A DNA stretch of 64,000 nt from Gordius albopunctatus. Its lineage: Eukaryota. Location of the stretch: assembly GCA_964276515.1 (NCBI GenBank), contig OZ193909.1:17112001-17176000 (forward strand), in the 5' to 3' direction. The notes beneath the pieces were generated by a model. That model saw only the letters and a list, made by a program, of their open reading frames with translations, was not told the origin of the DNA and searched no databases. Shown here piece by piece: positions 1 to 64,000 of the stretch. The position numbers and the translations under genes are program-made. Each line of letters begins with the position of its first letter. Within the stretch, counting starts at the first letter, position 1.

Positions 1-784
1 TGTTGTGACAAAGTCTAACATCAATGCATTACTTGTGATATGTTTCGTCTACCTAGTTCTCTGGAATATCCCCATTTCTAAATGGTTCTACACTTATAGG
101 GTGTTGGTATGTCCTCAGGAAGAATTTAAACAGCAAGCTAATGATACTGGTTATTACATATATGCATATGACTGGGTAGAACGAAGTTTTCATCACGATC
201 ACTCTATAAATACCATATTATGGCATTGCTATCAAATATTACGCGAACTATTTATTAGTATAATACCCTTTGTAGGAGTCATAGTGATTAAAGTGTTAAT
301 ATTAAAGCGCAGAGCTAGGTTATCTTCTACTATAAACCCCAAAACTCAAAGTGCCAACACCGGCCTAACACCACAGGTTGTAAATGTCTCTGCACCCAAT
401 CATATAAATCTTCATAATATTCATGAAAATGCCACCTTATCTAGCCCAATGACCCAAAGGCTTAATCTTCGGATAAAAAAGCACCAAGCCGAAAATCAGC
501 AACACATGAGAACAATGATGGTCTTAACAATTGAATATATATTTTTAATGCTCCCAGTTTCCCTGACCCAGATGTGCATTGACTTCCTAAGGTCTAAGTA
601 CAGCCGTCAAAGCCTTTCAACATTTTACATCTTTGTCACCATGCTGCAATTCGTGTACGTTAGCTGTACATTTTTTATCAACTACATTTTCAATCCATCG
701 TATAGGGAGTTGGTTAATGATCAAATTTCGCGAGATGCTAATTATTTTGTAAAAAAATATTGGCATATGGCTAGCAATGCCTAA
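1..784 (+). CDS. Rhodopsin-like (class A) GPCR, 3' part (approx. TM4-TM7), peptide-receptor-like; 5' end lies outside the window
   Basis: Open frame with several hydrophobic helices (ALLVICFVYLVLWNIP, ELFISIIPFVGVIVIKVLIL, MVLTIEYIFLMLPVS, FVYVSCTFFINYIFNPSYR). The paralogue at 10185-13886 shows a TM1 GN motif. Confidence 0.75.
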   Translation, partial: VVTKSNINALLVICFVYLVLWNIPISKWFYTYRVLVCPQEEFKQQANDTGYYIYAYDWVERSFHHDHSINTILWHCYQILRELFISIIPFVGVIVIKVLILKRRARLSSTINPKTQSANTGLTPQVVNVSAPNHINLHNIHENATLSSPMTQRLNLRIKKHQAENQQHMRTMMVLTIEYIFLMLPVSLTQMCIDFLRSKYSRQSLSTFYIFVTMLQFVYVSCTFFINYIFNPSYRELVNDQISRDANYFVKKYWHMASNA

Positions 785-2620
785 TGTAAAACTCTAGAAT
801 GTGTGTAAAGTCGTAAATGTGGTTTTTAATTCATCATTTTTGTATATAGCGGATATCGTAATCGTGAAGAGGTATAACTAATTGCTCTCACCATCAACTT
901 GTGTCTATTTAAGTTTTAATAATATTTTAAATGTATAAACTAATAATGCAATATACAGGCGAACAGCTGATAATTATTAAGTAAATCTGTAGGCCGCCGC
1001 CATTTTTAAGGCCTATATATTAACAAACTAAACGCTATTATTTTGTTTAATAATTAAATTTTAAACTTATATATGGAAAATTATTCCTTTCTCATTATGC
1101 TTTCTTTCAAATTTTTCCAAATTATCATTGCACAGGGACGCATTTTCCAACAATATACCCAAAATGGTGGCCTAAGTTGCCTATTGAATGCAAAAACAGC
1201 TATGTTTAATCAAACCATTTCATGTTTTGGTGAGAAAATCCAAATTATAAAATTCCTTGTTATAGATTATAGAAAGGAAAAGAATAAAATAATCATGGTT
1301 TTCAGGTGGAAATGCTCTGCCTTCATCAAAATATATAAATATGGCTAAATTTGCGAATCGACCTATTTGGCTAGCAAACAGTCGTACTTAAGTTCCCTCA
1401 CAATTAGGAATTTTTTATGTGCTTTAAATCTTTTAAGTAATTTTTATTCTTGTATAATTCAGAGCTTAGGTCTGACTTGAAACAAACATAGCTATAGATT
1501 ACTTTAAAAGTTAGTAAACTTTAACTATAATAGATTCTTTTCTCTTAATGATGGCTGTTACAATGAATTATAAATCATAAGTCGTTTTTGTTGGTGTCAT
1601 ACAAGTTGGGTTATCAGCACAAATGATTTTAACAAAAAAAACTTCCACTAGTTTATTATCACGAAGGCCCAGCTATTGGCCAAAGATTTGAAATTGTATT
1701 TCTCAATAAGAATGCCAATTTTTTGTTTAAGTAAAAAGTTAGGAGCATACATGGAAATTGGGCAACGTGTGCCGATTTCTTTAAAAAGTTAATTGCTAAT
1801 GGGAGTGAAAATGGTGGCTGGAAGGTGAACCTGGTATTGGCCGTCTTAGGGTTCTCTGCAAGAGTTAGAGCATTAAAATTTAGGTTAGAGGGGGCGAAAA
1901 TGTCTATACAGGTGAATTCCCATTAAAGGGTAAACCAATTTGCCAGATGAGAGTTAAGCCTTTAGGCCGCATTCTTGCTTTCAAAGACGGGTCAAAAGGC
2001 TCTAGGACCGATGAACGCTAGTTTTTTTAAGGGCAGCCTGAATCGGTAAATGAAATCTCGTGTGCCTTATATATTTAAAAAAGTTTAAGGAAGTATAGGA
2101 GGTTATAGTAATACCTAATTAGAATATTGGTACCTTTATGATATAAATATCACTCTATTCACACCACTCATTTTGACTTGAATACACAACAGACATTGAA
2201 GTTTTTGAATACCTTACGATTTAAAAATTTTATTCATATTAACATCTATACAATTATATATAAACTAATTATTATCGATAAATAATCATTCTATCTTTTG
2301 GTTATAATAAACTTACTGTACATTTAGTAATAAACTATAACTTAAACCTCTACAAGGTGCCTTGAATATATGTCGACTTGGGAGCAATTGCGGCAGGGGT
2401 ACGGAGCTTAATTTAGAGCTTTAACTTTATGATATAATCTAAATGTTTTATCTTTACAAATTATTTGCGATAATTTAAAAATATGAATTCATATTTATCA
2501 TTTTAACATCACCGTTCGCTGGACATTTTGGTGCAAGGATTGCCATTGATCAAAATAAAAGTATTAAGCGCGGTGATGATGTCATCACAACTTTGTATGT
2601 TTTTACTCTGAACCAATTGC

Positions 2621-3761
2621 CAGGGGTTTGAACCCACCCAAAATAAAATCGGGTTCGTGTTCGGTTTAAGGAATTGGGTTCGGGTACAGGTTCGGGTTCA
2701 AGAAATTTTATTATACTAATAATACATTTTTACCTTCAAAAAATTATTGAATAGTTAACTTAATTTCTAAATAGCACATAATTAAATTCACATGCCAATT
2801 ATTTCATCTCATTGTGCATATGTATTTATTGAATTTTTAATGTTCTAATTTATTTTTGGATTTAAAAGCAATAAAAATATAATTAATAAAAGCCATACCA
2901 TATTCTAAATTACACAAAAATAATACAGTTGACACATAAATTATGTATATAATTTTGATATATTATTTAATCTTACAATTAAAACATCTCCTAATATTTG
3001 ATCAGTCATTTGTGATCGATAATTTGATGGAATAAATTTTAACGAGGAAAAAGCTCTTTCCACGCTAACTTGGGTAGGTGGAACAGCTAATACAACCTGC
3101 TGGGCTAACTGATAAATCTTGGGATGTTCATGTTTATTTTTCTCCCAAAATTCTAATAAGTTCTCATCTCGTCCAATTCTATTTTGATCCAAGAACAATG
3201 TCAAGAGAGAACCTATACTTTTTCCTGCACTTTTAACATTTTCCATATTAATAGTTTTACTTTGATCTTTCATTCTTAAAAGCTTCTCAAGCTTATCCGT
3301 TTTATCAGGCAATAATAATTATATTTTATCACTAGAATCATTACAGTCATTCTTTAATACCTCCAACTTCCCCTAAATTTTTAGTAAATGTATTTTAGCT
3401 ATGTGAATTTCTTCCTCGGATAGTAGGCATTGATAACGCAGATCAACGTATAAAGCTGCTAAAAGAAAATCATTCTTAAGAAGCTTTTCCTCGCGTGCCT
3501 TCATATTTTCAATTACTATTTTAGCAAATGGGTAAGTCTTCGTTTCGTTACATTGTCATGATAGAGAAAACTGAGATATTCAATTCGCAATATATTTTTG
3601 AATTAAAAACCCGAACACGAACCCTTTTTTGTATTCATCGGGTTCGGGTTCGGGTTTTAAGGGTATTTATAAAAATGGGTTCGGGTTTGGGTTCGGGTTC
3701 AGTAAAACATTGGGTTTTACCCGGTTCGGGTTCAGGGTTTCGGGTTCGGGACAAACCCCTG
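2621..3761 (-). mobile_element. Internally deleted hAT DNA transposon
   Basis: TIR CAGGGGTTTG / CAAACCCCTG, perfect 8-bp TSD CCAATTGC (2613-2620, 3762-3769), GGGTTC subterminal repeats at both ends. Confidence 0.93.
2941..3527 (-). pseudogene. hAT transposase C-terminal (dimerisation domain) remnant
   Basis: LLEFWEKNKHEHPKIYQLA...VPPTQVSVERAFS motif; upstream AALYVDLRY-like segment interrupted by a stop. Confidence 0.88.
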
Positions 3762-3959
3762 CCAATTGCCCCTTAACGATCGTATAAATTTAAACACCAA
3801 ATTGCGCCAATATAAAAATTAGAAGGCAAGTCTTTTTTTAATAACTATAAAGATTGCGAAAGAATGACTTTAAATAAATAAAATTTATAATAAACCTGAG
3901 AGTTTCTCAATAACTTATAATTTATATTTTTAATCATATTGATTGAGCTTTTAGTATAT

Positions 3960-5520
3960 AGCTTTCCTTTTTGCATCTTGTTCATTTATGTCCTAACTTC
4001 ATCCTCTTGAAAGATCGACCATACTTATGTTTGGCTTAATATCGGGAAGGAAATCTTTGTCATTTACAATAGTAATAAGTCACTTGAAATATCCTTTCCA
4101 TCCCTTCCTTTTGCTTGAATAAGGTTCGACCCTACCCGTTTTTGGCTAGGACTCCGACATTGCGACTTTTCTTCTCCCTTATCTTGGCTAATTTGTACAT
4201 ATGCCTGTCGCCCCCTATGATCCAGTTTTTTAAAATTTTGCCATTCCAACGGCCTTTTCGCGGCTCCTTTTGCCTCCCTATACTCTTGATAATCATCCGA
4301 CTTTTTTGATTTATGTCTTTTGTCTGTATGGATTTTCTTTCATTCGAGGAAATCCCTAACCTATTCATCCCGCCATCATATTTCCCTATTCATAGCTTTG
4401 CCTCTTTTGAGCTAGCGTCTCATAATCGCCGTCTACGTCCCTTTGCAACTTCCTTGCACCCAAGAGTGACGAATTTTTATGATATCGATCGTTTGTTAAT
4501 GTATCCTTTAGCGTTTCAATCGAATTCAAGGTTCATAAGCCTTTATTCTTTCTAGAATTACTTATCTTTCAAGATCCATAACAAGGGGATGATGTTGTTG
4601 CCCGACGATTCTTCTCACGGTATTACTTTGCAATCCATGCTATTCCATAAGTCTTGTCGCCTTATGACTAGATAGTCAATTTGATTAAAATGCTCCCCAC
4701 TTCTATAAGTCATGATATGATCTTCGCGTTTTTAGAGAGAGGTGTTAACGATCGCCATGTCGTATGCTTGAGATACTTGGTAAGGTTTTACCCTTATTTT
4801 TTCTTCAGACCATGTTCATAGCCTCTGATTTTTTCATATCCAAGGCTGAAATCCGCCCCAATAATGAGCTTCTTCCTGTCCTATTCCCTGTAAATTAATT
4901 TTTTAATGAATCGAAGAATATGTCTTTCCTTGATTCAATACACCCAATTTTGGGGAGCATACGCGCACATAAGAGTTAATAGGCCCCCTTGATCTGCAAT
5001 CTTCACCCACATTAACCCGTAGGATCGCCGCTTGACTTCCACCACTGTGTCCTAGAAGGATTCGTTTGAAACTATACCTAACCCGTTTTAACGATTCGGT
5101 GACCCACTGTAGAATATTTTGAGCCCTTCTCCTAACTCCCGAGCTACCTCATCACTTGTAGGCAATCAATGTTTACCTTTCTTTAAGCATTTGTGCGACC
5201 TCGATGCTCCGTTTTCATATATCAGCATGTTATTTGCATTCTTTCCACAACTAATTTGCAGATATCAGCACGTTATTTGCCTTTTTTCAGCAAATAATTT
5301 GCTAAACCGCCTTCGTTGTGAGCTGGGCATTAACCCTAGTGTGTTTTCATATTGCACAGGCGGAGTATGCAGTGCACGTCATTTATGGAGGACGTCCTAG
5401 CTTTCTGTTGTAAAGTTTTGATTAAATCTATCATGATTTTGGACTTGGTTTTTATACCCGATTTTCGACCTGAGGCCAGATCTCCACTTTTTGCACACGG
5501 ACTTGCGACCGTCGTAATGG
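3960..5520 (-). mobile_element. Degenerate RTE LINE, 5' portion (endonuclease and linker), same subfamily as the 10260-12648 copy
   Basis: MYKLAKIREKKSRNVG fragment; clear nucleotide similarity to 10270-11040; many stops and frameshifts; decayed twister-like 5' motif at about 5470-5520. Confidence 0.85.
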
Positions 5521-5759
5521 ATTTTTTACAATGAAGAATTCGGACGTGGCCCTCTAAAAATTTTATAATGTTGCCTCGAGCTACAAAGCTCACACACCTT
5601 AACAAATTCTTTTATTTTAGGCCATCAAACCTAATGATTGGCTAATCCCTTCATTTCAATTATACCTGCATGGATGTACAATAACACCTACCACTCTAAT
5701 TAAAAAGACTGTTATATAAAACCGTATTTTGGCCCAGGTCATGGACCAATATGGGCAAT

Positions 5760-6000
5760 TATGGCAGAAGAAGACTAAAGTTTGACTAGGACGAAAATGC
5801 CTGTTAAGCTAGATTTTGGTAATAAGCAAGATGGACCATATGTGATTTCTATACAGATAAAGTTAGCTGTTAGAAGATTGGAATGGTATGATCATTTAGA
5901 CGGAAGGGAAGTCACTTCCCCCATCTTATAAAGAATGTGCAATTTGTTATACAAGAGAAAGAGAGGAAGGCCTAAGCTGACATCAACACCGAGAAATCTA
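5760..6000 (+). mobile_element. Old RTE 3' fragment
   Basis: RRLEWYDHLDGRE and KRKRGRPKLT-like remnants matching the RTE ORF C-terminus. Confidence 0.5.
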
Positions 6001-7714
6001 AATTCAGGAGTTGCTCACCAAGTGTGACAAACAGAGAAAATATAAAAACATAATTTAAAAAATATATATTTTGAAATAAGGAACTTAGGTACTTTGGCCT
6101 TTTCTCTGCCTAAGGGCTTGTCTTAATATCGGATTTTGCTGCGTAGCAAAAATCGTCGTACTACGAGCCTGCAATATAATAATCGTTAACCATAGATGTC
6201 ATATTAATTATTTAATTTATTAAACACCAGCCAATTTATATATGTAAAAAATTAAAGTGTTACAAAAAGATAATTTATAACCGTTAAAAAAGGGTATGTG
6301 CTTTAAATTTTTCAAATGGTTGTAAAACCTATTAAGGTCAAATTTTTATTATAAATAAAACTATTTATATTAAATTTGTGGCCTTAAATTTTTCAAAGGA
6401 TTAAAAGTATATGGACTGAAAAGATCTGAAATACTCCTGTTAGCATTATAATGGCTATAAGTGTAAACTTGCAATTAAAATATATCGACTTTTTGCTCTT
6501 AAATTGAAATTAAAACTTTAATAAATCAGGCGCTTTAATTTTAAACTCCATCTTATTGTAAATGAGTCCGACTTCTGAGTTATTGATGCTTAGAACTAAT
6601 CAAATTATATTAAAACTTAAAAACAATAATTAAACAAGCCATTATCCCATCCTTATGCGCTCTAAAGATTATACCCAACAGCTAAAAAGGAGACTAGGAG
6701 TAGCTAGCACTAGTGTGGCTGGTATTTCCAAGTTTGCTGTTGTTAACCTTGGTTTGGTGTATATTTACGCAAAGACTTTTTAGCGCTGGGTGAAAGTTCT
6801 TATTTGCTTTCTTGGCGATTTTGTAAAAAAAACATTTAAGACCTTTTGATTGTGTTTTGGTCAATCTAACTGTGGCATGCAGAATTATGGTTCATATTTA
6901 CCCTATTAATATTTAGGGAACGAATGTTTGATTAAAGGAAATTATTATTGATCCTCCTATAAAAATTGATTTTACAGTTATGTAGGGGGGCTAAAGTAGG
7001 GCGGGCCATACACTATTCGCATGGTTAGCCATTTATAGATTTTATTTAAAAAGCAATTTCAATTATAGATATCAGTGCGACGGCAAACTTTCAATTTGTG
7101 TAACATTTCTGAGTGTTGTGATTAATAAAATTATTAAATGCTCTTAGTTAGATTAAAAATATTAATCAAACAAAATTTAATTTATCTGGATGGATTTTAT
7201 GACGATAGAAGCATGGGCTCTAGAGGGGGGCAATAATAATTTAGGGATTTTGGAATTTTTAGCCATAATTATATTGAATTTTAGAAAATATTTGAATTTA
7301 GAGGGGGGGCAGCCGCTGGCTAAGCCTATTAATAGAAGAATTTGTAACAAATCACTAGGATTAAAACTACCCAGCATAATATTCCGATTCACTATTAAAA
7401 TGTAATGCCAATGAGTAGCATTCGAAGAATTCATTAGCATTTCTAACCACCGCACTTCATATGAATAATTTTAGTTTTGTTTTATCATTCGATTACCCTT
7501 AATGTAATGTGATATAAATATTATTAATGAAAATGGAGATGGCCAAACATAGCGCATAACCATCCCCAGGAAGGACCATGATAGAGATCCTCTCTTAAGG
7601 ATTAAGATATGAATATATGTTTTTCATAAGGCTTATGATGATGATAGAGTTTTTGTTACTTGTTAGTTTTAAGGCAACACAATTTAAAAAACAAGTTTTT
7701 GTATTGAAGTATAA

Positions 7715-7900
7715 CATGGGCATGGTCAGGGGGGAGGGGGGCAGAGAGGGGCGGCTGCCCCATTCTATATACAAAAATTTGTTAAAATTTATTAAAATTA
7801 TGGCTAAAATTTCAAAAATAATCATTTTGCCCCCCCCCCCTCCATAAATCATTTTGCCCCCCCCCCCCCCACTTTAATTCCGATGCTGGCTACGCCCATG
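7715..7900. mobile_element. hAT-type MITE (CATGGGC...GCCCATG family)
   Basis: Imperfect TIRs, G-rich left and C-rich right subtermini, perfect 8-bp TSD AAGTATAA (7707-7714, 7901-7908). Partial copies near 7210, 8190, 14767, 21880, 22550 and 32651. Confidence 0.85.
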
Positions 7901-9289
7901 AAGTATAACGCTCTAACCTTTATAAATTAAGGCTTAGGCATAAATTAAGTGTAATAATAATTGGTCACAGCAGGGGTTATTTTAAGGATTGGACAAAATA
8001 ATATTAATTAAAGTAATTAAAGTAAACTTTCTGCACGATATTGTTGTTGATTAAAATGCGGGAAGCGTAGCAGCACAAAATACAATGTCACAACTTATTT
8101 TCAATTCCTGGTTGATAAAATAACACTAGCAACGTTCAAAATTATAATGCTACAACAATTTTTGTTATTTGTAAAGTCCGATCCTCTGAAACCAAAAATT
8201 TGTTGAAATTTATTAAAATTATGGCTAAAATTTCAAAAAATGATCATCATTTTGCTCCCCCCCTCTAATTACAATGCTGGCTACGCCCATGCTAATATAA
8301 TAAAGCAATTTAAACAAAAATTAGCTTAACTCCCTAATTTAGAAAGGGAAAAACCAATTACCAATTATGAGGCGTTTTTTATAAACAATTATTAAATGTT
8401 TATTTTTAAGTTTAGATTTACGTAACCTGCTAATCATGATGTTTGCTACGTGACTAGAAAGGTTTAACAGAAAGTAATGACAAAAAATATTGAATTAAAT
8501 AATAAAATCTTGTTTAGCTAATAATTGGTTTATTATCATACATTTAATCTAAATTTAAATAAAGAAGCGTTTAGTTCACAAACTTAGCCTATAAATCATT
8601 GTTATAATGTAATAAATTATTTTTAATAAAAAAACATAACAACTTTAAAAAAAGAAATAGCAAAGTTTACATATACACGAGCTTTATGCCTTAAATACGA
8701 AATTTTTCTTTCATTCTTCTGAAATTATGTGAACTAATAGAAACATGCTATATCGTAAAGTGTTTTCTGTTTATTATTATTTTATTCGGTTCGATCAATT
8801 AATATGCTCATGAGTAACAATGAGATCATTTCAAAATAAAGGTAGAATTAAAAGAACTATAATAAATTAAAACCCTCTCTTATAAAAATTAATGGTAGTT
8901 GTACCTTTTATTATAGCTACATATTCGAGCTCTAACTATTACATAGTATTGAGATTTACATCTTCAAACTGAACGATCATGAACCTAGCCTGCTGAAGCA
9001 CGTGCTTTTTGACATTTATAAATGGTATTTTATAATATGCTTGAAGCTTTTTTAAGCGTTATTTTTAAGCGAAGGTTATCATTTAATCACTCATTTATGT
9101 TAATTAGTCCAATTCTGGTGTTTCCAATTTACACAGGTTGTTAATAATTCCTATATTATCATCAAATATTGATTTTCATAATAATCAGAAGAGACTATCT
9201 ATTGCACAAAATTATAAGTCAATGTTTAGAGAATTAATTGCTATGCAATTTATGGGCTCGTTTTTTGTTGTCCGTCCGATGTCTGATGT

Positions 9290-9830
9290 CTACCAAGTTA
9301 TTTACAACAGCTTCCTGACCTGGAGGTACGAGTTCAATCCCGGGAGAGGACGATTTTTTTTTTAATTAAATTAATAATTTGTTCTTGTAAATACCATGGA
9401 CAATATGACTTTTTGACCGTCCGCTGGCTGCTGACCAATGAAAAAAATGACCATTGGCCAAATAAATCGAAATTTTTTTTTCCGTTTTTGAATTGGGTAA
9501 CATTGATAATTACCTTATGCCCTCCCCTACAAGGGCCTATGCCTCTACTGATATGGGTCCCTGTGACCCTACAAAAGCCTATTCCTCTATTAATGTGGGT
9601 TCGAATCCCGGCGAACGTTCTGAATTGCTGGTTCGAATCCCGGAGAGGGCAAAATTTTTATTTTTTTTAAATTAAATTAATATATTGTTCTTGTTAATAC
9701 CATGGATAATATGACCTTTTGACCGTCCGCTGGCTGCTGACCAATAAATTTTTTTTTCGTTTTTGAATTGTTATATTAGGTTAACATTGATAATTACCAT
9801 ATGTCCTCCCCTACAAGGGCCTATAAATAA
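9290..9830 (+). repeat. Tandemly duplicated tRNA-derived SINE-like repeat
   Basis: Pol III B-box-like GTTCAATCCC / GGTTCGAATCCC at about 9332, 9598 and 9630, followed by T-runs; 9330-9540 is repeated at 9630-9824. Confidence 0.55.
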
Positions 9831-10253
9831 TTAACTAATTATTTTGCATTTAATATCCCCCCTATAGGCATTCTCGTCCCTTCCCACCTTTCTCGCCCAT
9901 AAATTGCATAGAAAATATGCTACTTTTATACGGAGTATAGATGAGTTTCGTTCCCCCTTCCCTTCCCCTCCTCCCCTTCCCCCCTCCCCCTTTCCACGAG
10001 GGCCGAAGGCCCGTGTTATTTGTTTTTAACATAAATACTTGATATTGGTATCATAACTAAAAACTCATTCCTAGATGGATCGATAAATATTTCCCCTTTT
10101 AGATTATCGAAATACCACATATTTGTCTCGCCCAAAAGAAAATCATCTTTTTTTTGTGAGTTGTTTTGACTAACTGAAAATATCTTGGCGGAAAATGATA
10201 ACTGCACACCCTACTATTCCATCAACTTATTTGATCGCAGTATAGTAAATACG

Positions 10254-10310
10254 ATTAATAACACTACCTACGACGGTCTCAAGTCCGTGTGCATAAAGTG
10301 GAGGGTTGGC
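10254..10310 (+). ncRNA. Twister ribozyme (P1 type) at the RTE 5' end
   Basis: UAACACUAC-CUACG-ACGG-UCUCAAGU-CCGU-GUGCAUAA-AGUG-GAGGG fits the twister core: P2 CACU/AGUG, P4 ACGG/CCGU, two pseudoknots. Confidence 0.8.
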
Positions 10311-12648
10311 GTCAGGTCGGAAACCGACTATAAAAATCAACTCCAAAACTATGATAGTTTCAAACAGGATTTTACAAGAAAAGGCTAGGGCGTCCTCCAC
10401 AAACGACGCGCACTGCATACCCCGCCCGTGCAATGTGAAAAATACACTAGGGTTACTGCCCAACTCCCAATGAAGGCGGTTAAGGAAACTAGTTGTGGAA
10501 AGAATGCGAATTACGTTCTGGAATGTGGAAACGTTGGCGGGGAAGAGCATTGAGGCCGCACAGATGCTAAAAAGAAGAAAGGTACACATCGCCTGCCTAC
10601 AAGAGACGAGGTGGAACGGAACGAAAGCTCGGGAATTAGGAGAAGGATACAAGCTTTTCTACAGTGGGTCATCAAATCGTAGAAACGGGGTCGGTATCGT
10701 TCTAAGTGAATCGTTCAAGGACAAGGTGGCCGAAGTCAAGCGTTGTTCCGACAGGCTAATGTGGGTGAAGATTGCAGATCAAGGGGCCTCCTAACCGTTA
10801 TGTGCGCGTATGCCCCCCAAATTGGATGTTTGGAATCAGAGAAAGACATATTCTTCGATTCATTGGAAAAGGAATAGGACAGGAAGAAAAGCTAATTATT
10901 GGGGCAGATTTCAACGCTCACGTTGGGAAAGATCGCCTCGGGTATGAACGCAATCATGGAGGCTATGGGCATGGTCTGAAGAACAAATAAGGGGAAAAAC
11001 TTCTCCAAGTATCCCAAGCATATGACATGGCGATCGTTAACGCCACCTTATTCAAGCCGAAAGAAGTGATGGAAAGGTGGAAAGGATATTTTAAGAAACT
11101 TATGAATATTGCAAACGACAAGGATTCCCTTCCCGAAATTGAGCCAAATATAAATATGGTCGAACTCTTTCAGGAGGATGAAGTTAGAACACAAATGAAC
11201 AAGATGCAAAAAGGAAAAGCAAATGGTCCAGATGGAATATCTATGGAAGCGTTGCTCGGATGTCGTAAAGAAGGAGTCACCGCCATGATGAACCTCCTTA
11301 ACAAGATATTGGTAGAAGAGCGAATCCCTAATCAATGGAGAGCAAGCACGATTATACCATTATTTAAAAGCAAAGGAGACCCTCAGGACTGCGGCAATTA
11401 CAGAGGTATCAAGCTAACTTGCCACTCCTTGAAGCTTTTGGAAAGGATCTTAGTAACAAGGCTGAAAAGCGTGGTGGAAATATCGGCTAATCAATTCAGA
11501 TTCGTGGCCGGCAAATCCACAATCGACCCAATCTTCGCTCTGAGACAAATGATGGATAAGTATGGTGAAAAGAGGAAAGACCTACATATGGTTTTTATCG
11601 ACTTGGAGAAAGCTTATGACACGGTCCCACGCGACTTAATATGGTGGTGCCTGAGGAAACAAAATATCCCTGACGCATATATACGGCTTATGAAAAATAT
11701 TTATGAAGCTTCAAACTCTTGCGTTAGGACGACAGTTGGAGACTCTAAACCTTTTCGGGTTAATATTGGATTACATCAAGGCTCTGCTTTAAGTCCCTTT
11801 TTATTTAATATAATTATAGACACGATAACGAGGGACGTTCAAAAGCCTTCGCCATGGTGTATGCTATATGCCGATGATATAGTACTATGCGAGGAAACAA
11901 GAGAGAAAGTATTCGAAGAAGCCGAAAAATGGTCAAAGTTCTTAGATGGATATGGTTTAAAGGTCAACGATAGAAAAACGGTATACATGGAAATGAACGG
12001 TACAGGCACCTCATCGCTGGATGACCATCTAAAGTACCCAAAAGTAGACAGGTTCACATACCTCGGCTCGATGCTACATCAAGAGGGAGGTTGCACAACA
12101 GAAGTCAATACCCGGATCCAAAAAGGATGGCTTAAATGGCGAAGTATATCCGGTATAATGTGTGACAAGAAAATGCCAATATGGTTGAAGAGCAAAGCTT
12201 ACAAATCCATCGTAAGACCGTTGTTACTCTATGGAAGTGAAACATGGGCATTAAACACCACGGAATTAAAGCTATTACAAGCCACAGAGATGAGAATGAT
12301 ACGGTGGAGCTTGGGGTATACTAAGCTCGACCATATGATGACGAATGACTTTTTCATGACAAAAATGGGTATTCAATCTATGGCGGACATGATTAACGAA
12401 AATCGGCTAAGGTGGTATGGTCATATACTAAGGAGGGATACGGATGACGTAAATCGAAAAGTACTGGACATGGAGGTACCGGGGAAGAGAGGAAGAGGAC
12501 GACCCCGTGTCACGTGGAAAGGGCAAGTCGATAAAGTTATGGAAACTAAAGAGATTAGTCAAAACATGGCACTCACCCGGTCAAGATGGAAGAAACTTAT
12601 CAAAACAAACCCCACCAATGTGGGACCAAATAACTGATAAAGAAGAAG
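10260..12648 (+). mobile_element. RTE-clade non-LTR retrotransposon, 5'-complete but internally deleted and frameshifted
   Basis: APE endonuclease (WNVETL, CLQETR, GADFNAHVG) and RT (FIDLEKAYD, GLHQGSALSP, YADD); GAAGAAG tail; 18-19 bp TSD ATAGTAAATACGATTAAT(A) starting at 10242 and 12649. Confidence 0.96.
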
Positions 12649-14320
12649 ATAGTAAATACGATTAATATAGCCTTCGGGTATATTTTATTCATACGAGGAA
12701 TTATCGGTAATAGTCTCGGTATATACATACATAGCTTCGTATCATAGAAATTGGCGTAAAAATTTTAACCATACACTTCATCAACATCGTTTTCTCAATG
12801 CCCTAAAGGGGATGAACGAAGTAAAAGGGTAAACAAGACGCAGTTCAGTGCTAATCAATATTTGCTAAAGTGGTTTTTTTCTGTCAATATATTAAATTCA
12901 ATCCTACTCATTTTGTCACCCATACTCAAGTTGCAAGGTGAATTGAGTACCAACCTAGCATGGGAAAGTAAAGGGTGGATCGTGTATGCTGCAAAGTTCA
13001 ATTATCCCATAACTAAACCAATTATTGCTTTCGGATTATATATATATATTTTATTTTTCGAATGTCAGGCCATCGCTATACTTCTACCCTTTAAATTTAA
13101 AAGTGTTGTGACAAAGTCTAACATTAATGCATTACTTGTGATATGTTTCGTCTACCTAGTTCTCTGGAATATCCCCATTTCTAAATGGTTCTACACTTAT
13201 AGGGTTTTGGTATGTCCTCAGGAAGAATTTAAACAGCAAGCTAATGATACTAGTTATTACATATATGCATATGACTGGGTAGAACGAAGTTTTCATCACG
13301 ATCACTCTATAAATACCATATTATGGCATTGCTATTAAATATTACGCGAACTATTTATTAGTATAATACCCTTTGTAGGAGTCATAGTGATTAAAGTGCT
13401 AATTTTAAAGCGCAGAGCTAGGATAGCTTCACCAATAAACCCTAAAACTCCAAGTGTCAATACGAGTTTCGCCCAACAAGTTGTGAATGTATCTGGAACC
13501 AATCATATTAGTTTTCGCACAGTTCAAGAAAATGGGACCCTTACTTGCACAAAGAGTAAAGCACTTAATCTGCGAATTCAAAAGCAACAAACCGAAATCT
13601 GCAACACATGAGAACAATAATGGTTCTGACATTTGAATTTGTCTTTTTAATGCTCTCCGTTTCCCTGACGCAGATGTGTATTGACCTTCTAAGGACTAAG
13701 CACAAGCGTCAAGGCCTCACTACTTTCTACATCTTCGTTACCATGCTGCAATTTGTGTACGTTAATTGTACATTTTTTATAAATTACACCTTCAATCCAT
13801 CGTACAGGGAATTGGTTAATATCCAAATTTCTTGAGATACGAATTATTTTATAGCAAAATATTGGCATATTGCAAACGATTTCTAATCTAAAACACCAAG
13901 AAACTGATCCCTAGCATATCACATAAATTTTTAAATGCACGTGGTTTATTAAAGCAGACTATAATAATTGTAAGAGTTTATTTGCATCGAAAGATAACAT
14001 ACGTCTACATATATTGACTTTGTAATTCAATCCTGCAATATTATTTTAGTTTTTTTCCACAACTACCAATTTTTAAGATAAACGAGGATGAAGATGAAAA
14101 ATATGTCCATTTTAACCTTTTTTGAAGCTATACTGGAAAATATTAATTTATTCATGTCCATTTTGCTTTTTTTGTTTCATCTCTATATTTAAATTTATAC
14201 ACGTTTACGTGAACCCCTTCCTATCAAAATTCGTCTCACCATGGTTAGAAAACGCATGCGATGTTTACTAACACATCAATCTCTCCCTTTCTCCTTCTCT
14301 TCCACTCCTGCCCCAATATC

Positions 14321-15648
14321 TAGAGTTGTTAAATCGCTTGCTTTAGCAATGCTAACTATGTGGTATGCTCGAGCACGAACAATAGTTGTGTAATATGCTA
14401 GCTTAGCACAACGGGTGCTAGGCTATGCAATAGTTTTAACAATAAGATGTAAAAATGCTAGAGAGGTTAGTCGAAGCAGCCAAATCTGTTAAAAATTTAG
14501 CCGAAGCTCGAGCAGTAAATTCAAGCAGATAGTAGATTGAATTGCTATTTGTTAAAATTTAGTAACTTAGAATATTTGCTCATGGTATGTTATAAAGTTA
14601 TTATATTATAGTTTTATAAGAAATTAAGCATGTTGAGCATAAAATGATGGATTGTACGATAATAAGATGAGATTATATATTTGATTTTTTACCCTACATG
14701 TAATTATATATATTTTGAGTTTTTAGGTATAAATATTTTGTATAGGGGATTAAATATATATGGGGTCATGGGCGTAGGCAGGGGGGGCCTAGGCAAATTT
14801 CAATACCGAGACCTCTTTTTTTTTGCTCTCAGGAAATTTTTTTTGGGATAGTCAAGGATTGTTATCTGACCCCCCCTAAATATTTTTTAATTCATGGAAT
14901 TGTTCAAAAATAGTAATTTTGCTATCATTATTTAAAAAATATCTATCCAATATATTATTTTCATGGTAATCGATTTCATGGAATCCAGAGAAATCTTCCA
15001 AATCATTACAAGGTTCCTTTGAACTAGTTGTAGCTATTTTTCCGTGTTTTTTTTAATTAAAGGTGCTGATTTTAGAGAAAGAAATCATTTTTTTGTTAAT
15101 GCACAAGAGGCATTTCGCTTTTAAGTTGACTTTATCATCTGTATCATCTATAAGCTTGAAATATTTTTTGTATGGTGGAAATGGAAATTTGGTTTCTTCT
15201 TCTATAATCTCTACTAAATCCATAAAAAACCTATTTTTTATTACATATCTATAAAATGAATATTAATATGAATTACAAGATTTTTCAAAAAAATTTCTAT
15301 ATAAAACGGAAAAACTGATGTTAAATGGTTCAAATGATGAGATGAAAAATCAGTATAAAACTCGGCTCAACATTTAATAATGAATAAATTTAAATAAAAT
15401 TATATTTTCATTAAATTTTAATTAACAAATATTATTAATATTTAAAAAATAATATAATTTATATATTAAATTTAAAGCCCTAAAAGGAGCTACTCCCGCT
15501 CCTCATTTTTTTTGGAAAATGGAGCGGCGCTCAAACCGCATAATCTATATTTATGATGCGATTTAAAATTTTTTTTGAAATTTTGACTTACTTGTTTTTC
15601 ACCTTTGAAATTAAGATTTTTAAAAGTTTAGCGGTCGAACAGATGACT
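14321..15648. mobile_element. Older left-end fragment of the TAGAGTTGTTAAA hAT family, interrupted by other sequence at about 14768-15537
   Basis: 14321-14767 aligns with 52767-53215; 15538-15648 is one unit of the ~122-bp repeat without the RTE insertion. Confidence 0.82.
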
Positions 15649-16849
15649 ATCTTGGTAGGAGGCCGGACCTGCATAAAAAATAACGGACGGACGTTGTAGG
15701 CCTCTAGGCAGAATTGGCCAAAGGTTTTTATTATACCGTTCTTATTAAATAAAATGAAAATCTTAGACTTTATCAAAAAATTTATTTTTAAATGTTATAA
15801 ATATTTTAATTCGGTTTATTACATATTTTTTTTATCTTTGCTAAGGGGGGCGGTGGTTTTTGGCTTTTCCCCTTTGGCTACACCAATGGTTACAATTACA
15901 ATTGATCATGCATTCAATCTAGAGATCTGATACAGACCGTTTTTATGGGTTTTGGAAACTTTCAGGTCCGTCCGAGTCCATTATTTTTTATGCACTTAAG
16001 GCCCGGCCTCCTACAAATATTGGCACGTTAGACCCAGCCCACTAACAAATCTTAAATTTATGTCACATTTATTGCGATTTTACATATATTATCAGTAGGA
16101 TATTCATAGTAATCTTAGAGCCCTGAAGGGGGGCCGCCTGTAACCTGACCCGGCCCTATTAGGTTTTGGGCCAGGCTAGGGCAGAATTTAGAGATTATAT
16201 CGCTACCTGAGAATTGGAGTGCGCTATATGCACAAAACTGCGAAATGAAATAATTGATTTCAAAGTTTGAAATGATATAAAATTATTATAAGTTCGGTAA
16301 TGAAAACTAATAGCATCTGTAATATTTTATAAAAATGGACTTTGTAAATTTCAGATAGAGCAAAGTTCTAATTTTTGCGATTTTATTTAGCTACTTTTCA
16401 AGTTTTAAAATTTTGTTGACATTAGATTCATGTAAAAATATGACATTATTAATCTAGTTATATATTATAATGACTATTATTTTAATAACATGAGCAATAA
16501 TGTACAAAGTCTAAAATTATTGTAAGTACTAATCATTGTACTTACAAATTGACCCCATTGGATTTTGTGACAACCATCATTTACAAATTATAACCTGGAA
16601 ACTCAGACAATAAATAAACGCGATTAAATGAGCGCTTGAGATTGGGTATTGGAGAATAGAGCAAAACAATTCGTAAAGAATTAAAATTTCCAAAAAGCGC
16701 AAAATAAGAACCTAGATAGCTAACAAAAAAATATCTAAATGTCTACCGAATAGCACTTTTACTTTAAATTGTAGATAGAGAACTCCAATTGAGTCTCGCG
16801 GCAAAAATGGGTATTGAGTCTATGGCACACTGAAACAACAAAAATCAGT

Positions 16850-17025
16850 AAGGTGGTTTAGGGTTATGAGGCGAGTGATGTAAATCGAAAAGTATTGGAC
16901 CTTGCCGGGGAAGAGGACGACCTCGTGTAACGAGGAAAAGGCAAGTGGACAAAGTTATGAAAACTAAGAAGATAAAGCAGGACATGGCGCTTATTTAATC
17001 AAGATCGATGAAACTTATCAAAACA
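16850..17025 (+). mobile_element. 5'-truncated RTE 3' fragment
   Basis: Similar to 12410-12606 (GATGTAAATCGAAAAGTATTGGAC...GAAACTTATCAAAACAA). Confidence 0.75.
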
Positions 17026-17416
17026 ATTATGCAAGAGAAAACTTTATATTTTGAATACATATTACATAATAATTATTTAAATTCAATATAAAATAATTGT
17101 ATATGGAACATTAAACGTCGAAAGACAGAATATTTTTTATATCATTAAAGCTGATATTTTCATAAATAGAAAGGAAATATATTGGAGTATATATAAGAAT
17201 AAGGTACGGGTACCAAAAGTAAATACGCCTTGATATTTTTACAATTCATTTATAGGACAAAGTAAATAATTTATGGAAAAAATTACTATAATTTATAAAT
17301 AATAAATCTTCAGACGAGTTATGTTTGTATGTATATAAGTGTGTGTATTAAAGGTAAGGGGTTTGAGACCACCAGAGTTATTCAAAGAGTAATTTTTCAA
17401 AATGGCCCCCAAATTT

Positions 17417-21135
<3,719 letters not shown>

Positions 21136-22915
21136 CTAAAAACCAAACGATAAAATTTTTCAAAAATGATAAAATGCATAAAGTAACAATTTGTTTAAAA
21201 AAAATAAAACCTAATAGACAAAAGAATACACATCAATGCCATCTGTTGGGTTTTAGTTATTTATTCGTGAATGCAATTTTTTATATAGTTCAATATTAGC
21301 TTAAAAAAAAATATATTTTAATAAATTGCATTTATAAAAACTTTCTACTCAAAAAATGATAATAAATTAACATAATTTGCATCATTTAAAACCAAACGAT
21401 AATTTTTTAAAAATGATAAAATGCAGAAAGTAAAATTCGTTCGAAACAAGTTTTAAATACGTTACGTTCAAAAAGACTTTGGCCAATTTAAAAAAAGCTA
21501 ATGAACTTGTTAAATGTGATTCATTCCTAAAAATAAATTGTATTGAAACTAAATCATTACTCGTGTAAAGAAGTGGGATACGAATTCCGTGATTTCAAAG
21601 ATAAGGTAAGATATTAAAGTCCAATAAAGGCAAAAATTTTATATTAGTAATTATGCGATTAGCTTTACGAGTATTTATAAGGATAAAAGATGGGCGGGAA
21701 ACTATTTCGCTCGCTAACACACCAGAGCACTCAGGCAAGGAGACGCTTGACTAGAACAATACATGGCGAAAACAGTTTGATAACAATGGAGAGATATTGC
21801 CAAGGTTAGGGTTAACATCGGTGTTTGTTTTGTTGTGACGATATAATTATATGCTTACATTGGCTTAACCAATTAATCCAAAAATTTGTTGAAATTTATT
21901 AAAATTATCCCTAAAATTTGAAAATATGATCATTTTGCCCCCCTCTAATTCCAATGCTGACTACGTCCATGTATGCTTACTAAGGAATTGCCAAACATAT
22001 TTCTTGGCGGCGTGCCAAACTAACCACCCACCCCCCATTGCAAAAATATTAACTCACAGCGGGAGGAGGCAAGTAAAGAGGGTCTTTGAAAGAAACAACT
22101 ATTGCATCATCATTACATTATTGCATCATCATCTATTCATGGTAAACCGCAGAGGTTTTTCAACGTTAGTGCATTGCAATTAGTGCTTAGGCGCCACAAA
22201 GCAGACTCGTAAGCAATAAAAAACAAAATAGTTTCCGTAGAAACTCCGCCTACTCGTAGCAGTTAGAAATGAAGAGGGCAAGGTCTCCTTAACCTTAAAT
22301 TTTCAAAAATTATCGTTTTTTTCCTCACAAAATTCTGATCGAAGTTGCCTTTGGCAGCCAGAAAATTTTCTAGCCAACAAAATAAAATTAGTTTGGAGAA
22401 GGATAAAGCATGGCCAAAAGAGATGGAACGATCACGCGAGAACTCTGTAGTTTATGAGATAGAAGAAAGGAAACTTGTAAACTCGTGATGCGGTTGCCAG
22501 AAACTTTATCGTCGACTTTAAGGAAAAATCATTATTTTAAATTCCACACTTGGGCGTGGCAGGAAAATTAATTAAAGGCTCGAGGGGACAAATCATAATT
22601 TTAGGAATATTAACAGTTTTACCTAAAAAAAATTAATTCATTTTTTTTAAAGTTTATTTTAACGAAAACAAAGTTACATGGTAGTGTCTCCCATTCACAT
22701 TTTACCCTTGTTAGACCAAAAAAATGTTCAGTGGGTTTCTTTTAGGTAAAAATTACTACTCGGGTTTTACCTTAGCGTGAGCGTTAATCTGTAAAACAAA
22801 GCAGGCTCTACGTTTCGAGAAGCTCAAAGGCGAATTCTCAAATTTTCATACTTTGAAAACATCGTTAATTCAAGAGGTTCTCATGGTGATGCTAGCTACA
22901 CAACGCGCATATGCT

Positions 22916-23063
22916 CATGGGCTGGGCGTGCCAGGGGCGGCCGCCTCCTCTAAATTTAATAAAAATTAATATGATTGATTACTACAACTAGAATTTCAAA
23001 AAATTATCGTTTTGCCCTTCCCTAATCACTATTGACCCCCCCCTCTAATTCCAACCCTGGATG
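22916..23063. mobile_element. hAT-type MITE (CATGGGC family)
   Basis: Perfect 8-bp TSD CATATGCT (22908-22915, 23064-23071); internal similarity to 7715-7900. Confidence 0.8.
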
Positions 23064-25724
23064 CATATGCTTATCAATATAAAATTATTACAATGAAGTA
23101 TTTGTGGTGATTGATGACTTCCCTCAAACGGGCGGCAAAATTTTACACGGGGAACGGAAGAGGGAAATAATCTTTTGAATTTTCTTAACCTTAATTTCCC
23201 TAAATATGAAAGACAGCCCTTGCTAAATAAAAACAGTTTTAGTCAATGGTTAAAGGTTGACATAACAAGGCCGACCTTTTTATCCTGACATCAGTTGCAT
23301 ATAAATCAAAATTATTTGGGTGATAAACAGCTGGGTAAATAGGGTGGGCTACAAAAAGTTATAAGTCACAAGGCAAATAAAAAATACTTTTTTGATGGTT
23401 TTTGTATGCATATGGTCTTGGATTTTGATTTAAAAGGTTAATAAATATTACTTATATAAAAAATTAAGAATTATTGCAGACTCCAGGTAATAAGCATGTG
23501 TATTTCAAGACAATTATAGGCTTCTCTATGATTATAAAATAACATTTAATTCTTAAAGCCATCATTTACTTCAGCATAACATTTAAATCTAAAAGCTTTT
23601 TTACATTCAAAATATAAATAACATACTGAGCTACATCGCATTCGCAGTTAATAACTTACCTAATAAACACGCGTTACAAATAAAAATGTTCGTAATTCGT
23701 ATTTTATTAATTTAAACTGTTTATAGTTAAACTTAATATTTTTAAAAAAAATTGCAAAAGTACAAAAAAACGTAAGATGAAATTTAAACCCTTTAGTATC
23801 AGTTTCTTAGCCCCAAGGCTTTCTAATTGACGCATTACATACATATAAAATAAAAATATAAATGGCATGCCTTCGGGCAATTTTTAAAGCTTTAGGTAAA
23901 TATGCATATGTAATTTAAGGAAGTGTAAATGTTTTCTTTACATAACTTTCAACCTGTTTTCCACTTTTTTAAATTTATAAATTGCAAAATTAGTCTAAAA
24001 TCGTTAAAAATTCAATGTTTGAACCATTTAAAACAATCAACCAAACAATTTATTTTGGCTTAATAAGGTCATAGCAATAAATTTTTAGGAAAGTAAAAAA
24101 ATGATTTAATAAACGAAAAATCACTTATTCAACTTTATAAAAATGAATTAAAAAGTTTGAATTTTTATTGAATGTATTGAAAATGTTATATAACCATGAT
24201 GATTAATTATTAAACTCTTCATATGGTACATTTTACCTATTCTTCTCTGTCTATCTAGTTTATGATTAGAAACATAGATATGTAATAAATGAGTATCTGT
24301 GAAAGTTTTCTTAAGTACCCATTTAAGACAATCTTAAATTTTAAAGAATCATAACATCAAATGACTACAATTTGTCTAAGCATGAGTTGGGATCAGTTGT
24401 TTAAAAATTTTAAACAAAATAAAGTGTTATATAATTTTAACAAGTACAAGTCATATATTTTTTATGAGTTTCTCCAAGCTTAAATTTTAAAAAACTATGT
24501 GCTGGCTTATATATGTCAAGAAATATATTTAATAGATTTGACAAATTTATAAAAAGTACTACATTTTCAATATTTAATGTTTATAATCAAAAGCTATTAA
24601 ATTTTTTAATGTCATTACTTTAATCTAACATAAATAAACCATTTAAAAAATTTCGCAAAAATCTAATTATATATAATATTCAATTTTACATTTTTCTCAG
24701 GTGAATTGAAATCCAAACTGTGATGAGACTTTTAAGGCGCCTTTAATCGAAAAAAATATCATAAACTTTATATTGGCTTATAGATAATATATTATATTTT
24801 GCCAATTATATTAAAGTCAAATTTAATATGCCATTAATAATAAGTATTTATGTTTTACAAAAATATAAAAAACTCAGCGCTTATACCAAGCATTACTCTT
24901 TTAATAAATTTGTGCATAAATTTGCTAAACGAAAATTTATAAAATTTTTTATTATTTATAAACAGTTTAAAAACTAGGAGGGTGTTTTAGAGTTTTTCAA
25001 CTGTAGTCGTTTTAATTACTAAAGGCTTCTTAACTTTGCGTTGATGAATAATTATAGCACCATCGTTTTTATTAGCGTTTTTTAATATTTGAATAGCGAA
25101 ATTGGATAATTTCGCTGAAAATTTGGATCTCCTAGAAAGACTCTTAACTTGCTCGAAAAAACAGCGGACATTTAAAATGTTTTATAAATATAGACATAGC
25201 ATTATCTCTAAGTTACAATAAATGATATTTCACAACTCAAACTTCTTTTTGAATGCTCGTATCTAAGCCATTATAAAATAAATAGAAGTCTTCTAAATCT
25301 ACAGGTCACTTCTTAATTTCATAAATAATGATTTATTAAAATAGAATAAAAAAATTAAAAGGTAGGTGTACAACTAATAGATCACAAATGAGATTTCTGT
25401 ATCATCATTACAAGTGTATAACAATCTTTAAAAGCATCGCCAGTGATATACCACACATATTTTTAAATCTAACACATTTGTAGTGGAAAATTTTTATACA
25501 GATTTTATATTAGATAGCCTCATTAAAGGATTTTTAAATACCCCTAATGATTGCCTTCATATTGTAACAATTAAACTTTTTTGTAAAAGGCAAATACTCG
25601 AGTTTTAAATTTCTAATTTACCAAAGCATACATTACACAATCTTTATTATATAAAAAACAATATCAAGGTGATACTTCAGATAACATACCAAACAAAACG
25701 ATTCATATTAAACAAAGGCTATAT

Positions 25725-28700
25725 TTAGCTAGAGACGCTTAAATCTAGCATGACTGGATAAAATGCATTAGAATGATTGTGTTTGACCATAATTTCTACA
25801 TACTCCGTCCCATTATTCTGAGTCATAGCTTCATTAGCAAGACGTTGTGTTTTGTTCCACAGGTCGAGGTGATGGAATGCCTGAGAAGCCACGTAGGCCA
25901 AAGCACATTCGCTGCCTCTCAATCTCGAATAAGCTCCACTAACGGTAAAACCTAGGACGTAAAGATTTTCGTCGAAATTATTACTTTCCTCTAATCGATT
26001 TTTTTCGACGAAATAAACTCTTCGGCCCTGAGTAACTCCAAGTTTTGATGTTTCAGCGTAAGGTAAGGTTGATTTATTTTTTCGACTTTTATCAACGGTT
26101 TCAGAATCAGCCACTGGTTTTGGCAACGGTGAATAGGAAGAGAGTTTCAAAAGACTTGTAAAACGTTGGGGTGCCTTACACCTGCACACTATAATCATTC
26201 CTGGCTTCAGGGTTCCCTTTTTTACCGTTCTAAGAGTTATCGGTATTAAGGCAGTCGAAATATTTACAGATGTGCCCCAGTCTGTGTTCAAAGTAGTTGA
26301 CAAGGGATTTTTTTGCGAGCGAGAATTAAATATAGGATAAGACTCGAACATTTCCAAAATTTTCGCGTTTCTGAGAACGTAAAAATTTTTAGGCGCAGCT
26401 TCATTTGATACTTCCATTGCAGTTGCATTGGAGAGAGTTCCTTCCTTAAATATTAAGAATGATTTCTAATATAAGTCCTGTAAAGTTGTAAAACAAATTT
26501 AAATAATAGATTAAATACGACCGTAGTTTAAACTCCATTTTCTAAAATAAACTTTCGGTTTCTTCATAGAAAGAAATTATGACTTTTATCCCCAACTATT
26601 AAACATAAAACATAATATAACTATAATACACTTATTAAAAGCCGAACCAAAAAATTCTCAAATAAACTAGCCTTTGACAGACCAATCAAAAAATTTGCAC
26701 TAAGAATGCCATTTTAGAACACAAATTCAATGAGCCGGTCTGCAACGTCAAGATTTCAAAAGGCCTTTTAGCTGTGTAAAATTTAATTCATCGAGCATTA
26801 CATATTGGATAGACAATTATTACTACCAAAATATGCATAAAAATTTTATAGGACGCCAGCATATTAAAGGTTAACCGCAAACATTAACCAGGTCATTGAT
26901 TTTATGGGAAACTAGCAATTAAAACCTCATAATTCATAAACTAAGAGATATAAATGCTGAAACAAAATTGTATTTTTCACTTTTAAGACATTCATAACCC
27001 ATTATTCATTTAGTTGAAACTCCTCTAAATAGATCACCACAGTCATAAGCGTGGTAGACAGCTAACCCTTAAAATCTATGTTTACTCTCAAAACTCATTT
27101 TTAACGTGCATATGGGGCGCTATGATGCCAAAGCGGCTAAAAACCAGAGAGTCAAGCATATAAGAGACATTTTTTTCAATTTTAAATAAAAAGCAATATA
27201 ATTTAAATAGCTACTAATAAAAAAATCAACTAAAATTTAGCTGGCCAACCCAATATTACACTCACAAAAACTTCTCCGTGTAAAGGGAACGTACATTACT
27301 ATTGAAACTATTCCAATCATTGACTAGCAGCTGCCAGGGATTTTTGAAGGGGAACTGGCTAGTGTAAAGGCAACCCCCCGATGTTTTCAAATAATTTGTC
27401 CTGCATTTAGGAGGTCGTTTTTGGTGGGCATCCAGAGATTTTCGTTCGTTAGCTAGCTCAAAATCGGCGCCAGCCTTGGTGTCAGGGTAGTGTTCTGGGA
27501 AGTGAGGAATCAACGTTTCGCTGCCTTAACAATCAAGTTTTAGACCATGCTTTGTGTATAGTACAAAAATCTATTTCCCTAACAGCGATTAAGCATATAA
27601 TTTTGAAAAATATTACATATCATCATCATATGTAAAAATGGCACTAATCCGATTTGGGAAGTTTATAAATTGGTCAGTCAATAATAGATTGGCTGTTGTG
27701 CATGCCAAATTCAGTTAACATGACCAAACAAAATCTCTTTCTACTTACAGCATGAGCATAGCCAAGAGGGAAGGGGCAGCTGCCCCCCCCTCTAAATCCA
27801 AAAAATTCTCATAATTTATTAAAATTCTCATTTTGCCCATCTCTAAATCATTATTTCTCCCCTCTAATTCCAATGCTGGCTACGACGCCCATGACTAACA
27901 CACCATATTATCTCGAAGGCACACCTCACATAGTATGAATAATTTAAAAATTAAGAATTAAAACTATGGGATCAGATTACACAATTTAGCCATATACCTC
28001 CTAGCCATTTAAGTATGTCGGGGGCAAAATATGAAATTCTCAAAGGTACAACAACACAAACATATTCACAACATACGCGATTTCTAATTCCCAGCACCTC
28101 ATTTGCCCAAAAAGGAGCGTCAACGTTTTATAGAGTCAGCCTTGCATTTATACTAAATAGATAGATTGGGATTAGGCAAAATTACTGAAAGCCAGATCTT
28201 CGTTCAAACCGCAAGGGGTTGCTCCGTTGTAGAGGCAACCTATCCAAAATGGCATAGCCCAACTGCTGGGCAACACTAAATCCCACCCAGCTCCATAGTA
28301 ATTAGCTTGAGTTTCTATATATAGCAATAAGATCAATAAAAACTGAATAGCAATTAATAATTCCTGTATATGGGCAATCGTAAATTCAGAACTTAAACAG
28401 AGGAAGTGTGATATCGGAATAATACTGTTCTAGTTTTACCAGAATCAATCAATCAATCAATACCTATCGTTTGGTAATTAAATAAATCGTAAAACGTGGA
28501 AAGGAGGATACATTTTACTTTTTCCTCGTCATATATATTAAGCCCCTCGCCCGTCCATGCTAAACCTATGTTTTGCCCATAAATTTTAATAATCCAACGT
28601 GACCTCCCAGACATCTCTTTGTAATATTAAAAGATAAAAAAGCAAACATGAATAAATAGCACCGGCACCTTTGTCAAAAACAACAACTTATTTTGCAAAA

Positions 28701-31700
28701 AGAGACCTGGGTAGGCATAAAAATTCGTTTGTTAAATCAATTTTTCAAAATCAAAGATTTAACATTGGGATACAGCCTTTTAGTTTATTCGAGTTCATTG
28801 ATAGATTGCCTTTCTTCACCAAGTTTACATATTGTTATAATCTTTAGACCAAAATTAATTATTCAAGCACGTTTCATCGAAAATCCACATGAAAATTAAT
28901 AATTTTATTCGGAAACGCTGTCTCAGTTGCAAAATGTGGCTAATGTAACGGTGAATCCCTAACATAAATCACACTTTAATGTTGATTTTAATACGATGCA
29001 AAAAATTTCAAAGATATAATATTTCAACTCAAACAAAGGATCGCTATCATTAAAGGGCCTAAGCGATAGATGTCGGGTTTTAAGATTTAATATTCAGCCA
29101 TGTTTGTTTGACAAGAGGACATAATTGAAACATGTTATATAACGTTGAGCGGCTCCGAAAATTAAAGTAGAAGGGCTTTATAATTTCCAAATTTTAATGA
29201 AATAAAAAGATTTACTCTCGATATTAAAATTTGTATATATAAAATTCGAAGCTTCAGGATGTAAAACAATATTGAATCTTGGATTGCTTTCAATATTCAA
29301 GACAACATATTAAATTCGTTAATTTTAGAGGATGGGCACGTACTGTTAGATGAAAGGGCGCTGACACGGTTATCTTGAGTTTCATGGGAAATTTTAGATT
29401 TGCGATTATGGAGGGGTCTGTGTATAAGTAATACTGGAACGTAAGATTCTGTCGCCAATACGCTGTGCGGCATTTCACCTGTAATAATTGCAATCAATCA
29501 TTTAGTTATTATGGGAGAAAAATAAAAAAAATTTATTATTTTTTTTATAGAATTCTACATATTTTAAGATATAGATTTGCCATTTACCCAAACATTATAC
29601 AAATTCGTAATGTAATCCCTATTTCATGCATGAAACAGTGTAAAAGACGCGCTTTTTAGAGACGACAAAATGTGGAACATTTATAAAAAAATGATTTTAA
29701 AAATACACCCCTCTCCCCCATAATATATAAGCAAACATGGTCTTTCTCTGCAAGCTCATCATTTCAAGACTACCATTTGTCATCGGATTATGCTTATAAA
29801 GTATCACTCATACTTGAAAGATGAATAGTAGCATGAAAATTAATGTTCACTTTTTAATATAGTTTTCCCATTTTTCAAAATTTTACATTTTAATCACTGA
29901 TTTCTTGAATTATAAATTAAACAAAGGTTAAGTTTTGTCTCATATTAAATTAAAGATACAGCCTTAAGAATCTAAATCAATTGTAGTATAATTTTATCGA
30001 TATGACATTCCACAGCGTGTGTGAACGCGCCTATAAATTATTTCGTTACCTAGGAAGGTGTCATTACGAATTTTGGAAGAGGAGCGAAGGGCATTTAGCT
30101 TATGATCCGGGAGTTTGGTTAGGGTGACCTTTTCCCTAATAATAGGCTGCCAAAATGGAGCCGCCCAGGCTGGCCCTCCTGGAGGCGAGGTTAAAGGCAT
30201 ATACAAGGCATCGAGATCGGGCTTTTGTAGGCTATCTTCCTCGCTCTTATCGTCGCGCTTGTTTTTTACTAATATTTATATGTGCACAAACAAATCGAAC
30301 CGATTTTGTACAATGCTTTGAAATGGTTCCTTTTTTAAGTAATTCAAATAATTTTAAAATTAAATTATATTAATTATTGCAAGGTTAATTTTCAACGAAA
30401 GTCGATTATAAAGATATATCGAAAAGGTAGCGAAGCGACCCTAAATATATTTTAAGGATGCTTGCAAAATTAAAAAAAACAGGCTTATTATGCACAAAAG
30501 CTCAGAGCCAGAGACCAGCATGAGCGGGCTGGCTTGCAAAGGAAGAAAATTTATGCCGGGCCTAATGTTTATTAGTAAATTGGACCAGCCCGGAATGAAC
30601 ACATTCATACATAAAATATATATAAACAGCACATTGCTAACATTTTATTGTGACATTGTGTGCAACTAAACTTGAAAAAACTTCCTAAAACTTTGGATTA
30701 ATCAAAATTATTAAATTATTTTCACTCCAAACTCAACTTAAAAGTAGAGTTGTTAAATTGCTAACTTTCTTCCACTCCGAGTTTCTGCTCGGTCCTCGAG
30801 CATTTTTATATGCTACTGTTCTGCCTACTGCACCGAACAGCGAGCACATTTTGTGCTAACGCCCATGTTAAGCAAATCAGTGTGCGTGCTCGCGTCTGGA
30901 CTTTGAAGCAAATTAGCAATTTAACAACTCAACTTAAAAAAGCATCTAAAAATTTACAGGCATATTTATATCCCGTGCCTTCAAGACTATCATTTAACTG
31001 TCCCAGTTCCGTCCGGCCAGTCACAAAACTGACAAATGCCACTCCATCGCTCTCGATGTCGTCTAAAAACCAAAGTCTTAATAAAAATTAACAGAACAAG
31101 CTAGCAGATTCTTACAAAGAGACAACATTAGACAAACGCGACAGCACATTTTTAGAGAGAGATCGACGTAAAAATTCATAGTATTCAATGCAAAATTACT
31201 AAAATCGAGGACGTTTTTCTTGATTTCGGGCCTAAATAAGCGTGGATCGCGGACAAAGAGAGGAATAACGGAGCCGGGGGGTAGGTATTTAGCAACTAGT
31301 CTGTTGTAGGCGTAATAATGGTGACTGAGATGATCTAAAGCCTTCCACACATCATCTTGACCCGTTAAATGCGTCAAGCTACAGGGAAAACATAATTGAA
31401 ATTATCAAATTAATTGGGCATAAAAAAATATTTTAGCCATTTTTCAAGGGGTATTACTTGCGCGAATTTAATGCCAATATTATAAATACGATGAATAATA
31501 GGAGAATCCATTTTTCATATAAATTTATTTCTCGAGGCAAACAAGAGAGTACGGGGAGATGGTGGGCCTCTTGGCCCATCACACCAATTTGAGTCTTTGA
31601 TCTTAAAGAGATCCGCTTTAAAATATCATAAACACGTGAAAAAGTGAATTGAAACATTAGTGCGAACTAAGGGGAAAGGGATGGAAAAACGGGCGCGAAT

Positions 31701-34700
31701 ACCATTTGGTGAAGATGTGGGGTGGGGTGATTGCACGTGTCTAATGGGGGAACAGCTGTTTTTTTGGTCAACCTACGGATTTAGTCAACTAAACATAATA
31801 ACTGATGTTTAGTTGACTAAAACCGTAGGTGGACAAAGCTGAACCCAGACGTATTTACAACACTAGCACGTGAGATAGCACAATAGGATGATTTTAACGC
31901 AAATATTAAAATGACGCTTGCTGTGCTGAGCCTCAAAAATGGTAAAGTCGGGGGGATTCATGAGCTGTACAAAAAAACTAGGGCAAGCCGTCAATGTTTA
32001 AAAATGTCAACGAGTGCAGATTTTAGGTTTACAATATAATTGTGAGTAGTTGAGTGAAAAGGAGAATAACTATACAAACATTTTTAGTAAAGCATTTAAA
32101 TTACACAACTAAGACAACAGCTAAAGAAAGTAATTGCAAAATTATAAAAATGTTCTTTTATAAAATAAATAATTGATAATAACTTATTCTAACATAGAGC
32201 TCTCGTTGTAGTAAGAACGCCACCAGGGTGGGACTTGGCGTATTTTCATATTTTTACCATCGCCTAAAACGTAAAAACATTTTAAAATAATTTTTATACC
32301 CTAATTTTTTATATTATAAAAATATAAAAAAATGGATATGTTTAATTTCTAATACAAGTCAATTTTTTATAAAAATTGCATGGGAAAAAAGAAAAATTGA
32401 TGGCATTAAAATTTCAAATTAGTTCGAGATGACCTTCTAACAATCATAAATTCAAACTAGGTCTCATCCTTATAATAGTAACAAGCCTAAGCCTTCCTAT
32501 TAAAGCCTGCTGCAAAATGGCCAGTTTTTAATGCAAACGCAAACAAATTAAAGAACATAACTGAAAGCTACTATTTCATAAAATAAAATAGGGGGAAAAG
32601 GGAATATTTATGGAGGAATATCATCGACTATAATTATGGTGAGTTTATAACATGGGCGTTGGCAAGATTAGATTATTTAAAGGGGGCCAATGATGATTTA
32701 GGAAGGGGTAAAATGATATTTTATGGATAATGAGATATTGTGATGATAAAGATATGAAGGAATCTTTAGCAATGCCTATTTGTGGAATTTTTAATTATGA
32801 TTAATAAGGAGATAATAGATTAATAGCCTAGTTATTAGCCGGACCGAGTGGACGTAAAAAGAGAGCAAAGGACTATGAATTATGTGAAATCATTATATCC
32901 GGATATGATTTACCAATTCGGTTTTGGTATACAACACTAAAACATGTAATTATAGCAATGATAAAATCAATAAAAGTCAGAATAATAAATTACACAATTT
33001 CATGTATTCACATATACGAAGAATGACTTAAAATAAAAACCTGTGTCTAGCACATTATTCATTTTATCCGTGGTTTTTGGAGGCGCTTTTAGACGTTCTT
33101 GGATTAGGGAATGAGCGGGCACTAATGTTTCCGTCAATACTCTCAAGGCCAGACGGCCACTCAGCTTGAAACGGACTAGTCGATTTTTCAACAAATTTAT
33201 GCGTACGCCGTCTGTGTGCAGAAAACGTAAACTATTAATTATCAAATAATATATTTAAATTTAAAAAATTTCAAAATAAATGCTTAAAATGCATGCGATT
33301 TGTGAATATATAAGAATATCTAAATGAATTTAATTAAAAGGGCCCTTAAAAACATTTCTAGGTCATGTAAATTTCGAAAAATTGTATATAATCAACTAAT
33401 TTTGTGTTTCCAAAGATAATTTTACCTTTTTGAAATGATTTAATTTCCGTTAGAGCATAATCTTTGTCCCGAGAGTACGGGACCTTTCGATCACGTGTTT
33501 TTCTCGCCTCGCCCTTAGGCGAATGAGGAGCCGGCAAATCCTGTAGCATTCAAATATATTTAAAATTTGAATTAGTCAAAAAAAGCCCGGCAATCGATTA
33601 GGAATTCGCGCCAAAATTAATATAAGGGTCAAAAGCTTGAAAATCCTATATGAAATCATCATCGATGAGATAACATGCTAAAGTTGACGACAAAATGAAA
33701 CCTCCAACTTGTCATATTCAATTAAGGGTATACACTTATAATAATTGAGGATCCCACACCCATCTAAGGTAAAATAAAAATGGCTGCTGGGTTTTGTTTG
33801 CTTTGGTCCATTTTATGATTAGTCGAGCAGTAAGAGCAGAGTTAGTCTTAGTGGAACCAAAGGTTGACCATTACAAAACGTAGCCGTTTTAAAACACTAC
33901 AATATATCAACAAACCTACAAAATTTAGGAAAACACCGAGAGCTAAAGCTATTGAAAATTTATAACCACCCATTCATTGTTTCTTAATCATAGCAAAAAT
34001 AGCAATGTTTTTTTACTTTCCGAGGTAAAAAAAGTAAAAATCTAGAAATATAACTTTTTGACTTTCGCGTTGGGGGGGAGTGGTTATGTTTAGGGCCACT
34101 TTTAAGGCTCGTAAAATTCGCTCCTCGCCTGGCTTAGGTGGGACTGCTTTAAGGTACGTTTCGACCTGAGTCCCCACTTCAAAGATGGCCCCCAACGTGC
34201 CCAACACTTCGTCATGGATGGATGGGTGAAGCCATAGATGCAAAACAAAGCGTAACTCTGAAATAATAAAAATGACCATAATTTTAAAAAACTATTGGAA
34301 GGAAAAGGAATTAATTCTATCATAAAATAAAGTTATAAACCAGTTTTAGGACAAAAGATTAAATTTTAATTGCTTTTGGTGGAAAAAAAATTAAAAATTC
34401 TATCTTAAAATAAGATTATAACCCAGTTTTAAGACAAAACATCTGCTTCTTATTTAATTATATCGTAAAATAAAATTATAATCAAGTTTTAACATAAAAT
34501 ATTTGCTTTTCATTGATTTTAGGGAAAACAATTTAAAAATTCTATCGCAAAAATAAATTATAAACCAGTTTTAATACAAAATATTTGCTTTTCATTGATT
34601 TTAGTATGATAGTAGAGGTCTAAATTAAGTTTAAAAAGTTTTAATGCTGAGTTGAAATGATAAATTTGTTTATTAAAAAAACCTATTTCACATTTTATTG

Positions 34701-36326
34701 AATATTTTAAAGCGATGAAAGTCTTAGTTTCAAAGGATCCATTTTTTGTCAAAATATTAATAAGAGACTTAATCAAAGCCGTGTATTAATGTACCATTGG
34801 TGTTATCATGACGGAAATAGTATGTAGTGGGACCCATTGCACGATTTGGATAAGAGTCAGGGTTAAAAAGAAAGGTGTGACGTTCCTTTATCATTGGGTC
34901 ATTTGGAAGAAGTGTAAATTCGGCATCTATCATATAAAAGATTTTAGAAACTCAGCATTTTTATTCAAAATTAATATTAAAAAAACCTACAATTTTCTGT
35001 ATTATGTATTTAAAAATTGTTATAAAAATGTATGCTAATATACAAAAATGAAATAAAAAAATTATACAATGAGATTGATTAATTAATTTAATTAAAAGGG
35101 AGATAGTAAAAAATCTTAAAATTTAAAGATGGTGGTTATATAATTAAAAAGTTTAAGATTATATATTAAATATGATAAAATATTGACCTGTAAATTTAGA
35201 TGTTAGGGTGGATAACTTAGTTCTCATGTAATCCAAATCCTGACAACAAATTTCAATGCAATTCATGTAGGAAACATCCTAAATCAAAAAATGTATTAAT
35301 CAAATTTAAATATATTTAAAAATATAGAATTACAAAGTTTTAAAAAATATTCAACCCAAAACATTTAAAATAATTGACTTTTAGATAAGATAGTTCAACA
35401 TAATTATATTAATATATCAAATTTTATGTTTTTTGTATTTAAGAGCATTAGATAAAAACTTAAATGATTTTTTAAAAGACTTTGCTAAATTATAATAAAG
35501 GTTTATATAAAAATTAAGAACTTACTTGTATTGTACAACCAAGGTTTGCTTGCCGAAGGCAATGTCTGTAGCATTTATCGTTTGGTTTGAAAGGTATAGA
35601 ATAATTCCATAATTTTTCAAGCTTAAACCTCTTTGCATGCCATATATGTGTTTCTAGCCATAAACCTTGCCCACTACATTGCCGCTTTGCAGAATTGAGT
35701 CTGAGTAGGCAAGGGTTTCTCCTCTTTCGCCTATTTGGTTCTTTTTGATCTAATGGTGCCGCAATGTTTTTATTTTTTTGATGGCCTTTTTGATCCATTG
35801 CTACCTTACAAATTTATTAGGAGAAATATAGTTTTTTTGTTAATTAATTATAAAAAAATTCAGGTATATCTTTTAATCATAATAACTAGAATTAATAAAA
35901 ATTATAATGATGTTTGAATCATTTATATATAATTTAGGAAATTTTAAATAAAAACTTGATAAATAGATATTATATATATTAAAGAAATTGATAACTTTTA
36001 AAATTAATAAATGTAGTGTAAATTAAATTAACCAAATGACAAATATAATCTCACCTTTCTGAGCCTTTTTGGTATTCTTCTAATATCATTACTTGCTGCT
36101 CTTCTAATCATATGCCTAGGCAATGTTTGAAATACATTCTTCCCACCTCCCTTTTTAGGATTAATAAGTAAACTTTTTAAGGTTTCTATCTCTCTAATTC
36201 GGCTCTGAACAAAAGAATTCACTTTGATCTCTTTGACTAAAAAAACGTTTTAAAATTAGAAAATTTAAGGCTTTTGTTTATAATAAAGTAAATTAGAAAT
36301 AATATTATACCTTTTTCATCTTCCAT
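25725..36326 (-). CDS. POP1: Ribonucleases P/MRP protein subunit POP1, about 16 exons: 36326-36311, 36236-36055, 35804-35526, ~35278-35188, ~34926-34794, ~34257, ~33540, ~33211, ~32260, ~31379, ~31042, ~30272, ~29480, ~28315, ~27527, ~26447-25725
   Basis: FQTLPRHMIRRAAS, WLETHIWHAKRF, DVSY, YPNRAMGP, LWLHPS, VRDPR, GWDLVLPSSWAMPFW, FPEHYPD, RPPKCRTNY and LGFTVSG motifs occur in the POP1 order. Internal exon limits are approximate. Confidence 0.93.
27751..27893. mobile_element. hAT-type MITE (CATGGGC family) in a POP1 intron
   Basis: CATGAGCATAGCCA...TGGCTACGACGCCCATG ends; degenerate TSD ACTTACAG/ACTAACAC. Confidence 0.72.
30745..30932. mobile_element. 188-bp MITE of the TAGAGTTGTTAAATTGCTAA hAT family in a POP1 intron
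   Basis: 20-bp TIR shared with 52767-63212; TSD CTTAAAAG/CTTAAAAA. Confidence 0.88.
31770..31832. repeat. Near-perfect inverted repeat (hairpin), probably a MITE core
   Basis: ACCTACGGATTTAGTCAACTAAACAT ... ATGTTTAGTTGACTAAAACCGTAGGT. Confidence 0.7.
34320..34610. repeat. Degenerate AT-rich tandem repeat in a POP1 intron
   Basis: Recurrent AAAATAAATTATAAACCAGTTTTAA..CAAAA units. Confidence 0.6.
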
Positions 36327-36932
36327 GTTTTTTAAATGTTTTTAAATTTAATAGCAAGTAAACACGATTCAAAACATAGCGGGCACAATTAGTTTCATAC
36401 AGTGGAAATCCTGGAAATCGTATAAGTGATAATCGAATGAAAGGTTTTTAAGTGATAAGTAGCCGCAAAGTTTTGGACACAAAACTTATCTTTTATGCTA
36501 AATTTGATTATAAATAGTATAATTCGATAAATATTAATTATCATTCTCAGATAAGGGTTAAAAATTTGAGTAAATTTGTATTTTTAATGTGCACATTTTA
36601 TTGCTTAGGCCCATTAAAATCATTTATTATTATATTTTTAAAATAGCTTAAAAGATTTAAAATGAATAAGAAAAGCTCCCTAAATATATAAATTAAAATA
36701 ATAAAAAAATCTAAAGTGTTATGTGAAGGAAAGTAAGAAAAAATGGAGTTTGCCATAGTGCAGCTTAATTGCAAACAAGTGCCTCTTATGTCTTAACAAA
36801 AAAATGTTTATAAATAGCTTATTATTTAATTTAGTTTAACTCTCTTTATCGGAATTGTTGGAAAAAGCATATTAGAAGTGCATTAAATATTTCATTATTG
36901 CTAATCAGGATAAAACATATTTCTTAAGTGTC

Positions 36933-37068
36933 TAATTAGGATAAAAATGATAGTTTTATTAAGATTTCACATTGTATTATATAGTTTGTTTATGGGGACT
37001 AGGAAAAATAATTAAAATTATTTAATAAAATGTGAAATTTTAATAAAACTATCATTTTTTATCCTAAT
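36933..37068. repeat. Inverted repeat with ~40-bp arms, MITE-like
   Basis: ATTAGGATAAAAATGATAGTTTTATTAAGATTTCACATT is mirrored by AATGTGAAATTTTAATAAAACTATCATTTTTTATCCTAAT. Confidence 0.65.
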
Positions 37069-38018
37069 CAGAACTTAGCGATTCAGGGGATTATCCAAAA
37101 ACTGTCTAACACTAAAAGCTTTTCCCGCAACCTATGATAAATAGACGACGGTTAATTAGTGGGCTCCGCAAACGATATAAGCCAAATACTGCCGATTATG
37201 GATCTTTTTCATATCCGATAGGCCTCGACTCAACCACCTGAAATGTGAAATTTACAGCAGGAATACCTCAATAGATCTCTCAACATTCCCCTTTCCCATC
37301 CTCACTCTTAACCAGTTCAGCCACCTAGGCGCAACGCTGGGTGAGCTTATATCTTTACACCAAATATTTAACTTCTATAGAGACCGTCAAACCTACCCCG
37401 CAGGAACATACCCTTCAATAATTAGAATTTGATTAAGGTCAATGGCATTTTGTCGCCAATAGAATGCCTCGACACTCTATCATCTGTCATGTTCATATAA
37501 AAGGCATTACCTGATAAAATTCCACATTTTACATAATAGCCTATCTACTGAAACCGCCTGCATGAATAAGGGAAGTTTTACAAAGCTAAATAGGCTAAAT
37601 ACTTTAGGAACTTGTATGTCGTGTCAGAATATCAATAAATGGATTGGCAAAAATCACATTTTTGTTATATTTTCATTTAATAGATCTGTTAATGCTACTT
37701 TAAATAAGTAGCGCGCTACAATATTTTAATACATTTATAAAATCAAAGCAAAAATTATTTATTATATTAAAAAATTCATTTTAGAGTGGTTCACGGTGAA
37801 CACAAATGTATTTTTAATTTTTCACTCTTAACTTTAAAATTAATTATGCTAGAATAAAAAATTATGTAATGGATTCCTTTCCCCTTTATTTGTAAATTAA
37901 ATTTATCAAATTAAAATCTTATCCATTAATTTGTAAATAATTGTCGTTTTGAAAACGCCAAAATAGCTGTTTTTTCAAAAATTTACCCACTTAACGCCTC
38001 CCACTATTCGCCAAAAAA

Positions 38019-41000
38019 ATGAAATTGCAAGTAGCATCTCCTAACGTAAATACTGTCAAGGACAAATGGGATGACATACTAACCTTCATGAAAATCCACA
38101 ATAAAGATGTCCTCCTTCTACAGCAAACCAGAATCAAAGAAGATGGCTTACATAAGTTTCATGGTTTCACATCATATAATTCATGTGCAAAAACAGAGAA
38201 TGGTGCAGGAGTCTCCATAGTAGTTAAGAACTCACTCCATATTATCTCCCACAACCCCGTCTCCCCGAGAATCATTACATTAACCCTTGAGATTAACAAA
38301 AACAGACGGCTAACCTTTATTAACATTTATTGCCCTACCTCAAACTATCAAAAAAAATCGTTGAATTTTTTCAAAACATCCACCATCAAATATCCTATCT
38401 CCCCAAAAAAGACATTAAAATCCTTATAGGAGACTTCAACGCTTCTGTGGAATCATCCCCAAACTTCCACCCCTCATGTGTGAGACCTAATAACCTTGGC
38501 CACACCAACAGAAATGGCAAAATCCTGATAAAGTGGTGTAATGAACACAAATGGTCCATTAGATCAAATTTCTCCACATTAAACCCCAACGAACTAGCGA
38601 CCTACAAGAGGTCTGATAGGGCCACAGGCTCTCAAATTGACCACATCCTTACCGAATTCAAATACAAAAAGATTGTTAGAAATTACGCATCCTACCCTAA
38701 CCCTTACATATCATCGGACCACCACACGTTAGAGGCAGATATCTATACCACGTCAGCATCGCTACATAACACCTCAAAAAAGTCTCGCGTAACTCCATTG
38801 CCACGCCCAAATGACACTGAGAGTATTAAATTATTCAACGAGAACCTGCAAAAGAGAATTGAGTCAACACCACAACCAATTAACATGACCATCGAAGAAC
38901 AAAGCGCTTGGTTAACAGAAAGCCTAATCGCATCATCGCGCAACTTAAAACCCACCCCTACCATAACAAATATCTCTCCTTTGAATCCCTTCGCCTTATG
39001 GATGAGAGTGGCGCTATAACCAGGTCATCAGCCAAATTTAAGAAAGAACGTCTTAAAGCAATCAACAAGCTTATAAAGGCCAGTGTGCAACGCGACAAGA
39101 GGATATACGCGGCGGATATAATAAAAGAAGCAGAGGTTGCAAGTAGAAAAAAACAATACTCACAATCTTTATAAAAAGGTTAAATCCCTAACTAAAGGCT
39201 TGAACCTAAGCTACAACCTGCATCCGATTGCAACCTCCAACCCCAGACCCAAAGATTCCATAGCCCAACTGGAATCATGGGAAAAACGCTTCCGCGACAT
39301 TCTTTCCTTCCCGACCCCATTCCCATATACAGATATTTATGCAGGATTTATCAAGGGATTCAAAGGTCCTGGCGAGGCCAACATAGATTATCAACCCCCT
39401 AGTGGTTACGAGATCATGCGAACAATAAAAAAACTTAGGAACCACAAAGCTACCGACAAAGAAGGAATCTCAGCCGAACTTTACAAGGCCAATCCAAAAA
39501 CCTCTTCCCAGCTCCTACAACCATTATTCGAAAGGATATGGACGAACGAACAACTGCCCGAATCATGGTCAAGCAGTGTTCTGATAAAAATCTTCAAAAA
39601 AGGCAACCACCTTGACCCCAATAACTACAGAGGTATAACATTAATTAATGCCACCTCAAAAATCTTCATAAACATACTCTACTACAGAGTTAAATCGCAC
39701 ATGGTCAATAAAATAAATCACAAACAAGCAGGCTTCAGAAGCTCGCGCACAACAACCGGAACTTGATTGATAAATCGAATTGCGCGAAAAGCTCCCTGTA
39801 CATGCTCTTCCTTGACATCTCCAAAGCATTTGACTCGATCCAACAATTATATATATCGGAAACCCTTTGTCTACTGGCACTACCAACAAAAATCATAAGA
39901 CTTATTTTCATGCTTTATGAAAACCAAAAACTCTTTGTCATACATTACCAACTGCTCTCAAATCCCATCATTCCAAACTCAGGTGTTACGCAGGGGTGCC
40001 GCTTATCCCCTCTGATCTTCATCTCGGTTTTGAATCTAATACTGAAGAGATCGTTATTCCCAAGAGATGGCTTGCTGTTGAGTAACAACACGAGGATCTC
40101 ATATCTTCTGTTTGCCGATGATGTCTGCTTAATTTCCGACTTATTTTCCAATATTCTCAAGAAGCAGCCCGAGGAGGCCTGATCATCAATGCAGGAAAAT
40201 CCACACTACTTGCCCTTAACCCGCAACCCAATGCGAGTATCATGAGCCATACTTCTATTATCAAACCCTCGGACTAAGTTAAATACCTTGGTGTTTCTCT
40301 GTGCGCGGACAAGCACACCACGCTAGATGTCTCAGAAAAAATAACAAAGGCTACCAACAGGTTCAAACAATGCAACAAAATTTGGAACTGCAAAATGTTC
40401 TCAAGAAACACCAAACTTCACCTATACAAAACCTTAATTCTCCCAGTACTCTTTTACGGCTGCGAGACCTGGAATCTCAAGGCAAGCTCAATCAAAAACA
40501 TACAAAACAAAATGTTTAGAATTGTCTGGTAGAATCAAATCTTCTACCCAAGAATAATTAGGAATCAGAATTTATGGTTTCTATGCAAACTTCCCCCGGT
40601 CAAATACATGATTTTGGTTAAAAAGGGGAACTTTCTAGCACACCAGTTTCGGAGAGGCTCCCCCAACCTCTGCATATCCACTTTACTGTGGAGACCCCCC
40701 CCCCAATTAGGATACCGGAAATGCCGTGGGACCTGGACCAAGAGAATTAAACGGCATAGTTTTTCAACTCGGCCAACTAGATGCGATCTTCTTAGACAGG
40801 AACGCTTGGAAAAAGTTTTTCACCAACCAGCTAGCCTACAAATTTCCTGCCAACACACCAAAAAATTGATTACCATCCATAAACCACCATGCCCTCTTCC
40901 TGCAGTCTGACAATATTCAAGCAGGTACCAGTGTGCAATCAATCGAGACTAACTATCGCTTATTTCCAGTAATTGCCGTAGATGGTATGTAAATTTTTTT

Positions 41001-41160
41001 GCTTGACTTATGATTTTTATATAAACCGAGTGTGCTGCCTAACGATTTGCGGCACCTGTATGCCTCTACTATTGTGACATCTAGTCTAATAGGCCCTCAT
41101 AAACATTTCTAAAGATGTAGACTCTCACACGTCCTAACCCGAGTAAGTAAGTAGGTAAGT
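38019..41160 (+). mobile_element. Divergent RTE-like LINE (endonuclease + RT), frameshifted, with (AGTA)n tail
   Basis: LQQTR, GDFNA, SQIDH, SDH (APE); NYRGITL, FLDISKAFD, GVTQGCRLSP, LFADD, YGCETW; tail AGTAAGTAAGTAGGTAAGT at 41142-41160. Confidence 0.9.
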
Positions 41161-41689
41161 TTGCCGCGAAGACGCCCAAGAGCTTAGTTAGTGCAATCTA
41201 AGGTTGAGCCCCTTCTAACGCCAAATGGCTCATCAGGCCACGTTAGTGATAACGTCTGTAAATCCTTTCAATTCAACTCACAAACGTTCAGTTCGTAAAT
41301 CGTTAACAGGAGTTAACGATCGTTAACCCTTTTTATCTGACCAATCAGATCGCTGCGCATTTATCAGATTTTTAATAATGCGCATGCGTATGCATTTAAC
41401 AATTTATGTTGCACTATTGTCATATATGATGTTGTATATGTGAATACGTATATTTGTATATCATTTTCTACTACAGATTATATTATTGCTATAATTATAT
41501 ATTTTAATATTGTAACCAAAATCCGAGTTGGTAATTAACATATGTTTTCATTGTTATCCTAATAATAATATATTTTTCTCTAGTTCCCCACCCCGGCCTT
41601 AGTACCAATAAAATGATCTTATTATGAGTTGATTATTTCTAATTTTATTATATTATTTCTTATTTAAATAACTATACAACTATATTTCC

Positions 41690-42690
41690 TTAAATATCAA
41701 AATTTATTCCAATATGAAAGGTTATTAAATATAAAAAATTATCCTAATATCAAAGGCTATTAAATATCAAAAATTATCCCAATATCAAAGGTTATTTCTA
41801 CTATTTGGTAATTTCTCAAATACATTATCTAAGATATGTTTGTAACTCTGTATCACTTATTATAACAACAACTTGAATAAAATTATTTGCCAAAATGTGT
41901 ATTGTATTATGATTATATAAGTATTTAAGTTTAAGATTTGTACTTACCAAAAGTTAATGTCCTGTTTATATAGATTTTCAGGGTTAGATACTTTTATTTT
42001 TAAATTTGCCCAAATGTATATATTATTTATAGAATTATATAAGTATTTAAGTTTAATATTTGTAATATTTACCAAAATTTTGTCATGTTTATTAATATTT
42101 TTAGGGTTAGAAACTGTTATTTTTAAGTTTGACAAAATGTATATAATATTTATAGGATTATATAGGTGTTTAAGTTTAAGATTTGTAATACTTATCATAA
42201 TGTTAAACAATTTTTGCTGCACTTTAAAACTCTAATTCTTTAAATATCAAAAGATTTGTAATACTTATCATAATTTTAAACAATTTTTGCTTCACTTTAA
42301 AACTATAATTCTTTAAATATCAAAAATTATCCCAATATCAAAGAGAATTTCTACTATTTGGTAATTTTCAAATACATTATTCTAAGATATGTTTGTAACT
42401 CTGTATCACTTATTATAACAACAACTTGAATAAAATTATTTGCCAAAATGTGTATTGTATTATGATTATATAAGTATTTAAGTTTAAGATTTGTACTTAC
42501 CAAAAGTTAATGTCATGTTTTTATAGATTTTCAGAGTTAGATACTGTTATTTTTAAATTTGCCCAAATGTATATAATATTTATAGGATTATATAAGTATT
42601 TAGGTTTAAGATTTGTAATACTTACCAAAATGTTATTGTCATGTTAATATAGATTTTTAGGGTTATAAACTGTTACTTTTTAAATTATAT
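41690..42690. repeat. AT-rich complex tandem repeat: ~120-bp units within a ~550-bp duplication
   Basis: 41760-42050 recurs at 42315-42610; repeated TATAAGTATTTAAGTTTAAGATTTGTA motif. Confidence 0.8.
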
Positions 42691-42989
42691 ATTAAAATAG
42701 TTGTTTTAAATAAAACTAACTCCCTATTTGATAATTAAGTGGTGTATTCTTTGACCAAGATATCAGAGTTTAAGCCATTTAATTTATGTTATTTAGATGG
42801 TGGTTCTCTTACCCAAGGTTTTAGACTAAGTCTATAATGGCTTCTATTTTAATAATCAATTCTTTCCTTAATTTTAAGATTAAGCTTTATATTTAAAAAA
42901 AACCATAAATTCATATTAAGTTTCTATTCATAAGGTAGAGATAGCGTTAAATGCACTGCGAAAATTTTAATAATGAAAGAGTAAGGCGG

Positions 42990-44397
42990 TTATACTTCTT
43001 TTTTAGGATACGCGGTGTGTATTAGACCTGACGGGTTGGCCGCTTTGTGGGATTTGATAGCTCTGTCAATTTCAGATAAATAGGGTGGGTCCGTATCGAT
43101 GTGGAGGGGTGGTGGGCCTTTGAAGTTAAAGATAAATCCTCTGTATATATCCACTACAGGGAATAAGGGCTGGGCGATAAAATTGAACGAAAATGGTCTT
43201 CCCAAGCTTTGGTTTGGGCGAAGGAGTCGTTGGAGCCGCCAACTGTGTTTATGCTGTTGTAGGCTCGTTTGGAGAATGTGTTATAGTTAAGGCTGTCTAG
43301 AATGGTAAATAGCTGGTGATTGTTATTGGAACGTGCTGCCGCTTCGGCCTCTGTGGTTTTTGCGCTTGCTGAGAGCGGATAAGCATGCGTTTTTGAAAGG
43401 AAACTCATTTCTATCAAAGTAGATGTTAGATTTTGTCTTGAGGAGCTCAATTGTTTTTTCTGAAAACCATGTCTTTGTTATAATTCGACACTGGTCCTTC
43501 AAGGGAATTGTAAATATTTCTGATATTTTTATGCTGTGGTCGTTTTTCGACAGGTCGGAAAGATTGTTATTTTGGATTTTTAGGTGAAGGTGGTCCATAA
43601 ATTCAGTGGTTGTGGACAGACCTTGCGTGTCGAAGGAACCCATAGGGTGGCTGCTTTCAACACTAGTTCAGCGGCTATTGCACAATGGTCAGCGTCATCG
43701 GTGAGGGGGTCCACAATTACATGAATGTTTTTGAGAATTTTTAGATGCCTTGACCTACAGATCAGATGGTCTATTTGGCTTGATTGCAAGTTGTTTTTTT
43801 CCGGAAGGTGGCCAGCCGATTATAGGGAAGATCTGAGAATGTTGAAGTAATTCGCCAATTTCCCATGTTGCACCATTTTTTTAGAATATTACCGTTTTTG
43901 TTGTTGGAGCCTAAGGTTTTAGGGCCTATTAAATTATGGTTGTCACGGTCAGTGCGCTCGACGGATGAATTCAAGTCGCCAATTATAATTGGCTCCGACT
44001 TGCGGCTTAATTTTTTGATTTTGTCAGAGAGAAGACTGAACAATTCGTTAATAACCTTAGTTTTGTAGGAGGATGTAGGGGCATAAACGTTTATCACCGA
44101 CACCACACGTACCCCTATTGTTAGATTGATTATAAGAATCCTTTCATTTACCCAGTCGGTACTCAGAACGGGAAGACGTTTATTTATGAAAGTTGAAACC
44201 CCTGTTTCTGGATTATCTGTAAAACCCACGTGGTAAAGGGTGTACTCTGAGCTGCTGTCGATTCTAGAATGAGGAATCCGCGTCTGCTGTAGACATAGGA
44301 TGTCGAGTTTATGGTTTCTTGCATATGTTAACATCATCTGTTGTTTGCCTTGGATCATAAGGGAATTTATATTTATAGAAGCTATTTTGATCTTCAT
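42990..44397 (-). mobile_element. 3'-truncated RTE-like LINE (endonuclease and linker), related to 38019-41160
   Basis: MKIKIASININSL, CLQQTR, NVYAPT, GDLNS, SQIDH, ADH motifs; frameshifts; ends before the RT core. Confidence 0.88.
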
Positions 44398-44650
44398 TAG
44401 CGGTTAAGTTAGTGTGGACGAGGTAGGGGAAGAAATTATGGTCGGGTGACTTGAACTCTCTTAAATTTATATATTTTGAGGTGTCGAGTTGCAGACTACA
44501 AGCCCTAACCCAATAGTATGATGAAGTATTAATTAAACGGTTTCAACTTAGATTGCACTAACTAAGCTCTTGGGCGTCTTCGCGGCAAACTTACCTACTT
44601 ACTTACTCGGGTTAGGACGTGTGAGAGTCTACATCTTTAGAAATGTTTAT

Positions 44651-44850
44651 NNNNNNNNNNNNNNNNNNNNNNNNNNNNNNNNNNNNNNNNNNNNNNNNNN
44701 NNNNNNNNNNNNNNNNNNNNNNNNNNNNNNNNNNNNNNNNNNNNNNNNNNNNNNNNNNNNNNNNNNNNNNNNNNNNNNNNNNNNNNNNNNNNNNNNNNNN
44801 NNNNNNNNNNNNNNNNNNNNNNNNNNNNNNNNNNNNNNNNNNNNNNNNNN
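44651..44850. other. Assembly gap (200 N)
   Basis: Run of N. Confidence 1.
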
Positions 44851-45345
44851 AATTACACTTGAAATGTGTTGTTTGTAAACTTACATCTAATGCTTGTATT
44901 CACAAATGAAGATGAAGTTATTATAGGTGGAGGTCCTCGGACTTGTGAGACATTACCTACATAGATGAATTAGAAAGAATTACACTTGAAATGTTTTGTT
45001 TCAAAAAAATGACTCAGAATTTTGAACCTAAAACCGATATAAACTTAAACATATGGAAATTTACATTAAAGCTTAAGTTAAATTATAACATTTGAATAAA
45101 GGATTAGATTTTAAGTGGTATAAAAAATATATTTTTTTAATATATTCTTTTCAAACATATCTTACATATTGATGTATTGCTGATGGAAGGGTTATGACCA
45201 CTATTATTAGCCCGTACATTTCGGATAATATCTTAAAAAGTTTGTAACATAACAATCAATCTAATAGTTAACTCTAAACTTACTTGGTATATTTTCAATG
45301 TTGAGGGTCTGCAATGGTGCACATGAAGGAATTTGAGGGGGTAAG

Positions 45346-45582
45346 TTAGGGGAGGCTATAAGAAATAAAATTAAATTTTATATCATTACTTCTATGTGGG
45401 ATATAGTCATGTTGGTGTGTCAGGTTAAATTGCGAATTATGATAAATTGCTCTAGCTCCACATTTTTGCGTCCTACATCTATATTCCTGCATTTTTTTCC
45501 CCACTTTTATATTGACGTATTGAAAATCACCAAATACCAGAATTGGTTTTTGATTTGGGGATAATATAAATTCAATAGACAT
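45346..45582 (-). CDS. Small FLYWCH/WRKY-like zinc-finger ORF, transposon-derived
   Basis: FILSPNQKPILVFGDFQY...YRCRTQKCGARA...HQHD resembles the FLYWCH N-terminus of MULE transposases. Confidence 0.6.
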   Translation of the reverse strand: MSIEFILSPNQKPILVFGDFQYVNIKVGKKMQEYRCRTQKCGARAIYHNSQFNLTHQHDYIPHRSNDIKFNFISYSLP

Positions 45583-45914
45583 GGAATAATGATAAAGCGT
45601 AAAAGGAAATGTTCAAAATGCGTGGGAATTATTAATATTCCTTAATATTTTTAAGTTTATATCGGTTTTAGGTTCAAAATTCTGAGTCATTTTTTGAAAC
45701 AAAACATTTCAAGTGTAATTCTTTCTAATTCATCTATGTAGGTAATGTCTCACAAGTCCGAGGACCTCCACCTATAATAACTTCATCTTCATTTGTGAAT
45801 ACAAGCATTAGATGTAAGTTTACAAACAACACATTTCAAGTGTAATTCTTTCTAATTCATCTATGTAGGTAATGTCTCACAAGTCCAAGCCCGAGGACCT
45901 CCACCTATAATATT

Positions 45915-46330
45915 GTAAGTTTAAGAAAAATATATTATAATATGTATAGATTGTGTCTCTAGTCATCCTCAGTTTGCTCATGCCTTGCCTTCCACAATTT
46001 TTACATCTCATAGTTGTAAGTTTAGGAAAAATATATTATAATTTGTATAGATTGTGCCTCTAGTCGTCCTCAGTTTGCTCATGCCTTGCCTTCCACCATT
46101 TTTACATCCCATAGTTGTAAGTTTAAGAAAAATATATTATAATTTGTATAGATTGTGTCTCTAGTCATCCTCAGTTTGCTCATACCTTGCTTTCCACCAT
46201 TTTTACATCCCATAGTTGTAATTTTAAGAAAAATAGATTATAATTTGCATAGATTTTACATCAAGTCCTTGTCAATCTCTCCCAGCTCCTGCTTTACCTT
46301 CTACCATTTCTACATACGATAATTGTAAGT
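45915..46330 (+). repeat. 101-bp tandem repeat, each unit a 35-nt GT-AG intron plus a 66-nt exon-like segment
   Basis: Three close copies and one diverged copy, with TAG acceptors and GTAAGT/GTAATT donors. Confidence 0.8.
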
Positions 46331-46544
46331 TATTTATTTATTAAAGGATTTGCTAGTTGTAATTAAAGTTACAATTTATAAAAAAAACAAGCTTATTGTA
46401 TTAGTTAAATAAAAATTTATAATATATTATAGGCTCAATCAGGGATGCAGAAATTTTGGTTGATGTAGTGGAACGAATACAAAGCAGTCAGCAAAGTAAT
46501 AGTTATATTTTACATAATAAATTTTATTACCTTTTTTAGATATC

Positions 46545-48012
46545 ATGCGCTTTATTCCATCTGGCAAAGGTTACCTTCTTTACTTTGGTGGTTATCTGTA
46601 TTACAAAATAAGAAGAGCCCCGTCTACTACCTACTATCGGTGTAGGACGAGGAGTTGCCCTGGCAAGGCAAAAATTACAACCTCCCCCGAAGTTACTTAC
46701 GGGCATAACCATGAGCAATCTAGGGAGGAATATGAGTTTTTAATTACTGTCAGGGATTTGAAGGAGGCAGTTTTGGCAGAACCCAGGGAGAAACTGAGGA
46801 CGCTATACCATAAGATCATTGCTAGACGGTTACGCGAAGTACCTGACCTGGTATTGTATCCAAAGGCGACCCCTACATTCAAATCAATAAGGCAAACGCT
46901 CCAAAGAGTAAATCCTAAGAGAGTGAAGGACCTGGACAACAATAGGGAGATTATCTTAGATCCGGAGCATCGCTTCACCGAAAACGGTGAGAGATTCTTG
47001 CTCTGGAACTGGGATAATCGACTTATGCTTTTCGGGACACCCACGTCTCTAAAGATTATGTGTACATCCGGTAATCTTTACTCGGATGGCACATATTATG
47101 TATGCCCGCCATCGTTTAGCCAAGTAATAGCAGTTTTTAATATTAAATTTTAATTTATAGGTCTATACAATCCACACTTTTTACCGGGGACACATGATTC
47201 CCGTCGTGTATGCCCTGTTACTCGAAAAATCCTGCGAAACCTATAAAATGGTTTTGAACAAATTAAAGGAGTTGTGCCTTGAGCATAATTTTGTGTTACA
47301 ACCAAATTATGTTCAGGTTCACTTTGAAATGGCTAGTATACAAGCCCTCCGAGAATGTTTTCCAGGCGTTTTAGTGAAAGGTTTTTAATTTATTAAATAA
47401 CATATATTTAATTTAGGATGTTTATTCCATTTTGTCCAAGCTATTTTTCGAAGACTTGGGCATGAGGGAATACGGTCCGAGTACAATGAAAATCAACATT
47501 TCAAAAAATTGGTACGGCGCGCTTTAGCCCTTCCATTTTTAAAAGAACACGATGTGCTAGATGTTTTTCGATTATGTGCTTCTGACACTCTCGTTCGCTC
47601 TAACGAGAAAAGTGAAGACTTTTTTCAATATATACACCGAACCTGGGTCTGGTCAACCGCCACTTTTCCATATGAGATTTGGCAAAGGTTTAATGCTGGG
47701 GGACCCCGTACAAACAATCATTTGGATGGGTTCCATAACAGAATTAAATGCTTTGTTGGCCGGGCCCACCCCGTTATATATGATTTCATTGAATGCCTAC
47801 GTAAACAACAAACCATTACGGAAATTAATTTATTGCATATTTCTCAAGGTAAGCAGGTGTTTGCTACCAGCAAGGAATATCGCAATATTAACACCAATAT
47901 AAATAGATTGGTAAATCAATATAGCCTTAACGAAATTGATGTATATGAATTTATTGATAATATTTCTGTATATATGTATTTACAATCGCATGAATTAATT
48001 GTTGACACATAA
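46545..48012 (+). mobile_element. FLYWCH-MULE (Mutator-like) transposase gene; introns 47124-47160 and 47381-47416; probably extends upstream through further small exons
   Basis: FLYWCH (GYLY..YYRC...C...HNH), YSDGTY, QVYTIH, PVVYALL, GCLFHFVQA, RTNN motifs. Removing two GT-AG introns gives one continuous frame. Confidence 0.9.
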
Positions 48013-50214
48013 ATAAAATATATTTCTAATTATATATATATTGATATAACACGGCAAGTTATAAGTAGAGCTGTTAATAAAATAGTTATTGGAACTATTT
48101 CATTTTTTAAATTTAACAGCTTTCATTTCAGTTTAACTTTAAAAGCGCTCCCCTATGTGACTAATTTTGCTCATGACAAAAATAACTTTAATTTTATGAT
48201 TGATATAATAAGAACATATTAAATAAGGTAGGAACTATAAATTTAGAAAATTTGGCTGGAAAAAAACTTAAAAACCAAAAAATAGAGTCGTCAAACTTAA
48301 GGAAGTGTAAGCTAGAATATTATCATTTGTAATCTAAATTATTAAAGTTTAATTCCATCCAATAAAAGCCTATGCTAGATATAAATAGATTAAATGAATA
48401 CTGAGATTCTTAATACATTAGATGATTGCATGGGAAAAAAGAAAAATTGATTGATTTATTAGAATAAAGGATGTAAGACGAGAAGTTGCGGGTATATAAT
48501 TTCGATATATAAATATATGGAGTGGACGATGGCCGTGGAGAAATTTCCGTGAGATCCATCTGTTAGAATTAGTGACATCTACGAGTAATTGGAGGTGTTG
48601 GGCAAGGGGGACCGTTTGATTCTTCGTTCATGCCACCGCTGGACCAACGTGATCTAAAGATGGAAATAAAATATCCCTCCCGCCCCACACGACTAACGAG
48701 TAGAAAACAAACAAATAACTGCTTCCGCAGAACTAAATAACAAATTAAAATAACTGATTATATCATGGCAAAATGCCCGCTATTTAAACCCCGTCGATGC
48801 CCTCCTCATTTGAACGCGGCCTGCACATCTCCACTAACTTGAGGCCTGCCATTTGCATATATTCGTTTACCGAATATTTTACTCGCACACCCATTACTTT
48901 AAGCCTTATTTCTCTCACTTATTTGCATATGCGTAAAGACATCTACAACACCTTCCCCTTTTACCTTTTCCGCCACCTTTTCTTTATGGCCCAGGGAAAG
49001 TTGTTGCAGGACCTCCCCACCACCCCTCTATCGGTCTTTATTGTTACGATCTTAGGCATCGTAAATGAAGGTAAGTTTTCCTAAGATCTAATTTTGAAAA
49101 GAATCTAGCACTTTTTAGTTAAAACCTCGATTCTAAGCAGGGGTTATTAAACATCAATTGACCATCTCTAACGTTATTGACCTTCTCAATCAACATAAAC
49201 GGTATTCGACAGGCAGGACAAGCACGAGTAATAGCATCTGAGTGAATCTTTATCGAAAAAGAAACGTTATCATTTAAACGACATAATTATTCCCAAAAAT
49301 TTCCATAAACTCTATCAACGTTAAAATGCCACAGTCTCCCGACGTACTGACCATCACAATCAACCCAATTAGAGGTCGTAGGCTTATTATCGAAAACCCT
49401 TGCCCCTAAACCCGAGGTTGGCTCATTAACTGAGTCCATTGCCTCATTAATAACAACCGAGGATTTATGCATAGATGCTACCTTGAAACCGGGTGTTGCC
49501 TGGCCATCAGCATTATTAATTAAACAATTGATTTTTCTATTATACGTGGAATTTTTACAAATGTCCCAATATTATCTATTTTCTCATCGATAACGAATCA
49601 CTTTAATTCAAAACTTCCTCGCTTGCACATACTCGAACTTTAGTACTCCCTAAATTTTCATATTTGACCCGTCTAATTGTTTTACTAAAACATGACTTTT
49701 ATTAATGTGTTTAAACGGCCATAACTTTAAAAATTACATTTACTTATAAAAGCAATTGAGACCCCAGAATCGACCAAAAAGATTATTGCTTACCTTCAAT
49801 ATTTCAATAGACCACCGAAGTTTCGCCTCTATTAAAAATTATTAAACAATCTACAATTATGCCTGAAGTGCCCCAACTTATTACCATAAAAGCAATGAGG
49901 GACCGAGGCCTTGACCATGATTATTAACAACATGACAAATGTCTTGTCGATTAAAATTACATCAAAAATGAAAATGCCTCTTTTGGCCAAAACATTGCGA
50001 TTAATAACCCAAAATAAGTTAAATTATCGCGTCAATGTTTTATGTAAAATTCAAAATTAATGAAGCAAAATTTTAAGTAAGAATATATTAATAATATGTA
50101 AAATATAGCAGACTAAATGAAATTACAACGTTAAAATCCATAATATAACCAAAAATATTCTAAACGTCCTATTATAAAGTGACATAACAAAAATTAAAAT
50201 AATATTAACGAAGA

Positions 50215-52766
50215 TTTTTCCATCAGAAATAATTAAAGGATAATATTATTGAACCAATAGAGTATTCTGAGTGGGCCACCCCGTTAGTTCCCGTTAAGAA
50301 AGATGACGGTAGTATACGGGTGTGTGCTGACTATAGAATTACTATTAATAAACATGTGATTGATGTTAAATACCCCCTACCCAGAATAGAGATGGTTTTA
50401 GCTAATTTAAAAAGTTCTAAATTCTTTTCGAAGATAGACCTTAGGAATGCATACCTTCAGTTACGTGTAGATGATAAGACGTCTAAAATTTTAACAATAA
50501 ACACCGATAGAGGTTTGTTTGCTTTTAAACGATTACCGTTCGGTTTAAGTGTGTCGACGCCAATTTTTCAACGAGCAATGGCTTCTATTTTTAATAATTT
50601 AGATGGCATATTTTTCTATTTAGATGATATTTTGGTTACGGGTTCAACGCAAGCCGAGCATGACTCACGACTAATAAATGTTTTATCCTTAATTTAAAGT
50701 AAGAATTTACGTGTATCAGCGTATAAATGCATTTTTTGCACAACTGAAATAACTTATTTGGGTCATATAATAGCCGATGGCTGGGTAAAACCTAATTTAA
50801 TTAAAATTAAGGCTATAAAAAATATGCAGAGGCCTAATAATAAAAAGGAGCTATCCTCATTTTTAGGGCTTATGAATTATTATAGCAGATTTATTGATAA
50901 TTACACGAAGTTTTCGGGTCCGATAATGTTTTGTTTAAATGGGAAGATAAAGAAGATCAATGTTTTAATTATTTAAAAGATATTTTGTTAAAAGACTCTA
51001 TCTTAAAATGCTTTGATCCGGTTAAAGAGCACATCTTAAATGTTGATGCATCCAACACGGGTATAGGAGGAGCTTTATGTCAGGTCGAGGGCGGAGTTGA
51101 GTATCCTGTAATTTACTTTTCGCGTAAACTTAATGGGGCGGAACGCAATTACTCCGTGATTGAAAAAGAAGCGCTTGCTATAACTTTTGGTTTAAAACGA
51201 TGTAGGGAGTATTTAATTGGCAAGACCTTTACAGTTTTTACCGATCACAAGCCTTTAATCAATTTATCTCAAAAAATTAATACGGAATACTTAATGTCCC
51301 CGCGTTTGCAGAGGTGGTTAATAATGCTGGGTAATTTTTCTTTAACATTAAAATATCGTCAGGGAAAAAATAATTGTTTAGCAGACGTTTTGTCGCGTAT
51401 GAGTGATAATAACGATAACGCTGACGACGATATTGGGACCACGCAAACTAGTCACCATTACATTAATGTTTTAAAGATTGTTGAGTTCAACACCATTGTT
51501 AAGAGCTCTAAGACCGACCCCGATTTTATTAAAATGAAAGATATTTTATTGGGTAATGAGGATTTATTTGGAGGATAACGTAGTTAAACGAAATGAAAAA
51601 ATTGTCATACCTACCGAGCTACGTGAGGATGTTTTAAAGGTACTTCACGAAGGGCATGCAGGTATTACAAAGATGAAAGACATAGCTAGAAGGTATGTCT
51701 GGTGGCCTAAAATGACGAAAGGTAGTGAAAGACAGGTTCGACAATGTGAATGGTGCAAGGCAAAGACAGCCATGCCTCGCAGAGACAAAGCGTCGAGATG
51801 GACACGTCCTAATGAAGCTTGGGATCGCATACACATTGATTTTTTCGAACTTGATAAAAAACGCTATTTTTTAATGGTAGATGCTTTTTCGGGTTGGACT
51901 GAATTTAGAAAGGTTTTTAATATGTCTACCCTGGTAACAATTAATTTTTTAAAGGATTTAATTAGTTCGTATGGTTTTCCAATGTGCGTAGTAACCGATA
52001 ATGGTAGATCTTTTACTAGCGCCGATTTTAATAAATTTTATGAACAGTGGAAAATAAGAGATGTATTAACACCACCATATCATCCAAGTTCTAATGGACA
52101 AGTTGAGAGATATGTTGGTATAGTTAAAAAATGGATTAGGTTGTCGCAGTCTGGTAAGGACAGTACTTGGCTCTATAGATTATATCACAACATGTCTCCC
52201 AGGTATCCAGGTCGTTTACCAGTAGGCAATGAGTTTCTTAAACGTAAATTAAGATATCCGCCTGATTTTTTATGGGAATCGGATAAGGTTAATAATACTT
52301 TAACAACTACCCCTCGCTTTAAGATAGATTAGCTAGTGTGGTCACGTAACTATGCAGGTGAACCCATGTGGGTTTTGGCGCGGGTTATGGATCATATTGG
52401 TCATAAGATTTATAAAGTAAGACTTTTAGAGAGTCAGATAGAGGAAGTAAGACATTTGGAGCAATTATTGATTGCACGATGTCTAATTAATATTTTTATA
52501 TTTAGATGCGATTACAGTTATCCTGGTGCTCGGTTGAGGTGGTGGTGAGAAGAACTGCAGTCATTCGCCCTCCAGGCCCTATCCACTTGACAGTGATAAT
52601 CGGGGTGGATGGGCTCCCTAGGATAGTGGCGGTGTTCGAACCACCACCGTCGATTATGCCGGGTGTACCTAGTCCGAATGTGGGTCCGTCCATGGGAGAC
52701 CTGTGGGCAGACCCCGTAGGAAGTGTAATGGGTGCCTTCGTTGGCACGTGATGCCTATGTGTCCAG
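50215..52766 (+). mobile_element. Degenerate Ty3/Gypsy pol (RT, RNase H, integrase), 5'-truncated
   Basis: SEWATPLV, CADYR, IDLRNAY, LPFG, YLDD, VDAS, EKEALA, TDHKPL, ADVLSR, LHEGHAG, HIDF, VTDNG, SNGQVER; domain order RT-RH-IN; stops and frameshifts. Confidence 0.95.
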
Positions 52767-53273
52767 TAGAGTTGTTAAATTGCTAACTTTAGCAATGCTA
52801 ACTATGTGCTATGCTCGAGCACGAACAGTAGCTGGGTAATATGCTAGTTTAGCACAATGAGTGCTAACTGTTCGGTGCGTTCGTTTTAACAGTAGCACAT
52901 AAAAAATGCTCGAGAAGTTAGTCGAAGCAGCCAAATCTGTTAAAAAATTTAGCAGGAGCTCGAGCAGATAGTAGATTGAATTGCTTTTGTTAAACTTTTT
53001 TAGTTACTAACAAAATTTGCTCATGGTATATTATAAAGTTGTTATATTATAGTTTTATAAGAAATTAAGCATGTTGAGCATAAAATGATGGATTACACGA
53101 TAATAAGATGAGATTGTATATTTGATTTTTTACCCTACATGTAATTATATACACTTTGAGTTTTTAGGTATAAATATTTTGTACAGGTGGTTAAATTAAT
53201 ATATAGATGGGGTAAATGTCATAATCTATATTTATGATGCGATTTAAATTTATTTTTCAAATTGTGACTCACT

Positions 53274-56200
53274 CCTTTATCGTGTTGAAAATCCCACAGA
53301 CGTGGGGTACGTTTTCAGCAGCCTCTTCCATCTGAGTCGTGTGAATGCCATCCCAATTTCCATCTGTTTGACGTCCATATCCTTTTCGACCAGTCGTTTC
53401 CAGGTGGCACGTGGTCTGCCCCTTCCTCTTCTTCCAGGCACGTCCATCTCCAGCGTTCGGCGTGTGAAATCGTCTTCGTCTCTTCGTAATACATGGCCGT
53501 ACCACCGCAGTCGATTTTCTCTTAAGAAGTCCTTCGTCGCTTGTATACCCATCTTTGTCATCAAGGATTCGTTCGTCATGCGATCCAGCTTGGTGTAGCC
53601 TAAGCTCCATCGCACCATTCTCATTTCCGTGACTTGCAAGAGTTTCTCCTCCGCGCTGGTTACAGCCCATGTTTCGCTCCCGTAAAGCAAGACCGGTCGC
53701 ACGATGGTTTTGTACGCCTTGCTTTTCAACCAAATTGGTATCTTTTTGTCACACATGACACCGGAGATGCTGCGCCACTTGAGCCATACTTTCTTGATCC
53801 GAGAATGGACTTCGGCGGTACATCCTCCCTCTTGATGTAATAGCGAGCCAAGATATGTGAACTTATCAACCTCCGTGTACCTTGGACCTTCAATTTTGTG
53901 CATTTGCGGACTACCGCCCATCGTTTGCATGTAAACCGTTTTCTTCTCGCTGACCTTTAACCCGAATTCCGAGAAACGTTCTGACCATTTTTTCGCCTGA
54001 TGAAAAACCCCTTCTCTTGTTTCATCGCATAGGACAATATCGTCGGCATATAGCATAGTCCAAGGGGCTGGCTTGTGCAAGTCCTTTGTTATTGTATCCA
54101 TAATTAGATTAAACAAGAATGGGCTTAACGCTGATCCTTGATGTAGTCCGATCATTATTCGGAAGGGTTTCGTTACTCCTACTGTAGTCCTAACAGATGC
54201 AACCGCTCCATTATACATTTCCTTGATAAGTCGAACATATCCTTCGGGTATATTTCTGGCTCTAAGGGACCACCATATTAAGTCTCTCGGAACCGTATCG
54301 TAGGCCTTTTCTAAATCGATGAAGACCATGTGTAATTTCTTTCTTATGACGCCATATTTTTTCATCGTCTGCTTCAACGCAAAGATTGGGTCCATCGTTG
54401 ATTTACCGGCCACAAATCCAAACTGATTGGGCGAGAGACAAACTTCGTCATTGAGCCTTTTCACTAGCACCCTTTCTAGTAGTTTTAGTGAGTGGCAGGT
54501 CAACTTGATACCTCTAAAGTTGCCACATTCCTGCGCGTCTCCTTTACCTTTGTATATGGGTATGATCGTACTTTCCCTCCATTGGTCAGGGATACGACTC
54601 TCATACAGCATAGCGTTAAATAGGCCTGTCATTATGTCGATTCCTTCTCCTTTGCACCCAAGCCAAGCTTCGATCGGTAGATCATCGGGACCTAGCGCTT
54701 TCCCTTTCCGCATCTTCGTTAGTTGTGCTCCTATTTCATAAGCCTGAAATGGTAAAACCAAGTTCGAGTTCGGTTCCACCCTCTCTAGCGGTCTTCTATC
54801 ATTTGTTTTGTTCATCATATTTTGGAAATAATCTTTCCATCTTTTGATGACTTCCTTCGGTTTGCACAACGTTCGTCCCTCTTCGCTTTTAATGACTTTA
54901 AGTGTCCCGACATCTCGACTTTTTTTCTCCCTGATCTTTGCGAGTTTATACATGACTATGTCGCCGCCCTTGGTATCGAGCTTGTTTGCCATCTCGGTGT
55001 AAGCGTTGTTCTTCGCTATCGCGACCGCTATCTTAGCTTTGCGTTTCGCTTCACGATATGCCTCGTAGTCTTCTCCTTTCTTCGTTTTGTACCATCGTAG
55101 GTACAACGCCTTCTTTTCTTCTATAACCTCTTTGACCGAGTCATTCCACCACCATAGTTCACGCTTGTGAGCTCTGCCGCCCTTAGTTCGTCCCAATATT
55201 TGTAAGGCCGTTTCCTTTAGAACATTTGCAACGGTGCCCCACCTTTTGTTAATGTCGCCCTCCAAGCCTGCAACCTTCAAGAGCGGAGTTGCTCGAGTCT
55301 GAAACATTTCATTTGCATGATCATCCTTAAGCTTTTCGTACTTTGTCCTTGGTGTGTAGACTTTTCTCCTTACGGGAAAAATCTTTCTTGCTATATCGAG
55401 GACAACTGGCCGATGTTGTTTGGCGATTTCTTCCCCCGGTATAACCTTGCAATCTTTAACTTGCCACAAATTTATGCGCTTCACTAATATGTAGTCGACC
55501 TGTGTAAGGTGATTTCCACTACTGTACGTCGCTAAATGTTCGGTACGCTTCTGAAAGAAGGTATTCACAATGGCCATATCGTAAGCTTGCGCCATCTGTA
55601 GTAACTTCTCTCCCTCTTTATTTTTCACTCCATAGCCATGCCCGCCGTAATTTCGTTCGTACACGCCCCTTTCTTTCCCAACGTGCCCATTAAAGTCTGC
55701 TCCGATGATGAGATTCTCGTCAGGCTTCACGTAGCGTATTTCTTCTTTGAGCTTCTCATAGAATTCGTCCTTCTCGTTTTCGGAACATCCAACCTGGGGC
55801 GAATACGCACAAATAACATTGACAAGGCCGCCTTGATCCGCCAGCTTTATGCACATCAATCTATCCGAGCATCGTTTGACTTCGACTACCTTGTCCTTAA
55901 AGGAATCGCTAAGCACTATACCGACCCCGTTCTTCCGTGATGGGGAACCCGAGTAGTATAGCTTGTAACCATCTCCTAGCTCCCTGGCTTTTGTTCCATG
56001 CCACCGTGTTTCTTGTAGACACGCTATGTGTATCCTTCGTCTTTTTAGCATCTGCGCAACCTCGATGCTCTTCCCCGTCAGCGTGCCAACATTCCAGCTA
56101 GCCACTCTTGTCCGTTCGACAACTAGGTTCCTTAACCGCCTTTGTTGTGAGTGAGGCGGTGACCCTTGTATACTTTTCACATTGCACGGGTGGATGATGC

Positions 56201-56356
56201 AATGCGCGTCGTTTGGGGAGGACGCCCTAGCATTCTGGTATAAGTTCGTATTTGAAGCTGCCATGGTGTTTGGAGTTGCTTTTTACAGCCGGCTTCCGAC
56301 CTGACGCCAACCCTCCACTTTTTTCACACGGACTTGGGACCGTCGTTGGTAGTGTT
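53274..56356 (-). mobile_element. Full-length RTE LINE (3083 bp), left copy
   Basis: 15-bp TSD AAATTGTGACTCACT (53259-53273, 56357-56371); single intact ORF. Confidence 0.97.
53277..56264 (-). CDS. RTE ORF: APE endonuclease + reverse transcriptase (995 aa)
   Basis: WNVGTL, CLQETR, GADFNGHVG, QVDYIL, QHR; FIDLEKAYD, GLHQGSALSP, YADD, LLYGSETW. Confidence 0.97.
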   Translation of the reverse strand: MAASNTNLYQNARASSPNDAHCIIHPCNVKSIQGSPPHSQQRRLRNLVVERTRVASWNVGTLTGKSIEVAQMLKRRRIHIACLQETRWHGTKARELGDGYKLYYSGSPSRKNGVGIVLSDSFKDKVVEVKRCSDRLMCIKLADQGGLVNVICAYSPQVGCSENEKDEFYEKLKEEIRYVKPDENLIIGADFNGHVGKERGVYERNYGGHGYGVKNKEGEKLLQMAQAYDMAIVNTFFQKRTEHLATYSSGNHLTQVDYILVKRINLWQVKDCKVIPGEEIAKQHRPVVLDIARKIFPVRRKVYTPRTKYEKLKDDHANEMFQTRATPLLKVAGLEGDINKRWGTVANVLKETALQILGRTKGGRAHKRELWWWNDSVKEVIEEKKALYLRWYKTKKGEDYEAYREAKRKAKIAVAIAKNNAYTEMANKLDTKGGDIVMYKLAKIREKKSRDVGTLKVIKSEEGRTLCKPKEVIKRWKDYFQNMMNKTNDRRPLERVEPNSNLVLPFQAYEIGAQLTKMRKGKALGPDDLPIEAWLGCKGEGIDIMTGLFNAMLYESRIPDQWRESTIIPIYKGKGDAQECGNFRGIKLTCHSLKLLERVLVKRLNDEVCLSPNQFGFVAGKSTMDPIFALKQTMKKYGVIRKKLHMVFIDLEKAYDTVPRDLIWWSLRARNIPEGYVRLIKEMYNGAVASVRTTVGVTKPFRIMIGLHQGSALSPFLFNLIMDTITKDLHKPAPWTMLYADDIVLCDETREGVFHQAKKWSERFSEFGLKVSEKKTVYMQTMGGSPQMHKIEGPRYTEVDKFTYLGSLLHQEGGCTAEVHSRIKKVWLKWRSISGVMCDKKIPIWLKSKAYKTIVRPVLLYGSETWAVTSAEEKLLQVTEMRMVRWSLGYTKLDRMTNESLMTKMGIQATKDFLRENRLRWYGHVLRRDEDDFTRRTLEMDVPGRRGRGRPRATWKRLVEKDMDVKQMEIGMAFTRLRWKRLLKTYPTSVGFSTR

Positions 56357-56362
56357 AAATTG
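56306..56362 (-). ncRNA. Twister ribozyme at the RTE 5' end (left copy)
   Basis: Reverse complement of 59627-59683. Confidence 0.85.
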
Positions 56363-57890
56363 TGACTCACTAAGAGTCTAAAAAATGTTTTTTTACCTTT
56401 GGAATTAAGATTTTTAAAAGTTTAGCAGTCGCCCTGGTGACAAATGTCATAATCCATATTTATGATGCGATTTAAATTTTTTTTTAAATTCTGACTCACT
56501 AAGAGCTTAAAAAATGTTTTTCACCTTTGAAATTAAGATTTTTAAAAGTTTATCGGTCGCCCAGGTGACAAATGTCATAATCCATATTTATGATGCGATT
56601 TAAAATTTTTTTTAAATTCTGACTCACTAAGAGCTTAAAAAATGCTTTTCACCTTTGAAATTAAGATTTTTAAAAGTTTAGCGGTCACCCAGGTGACAAA
56701 TATCATAATCCATATTTATGATGCGATTTAAATTTTTTTTGAAATTCTGAACAACTAAGAGCTTAAAAAATGTTTTCACTATTGAAATTAAGATTTTTAA
56801 AAGTTTAGCGGTCGCCCAGGTGACAAATATATTAATCTATTTATTATCCGATTTAAATTTTTTTTTTAAATTCTGACTCATTAAGAGCTTAAAAAATGCT
56901 TTTCACTTTTGAAATTAAGATTTTTAAAAGTTTAGCGGTCGCCCAGGTGAAAAATGTCATAATCCATATTTATGATGCGATTTAAAATTTTTTTTTAAAT
57001 TCTGACTCACTAAGAGCTTAAAAAATGCTTTTCACCTTTGAAATTAAGATTTTTAAAATTTTAGCGGTCACCCAGGTGACAAATGTCATAATCCATATTT
57101 ATGATGCGATTTAAATTTTTTTTTTTAATTCTGACTCACCAAGAGCTTAAAAAATGCTTTTCACCTTTGAAATTAAGATTTTTAAAAGTTTAGCGGTCAC
57201 CCAGGTGACAAATCTCATAATCCATATTTATGATGCGATTTAAAATTTTTTTTAAATTCTGACTCACTAAGAGCTTAAAAAATGCTTTTCACCTTTGAAA
57301 TTAAGATTTTTAAAATTTTAGCAGTCCAACAGGTGACAAATATATTAATCTATTTATGATCCGATTTAAATTTTTTTTTTAAATTCCGACTCATTAAGAG
57401 CTCAAAAAATGCTTTTCACCTTTGAAATTAAGATTTTTAAAAGTTTAGCGGTCGCCCAGGTGACAAATGTCATAATCCATATTTATGATGCGATTTAAAT
57501 TTTTTTTTAAATTCTGACTCACTAAGAGCTTAAAAAATGCTTTTCACCTTTGAAATTAAGATTTTTAAAAGTTTAGCGGTCGCCCAGGTGACTAATGTCA
57601 TAATCCATATTTATGATGCGATTTAAATTTTTTTTTAAATTCTGACTCACTAAGAGCTTAAAAAATGCTTTTCACCTTTGAAATTAAGATTTTTAAAAGT
57701 TTAGCGGTCGCCCAGGTGACAAATGTCATAATCCATATTTATGATGCGATTTAAATTTTTTTTTAAATTTTGACTCACTAAGAGCTTAAAAAATGCTTTT
57801 CACCTTTGAAATTAAGATTTTTAAAATTTTAGCGGTCCAACAGGTGACAAATATATTAATCTATTTATGATCCGATTTAAAATTTTTTAA
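56357..57890. repeat. ~122-bp tandem repeat array (about 12-13 units) inside the hAT left arm
   Basis: Unit GTGACAAATGTCATAATCCATATTTATGATGCGATTTAAA...CTGACTCACTAAGAGCTTAAAAAATGCTTTTCACCTTTGAAATTAAGATTTTTAAAAGTTTAGCGGTCGCCCAG. Confidence 0.95.
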
Positions 57891-58031
57891 TTTTAACTTA
57901 TAGATGGCTAAAATAATACTAAAAATCGTCGTGGATATAATATTTACAAATTTTATTAAGTCTAATAATAAGTTTATGAAATCAATGATAAACATATAAT
58001 AGATGAAATTATAACATATTTAGGCTGTAAA

Positions 58032-58991
58032 ACATCCCTCTGGATGTTTCCACACGTTGGAATAGCACCTACAATATGCTATCCATTATAAATAAAGTAA
58101 TATAAAATATTTTGAAATTTATAAACAAATTAGAATATTATGACAATAAATTCTACTGATCCCTCCAAGGGAATTACATTATCCAATGAAGAAAAGGATA
58201 TTATGAACCAAATAGAAAATTTTTTATCTCCCTTTTATATCGTAACCAATTTAATTAGTTATGACTCAAAGGCCACCGTGGGTATGGCCTTAATTTATTT
58301 AAAAGACCTTAGCGCAAAAATGGAAGAAACGCTAAGGTCTAATGAAGCGCTATTTCATGATGCTTGTGAAGTCATGAGGGTAAAATTTGTGAAATACATA
58401 CCAGAATATGAGCGCTTTAATTTTTATGTAGCGGGATACCTCGATCCAAGAATTAAAAGAAGGTATTTACCTTCAACGATAAATACTACGGGTACCTCTA
58501 TTTTAATCATTTAATAATTTTTAATATTTTATTAGAAAATTATGAAAAGCTGGTGAATTTACATAATATTTATAAATCAAATGAAAGATTTCGTTTCCAT
58601 GATGGGATTACTCGTAAAGAAGACGATTACACCTCAGCCATTTTGAATCGTTTAAGGAGGTAAATAAATTTTTATACAATATTTTAATGACTCATTTAGT
58701 CCAACAGAGTCCTGTGTTGATTATGCTGGCGAAATGAGTGAATATGAAAATGATATTCCTCTAGCAGCGAATACAGTATTAGAATGGTGGAGGATAAATG
58801 AATCACGGTTCCCGGCATTGGGAAAAATGGCCAGAGATTTTTTGGCACAGTCCACCACCTCCGTTCCAAGTGAACGGATGTTTTCCATCGCCGGAAATAT
58901 TTTAACTGCGAGGCGTAATAGGTTATCACCTACTACAATTCGCGATATGATGTGCCTGAAATCATGGCGAAATATAAATTTTACAGCCTAA
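58032..58991 (+). pseudogene. 5'-truncated, intron-containing hAT (Ac/ZBED-like) transposase
   Basis: LDVSTRWNSTYNML, FLSPFY, YLDPRIK, LEWWRINESRFPALGKMARDFLA, TSVPSERMFS, RRNRLSP; short AT-rich introns near 58097, 58492 and 58660. Confidence 0.92.
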
Positions 58992-59124
58992 ATATGTTAT
59001 GATTTCATCTATTATATGTTTATCATTGATTTCACAAACTTATTATTAGACTTAATAAAATTTGTAAATATTATATCCATGACGATTTTTAGTATTGTTT
59101 TAGCCATCTATAAGTTTATATTAA

Positions 59125-59632
59125 AGAATTTTAAATCGCATCATAAATATGGATTATGACATTTGTCACCTGGGCGACCGCTAAACTTTTAAAAATCTTA
59201 ATTTCAAAGGTGAAAACATTTTTTAAGCTCTTAGTTGTTCAGAATTTCAAAAAAAATTTAAATCGCATCATAAATATGGATTATGATATTTGTCACCTGG
59301 GTGACCGCTAAACTTTTAAAAATCTTAATTTCAAAGGTGAAAAGCATTTTTTAAGCTCTTAGTGAGTCAGAATTTAAAAAAAATTTTAAATCGCATCATA
59401 AATATGGATTATGACATTTGTCACCTGGGCGACCGATAAACTTTTAAAAATCTTAATTTCAAAGGTGAAAAACATTTTTTAAGCTCTTAGTGAGTCAGAA
59501 TTTAAAAAAAAATTTAAATCGCATCATAAATATGGATTATGACATTTGTCACCAGGGCGACTGCTAAACTTTTAAAAATCTTAATTCCAAAGGTAAAAAA
59601 ACATTTTTTAGACTCTTAGTGAGTCACAATTT
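59125..59632. repeat. ~122-bp tandem repeat array (about 4 units), inverted relative to 56357-57890
   Basis: Reverse complement of the same unit, sharing diagnostic variants with the first four left-arm units. Confidence 0.95.
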
Positions 59633-59683
59633 AACACTACCAACGACGGTCCCAAGTCCGTGTGAAAAAAGTGGAGGGTTGGC
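59627..59683 (+). ncRNA. Twister ribozyme at the RTE 5' end (right copy)
   Basis: U^AACACUAC-CAACG-ACGG-UCCCAAGU-CCGU-GUGAAAAA-AGUG-GAGGG parallels the rice twister as I recall it (UAACACUGCCAAUGCCGGUCCCAAGCCCGGAUAAAAGUGGAGGG), with compensatory changes. Confidence 0.87.
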
Positions 59684-62600
59684 GTCAGGTCGGAAGCCGG
59701 CTGTAAAAAGCAACTCCAAACACCATGGCAGCTTCAAATACGAACTTATACCAGAATGCTAGGGCGTCCTCCCCAAACGACGCGCATTGCATCATCCACC
59801 CGTGCAATGTGAAAAGTATACAAGGGTCACCGCCTCACTCACAACAAAGGCGGTTAAGGAACCTAGTTGTCGAACGGACAAGAGTGGCTAGCTGGAATGT
59901 TGGCACGCTGACGGGGAAGAGCATCGAGGTTGCGCAGATGCTAAAAAGACGAAGGATACACATAGCGTGTCTACAAGAAACACGGTGGCATGGAACAAAA
60001 GCCAGGGAGCTAGGAGATGGTTACAAGCTATACTACTCGGGTTCCCCATCACGGAAGAACGGGGTCGGTATAGTGCTTAGCGATTCCTTTAAGGACAAGG
60101 TAGTCGAAGTCAAACGATGCTCGGATAGATTGATGTGCATAAAGCTGGCGGATCAAGGCGGCCTTGTCAATGTTATTTGTGCGTATTCGCCCCAGGTTGG
60201 ATGTTCCGAAAACGAGAAGGACGAATTCTATGAGAAGCTCAAAGAAGAAATACGCTACGTGAAGCCTGACGAGAATCTCATCATCGGAGCAGACTTTAAT
60301 GGGCACGTTGGGAAAGAAAGGGGCGTGTACGAACGAAATTACGGCGGGCATGGCTATGGAGTGAAAAATAAAGAGGGAGAGAAGTTACTACAGATGGCGC
60401 AAGCTTACGATATGGCCATTGTGAATACCTTCTTTCAGAAGCGTACCGAACATTTAGCGACGTACAGTAGTGGAAATCACCTTACACAGGTCGACTACAT
60501 ATTAGTGAAGCGCATAAATTTGTGGCAAGTTAAAGATTGCAAGGTTATACCGGGGGAAGAAATCGCCAAACAACATCGGCCAGTTGTCCTCGATATAGCA
60601 AGAAAGATTTTTCCCGTAAGGAGAAAAGTCTACACACCAAGGACAAAGTACGAAAAGCTTAAGGATGATCATGCAAATGAAATGTTTCAGACTCGAGCAA
60701 CTCCGCTCTTGAAGGTTGCAGGCTTGGAGGGCGACATTAACAAAAGGTGGGGCACCGTTGCAAATGTTCTAAAGGAAACGGCCTTACAAATATTGGGACG
60801 AACTAAGGGCGGCAGAGCTCACAAGCGTGAACTATGGTGGTGGAATGACTCGGTCAAAGAGGTTATAGAAGAAAAGAAGGCGTTGTACCTACGATGGTAC
60901 AAAACGAAGAAAGGAGAAGACTACGAGGCATATCGTGAAGCGAAACGCAAAGCTAAGATAGCGGTCGCGATAGCGAAGAACAACGCTTACACCGAGATGG
61001 CAAACAAGCTCGATACCAAGGGCGGCGACATAGTCATGTATAAACTCGCAAAGATCAGGGAGAAAAAAAGTCGAGATGTCGGGACACTTAAAGTCATTAA
61101 AAGCGAAGAGGGACGAACGTTGTGCAAACCGAAGGAAGTCATCAAAAGATGGAAAGATTATTTCCAAAATATGATGAACAAAACAAATGATAGAAGACCG
61201 CTAGAGAGGGTGGAACCGAACTCGAACTTGGTTTTACCATTTCAGGCTTATGAAATAGGAGCACAACTAACGAAGATGCGGAAAGGGAAAGCGCTAGGTC
61301 CCGATGATCTACCGATCGAAGCTTGGCTTGGGTGCAAAGGAGAAGGAATCGACATAATGACAGGCCTATTTAACGCTATGCTGTATGAGAGTCGTATCCC
61401 TGACCAATGGAGGGAAAGTACGATCATACCCATATACAAAGGTAAAGGAGACGCGCAGGAATGTGGCAACTTTAGAGGTATCAAGTTGACCTGCCACTCA
61501 CTAAAACTACTAGAAAGGGTGCTAGTGAAAAGGCTCAATGACGAAGTTTGTCTCTCGCCCAATCAGTTTGGATTTGTGGCCGGTAAATCAACGATGGACC
61601 CAATCTTTGCGTTGAAGCAGACGATGAAAAAATATGGCGTCATAAGAAAGAAATTACACATGGTCTTCATCGATTTAGAAAAGGCCTACGATACGGTTCC
61701 GAGAGACTTAATATGGTGGTCCCTTAGAGCCAGAAATATACCCGAAGGATATGTTCGACTTATCAAGGAAATGTATAATGGAGCGGTTGCATCTGTTAGG
61801 ACTACAGTAGGAGTAACGAAACCCTTCCGAATAATGATCGGACTACATCAAGGATCAGCGTTAAGCCCATTCTTGTTTAATCTAATTATGGATACAATAA
61901 CAAAGGACTTGCACAAGCCAGCCCCTTGGACTATGCTATATGCCGACGATATTGTCCTATGCGATGAAACAAGAGAAGGGGTTTTTCATCAGGCGAAAAA
62001 ATGGTCAGAACGTTTCTCGGAATTCGGGTTAAAGGTCAGCGAGAAGAAAACGGTTTACATGCAAACGATGGGCGGTAGTCCGCAAATGCACAAAATTGAA
62101 GGTCCAAGGTACACGGAGGTTGATAAGTTCACATATCTTGGCTCGCTATTACATCAAGAGGGAGGATGTACCGCCGAAGTCCATTCTCGGATCAAGAAAG
62201 CATGGCTCAAGTGGCGCAGCATCTCCGGTGTCATGTGTGACAAAAAGATACCAATTTGGTTGAAAAGCAAGGCGTACAAAACCATCGTGCGACCGGTCTT
62301 GCTTTACGGGAGCGAAACATGGGCTGTAACCAGCGCGGAGGAGAAACTCTTGCAAGTCACGGAAATGAGAATGGTGCGATGGAGCTTAGGCTACACCAAG
62401 CTGGATCGCATGACGAACGAATCCTTGATGACAAAGATGGGTATACAAGCGACGAAGGACTTCTTAAGAGAAAATCGACTGCGGTGGTACGGCCATGTAT
62501 TACGAAGAGACGAAGACGATGTCACACGCCGAACGCTGGAGATGGACGTGCCTGGAAGAAGAGGAAGGGGCAGACCACGTGCCACCTGGAAACGACTGGT

Positions 62601-62715
62601 CGAAAAGGATATGGACGTCAAACAGATGGAAATTGGGATGGCATTCACACGACTCAGATGGAAGAGGCTGCTGAAAACGTACCCCACGTCTGTGGGATTT
62701 TCAACACGATAAAGG
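59633..62715 (+). mobile_element. Full-length RTE LINE (3083 bp), right copy
   Basis: 15-bp TSD AGTGAGTCACAATTT (59618-59632, 62716-62730); single intact ORF. Confidence 0.97.
59725..62712 (+). CDS. RTE ORF: APE endonuclease + reverse transcriptase (995 aa)
   Basis: Same motifs as the left copy; differs at 2 residues (KKAW vs KKVW, DDVT vs DDFT). Confidence 0.97.
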   Translation: MAASNTNLYQNARASSPNDAHCIIHPCNVKSIQGSPPHSQQRRLRNLVVERTRVASWNVGTLTGKSIEVAQMLKRRRIHIACLQETRWHGTKARELGDGYKLYYSGSPSRKNGVGIVLSDSFKDKVVEVKRCSDRLMCIKLADQGGLVNVICAYSPQVGCSENEKDEFYEKLKEEIRYVKPDENLIIGADFNGHVGKERGVYERNYGGHGYGVKNKEGEKLLQMAQAYDMAIVNTFFQKRTEHLATYSSGNHLTQVDYILVKRINLWQVKDCKVIPGEEIAKQHRPVVLDIARKIFPVRRKVYTPRTKYEKLKDDHANEMFQTRATPLLKVAGLEGDINKRWGTVANVLKETALQILGRTKGGRAHKRELWWWNDSVKEVIEEKKALYLRWYKTKKGEDYEAYREAKRKAKIAVAIAKNNAYTEMANKLDTKGGDIVMYKLAKIREKKSRDVGTLKVIKSEEGRTLCKPKEVIKRWKDYFQNMMNKTNDRRPLERVEPNSNLVLPFQAYEIGAQLTKMRKGKALGPDDLPIEAWLGCKGEGIDIMTGLFNAMLYESRIPDQWRESTIIPIYKGKGDAQECGNFRGIKLTCHSLKLLERVLVKRLNDEVCLSPNQFGFVAGKSTMDPIFALKQTMKKYGVIRKKLHMVFIDLEKAYDTVPRDLIWWSLRARNIPEGYVRLIKEMYNGAVASVRTTVGVTKPFRIMIGLHQGSALSPFLFNLIMDTITKDLHKPAPWTMLYADDIVLCDETREGVFHQAKKWSERFSEFGLKVSEKKTVYMQTMGGSPQMHKIEGPRYTEVDKFTYLGSLLHQEGGCTAEVHSRIKKAWLKWRSISGVMCDKKIPIWLKSKAYKTIVRPVLLYGSETWAVTSAEEKLLQVTEMRMVRWSLGYTKLDRMTNESLMTKMGIQATKDFLRENRLRWYGHVLRRDEDDVTRRTLEMDVPGRRGRGRPRATWKRLVEKDMDVKQMEIGMAFTRLRWKRLLKTYPTSVGFSTR

Positions 62716-63220
62716 AGTGAGTCACAATTTGAAAAATAAATTTAAATCGCATCATAAATATAGATTATGACATTTACCCCATCTATATATTAATTTAACC
62801 ACCTGTACAAAATATTTATACCTAAAAACTCAAAGTGTATATAATTACATGTAGGGTAAAAAATCAAATATACAATCTCATCTTATTATCGTGTAATCCA
62901 TCATTTTATGCTCAACATGCTTAATTTCTTATAAAACTATAATATAACAACTTTATAATATACCATGAGCAAATTTTGTTAGTAACTAAAAAAGTTTAAC
63001 AAAAGCAATTCAATCTACTATCTGCTCGAGCTCCTGCTAAATTTTTTAACAGATTTGGCTGCTTCGACTAACTTCTCGAGCATTTTTTATGTGCTACTGT
63101 TAAAACTAACGCACCGAACAGTTAGCACTCATTGTGCTAAACTAGCATATTACCCAGCTACTGTTCGTGCTCGCGTTTTTAGTTGAAGCTGCTTAGCAAT
63201 TTAACAACTATAGTGTCCAG

Positions 63221-63702
63221 GTAGGAGCACAGGCACGGCACAAGTAGGTGACGTGCCTCAGGCTACTCCTGAGGTAACGCCGAGAGCGTGGGAGGCGTCG
63301 CTGAGTGCGGAGGAGGCACTACGACATCTGTCCCTGGGCCATAATTAGGAGGTGCCGGAGAAGGTAAAAGAGGAAGGTCTTGTGGTTGCTAGTTTTTTAG
63401 GCCTATTCGAATGAGCTTAGTTATTGTTGTAGCCGTGGTTAAGTAGTTAAATCACTTAACATTCACGCGCCTATGCTAATGAGATAGCGTTTTGTATCTT
63501 GCCCACTAATGGGGAGAATAATTAGCGTGTGAATAAATGGTAATGTAGGTTGGTTATGTGAATAGACGTGCAGTAGTTAGAAGCAGACGTCGAACGGTCG
63601 GCAGCTCTCATTCAAATTGAGAGCCGCATCGACTGTGATAAAAGGCTGGATTGTACACTGTTTTTTAATCATATATTGTTTTCTTCTCTCTGTGTAGTAA
63701 CA
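63221..63702 (+). mobile_element. 3' remainder of the Gypsy element: GC-rich tail, putative PPT (63366-63377) and putative 3' LTR (63381-63702)
   Basis: Composition continues that of 52510-52766 across the hAT TSD; purine tract AAAAGAGGAAGG followed by TGTGG...TAACA. No second LTR in the window to confirm. Confidence 0.5.
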
Positions 63703-64000
63703 GCGATTATCAACCGAGAAAAAGAAGTCCCTTGATCCAATACCCCCACCGACTCGTATACGTCACCATTTCTAGTCGATTAAGTTCACGGATAATTACT
63801 CACGGCCTTCGTCCAACTTATATTTCATTATTACCTGTTCAATATTTTGTTTATCGGGATTATAACACACATTCGTCCAATATTGTTGATACTATTACTG
63901 GCACTAATAAAAGATTGTTGCAGAGGTTATTTCATTATTGTTTGCCAAGAGCGTTAACAATACGTTGATATTTATTACTAGGTTTTTCCATAGAGTGTTA

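Follow-up and report, generated by a model that had tools for sequence, protein, structure and literature searches.

The window, 64,000 nucleotides of Gordius albopunctatus DNA, contains one transposon of 10,446 bp (52767–63212; all positions are those of the window). It is bounded by two identical copies of the 8-bp target-site duplication (TSD) GTGTCCAG, at 52759–52766 and 63213–63220 (both + strand); under the local composition, the chance of this 8-mer recurring is about 1e-5. The left terminal inverted repeat (TIR) is 20 bp in length (52767–52786, + strand) and identical to the right TIR at 19 of 20 positions. The sole mismatch is position 3, at which the right TIR deviates both from the left TIR and from the right end of a related MITE. 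TIRs of hAT transposons start with (C/T)A(A/G)NG; the left TIR fits this consensus, whereas the right one is off at position 3, where the right end of the MITE has the usual base. In the TSD of the MITE, 7 of 8 positions match. These boundaries confirm the sequence-only reading, which had described hAT TIRs and a perfect 8-bp TSD around a 10.4-kb palindrome.

The two tips of the element are unlike; about 30 bp between the TIR and the mirrored tract differ between the left and right ends. The left tip (type A, 52787–52815, + strand) is unmirrored, and a tip of the same type is present at 14321; the left end of the MITE matches the TIR and the first bases of the type A tip. The right tip (type B) and the right TIR together occupy 63174–63212 (− strand) and are similar to the right end of the MITE. 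Aberrant transposition of two like ends was considered and ruled out, because the tips are of two types.

Mirrored arms, nested LINEs and transposase core

The outer arms form a near-identical inverted tract, in which 52816–56779 matches 63173–59210 over 3,964 bp with three substitutions (at 52882, 53468 and 53788) and no indels. The number of substitutions agrees with the three counted by eye in the earlier description of ∼4-kb arms; the tract, however, starts at 52816, not at about 52813. The left subterminal region (52816–53258, + strand) ends in a partial 128-bp unit and differs from its mirror on the right (62731–63173, − strand) at 1 of 443 bp. In the left array (56357–57897, + strand), three four-unit blocks give 12 units of 128 bp, with a mean divergence of 5.9% among units; the right array (59114–59632, − strand) contains four units. 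The mirrored tract stops sharply at 56779/56780, inside left unit 4: R1–R3 are identical to L1–L3, and R4 is L4-like only over its first ∼23 bp. With its long inverted arms, internal tandem repeats and short middle, the element is of foldback architecture.

Each arm carries one full-length LINE of 3,083 bp, at 53274–56356 (− strand) on the left and at 59633–62715 (+ strand) on the right. Both copies are flanked by the same 15-bp TSD, of which the outer and inner repeats are located at 53259–53273 (+ strand) and 56357–56371 for the left copy and at 62716–62730 (− strand) and 59618–59632 for the right copy; the inner repeats are included in the arrays. The 995-aa ORFs (53277–56264 and 59725–62712) are open in both copies and differ from each other at two residues. 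They contain APE and RT domains (PF03372 and PF00078 in a profile search), and 8 of 8 catalytic positions checked agree with the homologue columns. A 3,083-bp RTE-type LINE with an open 995-aa ORF at the same site in each arm, as first described, is present. A single ORF with APE and RT, a size of ∼3 kb and flanking TSDs are the architecture of the RTE clade; the RTE label is taken from this architecture and is not the name of any of the 120 matches listed, which share 40–46% identity. Elsewhere in the window, two older head-to-head RTEs (3963–5516 and 10260–12650) were tried as a second mirrored pair and rejected: they are 75–83% identical, their flanks are unmirrored, and the 10260–12650 copy has its own TSD.

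Between the arms lies an unmirrored core of 946 bp (58033–58978, + strand), which represents the 3′ portion of a hAT transposase gene; it begins shortly ahead of the TRWNS motif and runs to the dimerisation domain. PF05699 was identified above the cut-off (E 3.9e-20) and PF14372 below it (E 1.5e-5), and Hermes matches the core with an E of 1e-13. The core contains the C-terminal dimerisation domain, the RW motif (TRWNS) and the region of the last catalytic Glu; the BED finger and the full DDE triad are missing at the locus. A search with the dimerisation piece found no full-length transposase relative, and a 126-aa core piece gave 16 weak, unnamed matches (best E 8e-10). A search with the POP1-like host gene gave no matches. 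The core is followed by its native 3′ region (58979–59113, + strand), which contains the stop at 58991 and is the apparent template of an older inner mirror (57898–58032, − strand). This mirror, which repeats the transposase stop region and 3′ flank in inverted orientation, differs from 58979–59113 at four positions in 135 bp and meets the core at a 2-bp microhomology. The transposase remnant of ∼950 bp had been read as the only unmirrored part; its size stands, but the arrays differ in unit number (12 versus 4) and the tips are unmirrored as well. Judged from its sequence, the element derives from a hAT transposon, has long inverted arms and is non-autonomous.

Family copies in public contigs

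For comparison, 22 public runs were listed, all of them as contigs and with no RNA source among them; five (X1–X4 and X6) were compared on two sub-stretches, which leave out the left junction and the arrays. The comparison rests on 32 of 50,836 and 28 of 697 contig pieces listed, and contig depth was not taken as copy number. Thirteen listed rows with small shares (0.08–0.18), which carry several organism codes and include a freshwater metagenome, are no evidence of horizontal transfer or habitat.

Judged from few copies, each of the two distinct tips of the transposon family sits on a ∼440-bp subterminal region with 128-bp repeats, which the two ends share in inverted orientation. Among the matches listed, one X3 contig joins the type A tip to the same subterminal sequence, another (58713–59027) bridges the core and the native 3′ region, and the contigs carry other sequence upstream of 58031 in 4 of 4 runs; where readable (X2, X3 and X6), this sequence is in frame with the transposase. 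Because other copies continue upstream, the copy at the locus is non-autonomous, and the inner mirror has taken the place of the 5′ part of its transposase, as in the extended TIRs of Galileo.

In the contigs, the LINE family has its 5′ end at 59633 and its tail begins after 62714; among the matches listed, an (AAG)n tail follows in 25 contigs of X1, 11 of X2 and 10 of X4, and it is nearly absent from both copies at the locus. The family occupies varied sites: among the matches listed, the 5′ flanks of 20 X1 and 19 X2 contigs agree at about 0.5. Only unit 1 of the 16 units counted in the element was hit by the LINE. LINE-free arms also exist, both in an X4 joint that skips the RTE (among the matches listed) and in the family copy at 14321/15539 of the window. 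A second composite copy was not seen among the contig pieces listed (32/50,836 and 28/697). This result and the position-3 change in the right TIR leave unsupported the early suggestion that the composite could carry two active LINEs along by cut-and-paste.

Compared with X3 contigs, the RTE differs at 17 of 2608 sites, and 17 of 17 differences are common to both arms, whereas the arms differ from each other at only 1 of 2608 (p 1.4e-4). At six of the 17 sites, X1, X2 and X4 show another base in ≥97% of their contig depth. Thirteen of the 17 are GC-to-AT, 11 are nonsynonymous and nine fall at CpG. Part of this private 0.65% may be population difference, since no run is evidently from the window's own individual; rare variants are also lost in contigs. 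The two LINE copies have 11 amino-acid changes in common against X3, two of which fall at RT positions with a conservation of 100% and 86% among 77 homologues. The LINEs had been called potentially active, and their open ORFs and intact catalytic residues agree with this; the common changes at conserved RT columns do not, and the present activity of both copies, as read from sequence, is doubtful.

Probable copying of one insertion from arm to arm

The family sites are varied, LINE-free arms exist and 17 of 17 differences are common to the arms, which argues for one aged insertion that was copied rather than for two insertions. We consider it likely, with a probability of roughly three in four, that a single LINE insertion took place in one arm, stood there long enough to age, and later reached the other arm through one homologous-repair tract of ∼3.9 kb. 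The copying of one insertion between the arms, suggested from the beginning, is supported not only by the RTE but also by the listed hAT-arm differences from X3 contigs, 8 of 8 of which are common to both arms. The divergence is nested: three differences in 3964 bp of the outer tract, four in 135 bp of the inner mirror (Fisher p 4e-5), and fully different tips.

The following order of events would account for the structure. An older event, possibly a template switch, would have placed the inverted post-stop region onto the left side at the 2-bp microhomology, and the gene would have lost its 5′ part in the process. Fischer et al. (2003) reportedly described template switching for Tc1. The RTE would then have inserted into the first repeat unit of one arm and gathered its private, largely GC-to-AT and CpG changes through post-insertion decay. 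The other arm may then have suffered a break or gap, arising from the inverted repeat itself or from an excision, whose repair used the RTE-bearing arm as template, either on the same molecule or on the sister chromatid; the tract would begin close to the tip (between 62948 and 63173) and extend as far as repeat unit 4. Repeated conversion would look the same as one long tract. At all three inter-arm differences, the left arm seems to carry the derived state; this is compatible with chance (p 0.25) and also with arms from two haplotypes. Copying from left to right is weakly indicated, and a transposition of the composite after that time is improbable.

That a site-specific RTE inserted twice independently is nearly excluded. 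Both copies are full length, so their identical 5′ ends need no special explanation; the family flanks are nevertheless varied, only the first of the counted units was hit, and the arm parts outside the RTE were homogenised as well, with one difference in 851 bp and all listed private variants in common. Two crossovers in place of a single conversion tract could give an identical product. Exchange between the subterminal repeats would first invert the interior of an element with one RTE; a crossover in the 128-bp arrays, between an inverted and an uninverted allele, would then bring two RTE-bearing arms together. The breakpoints at the subterminal region and unit 4 fit this route, as does the placement of all three differences on one arm, and there are precedents in bacterial IS elements, where TIR–TIR recombination is reported with inversion and conversion (PMC3004938), and in short yeast inverted repeats, where arm homogenisation is reported with spacer inversion (PMC8604942). 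However, it requires two events and a segregating inverted allele. The listed private subterminal variants (62792–62948) lie in both arms in 4 of 4 cases; therefore, the initial crossover must have fallen within the outermost ∼230 bp. We regard this route as unlikely.

An assembler or gap-filler may also have passed through the RTE-bearing arm two times, perhaps once for each haplotype, with the RTE of the real element confined to a single arm. The junctions specific to the locus are not bridged by any read or listed contig, and the inter-arm divergence of 0.08% is a plausible heterozygosity. Both sides of an N-gap in the window end in 99% inverted repeats, so the assembly does break at such structures, and the contig ends at this nearby gap lie in them. 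A chimeric fold-back, however, predicts mirrored flanks and identical tips, whereas the flanks here are unmirrored, the tips are of two family types and the TSD has no mismatch. A right arm free of the RTE would measure ∼1.1 kb and be easily spanned by long reads, so two wrong jumps would be needed; the private variants in common further indicate that polishing did not pull the arms towards the family majority. An artefact of this kind is thus quite improbable.

If copying from arm to arm is real, the locus is an unusually clean record of TIR extension in one element, which combines an older and a younger mirror event, a passenger that is dated and has a TSD of its own, and repeat units that mark where the tract ends. 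It would mean that inter-arm repair in a transposon can transfer 3.9 kb or more, with a 3-kb insertion in it, which bears on how foldback elements acquire long arms, and that a retrotransposon can be doubled without its own copying machinery. For dating by arm or copy identity, the 99.9% identical pair of open-ORF LINEs is likely no sign of recent retrotransposition. As a single locus, it points to a hAT family with foldback-like arms. More speculatively, and rather improbably, this family may be a recurrent copier, in which arm insertions, even a full-length LINE, are mirrored and the doubled cargo still transposes as a 10-kb unit. LINEs could then multiply and spread without reverse transcription, and hairpin RNA of kilobase length, produced by read-through, would be able to silence both families.

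Comparison with known systems

Among the titles and abstract openings listed in the literature search, none describes a retrotransposon that is mirrored across the two arms of a DNA transposon. Like Hermes and Tol2, the element has an 8-bp TSD, short imperfect TIRs (17 and 19 bp in Tol2), subterminal repeats, the RW motif and the C-terminal dimerisation domain (PMC8151067). Different from them, it retains only the 3′ part of the gene, and its subterminal regions are mutually inverted over kilobases. As in the sex-chromosome palindromes described, the inter-arm divergence is far below the divergence to outside copies (PMC8327919, 10.1101/800185, PMC7023750); those palindromes are chromosomal and >10 kb in size, whereas the arms here lie inside one transposon. 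In the willow palindrome of these reports, one LTR element in two arms was ascribed to palindrome formation, and 13 annotated LTR insertions were judged independent and unmirrored.

Most foldbacks seem to be Mutator elements, with exceptions (PMC4079207). Like FB, Tetris and Muta1 type-2, the element has long modular inverted arms, tandem repeats and a short middle (PMC4079207, PMC5225508); its hAT transposase remnant, short true TIRs and unlike tips set it apart from typical foldbacks. Galileo 2RT copies of Drosophila mojavensis recruit the post-transposase F2 region into their TIRs, and it was proposed that one TIR can serve to repair the other (PMC3573991). The element shares with them long TIRs, internal tandem repeats unequal in number between the arms, an inverted copy of the post-transposase region, and the longest arms in non-autonomous copies. 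Its arms of ∼4 kb compare with at most about 1.26 kb in Galileo, and they contain a whole nested LINE, of which none is described for Galileo in the sections of PMC3573991 consulted. Galileo is a P-superfamily element, with a P/THAP transposase and a 7-bp TSD, and Mutator foldbacks have a MULE transposase, in contrast to the hAT transposase and 8-bp TSD here. The structure is one of foldback-type TIR extension at one locus: the element works like the Galileo and Mutator foldbacks, and its hAT domains and 8-bp TSD place it outside both.

Boundaries and layered arms of the element

The element spans 10,446 bp (52767–63212) and is flanked by GTGTCCAG on both sides, an agreement with a chance probability of ~1e-5; its TIRs are 20 bp in length with one mismatch. 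To its left, at 50233–52332, lies a gypsy-like element with RT, RNase H and integrase on separate ORFs, the integrase ORF being ~430 bp away. The window is 34.6% GC. Self-comparison of the window gave one single dominant inverted match, 52816–56864 against 63173–59123. In base-level alignment, 52816–56779 and 63173–59210 form a gap-free tract of 3,964 bp with three substitutions: the subterminal sequence (443 bp) has one, the RTE-type LINE (RTE) together with its TSDs has two, and the repeat array (408 bp) has none. We consider it very probable that the feature is real.

The palindrome is layered; from the outside in, it contains the tips, the 3,964-bp tract, arrays of a 128-bp repeat and an inner mirror. 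In the outermost layer, the ~30 bp inside each TIR are wholly unlike between the ends. The left-type tip is found again at 14321, and the right-type tip is similar to the right end of a MITE (30745–30932, 188 bp) that belongs to this hAT family and carries both tip types and a TSD agreeing at 7 of 8 positions. The left array has 12 units (L1–L12, numbered inward) with a period of four units, and the right array has four (R1–R4); R1–R3 are identical to L1–L3, and R4 is like L4 over ~23 bp only. The inner mirror begins at the transposase stop region; with four differences in 135 bp, its divergence is significantly above that of the outer tract (Fisher p 4e-5). It follows that the arms were already present before the outer 3.9 kb became identical.

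Transposase core, RTE family and other features of the window

Of 22 public sequencing runs listed, all of them contigs, we compared five with the locus: 59505–64000 with X1–X4 (covering 32 of 50,836 pieces) and the unmirrored core with X1, X2, X3 and X6 (28 of 697). None of these pieces bridged the junctions specific to this locus, and none carried a second copy of the composite. The core (58033–58978, 946 bp) represents the 3′ portion of a hAT transposase gene, with matches to PF05699 (E 3.9e-20) and Hermes (E 1e-13), and begins directly ahead of a TRWNS motif. Upstream of 58031, contigs continue with other sequence in all four runs; the consensus of X2, X3 and X6 is in frame with the TRWNS exon, and 2 bp at the window junction are common to both partners. 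These observations indicate that, in the window copy, the 5′ part of the transposase has given way to an inverted duplicate of the gene's 3′ region; longer transposase copies are present in contigs of the related samples. In X3, one contig has a left-type tip joined to the subterminal sequence found in the window, and the right tip leads into other flanks in two, which points to long inverted subterminal regions as a trait of the hAT family.

Each arm contains one 3,083-bp RTE insertion (left copy 53274–56356, minus strand; right copy 59633–62715, plus strand) with an identical 15-bp TSD, within the first 128-bp unit; the open ORF of the insertion codes for an APE-RT protein of 995 aa. Flanks at the RTE 5′ end (59633) are diverse in 20 contigs of X1 and 19 of X2 (agreement ~0.5), and the 3′ end enters (AAG)n in 25, 11 and 10 contigs of X1, X2 and X4; the RTE family is therefore dispersed without site specificity, and the window copies are full length. 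After 59632, repeat units go on without RTE in 3, 1 and 34 contigs of X2, X3 and X4, which may represent the next units or empty sites; one X4 contig bypasses the RTE.

Related sequences occur elsewhere in the window. A left-type end (14321–14761, 85% identical) is separated by ~780 bp of other sequence from an RTE-free fragment of the 128-bp unit (15539–15649). One older RTE-like copy (10260–12650, plus strand, 70–74% identical to the arm RTE, own TSD ~19 bp) lacks the part for residues ~241–464; another, degraded (3963–5516, minus strand), lies head to head with it. The right flank of the element (63221–63900) has an older inverted relative at 48511–49016 (74–81%). One hAT dimerisation-domain remnant (2941–3318, minus strand, E 2e-11) has no DNA match to the core. 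The window also contains an 86% direct duplication with ORFs (1–792 and 13104–13894; 12769–13335 has no Pfam match), a FLYWCH-domain ORF followed by one without Pfam match (46521–48012), which we take to be a likely Mutator-like transposase in pieces, and other LINE-like fragments and minisatellites with periods of 123–126 and 101 bp (37995–40910, 43323–44403, 41690–42686, 45913–46255). A POP1 C-terminal domain (25725–26465, minus strand, E 9e-7) marks a probable host gene, for which a search found no relatives. Both sides of a 200-N gap (44651–44850) terminate within 99%-identical inverted repeats (41099–41207/44543–44650 and 44851–45054/45645–45847), which are either other long-armed elements or assembler fold-backs.

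Origin of the mirrored arms

Compared with the right copy, the two long RTE contigs of X3 show 10 and 7 differences, 17 in 2,608 bp. At all 17 the left copy agrees with the right one, and the arms differ at one site over the same span (p 1.4e-4). The other letter makes up 53–100% of contig depth in X1, X2 and X4 at every one of these sites; at six of them its share is 97% or more in each of the three runs. Thirteen of the 17 changes are GC-to-AT, and 11 are nonsynonymous, against an expectation of 78% if changes were random. Nine of these private differences (59654–62261) lie at CpG (p 3e-5) and three are C-to-A; the CpG excess is a hint of CpG methylation in the host. The shared changes look like post-insertion decay, although the runs are probably from other individuals and contigs lose rare variants. 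The eight private sites listed for hAT sequence within the arm are likewise all common to both arms. Taken as it stands, the divergence between the arms is about one tenth of that from the family; the mirroring would then be far younger than the insertion, or maintained by repeated conversion.

These shared sites and the dispersal of the RTE family bear out the sequence-only reading that one insertion was copied from arm to arm; independent insertions are scarcely credible. The best reading (probability about 0.75) is that one arm suffered a break or gap and was restored by homologous repair. Its template would have been the opposite arm, either of the same molecule or of the sister, and the copied tract would run from near the tip (62948–63173) to unit 4. 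Because L3 has a variant in common with L6 and L7, its direction would be weakly left to right. All three inter-arm differences look derived on the left arm, a bias within chance. Template switching during post-excision repair, as reportedly occurs for Tc1, may have been another trigger.

PMC2775673 describes breaks that arise at long inverted repeats with a spacer. An inversion followed by allelic crossover is an unlikely alternative to such repair, and an assembly artefact is more improbable still: the tips are unlike, the flanks are unmirrored and a TSD is present, against which stand the 99% inverted repeats on both sides of the nearby gap.

Activity, mobility and comparison with known systems

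All eight RTE catalytic positions checked agree with the columns of 77 homologues (those of 900–1060 aa among 120 listed). Codons 635 and 639, altered in both arms relative to the runs, fall in columns where 100% and 86% of them have the same residue, and the left copy has two further changes present in none. The homologue set is distant (of its 236 highly conserved columns, the protein deviates at 33), so these changes would lower the likelihood of RTE activity and are still compatible with it. The proposal of two potentially active LINEs is not yet upheld: the catalytic positions are intact, but the shared changes weigh against it. Since Tol2 carries 10–11 kb without loss, according to PMC8151067, the size of the composite alone should be no obstacle to movement. 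However, the right TIR is unlike the left TIR and the MITE right end at position 3, and the contig pieces covered contained no further composite copy; the proposed mobility is not yet upheld either.

Arm-to-arm conversion is established for chromosomal palindromes (PMC8327919, 10.1101/800185, PMC7023750), bacterial IS TIRs (PMC3004938) and short yeast inverted repeats (PMC8604942). Among the papers listed by literature searches, no title or abstract opening described a DNA transposon whose two arms hold mirrored copies of a LINE; the Galileo supplementary copy table could contain such a case. Foldbacks seem to be mostly Mutator, with exceptions (PMC4079207; PMC5225508). The element works like the extended-TIR copies of Galileo, whose arms lengthen through tandem repeats and recruitment of sequence behind the transposase, to at most ~1.26 kb (PMC3573991). 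With a transposase of hAT type, it is neither a Galileo nor a Mutator foldback. We regard it as a foldback derived from a hAT transposon, with arms that grew in two rounds, the later of which took in a complete LINE.

What the first reader, a model, noticed from the sequence alone, without database searches (positions are those of the whole stretch)
59618..59683. RTE 5' end is a twister ribozyme and the insertion boundary coincides with the cleavage site
Seen: the element starts AACACUAC immediately after the TSD, whose last base is T. The core has P2 CACU/AGUG, P4 ACGG/CCGU, loop UCCCAAGU and GAGGG. Relative to the rice twister there are two compensatory changes (P4 C-G to A-U; pseudoknot GC/GC to AC/GU). 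Established: twisters cleave U^A in UAA, and twister-headed RTEs are known (Schistosoma Perere-3). Inference: these promoterless LINEs are released from read-through transcripts by self-cleavage, which defines the 5' end.
Basis: partly seen in the sequence, partly recalled or inferred. Interest (0 to 1): 0.8.

Follow-up and report, generated by a model that had tools for sequence, protein, structure and literature searches.

The report
Twister ribozyme heading intact RTE retrotransposon
An intact jumping gene begins exactly where a built-in self-cutting RNA (a twister ribozyme) is predicted to cut, so it likely frees itself from host transcripts this way; the trick is already published for a blood-fluke relative, so this is a further example rather than a new principle.

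Summary
Observation confirmed. Rfam twister-P1 matches 59628-59682 (39.7 bits, E 3e-5 per window; gathering score 67.2, which plant twisters here also miss). All core elements and both compensatory changes are present. The element (59633-62715; one intact 996-codon APE+RT frame; 15-bp TSD) starts at the A just 3' of the canonical scissile bond. A second, 74%-identical insertion at 10260 starts at the same base. In 3 of 4 sequencing runs laid, 37-42 contigs each switch to unrelated flanks exactly at 59633. The ribozyme's P1 5' strand is not in the element: it comes from the target and does not pair in register here. Most likely the RNA is cut out of read-through transcripts, which fixes the 5' end; cleavage, expression and absence of a promoter are untested. 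Liu et al. 2021 describe the same layout, including TSD-supplied P1, for Schistosoma Perere-3, and this scan noted it before in six decayed short RTE derivatives on other DNA. New member of a known kind; differences: P3-less core, AC/GU pseudoknot, autonomous copy. Weak side lead: a hairpin plus UAAAA right after the ribozyme recurs across RTE families.

The parts
59618..59632 (+). 5' target-site duplication (15 bp), host DNA from a 128-bp tandem-repeat unit; supplies U(-1) and any P1 5' strand
   Evidence: empty-site contigs continue with G after 59632 (table 7)
59633..59678 (+). P3-less type-P1 twister core: A59633 (predicted general acid, first base of element), P2, pseudoknot AC/GU (59639-40 with 59656-57), P4, L4, GAGGG (G59674 predicted general base; numbering mapped from recalled rice structure)
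   Evidence: P2 and P4 pair probability 0.99 in native context
59679..59682 (+). UUGG, the element-borne 3' strand of P1; same four letters as in Perere-3 T-variants
   Evidence: PMC8501958 Table 1
59684..59709 (+). hairpin-capable stretch followed by UAAAA, conserved in position across RTE families; register and role uncertain
59725..62712 (+). single intact ORF, APE endonuclease + reverse transcriptase, no C-terminal CCHC knuckle; ATG 92 nt after the element start
62716..62730 (+). 3' target-site duplication
53274..56356 (-). near-identical copy of the same insertion (2 differences over 3085 aligned bases, same TSD and flanks) in the other arm of an inverted-repeat element; not independent
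10260..12648 (+). independent insertion of a related family (70-74% identical, internally deleted); own 18-19-bp TSD; starts at the same twister A; its target supplies a 4-bp in-register P1
4017..5516 (-). decayed third relative; twister core damaged at its 5' end and in L4/L1

Best explanation
The first 46 bases of this intact RTE-type retrotransposon form a minimal twister ribozyme core that likely cuts the element's RNA out of longer host transcripts just before its first base, which would explain why full-length copies begin at that base. Steps: (1, shown) core, ORF, TSD and junction are as described; (2, shown) the junction base is the same in an independent insertion and in dozens of contigs with unrelated flanks; (3, established for the family) twisters cut N^AA and leave a 5'-OH-AA product, P1 being dispensable; (4, inferred) host read-through transcription, self-cleavage, translation of the uncapped RNA, target-primed reverse transcription up to the cut end, so that each new copy has lost its P1 5' strand and borrows whatever the new target offers; (5, inferred) copies differ in cutting efficiency with their flank, and this copy would work with a shifted or absent P1.
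For: Rfam hit and intact invariant positions. Two both-sided pair changes, one in the pseudoknot. Core 42 of 46 identical between the two families against 440 of 586 in the first 600 coding bases, binomial P 0.005. TSD ends exactly at 59632. Loose ends 'before 59633' in 42, 37 and 42 contigs of runs X1, X3, X4 with flank agreement only 0.46-0.47, which also shows that the -1 T is not part of the element. Two further RTE relatives at 45-46% protein identity carry twisters (55 and 64 bits) upstream of the ORF. PMC8501958 sections 19-21: cleavage in vitro and in yeast, any base at -1, TSD next to the cut. PMC11662667 passages: P1 imperfections do not lower cleavage.
Against: No cleavage or RNA evidence for this family. 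Score is 27.5 bits under Rfam gathering. No in-register P1 at this copy (probability 0.0; 1 of 300 random flanks gives one); the predicted native fold pairs target UUU with GGG of GAGGG, which would compete with a pseudoknot (the program cannot fold pseudoknots). Folding z-scores are not significant. The loose-end table shows 24 rows and hides 885, so the full spread of 5' ends is not seen; run X2 lists 3 contigs starting at 59643 instead; X1 and X3 are one study and X1 may be the source sample. Four of six fetched relatives that cover the ORF start gave no twister hit, among them L036 at 40% identity.
Confidence: 0.85

Rival explanations
1. The family relies on the ribozyme, but this particular copy is catalytically poor or dead because its target flank gives no proper P1 and may mispair with GAGGG; only copies that land beside a suitable flank act as donors.
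For: In-register P1 probability 0.0 here, 0.58 at copy 10260, above 0.5 in 1 of 300 random flanks; Liu et al. propose exactly this flank dependence.
Against: PMC11662667 finds no effect of P1 imperfections over thousands of natural twisters; P2 and P4 still form at 0.99; a shifted CAA/UUG helix is available.
Confidence: 0.3
2. The 5' end is set by an internal promoter whose start site falls on A59633; the twister fold is a relic or is kept only as a translation or stability element.
For: Other LINE clades use internal promoters (recalled); no RNA data here exclude it; L036 keeps the downstream UTR motif without a detectable twister.
Against: A start site has no reason to fall on the scissile bond in two families here and in Perere-3; catalytic and pseudoknot positions are kept with compensatory change; reviews describe RTEs as lacking their own promoters.
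Confidence: 0.08
3. Chance resemblance, or reverse transcriptase merely stalls at the far end of a stable structure.
For: Score below gathering; folding z-scores near zero.
Against: 0 descriptor hits in 100 resampled windows; Rfam E 3e-5; stalling would truncate on the 3' side of the structure, not copy all of it to the exact first base (inference).
Confidence: 0.02

Closest known systems
Twister 'T-variant' ribozymes at the 5' end of Perere-3 (RTE-type LINE), Schistosoma mansoni (Liu et al. 2021, PMC8501958; read: abstract, sections 17, 18 part 1 of 2, 19-22, supplement passages)
   Same: Single APE+RT ORF; twister at the 5' end; element starts AA; TSD directly abuts the cleavage site and supplies the P1 5' strand; element-borne P1 strand UUGG; short UTR; microsatellite-type 3' end.
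   Different: No P3 stem here (Perere-3 has one); pseudoknot AC/GU and P4 A-U instead of GC/GC and C-G (the loop variant has 0 occurrences in their supplement); family tail (AAG)n instead of GTAA repeats; activity shown there, untested here.
Truncated twisters at the 5' end of RTE-superfamily retrotransposons (de la Pena et al. 2020 review, PMC7761336; passages only; cited there as 'in preparation')
   Same: States the general association and the 5'-processing role.
   Different: No data shown in the passage; I found no follow-up paper in three searches.
Rice-type minimal type-P1 twister (Rfam RF03160; plant-like loci L001, L018)
   Same: P3-less core, 5-nt linker with C-G pair, same L4 and GAGGG.
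   Different: Those carry their own perfect P1 and no APE/RT within the fetched DNA (0 of 30 loci hit the window protein).
HDV-like ribozymes at the 5' end of R2, RTE and baggins elements (PMC6765202 passages; Ruminski 2011 not held)
   Same: Self-cleavage frees the element from a co-transcript and defines its 5' end.
   Different: Other ribozyme class, cutting at its own 5' edge, so no target-supplied stem is involved (recalled).

Membership tests
Twister ribozyme, type P1 (RF03160) | Covariance-model match | tested here: met
   E 2.1e-7 local, 3.4e-5 window-wide; 39.7 bits, under gathering 67.2; plant-type examples with full P1 score 60.0
Twister ribozyme, type P1 (RF03160) | P2 and P4 stems, L4 loop, NAA and GAGGG strands of L1 with catalytic A and G | tested here: met
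Twister ribozyme, type P1 (RF03160) | Two pseudoknots can pair | tested here: met
   AC/GU with both-sided change; CC of L4 and GG of GAGGG present by sequence
Twister ribozyme, type P1 (RF03160) | In-register P1 stem | tested here: not met
   probability 0.0 at this copy, 0.58 at copy 10260; reported dispensable and target-supplied in T-variants, so this places it among the T-variants
Twister ribozyme, type P1 (RF03160) | Self-cleavage at N^A | not testable with these tools
   needs an in vitro assay
RTE-clade non-LTR retrotransposon | About 3.1-3.3 kb, single ORF with APE and RT, no ORF1 (features as in PMC5850137 passages) | tested here: met
   3083 bp; one ORF; PF03372 + PF00078; 92-nt leader
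RTE-clade non-LTR retrotransposon | 3' short tandem repeats instead of poly(A); TSD of about 8-20 bp | tested here: met
   (AAG)n loose ends at 62714 in X1 and X3 and at copy 10260; this copy itself has almost no tail; TSDs 15 and 18-19 bp
RTE-clade non-LTR retrotransposon | RT groups with named RTE references in a tree | not tested
   No named RTE protein was at hand; homologues at 40-46% from nematodes, moths, fish and plants carry only automatic names; L1 and R2 proteins are far weaker matches
Perere-3-type twister-headed RTE | TSD immediately adjacent to the scissile AA | tested here: met
   2 of 2 independent full-5' insertions in the window (one with 1-nt ambiguity)
Perere-3-type twister-headed RTE | Co-transcription from host promoters and cleavage in vivo | not testable with these tools
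   no raw RNA reads available

The most novel reading that the evidence does not exclude
RTE twisters are natively P1-free one-nucleotide-leader ribozymes: a conserved hairpin that starts right after GAGGG and ends at UAAAA (59684-59709; an equivalent, stronger hairpin is visible in the Perere-3 leader) stacks where P1 would be, making cleavage independent of the insertion site. This would overturn the published idea that the target flank licenses donor copies, and give a compact portable 5'-end processor.
Probability: 0.2. Interest if true: 0.55.

Novelty: new member of a known kind. Interest (0 to 1): 0.3.

Why it matters
It extends the twister-headed RTE layout from Schistosoma to an intact, young, high-copy family in another AT-rich genome, with a minimal core and natural covariation in the pseudoknot. 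Because each insertion replaces the P1 5' strand, the family is a natural library for asking whether the target flank decides which copies can act as donors. The principle itself is published.

Tried and rejected
No whole genome is held, so copies could not be tabulated genome-wide; the finer spread of 5' junctions and the guessed-RNA runs remain unexamined. No RNA holder listed. Metagenome scan with a minimal twister pattern: 30 loci, 0 of 30 with an APE/RT match, nearly all plant-like twisters with their own P1. Viral contigs: no relatives; phages none, plasmids one 5'-truncated stray contig. Idea that targets are chosen to complement the P1 strand: rejected, 22% and 76% of 1500 random flanks pair as well as those of the two insertions. 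Copy at 56356 as independent support: rejected (same TSD and flanks). RNAalifold found no consensus for the downstream hairpin on a MAFFT alignment that is out of register; my anchored count of 35 of 36 pairs rests on a pattern I wrote to fit, and other registers fold better in 4 of 6 sequences. No Rfam match of any kind in the L036 leader. First pair count had the pseudoknot mis-indexed and was redone. The sigma-70 promoter scan is meaningless for a eukaryote. L034 and L035 lack their 3' ends, so no TSD could be tested. The supplement of PMC11662667 could not be read: a near-identical core may already have been assayed there.

Full report
Observation. The 15-bp duplication AGTGAGTCACAATTT lies at 59618-59632 and again at 62716-62730, where G follows; contigs of the empty site also continue with G after 59632 (table 7). 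Element-specific sequence therefore starts at A59633. Rfam twister-P1 matches 59628-59682 with 39.7 bits (E 2.1e-7 in 401 bases; 3.4e-5 in the window). This is under the gathering score of 67.2, but two plant-type twisters with a full P1 reach only 60.0, because the model expects a P3 stem. A descriptor that I wrote after seeing the motif finds 3 sites in the window, all at 5' ends of this element group, and 0 in 100 resampled windows. Against 7 of the 30 metagenome twisters, the pseudoknot pair changes G-C to A-U and the first P4 pair C-G to A-U, both on both sides; these are single events shared by related copies. The rice P4-L4 sequence is given in a passage of PMC11662667 and is present in L001 and L018.

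The element. 59633-62715 is 3083 bp with one open frame from ATG 59725 to 62712, holding an APE endonuclease and a reverse transcriptase and no C-terminal CCHC knuckle. Homologues at 40-46% identity come from nematodes, moths, fish and plants and bear only automatic names; solved L1 and R2 proteins match far more weakly. Size, single ORF, (AAG)n tails in other copies and TSD length fit the RTE description in passages of PMC5850137 and PMC6007223; no tree with named RTE references was built. The copy on the minus strand (56356-53274) differs at 2 of 3085 aligned bases and has the same TSD and flanks; both lie in the arms of an inverted-repeat element with an 8-bp outer duplication and a hAT dimerisation fragment in the centre, so it is one insertion seen twice.

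Is the boundary general? An independent, 70-74% identical insertion at 10260 has its own 18-bp TSD (19 with one ambiguous A), starts with the same AACAC and scores 39.1 bits. Its core is identical at 42 of 46 positions, against 440 of 586 in the start of the coding region (P 0.005). Of 22 runs listed, 4 were laid on 59560-62780. In X1, X3 and X4, 42, 37 and 42 contigs have loose ends before 59633 with flank agreement of 0.46-0.47, that is, many unrelated flanks joined at this base; it is the only such listed place inside or next to the ribozyme in those three runs. Because these contigs already differ at -1, the T there is target DNA. Limits: the table shows 24 rows and hides 885; X1 and X3 are one study and X1 may be the source; X2 lists 3 contigs starting at 59643 and one piece starting at 59633; contigs are not counts of insertions. 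Of 46 loci fetched from genome contigs (stray eukaryotic DNA in microbial assemblies), 11 were scanned; 6 of them cover the start of the ORF. The two closest (L034, L035; 45-46%) carry P3-containing twisters of 55 and 64 bits upstream of the ORF, again T then AAC; L036 (40%) and three at 28-31% gave no twister hit.

P1. The element carries only the 3' strand of P1 (UUGG). Here the target gives no in-register P1 (probability 0.0) but a helix shifted by two bases; at 10260 it gives a 4-bp P1 (0.58); 1 of 300 random flanks gives one, while P2 and P4 form with probability above 0.5 in 205 and 263 of 300. The two real flanks pair no better than random ones. Folding energies are not unusual against shuffles, which says little for a pseudoknotted RNA. 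Passages of PMC11662667 report that P1 imperfections do not lower cleavage among 2625 tested candidates; PMC8501958 reports cleavage with any base at -1 and a 5'-AA product. Passages of PMC5408937 name the A at the cut and a conserved G as catalytic candidates; mapping that G to 59674 rests on recalled numbering.

Mechanism. Shown: anatomy, covariation, shared junction base. Established for the family: chemistry and site of twister cleavage. Inferred: host read-through transcription, self-cleavage, translation of the uncapped product (shown for Perere-3 in yeast reporters), and reverse transcription to the cut end. I put this at 0.85. The main open point is whether this copy, lacking P1, is itself a good cutter.

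Known or new. Liu et al. 2021 (PMC8501958; abstract, sections 17, 18 part 1, 19-22 and supplement passages read) describe the same layout for Perere-3, including the TSD that abuts the cut and supplies P1. A passage of PMC7761336 states that truncated, active twisters are conserved at the 5' end of RTE-superfamily elements. Searches for a broader data paper found none in the held library, which lacks most subscription journals; Roth 2014, Kosutic 2015 and Ruminski 2011 were not read. Earlier notes of this scan report six decayed short RTE derivatives with the same junction in other genomes (unchecked AI notes); none matches this sequence or this genome. What differs here is modest: an autonomous intact copy, a P3-less core, and a loop variant absent from Liu's supplement. 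The unreadable supplement of PMC11662667 may hold a similar core.

Side lead. After GAGGG, six leaders (three window copies, L034, L035, L036) share AGG..C..UAAAA..CAAA before the ATG. An anchored hairpin pairs in 35 of 36 cells with some both-sided changes, and the Perere-3 leader in Liu's Supplementary Table 4 shows by eye a strong hairpin at the same place. Against it: RNAalifold found nothing, other registers fold better in 4 of 6 sequences, z-scores are weak, and L036 keeps the motif without a detectable twister, which would suit a separate leader element just as well. I give the P1-substitute reading 0.2.

Verdict. Real, well supported, already known in kind. Interest 0.3.

Noticed in passing
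window 52768-63214: A 10.4-kb foldback-like element: terminal inverted repeats, 8-bp outer duplication GTGTCCAG, arms about 99% identical over 4.1 kb with 128-bp tandem arrays, and a hAT dimerisation-domain fragment (58782-58982, PF05699) in the centre. One RTE insertion is present in both arms, suggesting copying between arms. An assembly artefact is not excluded, though the outer duplication argues against it.
   Followed up: partly
window 59684-59725; L034:358-430, L035:143-215, L036:183-255: Conserved leader motif (hairpin, UAAAA, CAAA, ATG) after the ribozyme in RTE families of 40-46% protein identity; L036 has it without any Rfam ribozyme match upstream, so it may hide another or an unmodelled ribozyme.
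   Followed up: partly
window 59633-62717: The element's words are held by runs under nine coded organism labels and two freshwater metagenomes, four runs holding half or more; close relatives or horizontal spread cannot be told apart here.
   Followed up: no
window 14321-14761: Another copy (85%) of the terminal 440 bp of the foldback-like element.
   Followed up: no
window 38324-40853, 46521-47153, 50233-52332: Fragments of another LINE (APE, RT), a FLYWCH-domain frame, and broken Gypsy-like pol frames (RT, RNase H, integrase).
   Followed up: no
window 31752-31844: A 26-bp-arm inverted repeat with weak miRNA-model hits, probably a MITE-like remnant.
   Followed up: no
L031-L036, L045 and others: Eukaryotic LINE DNA sits in contigs of microbial genome assemblies, one labelled as a complete plasmid (L033); likely contamination.
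   Followed up: no
L001-L030: Plant-like minimal twisters with their own P1 and no nearby RT, often behind G- or GT-rich tracts; L024 is a GC-rich variant with a further compensatory P4 change.
   Followed up: no
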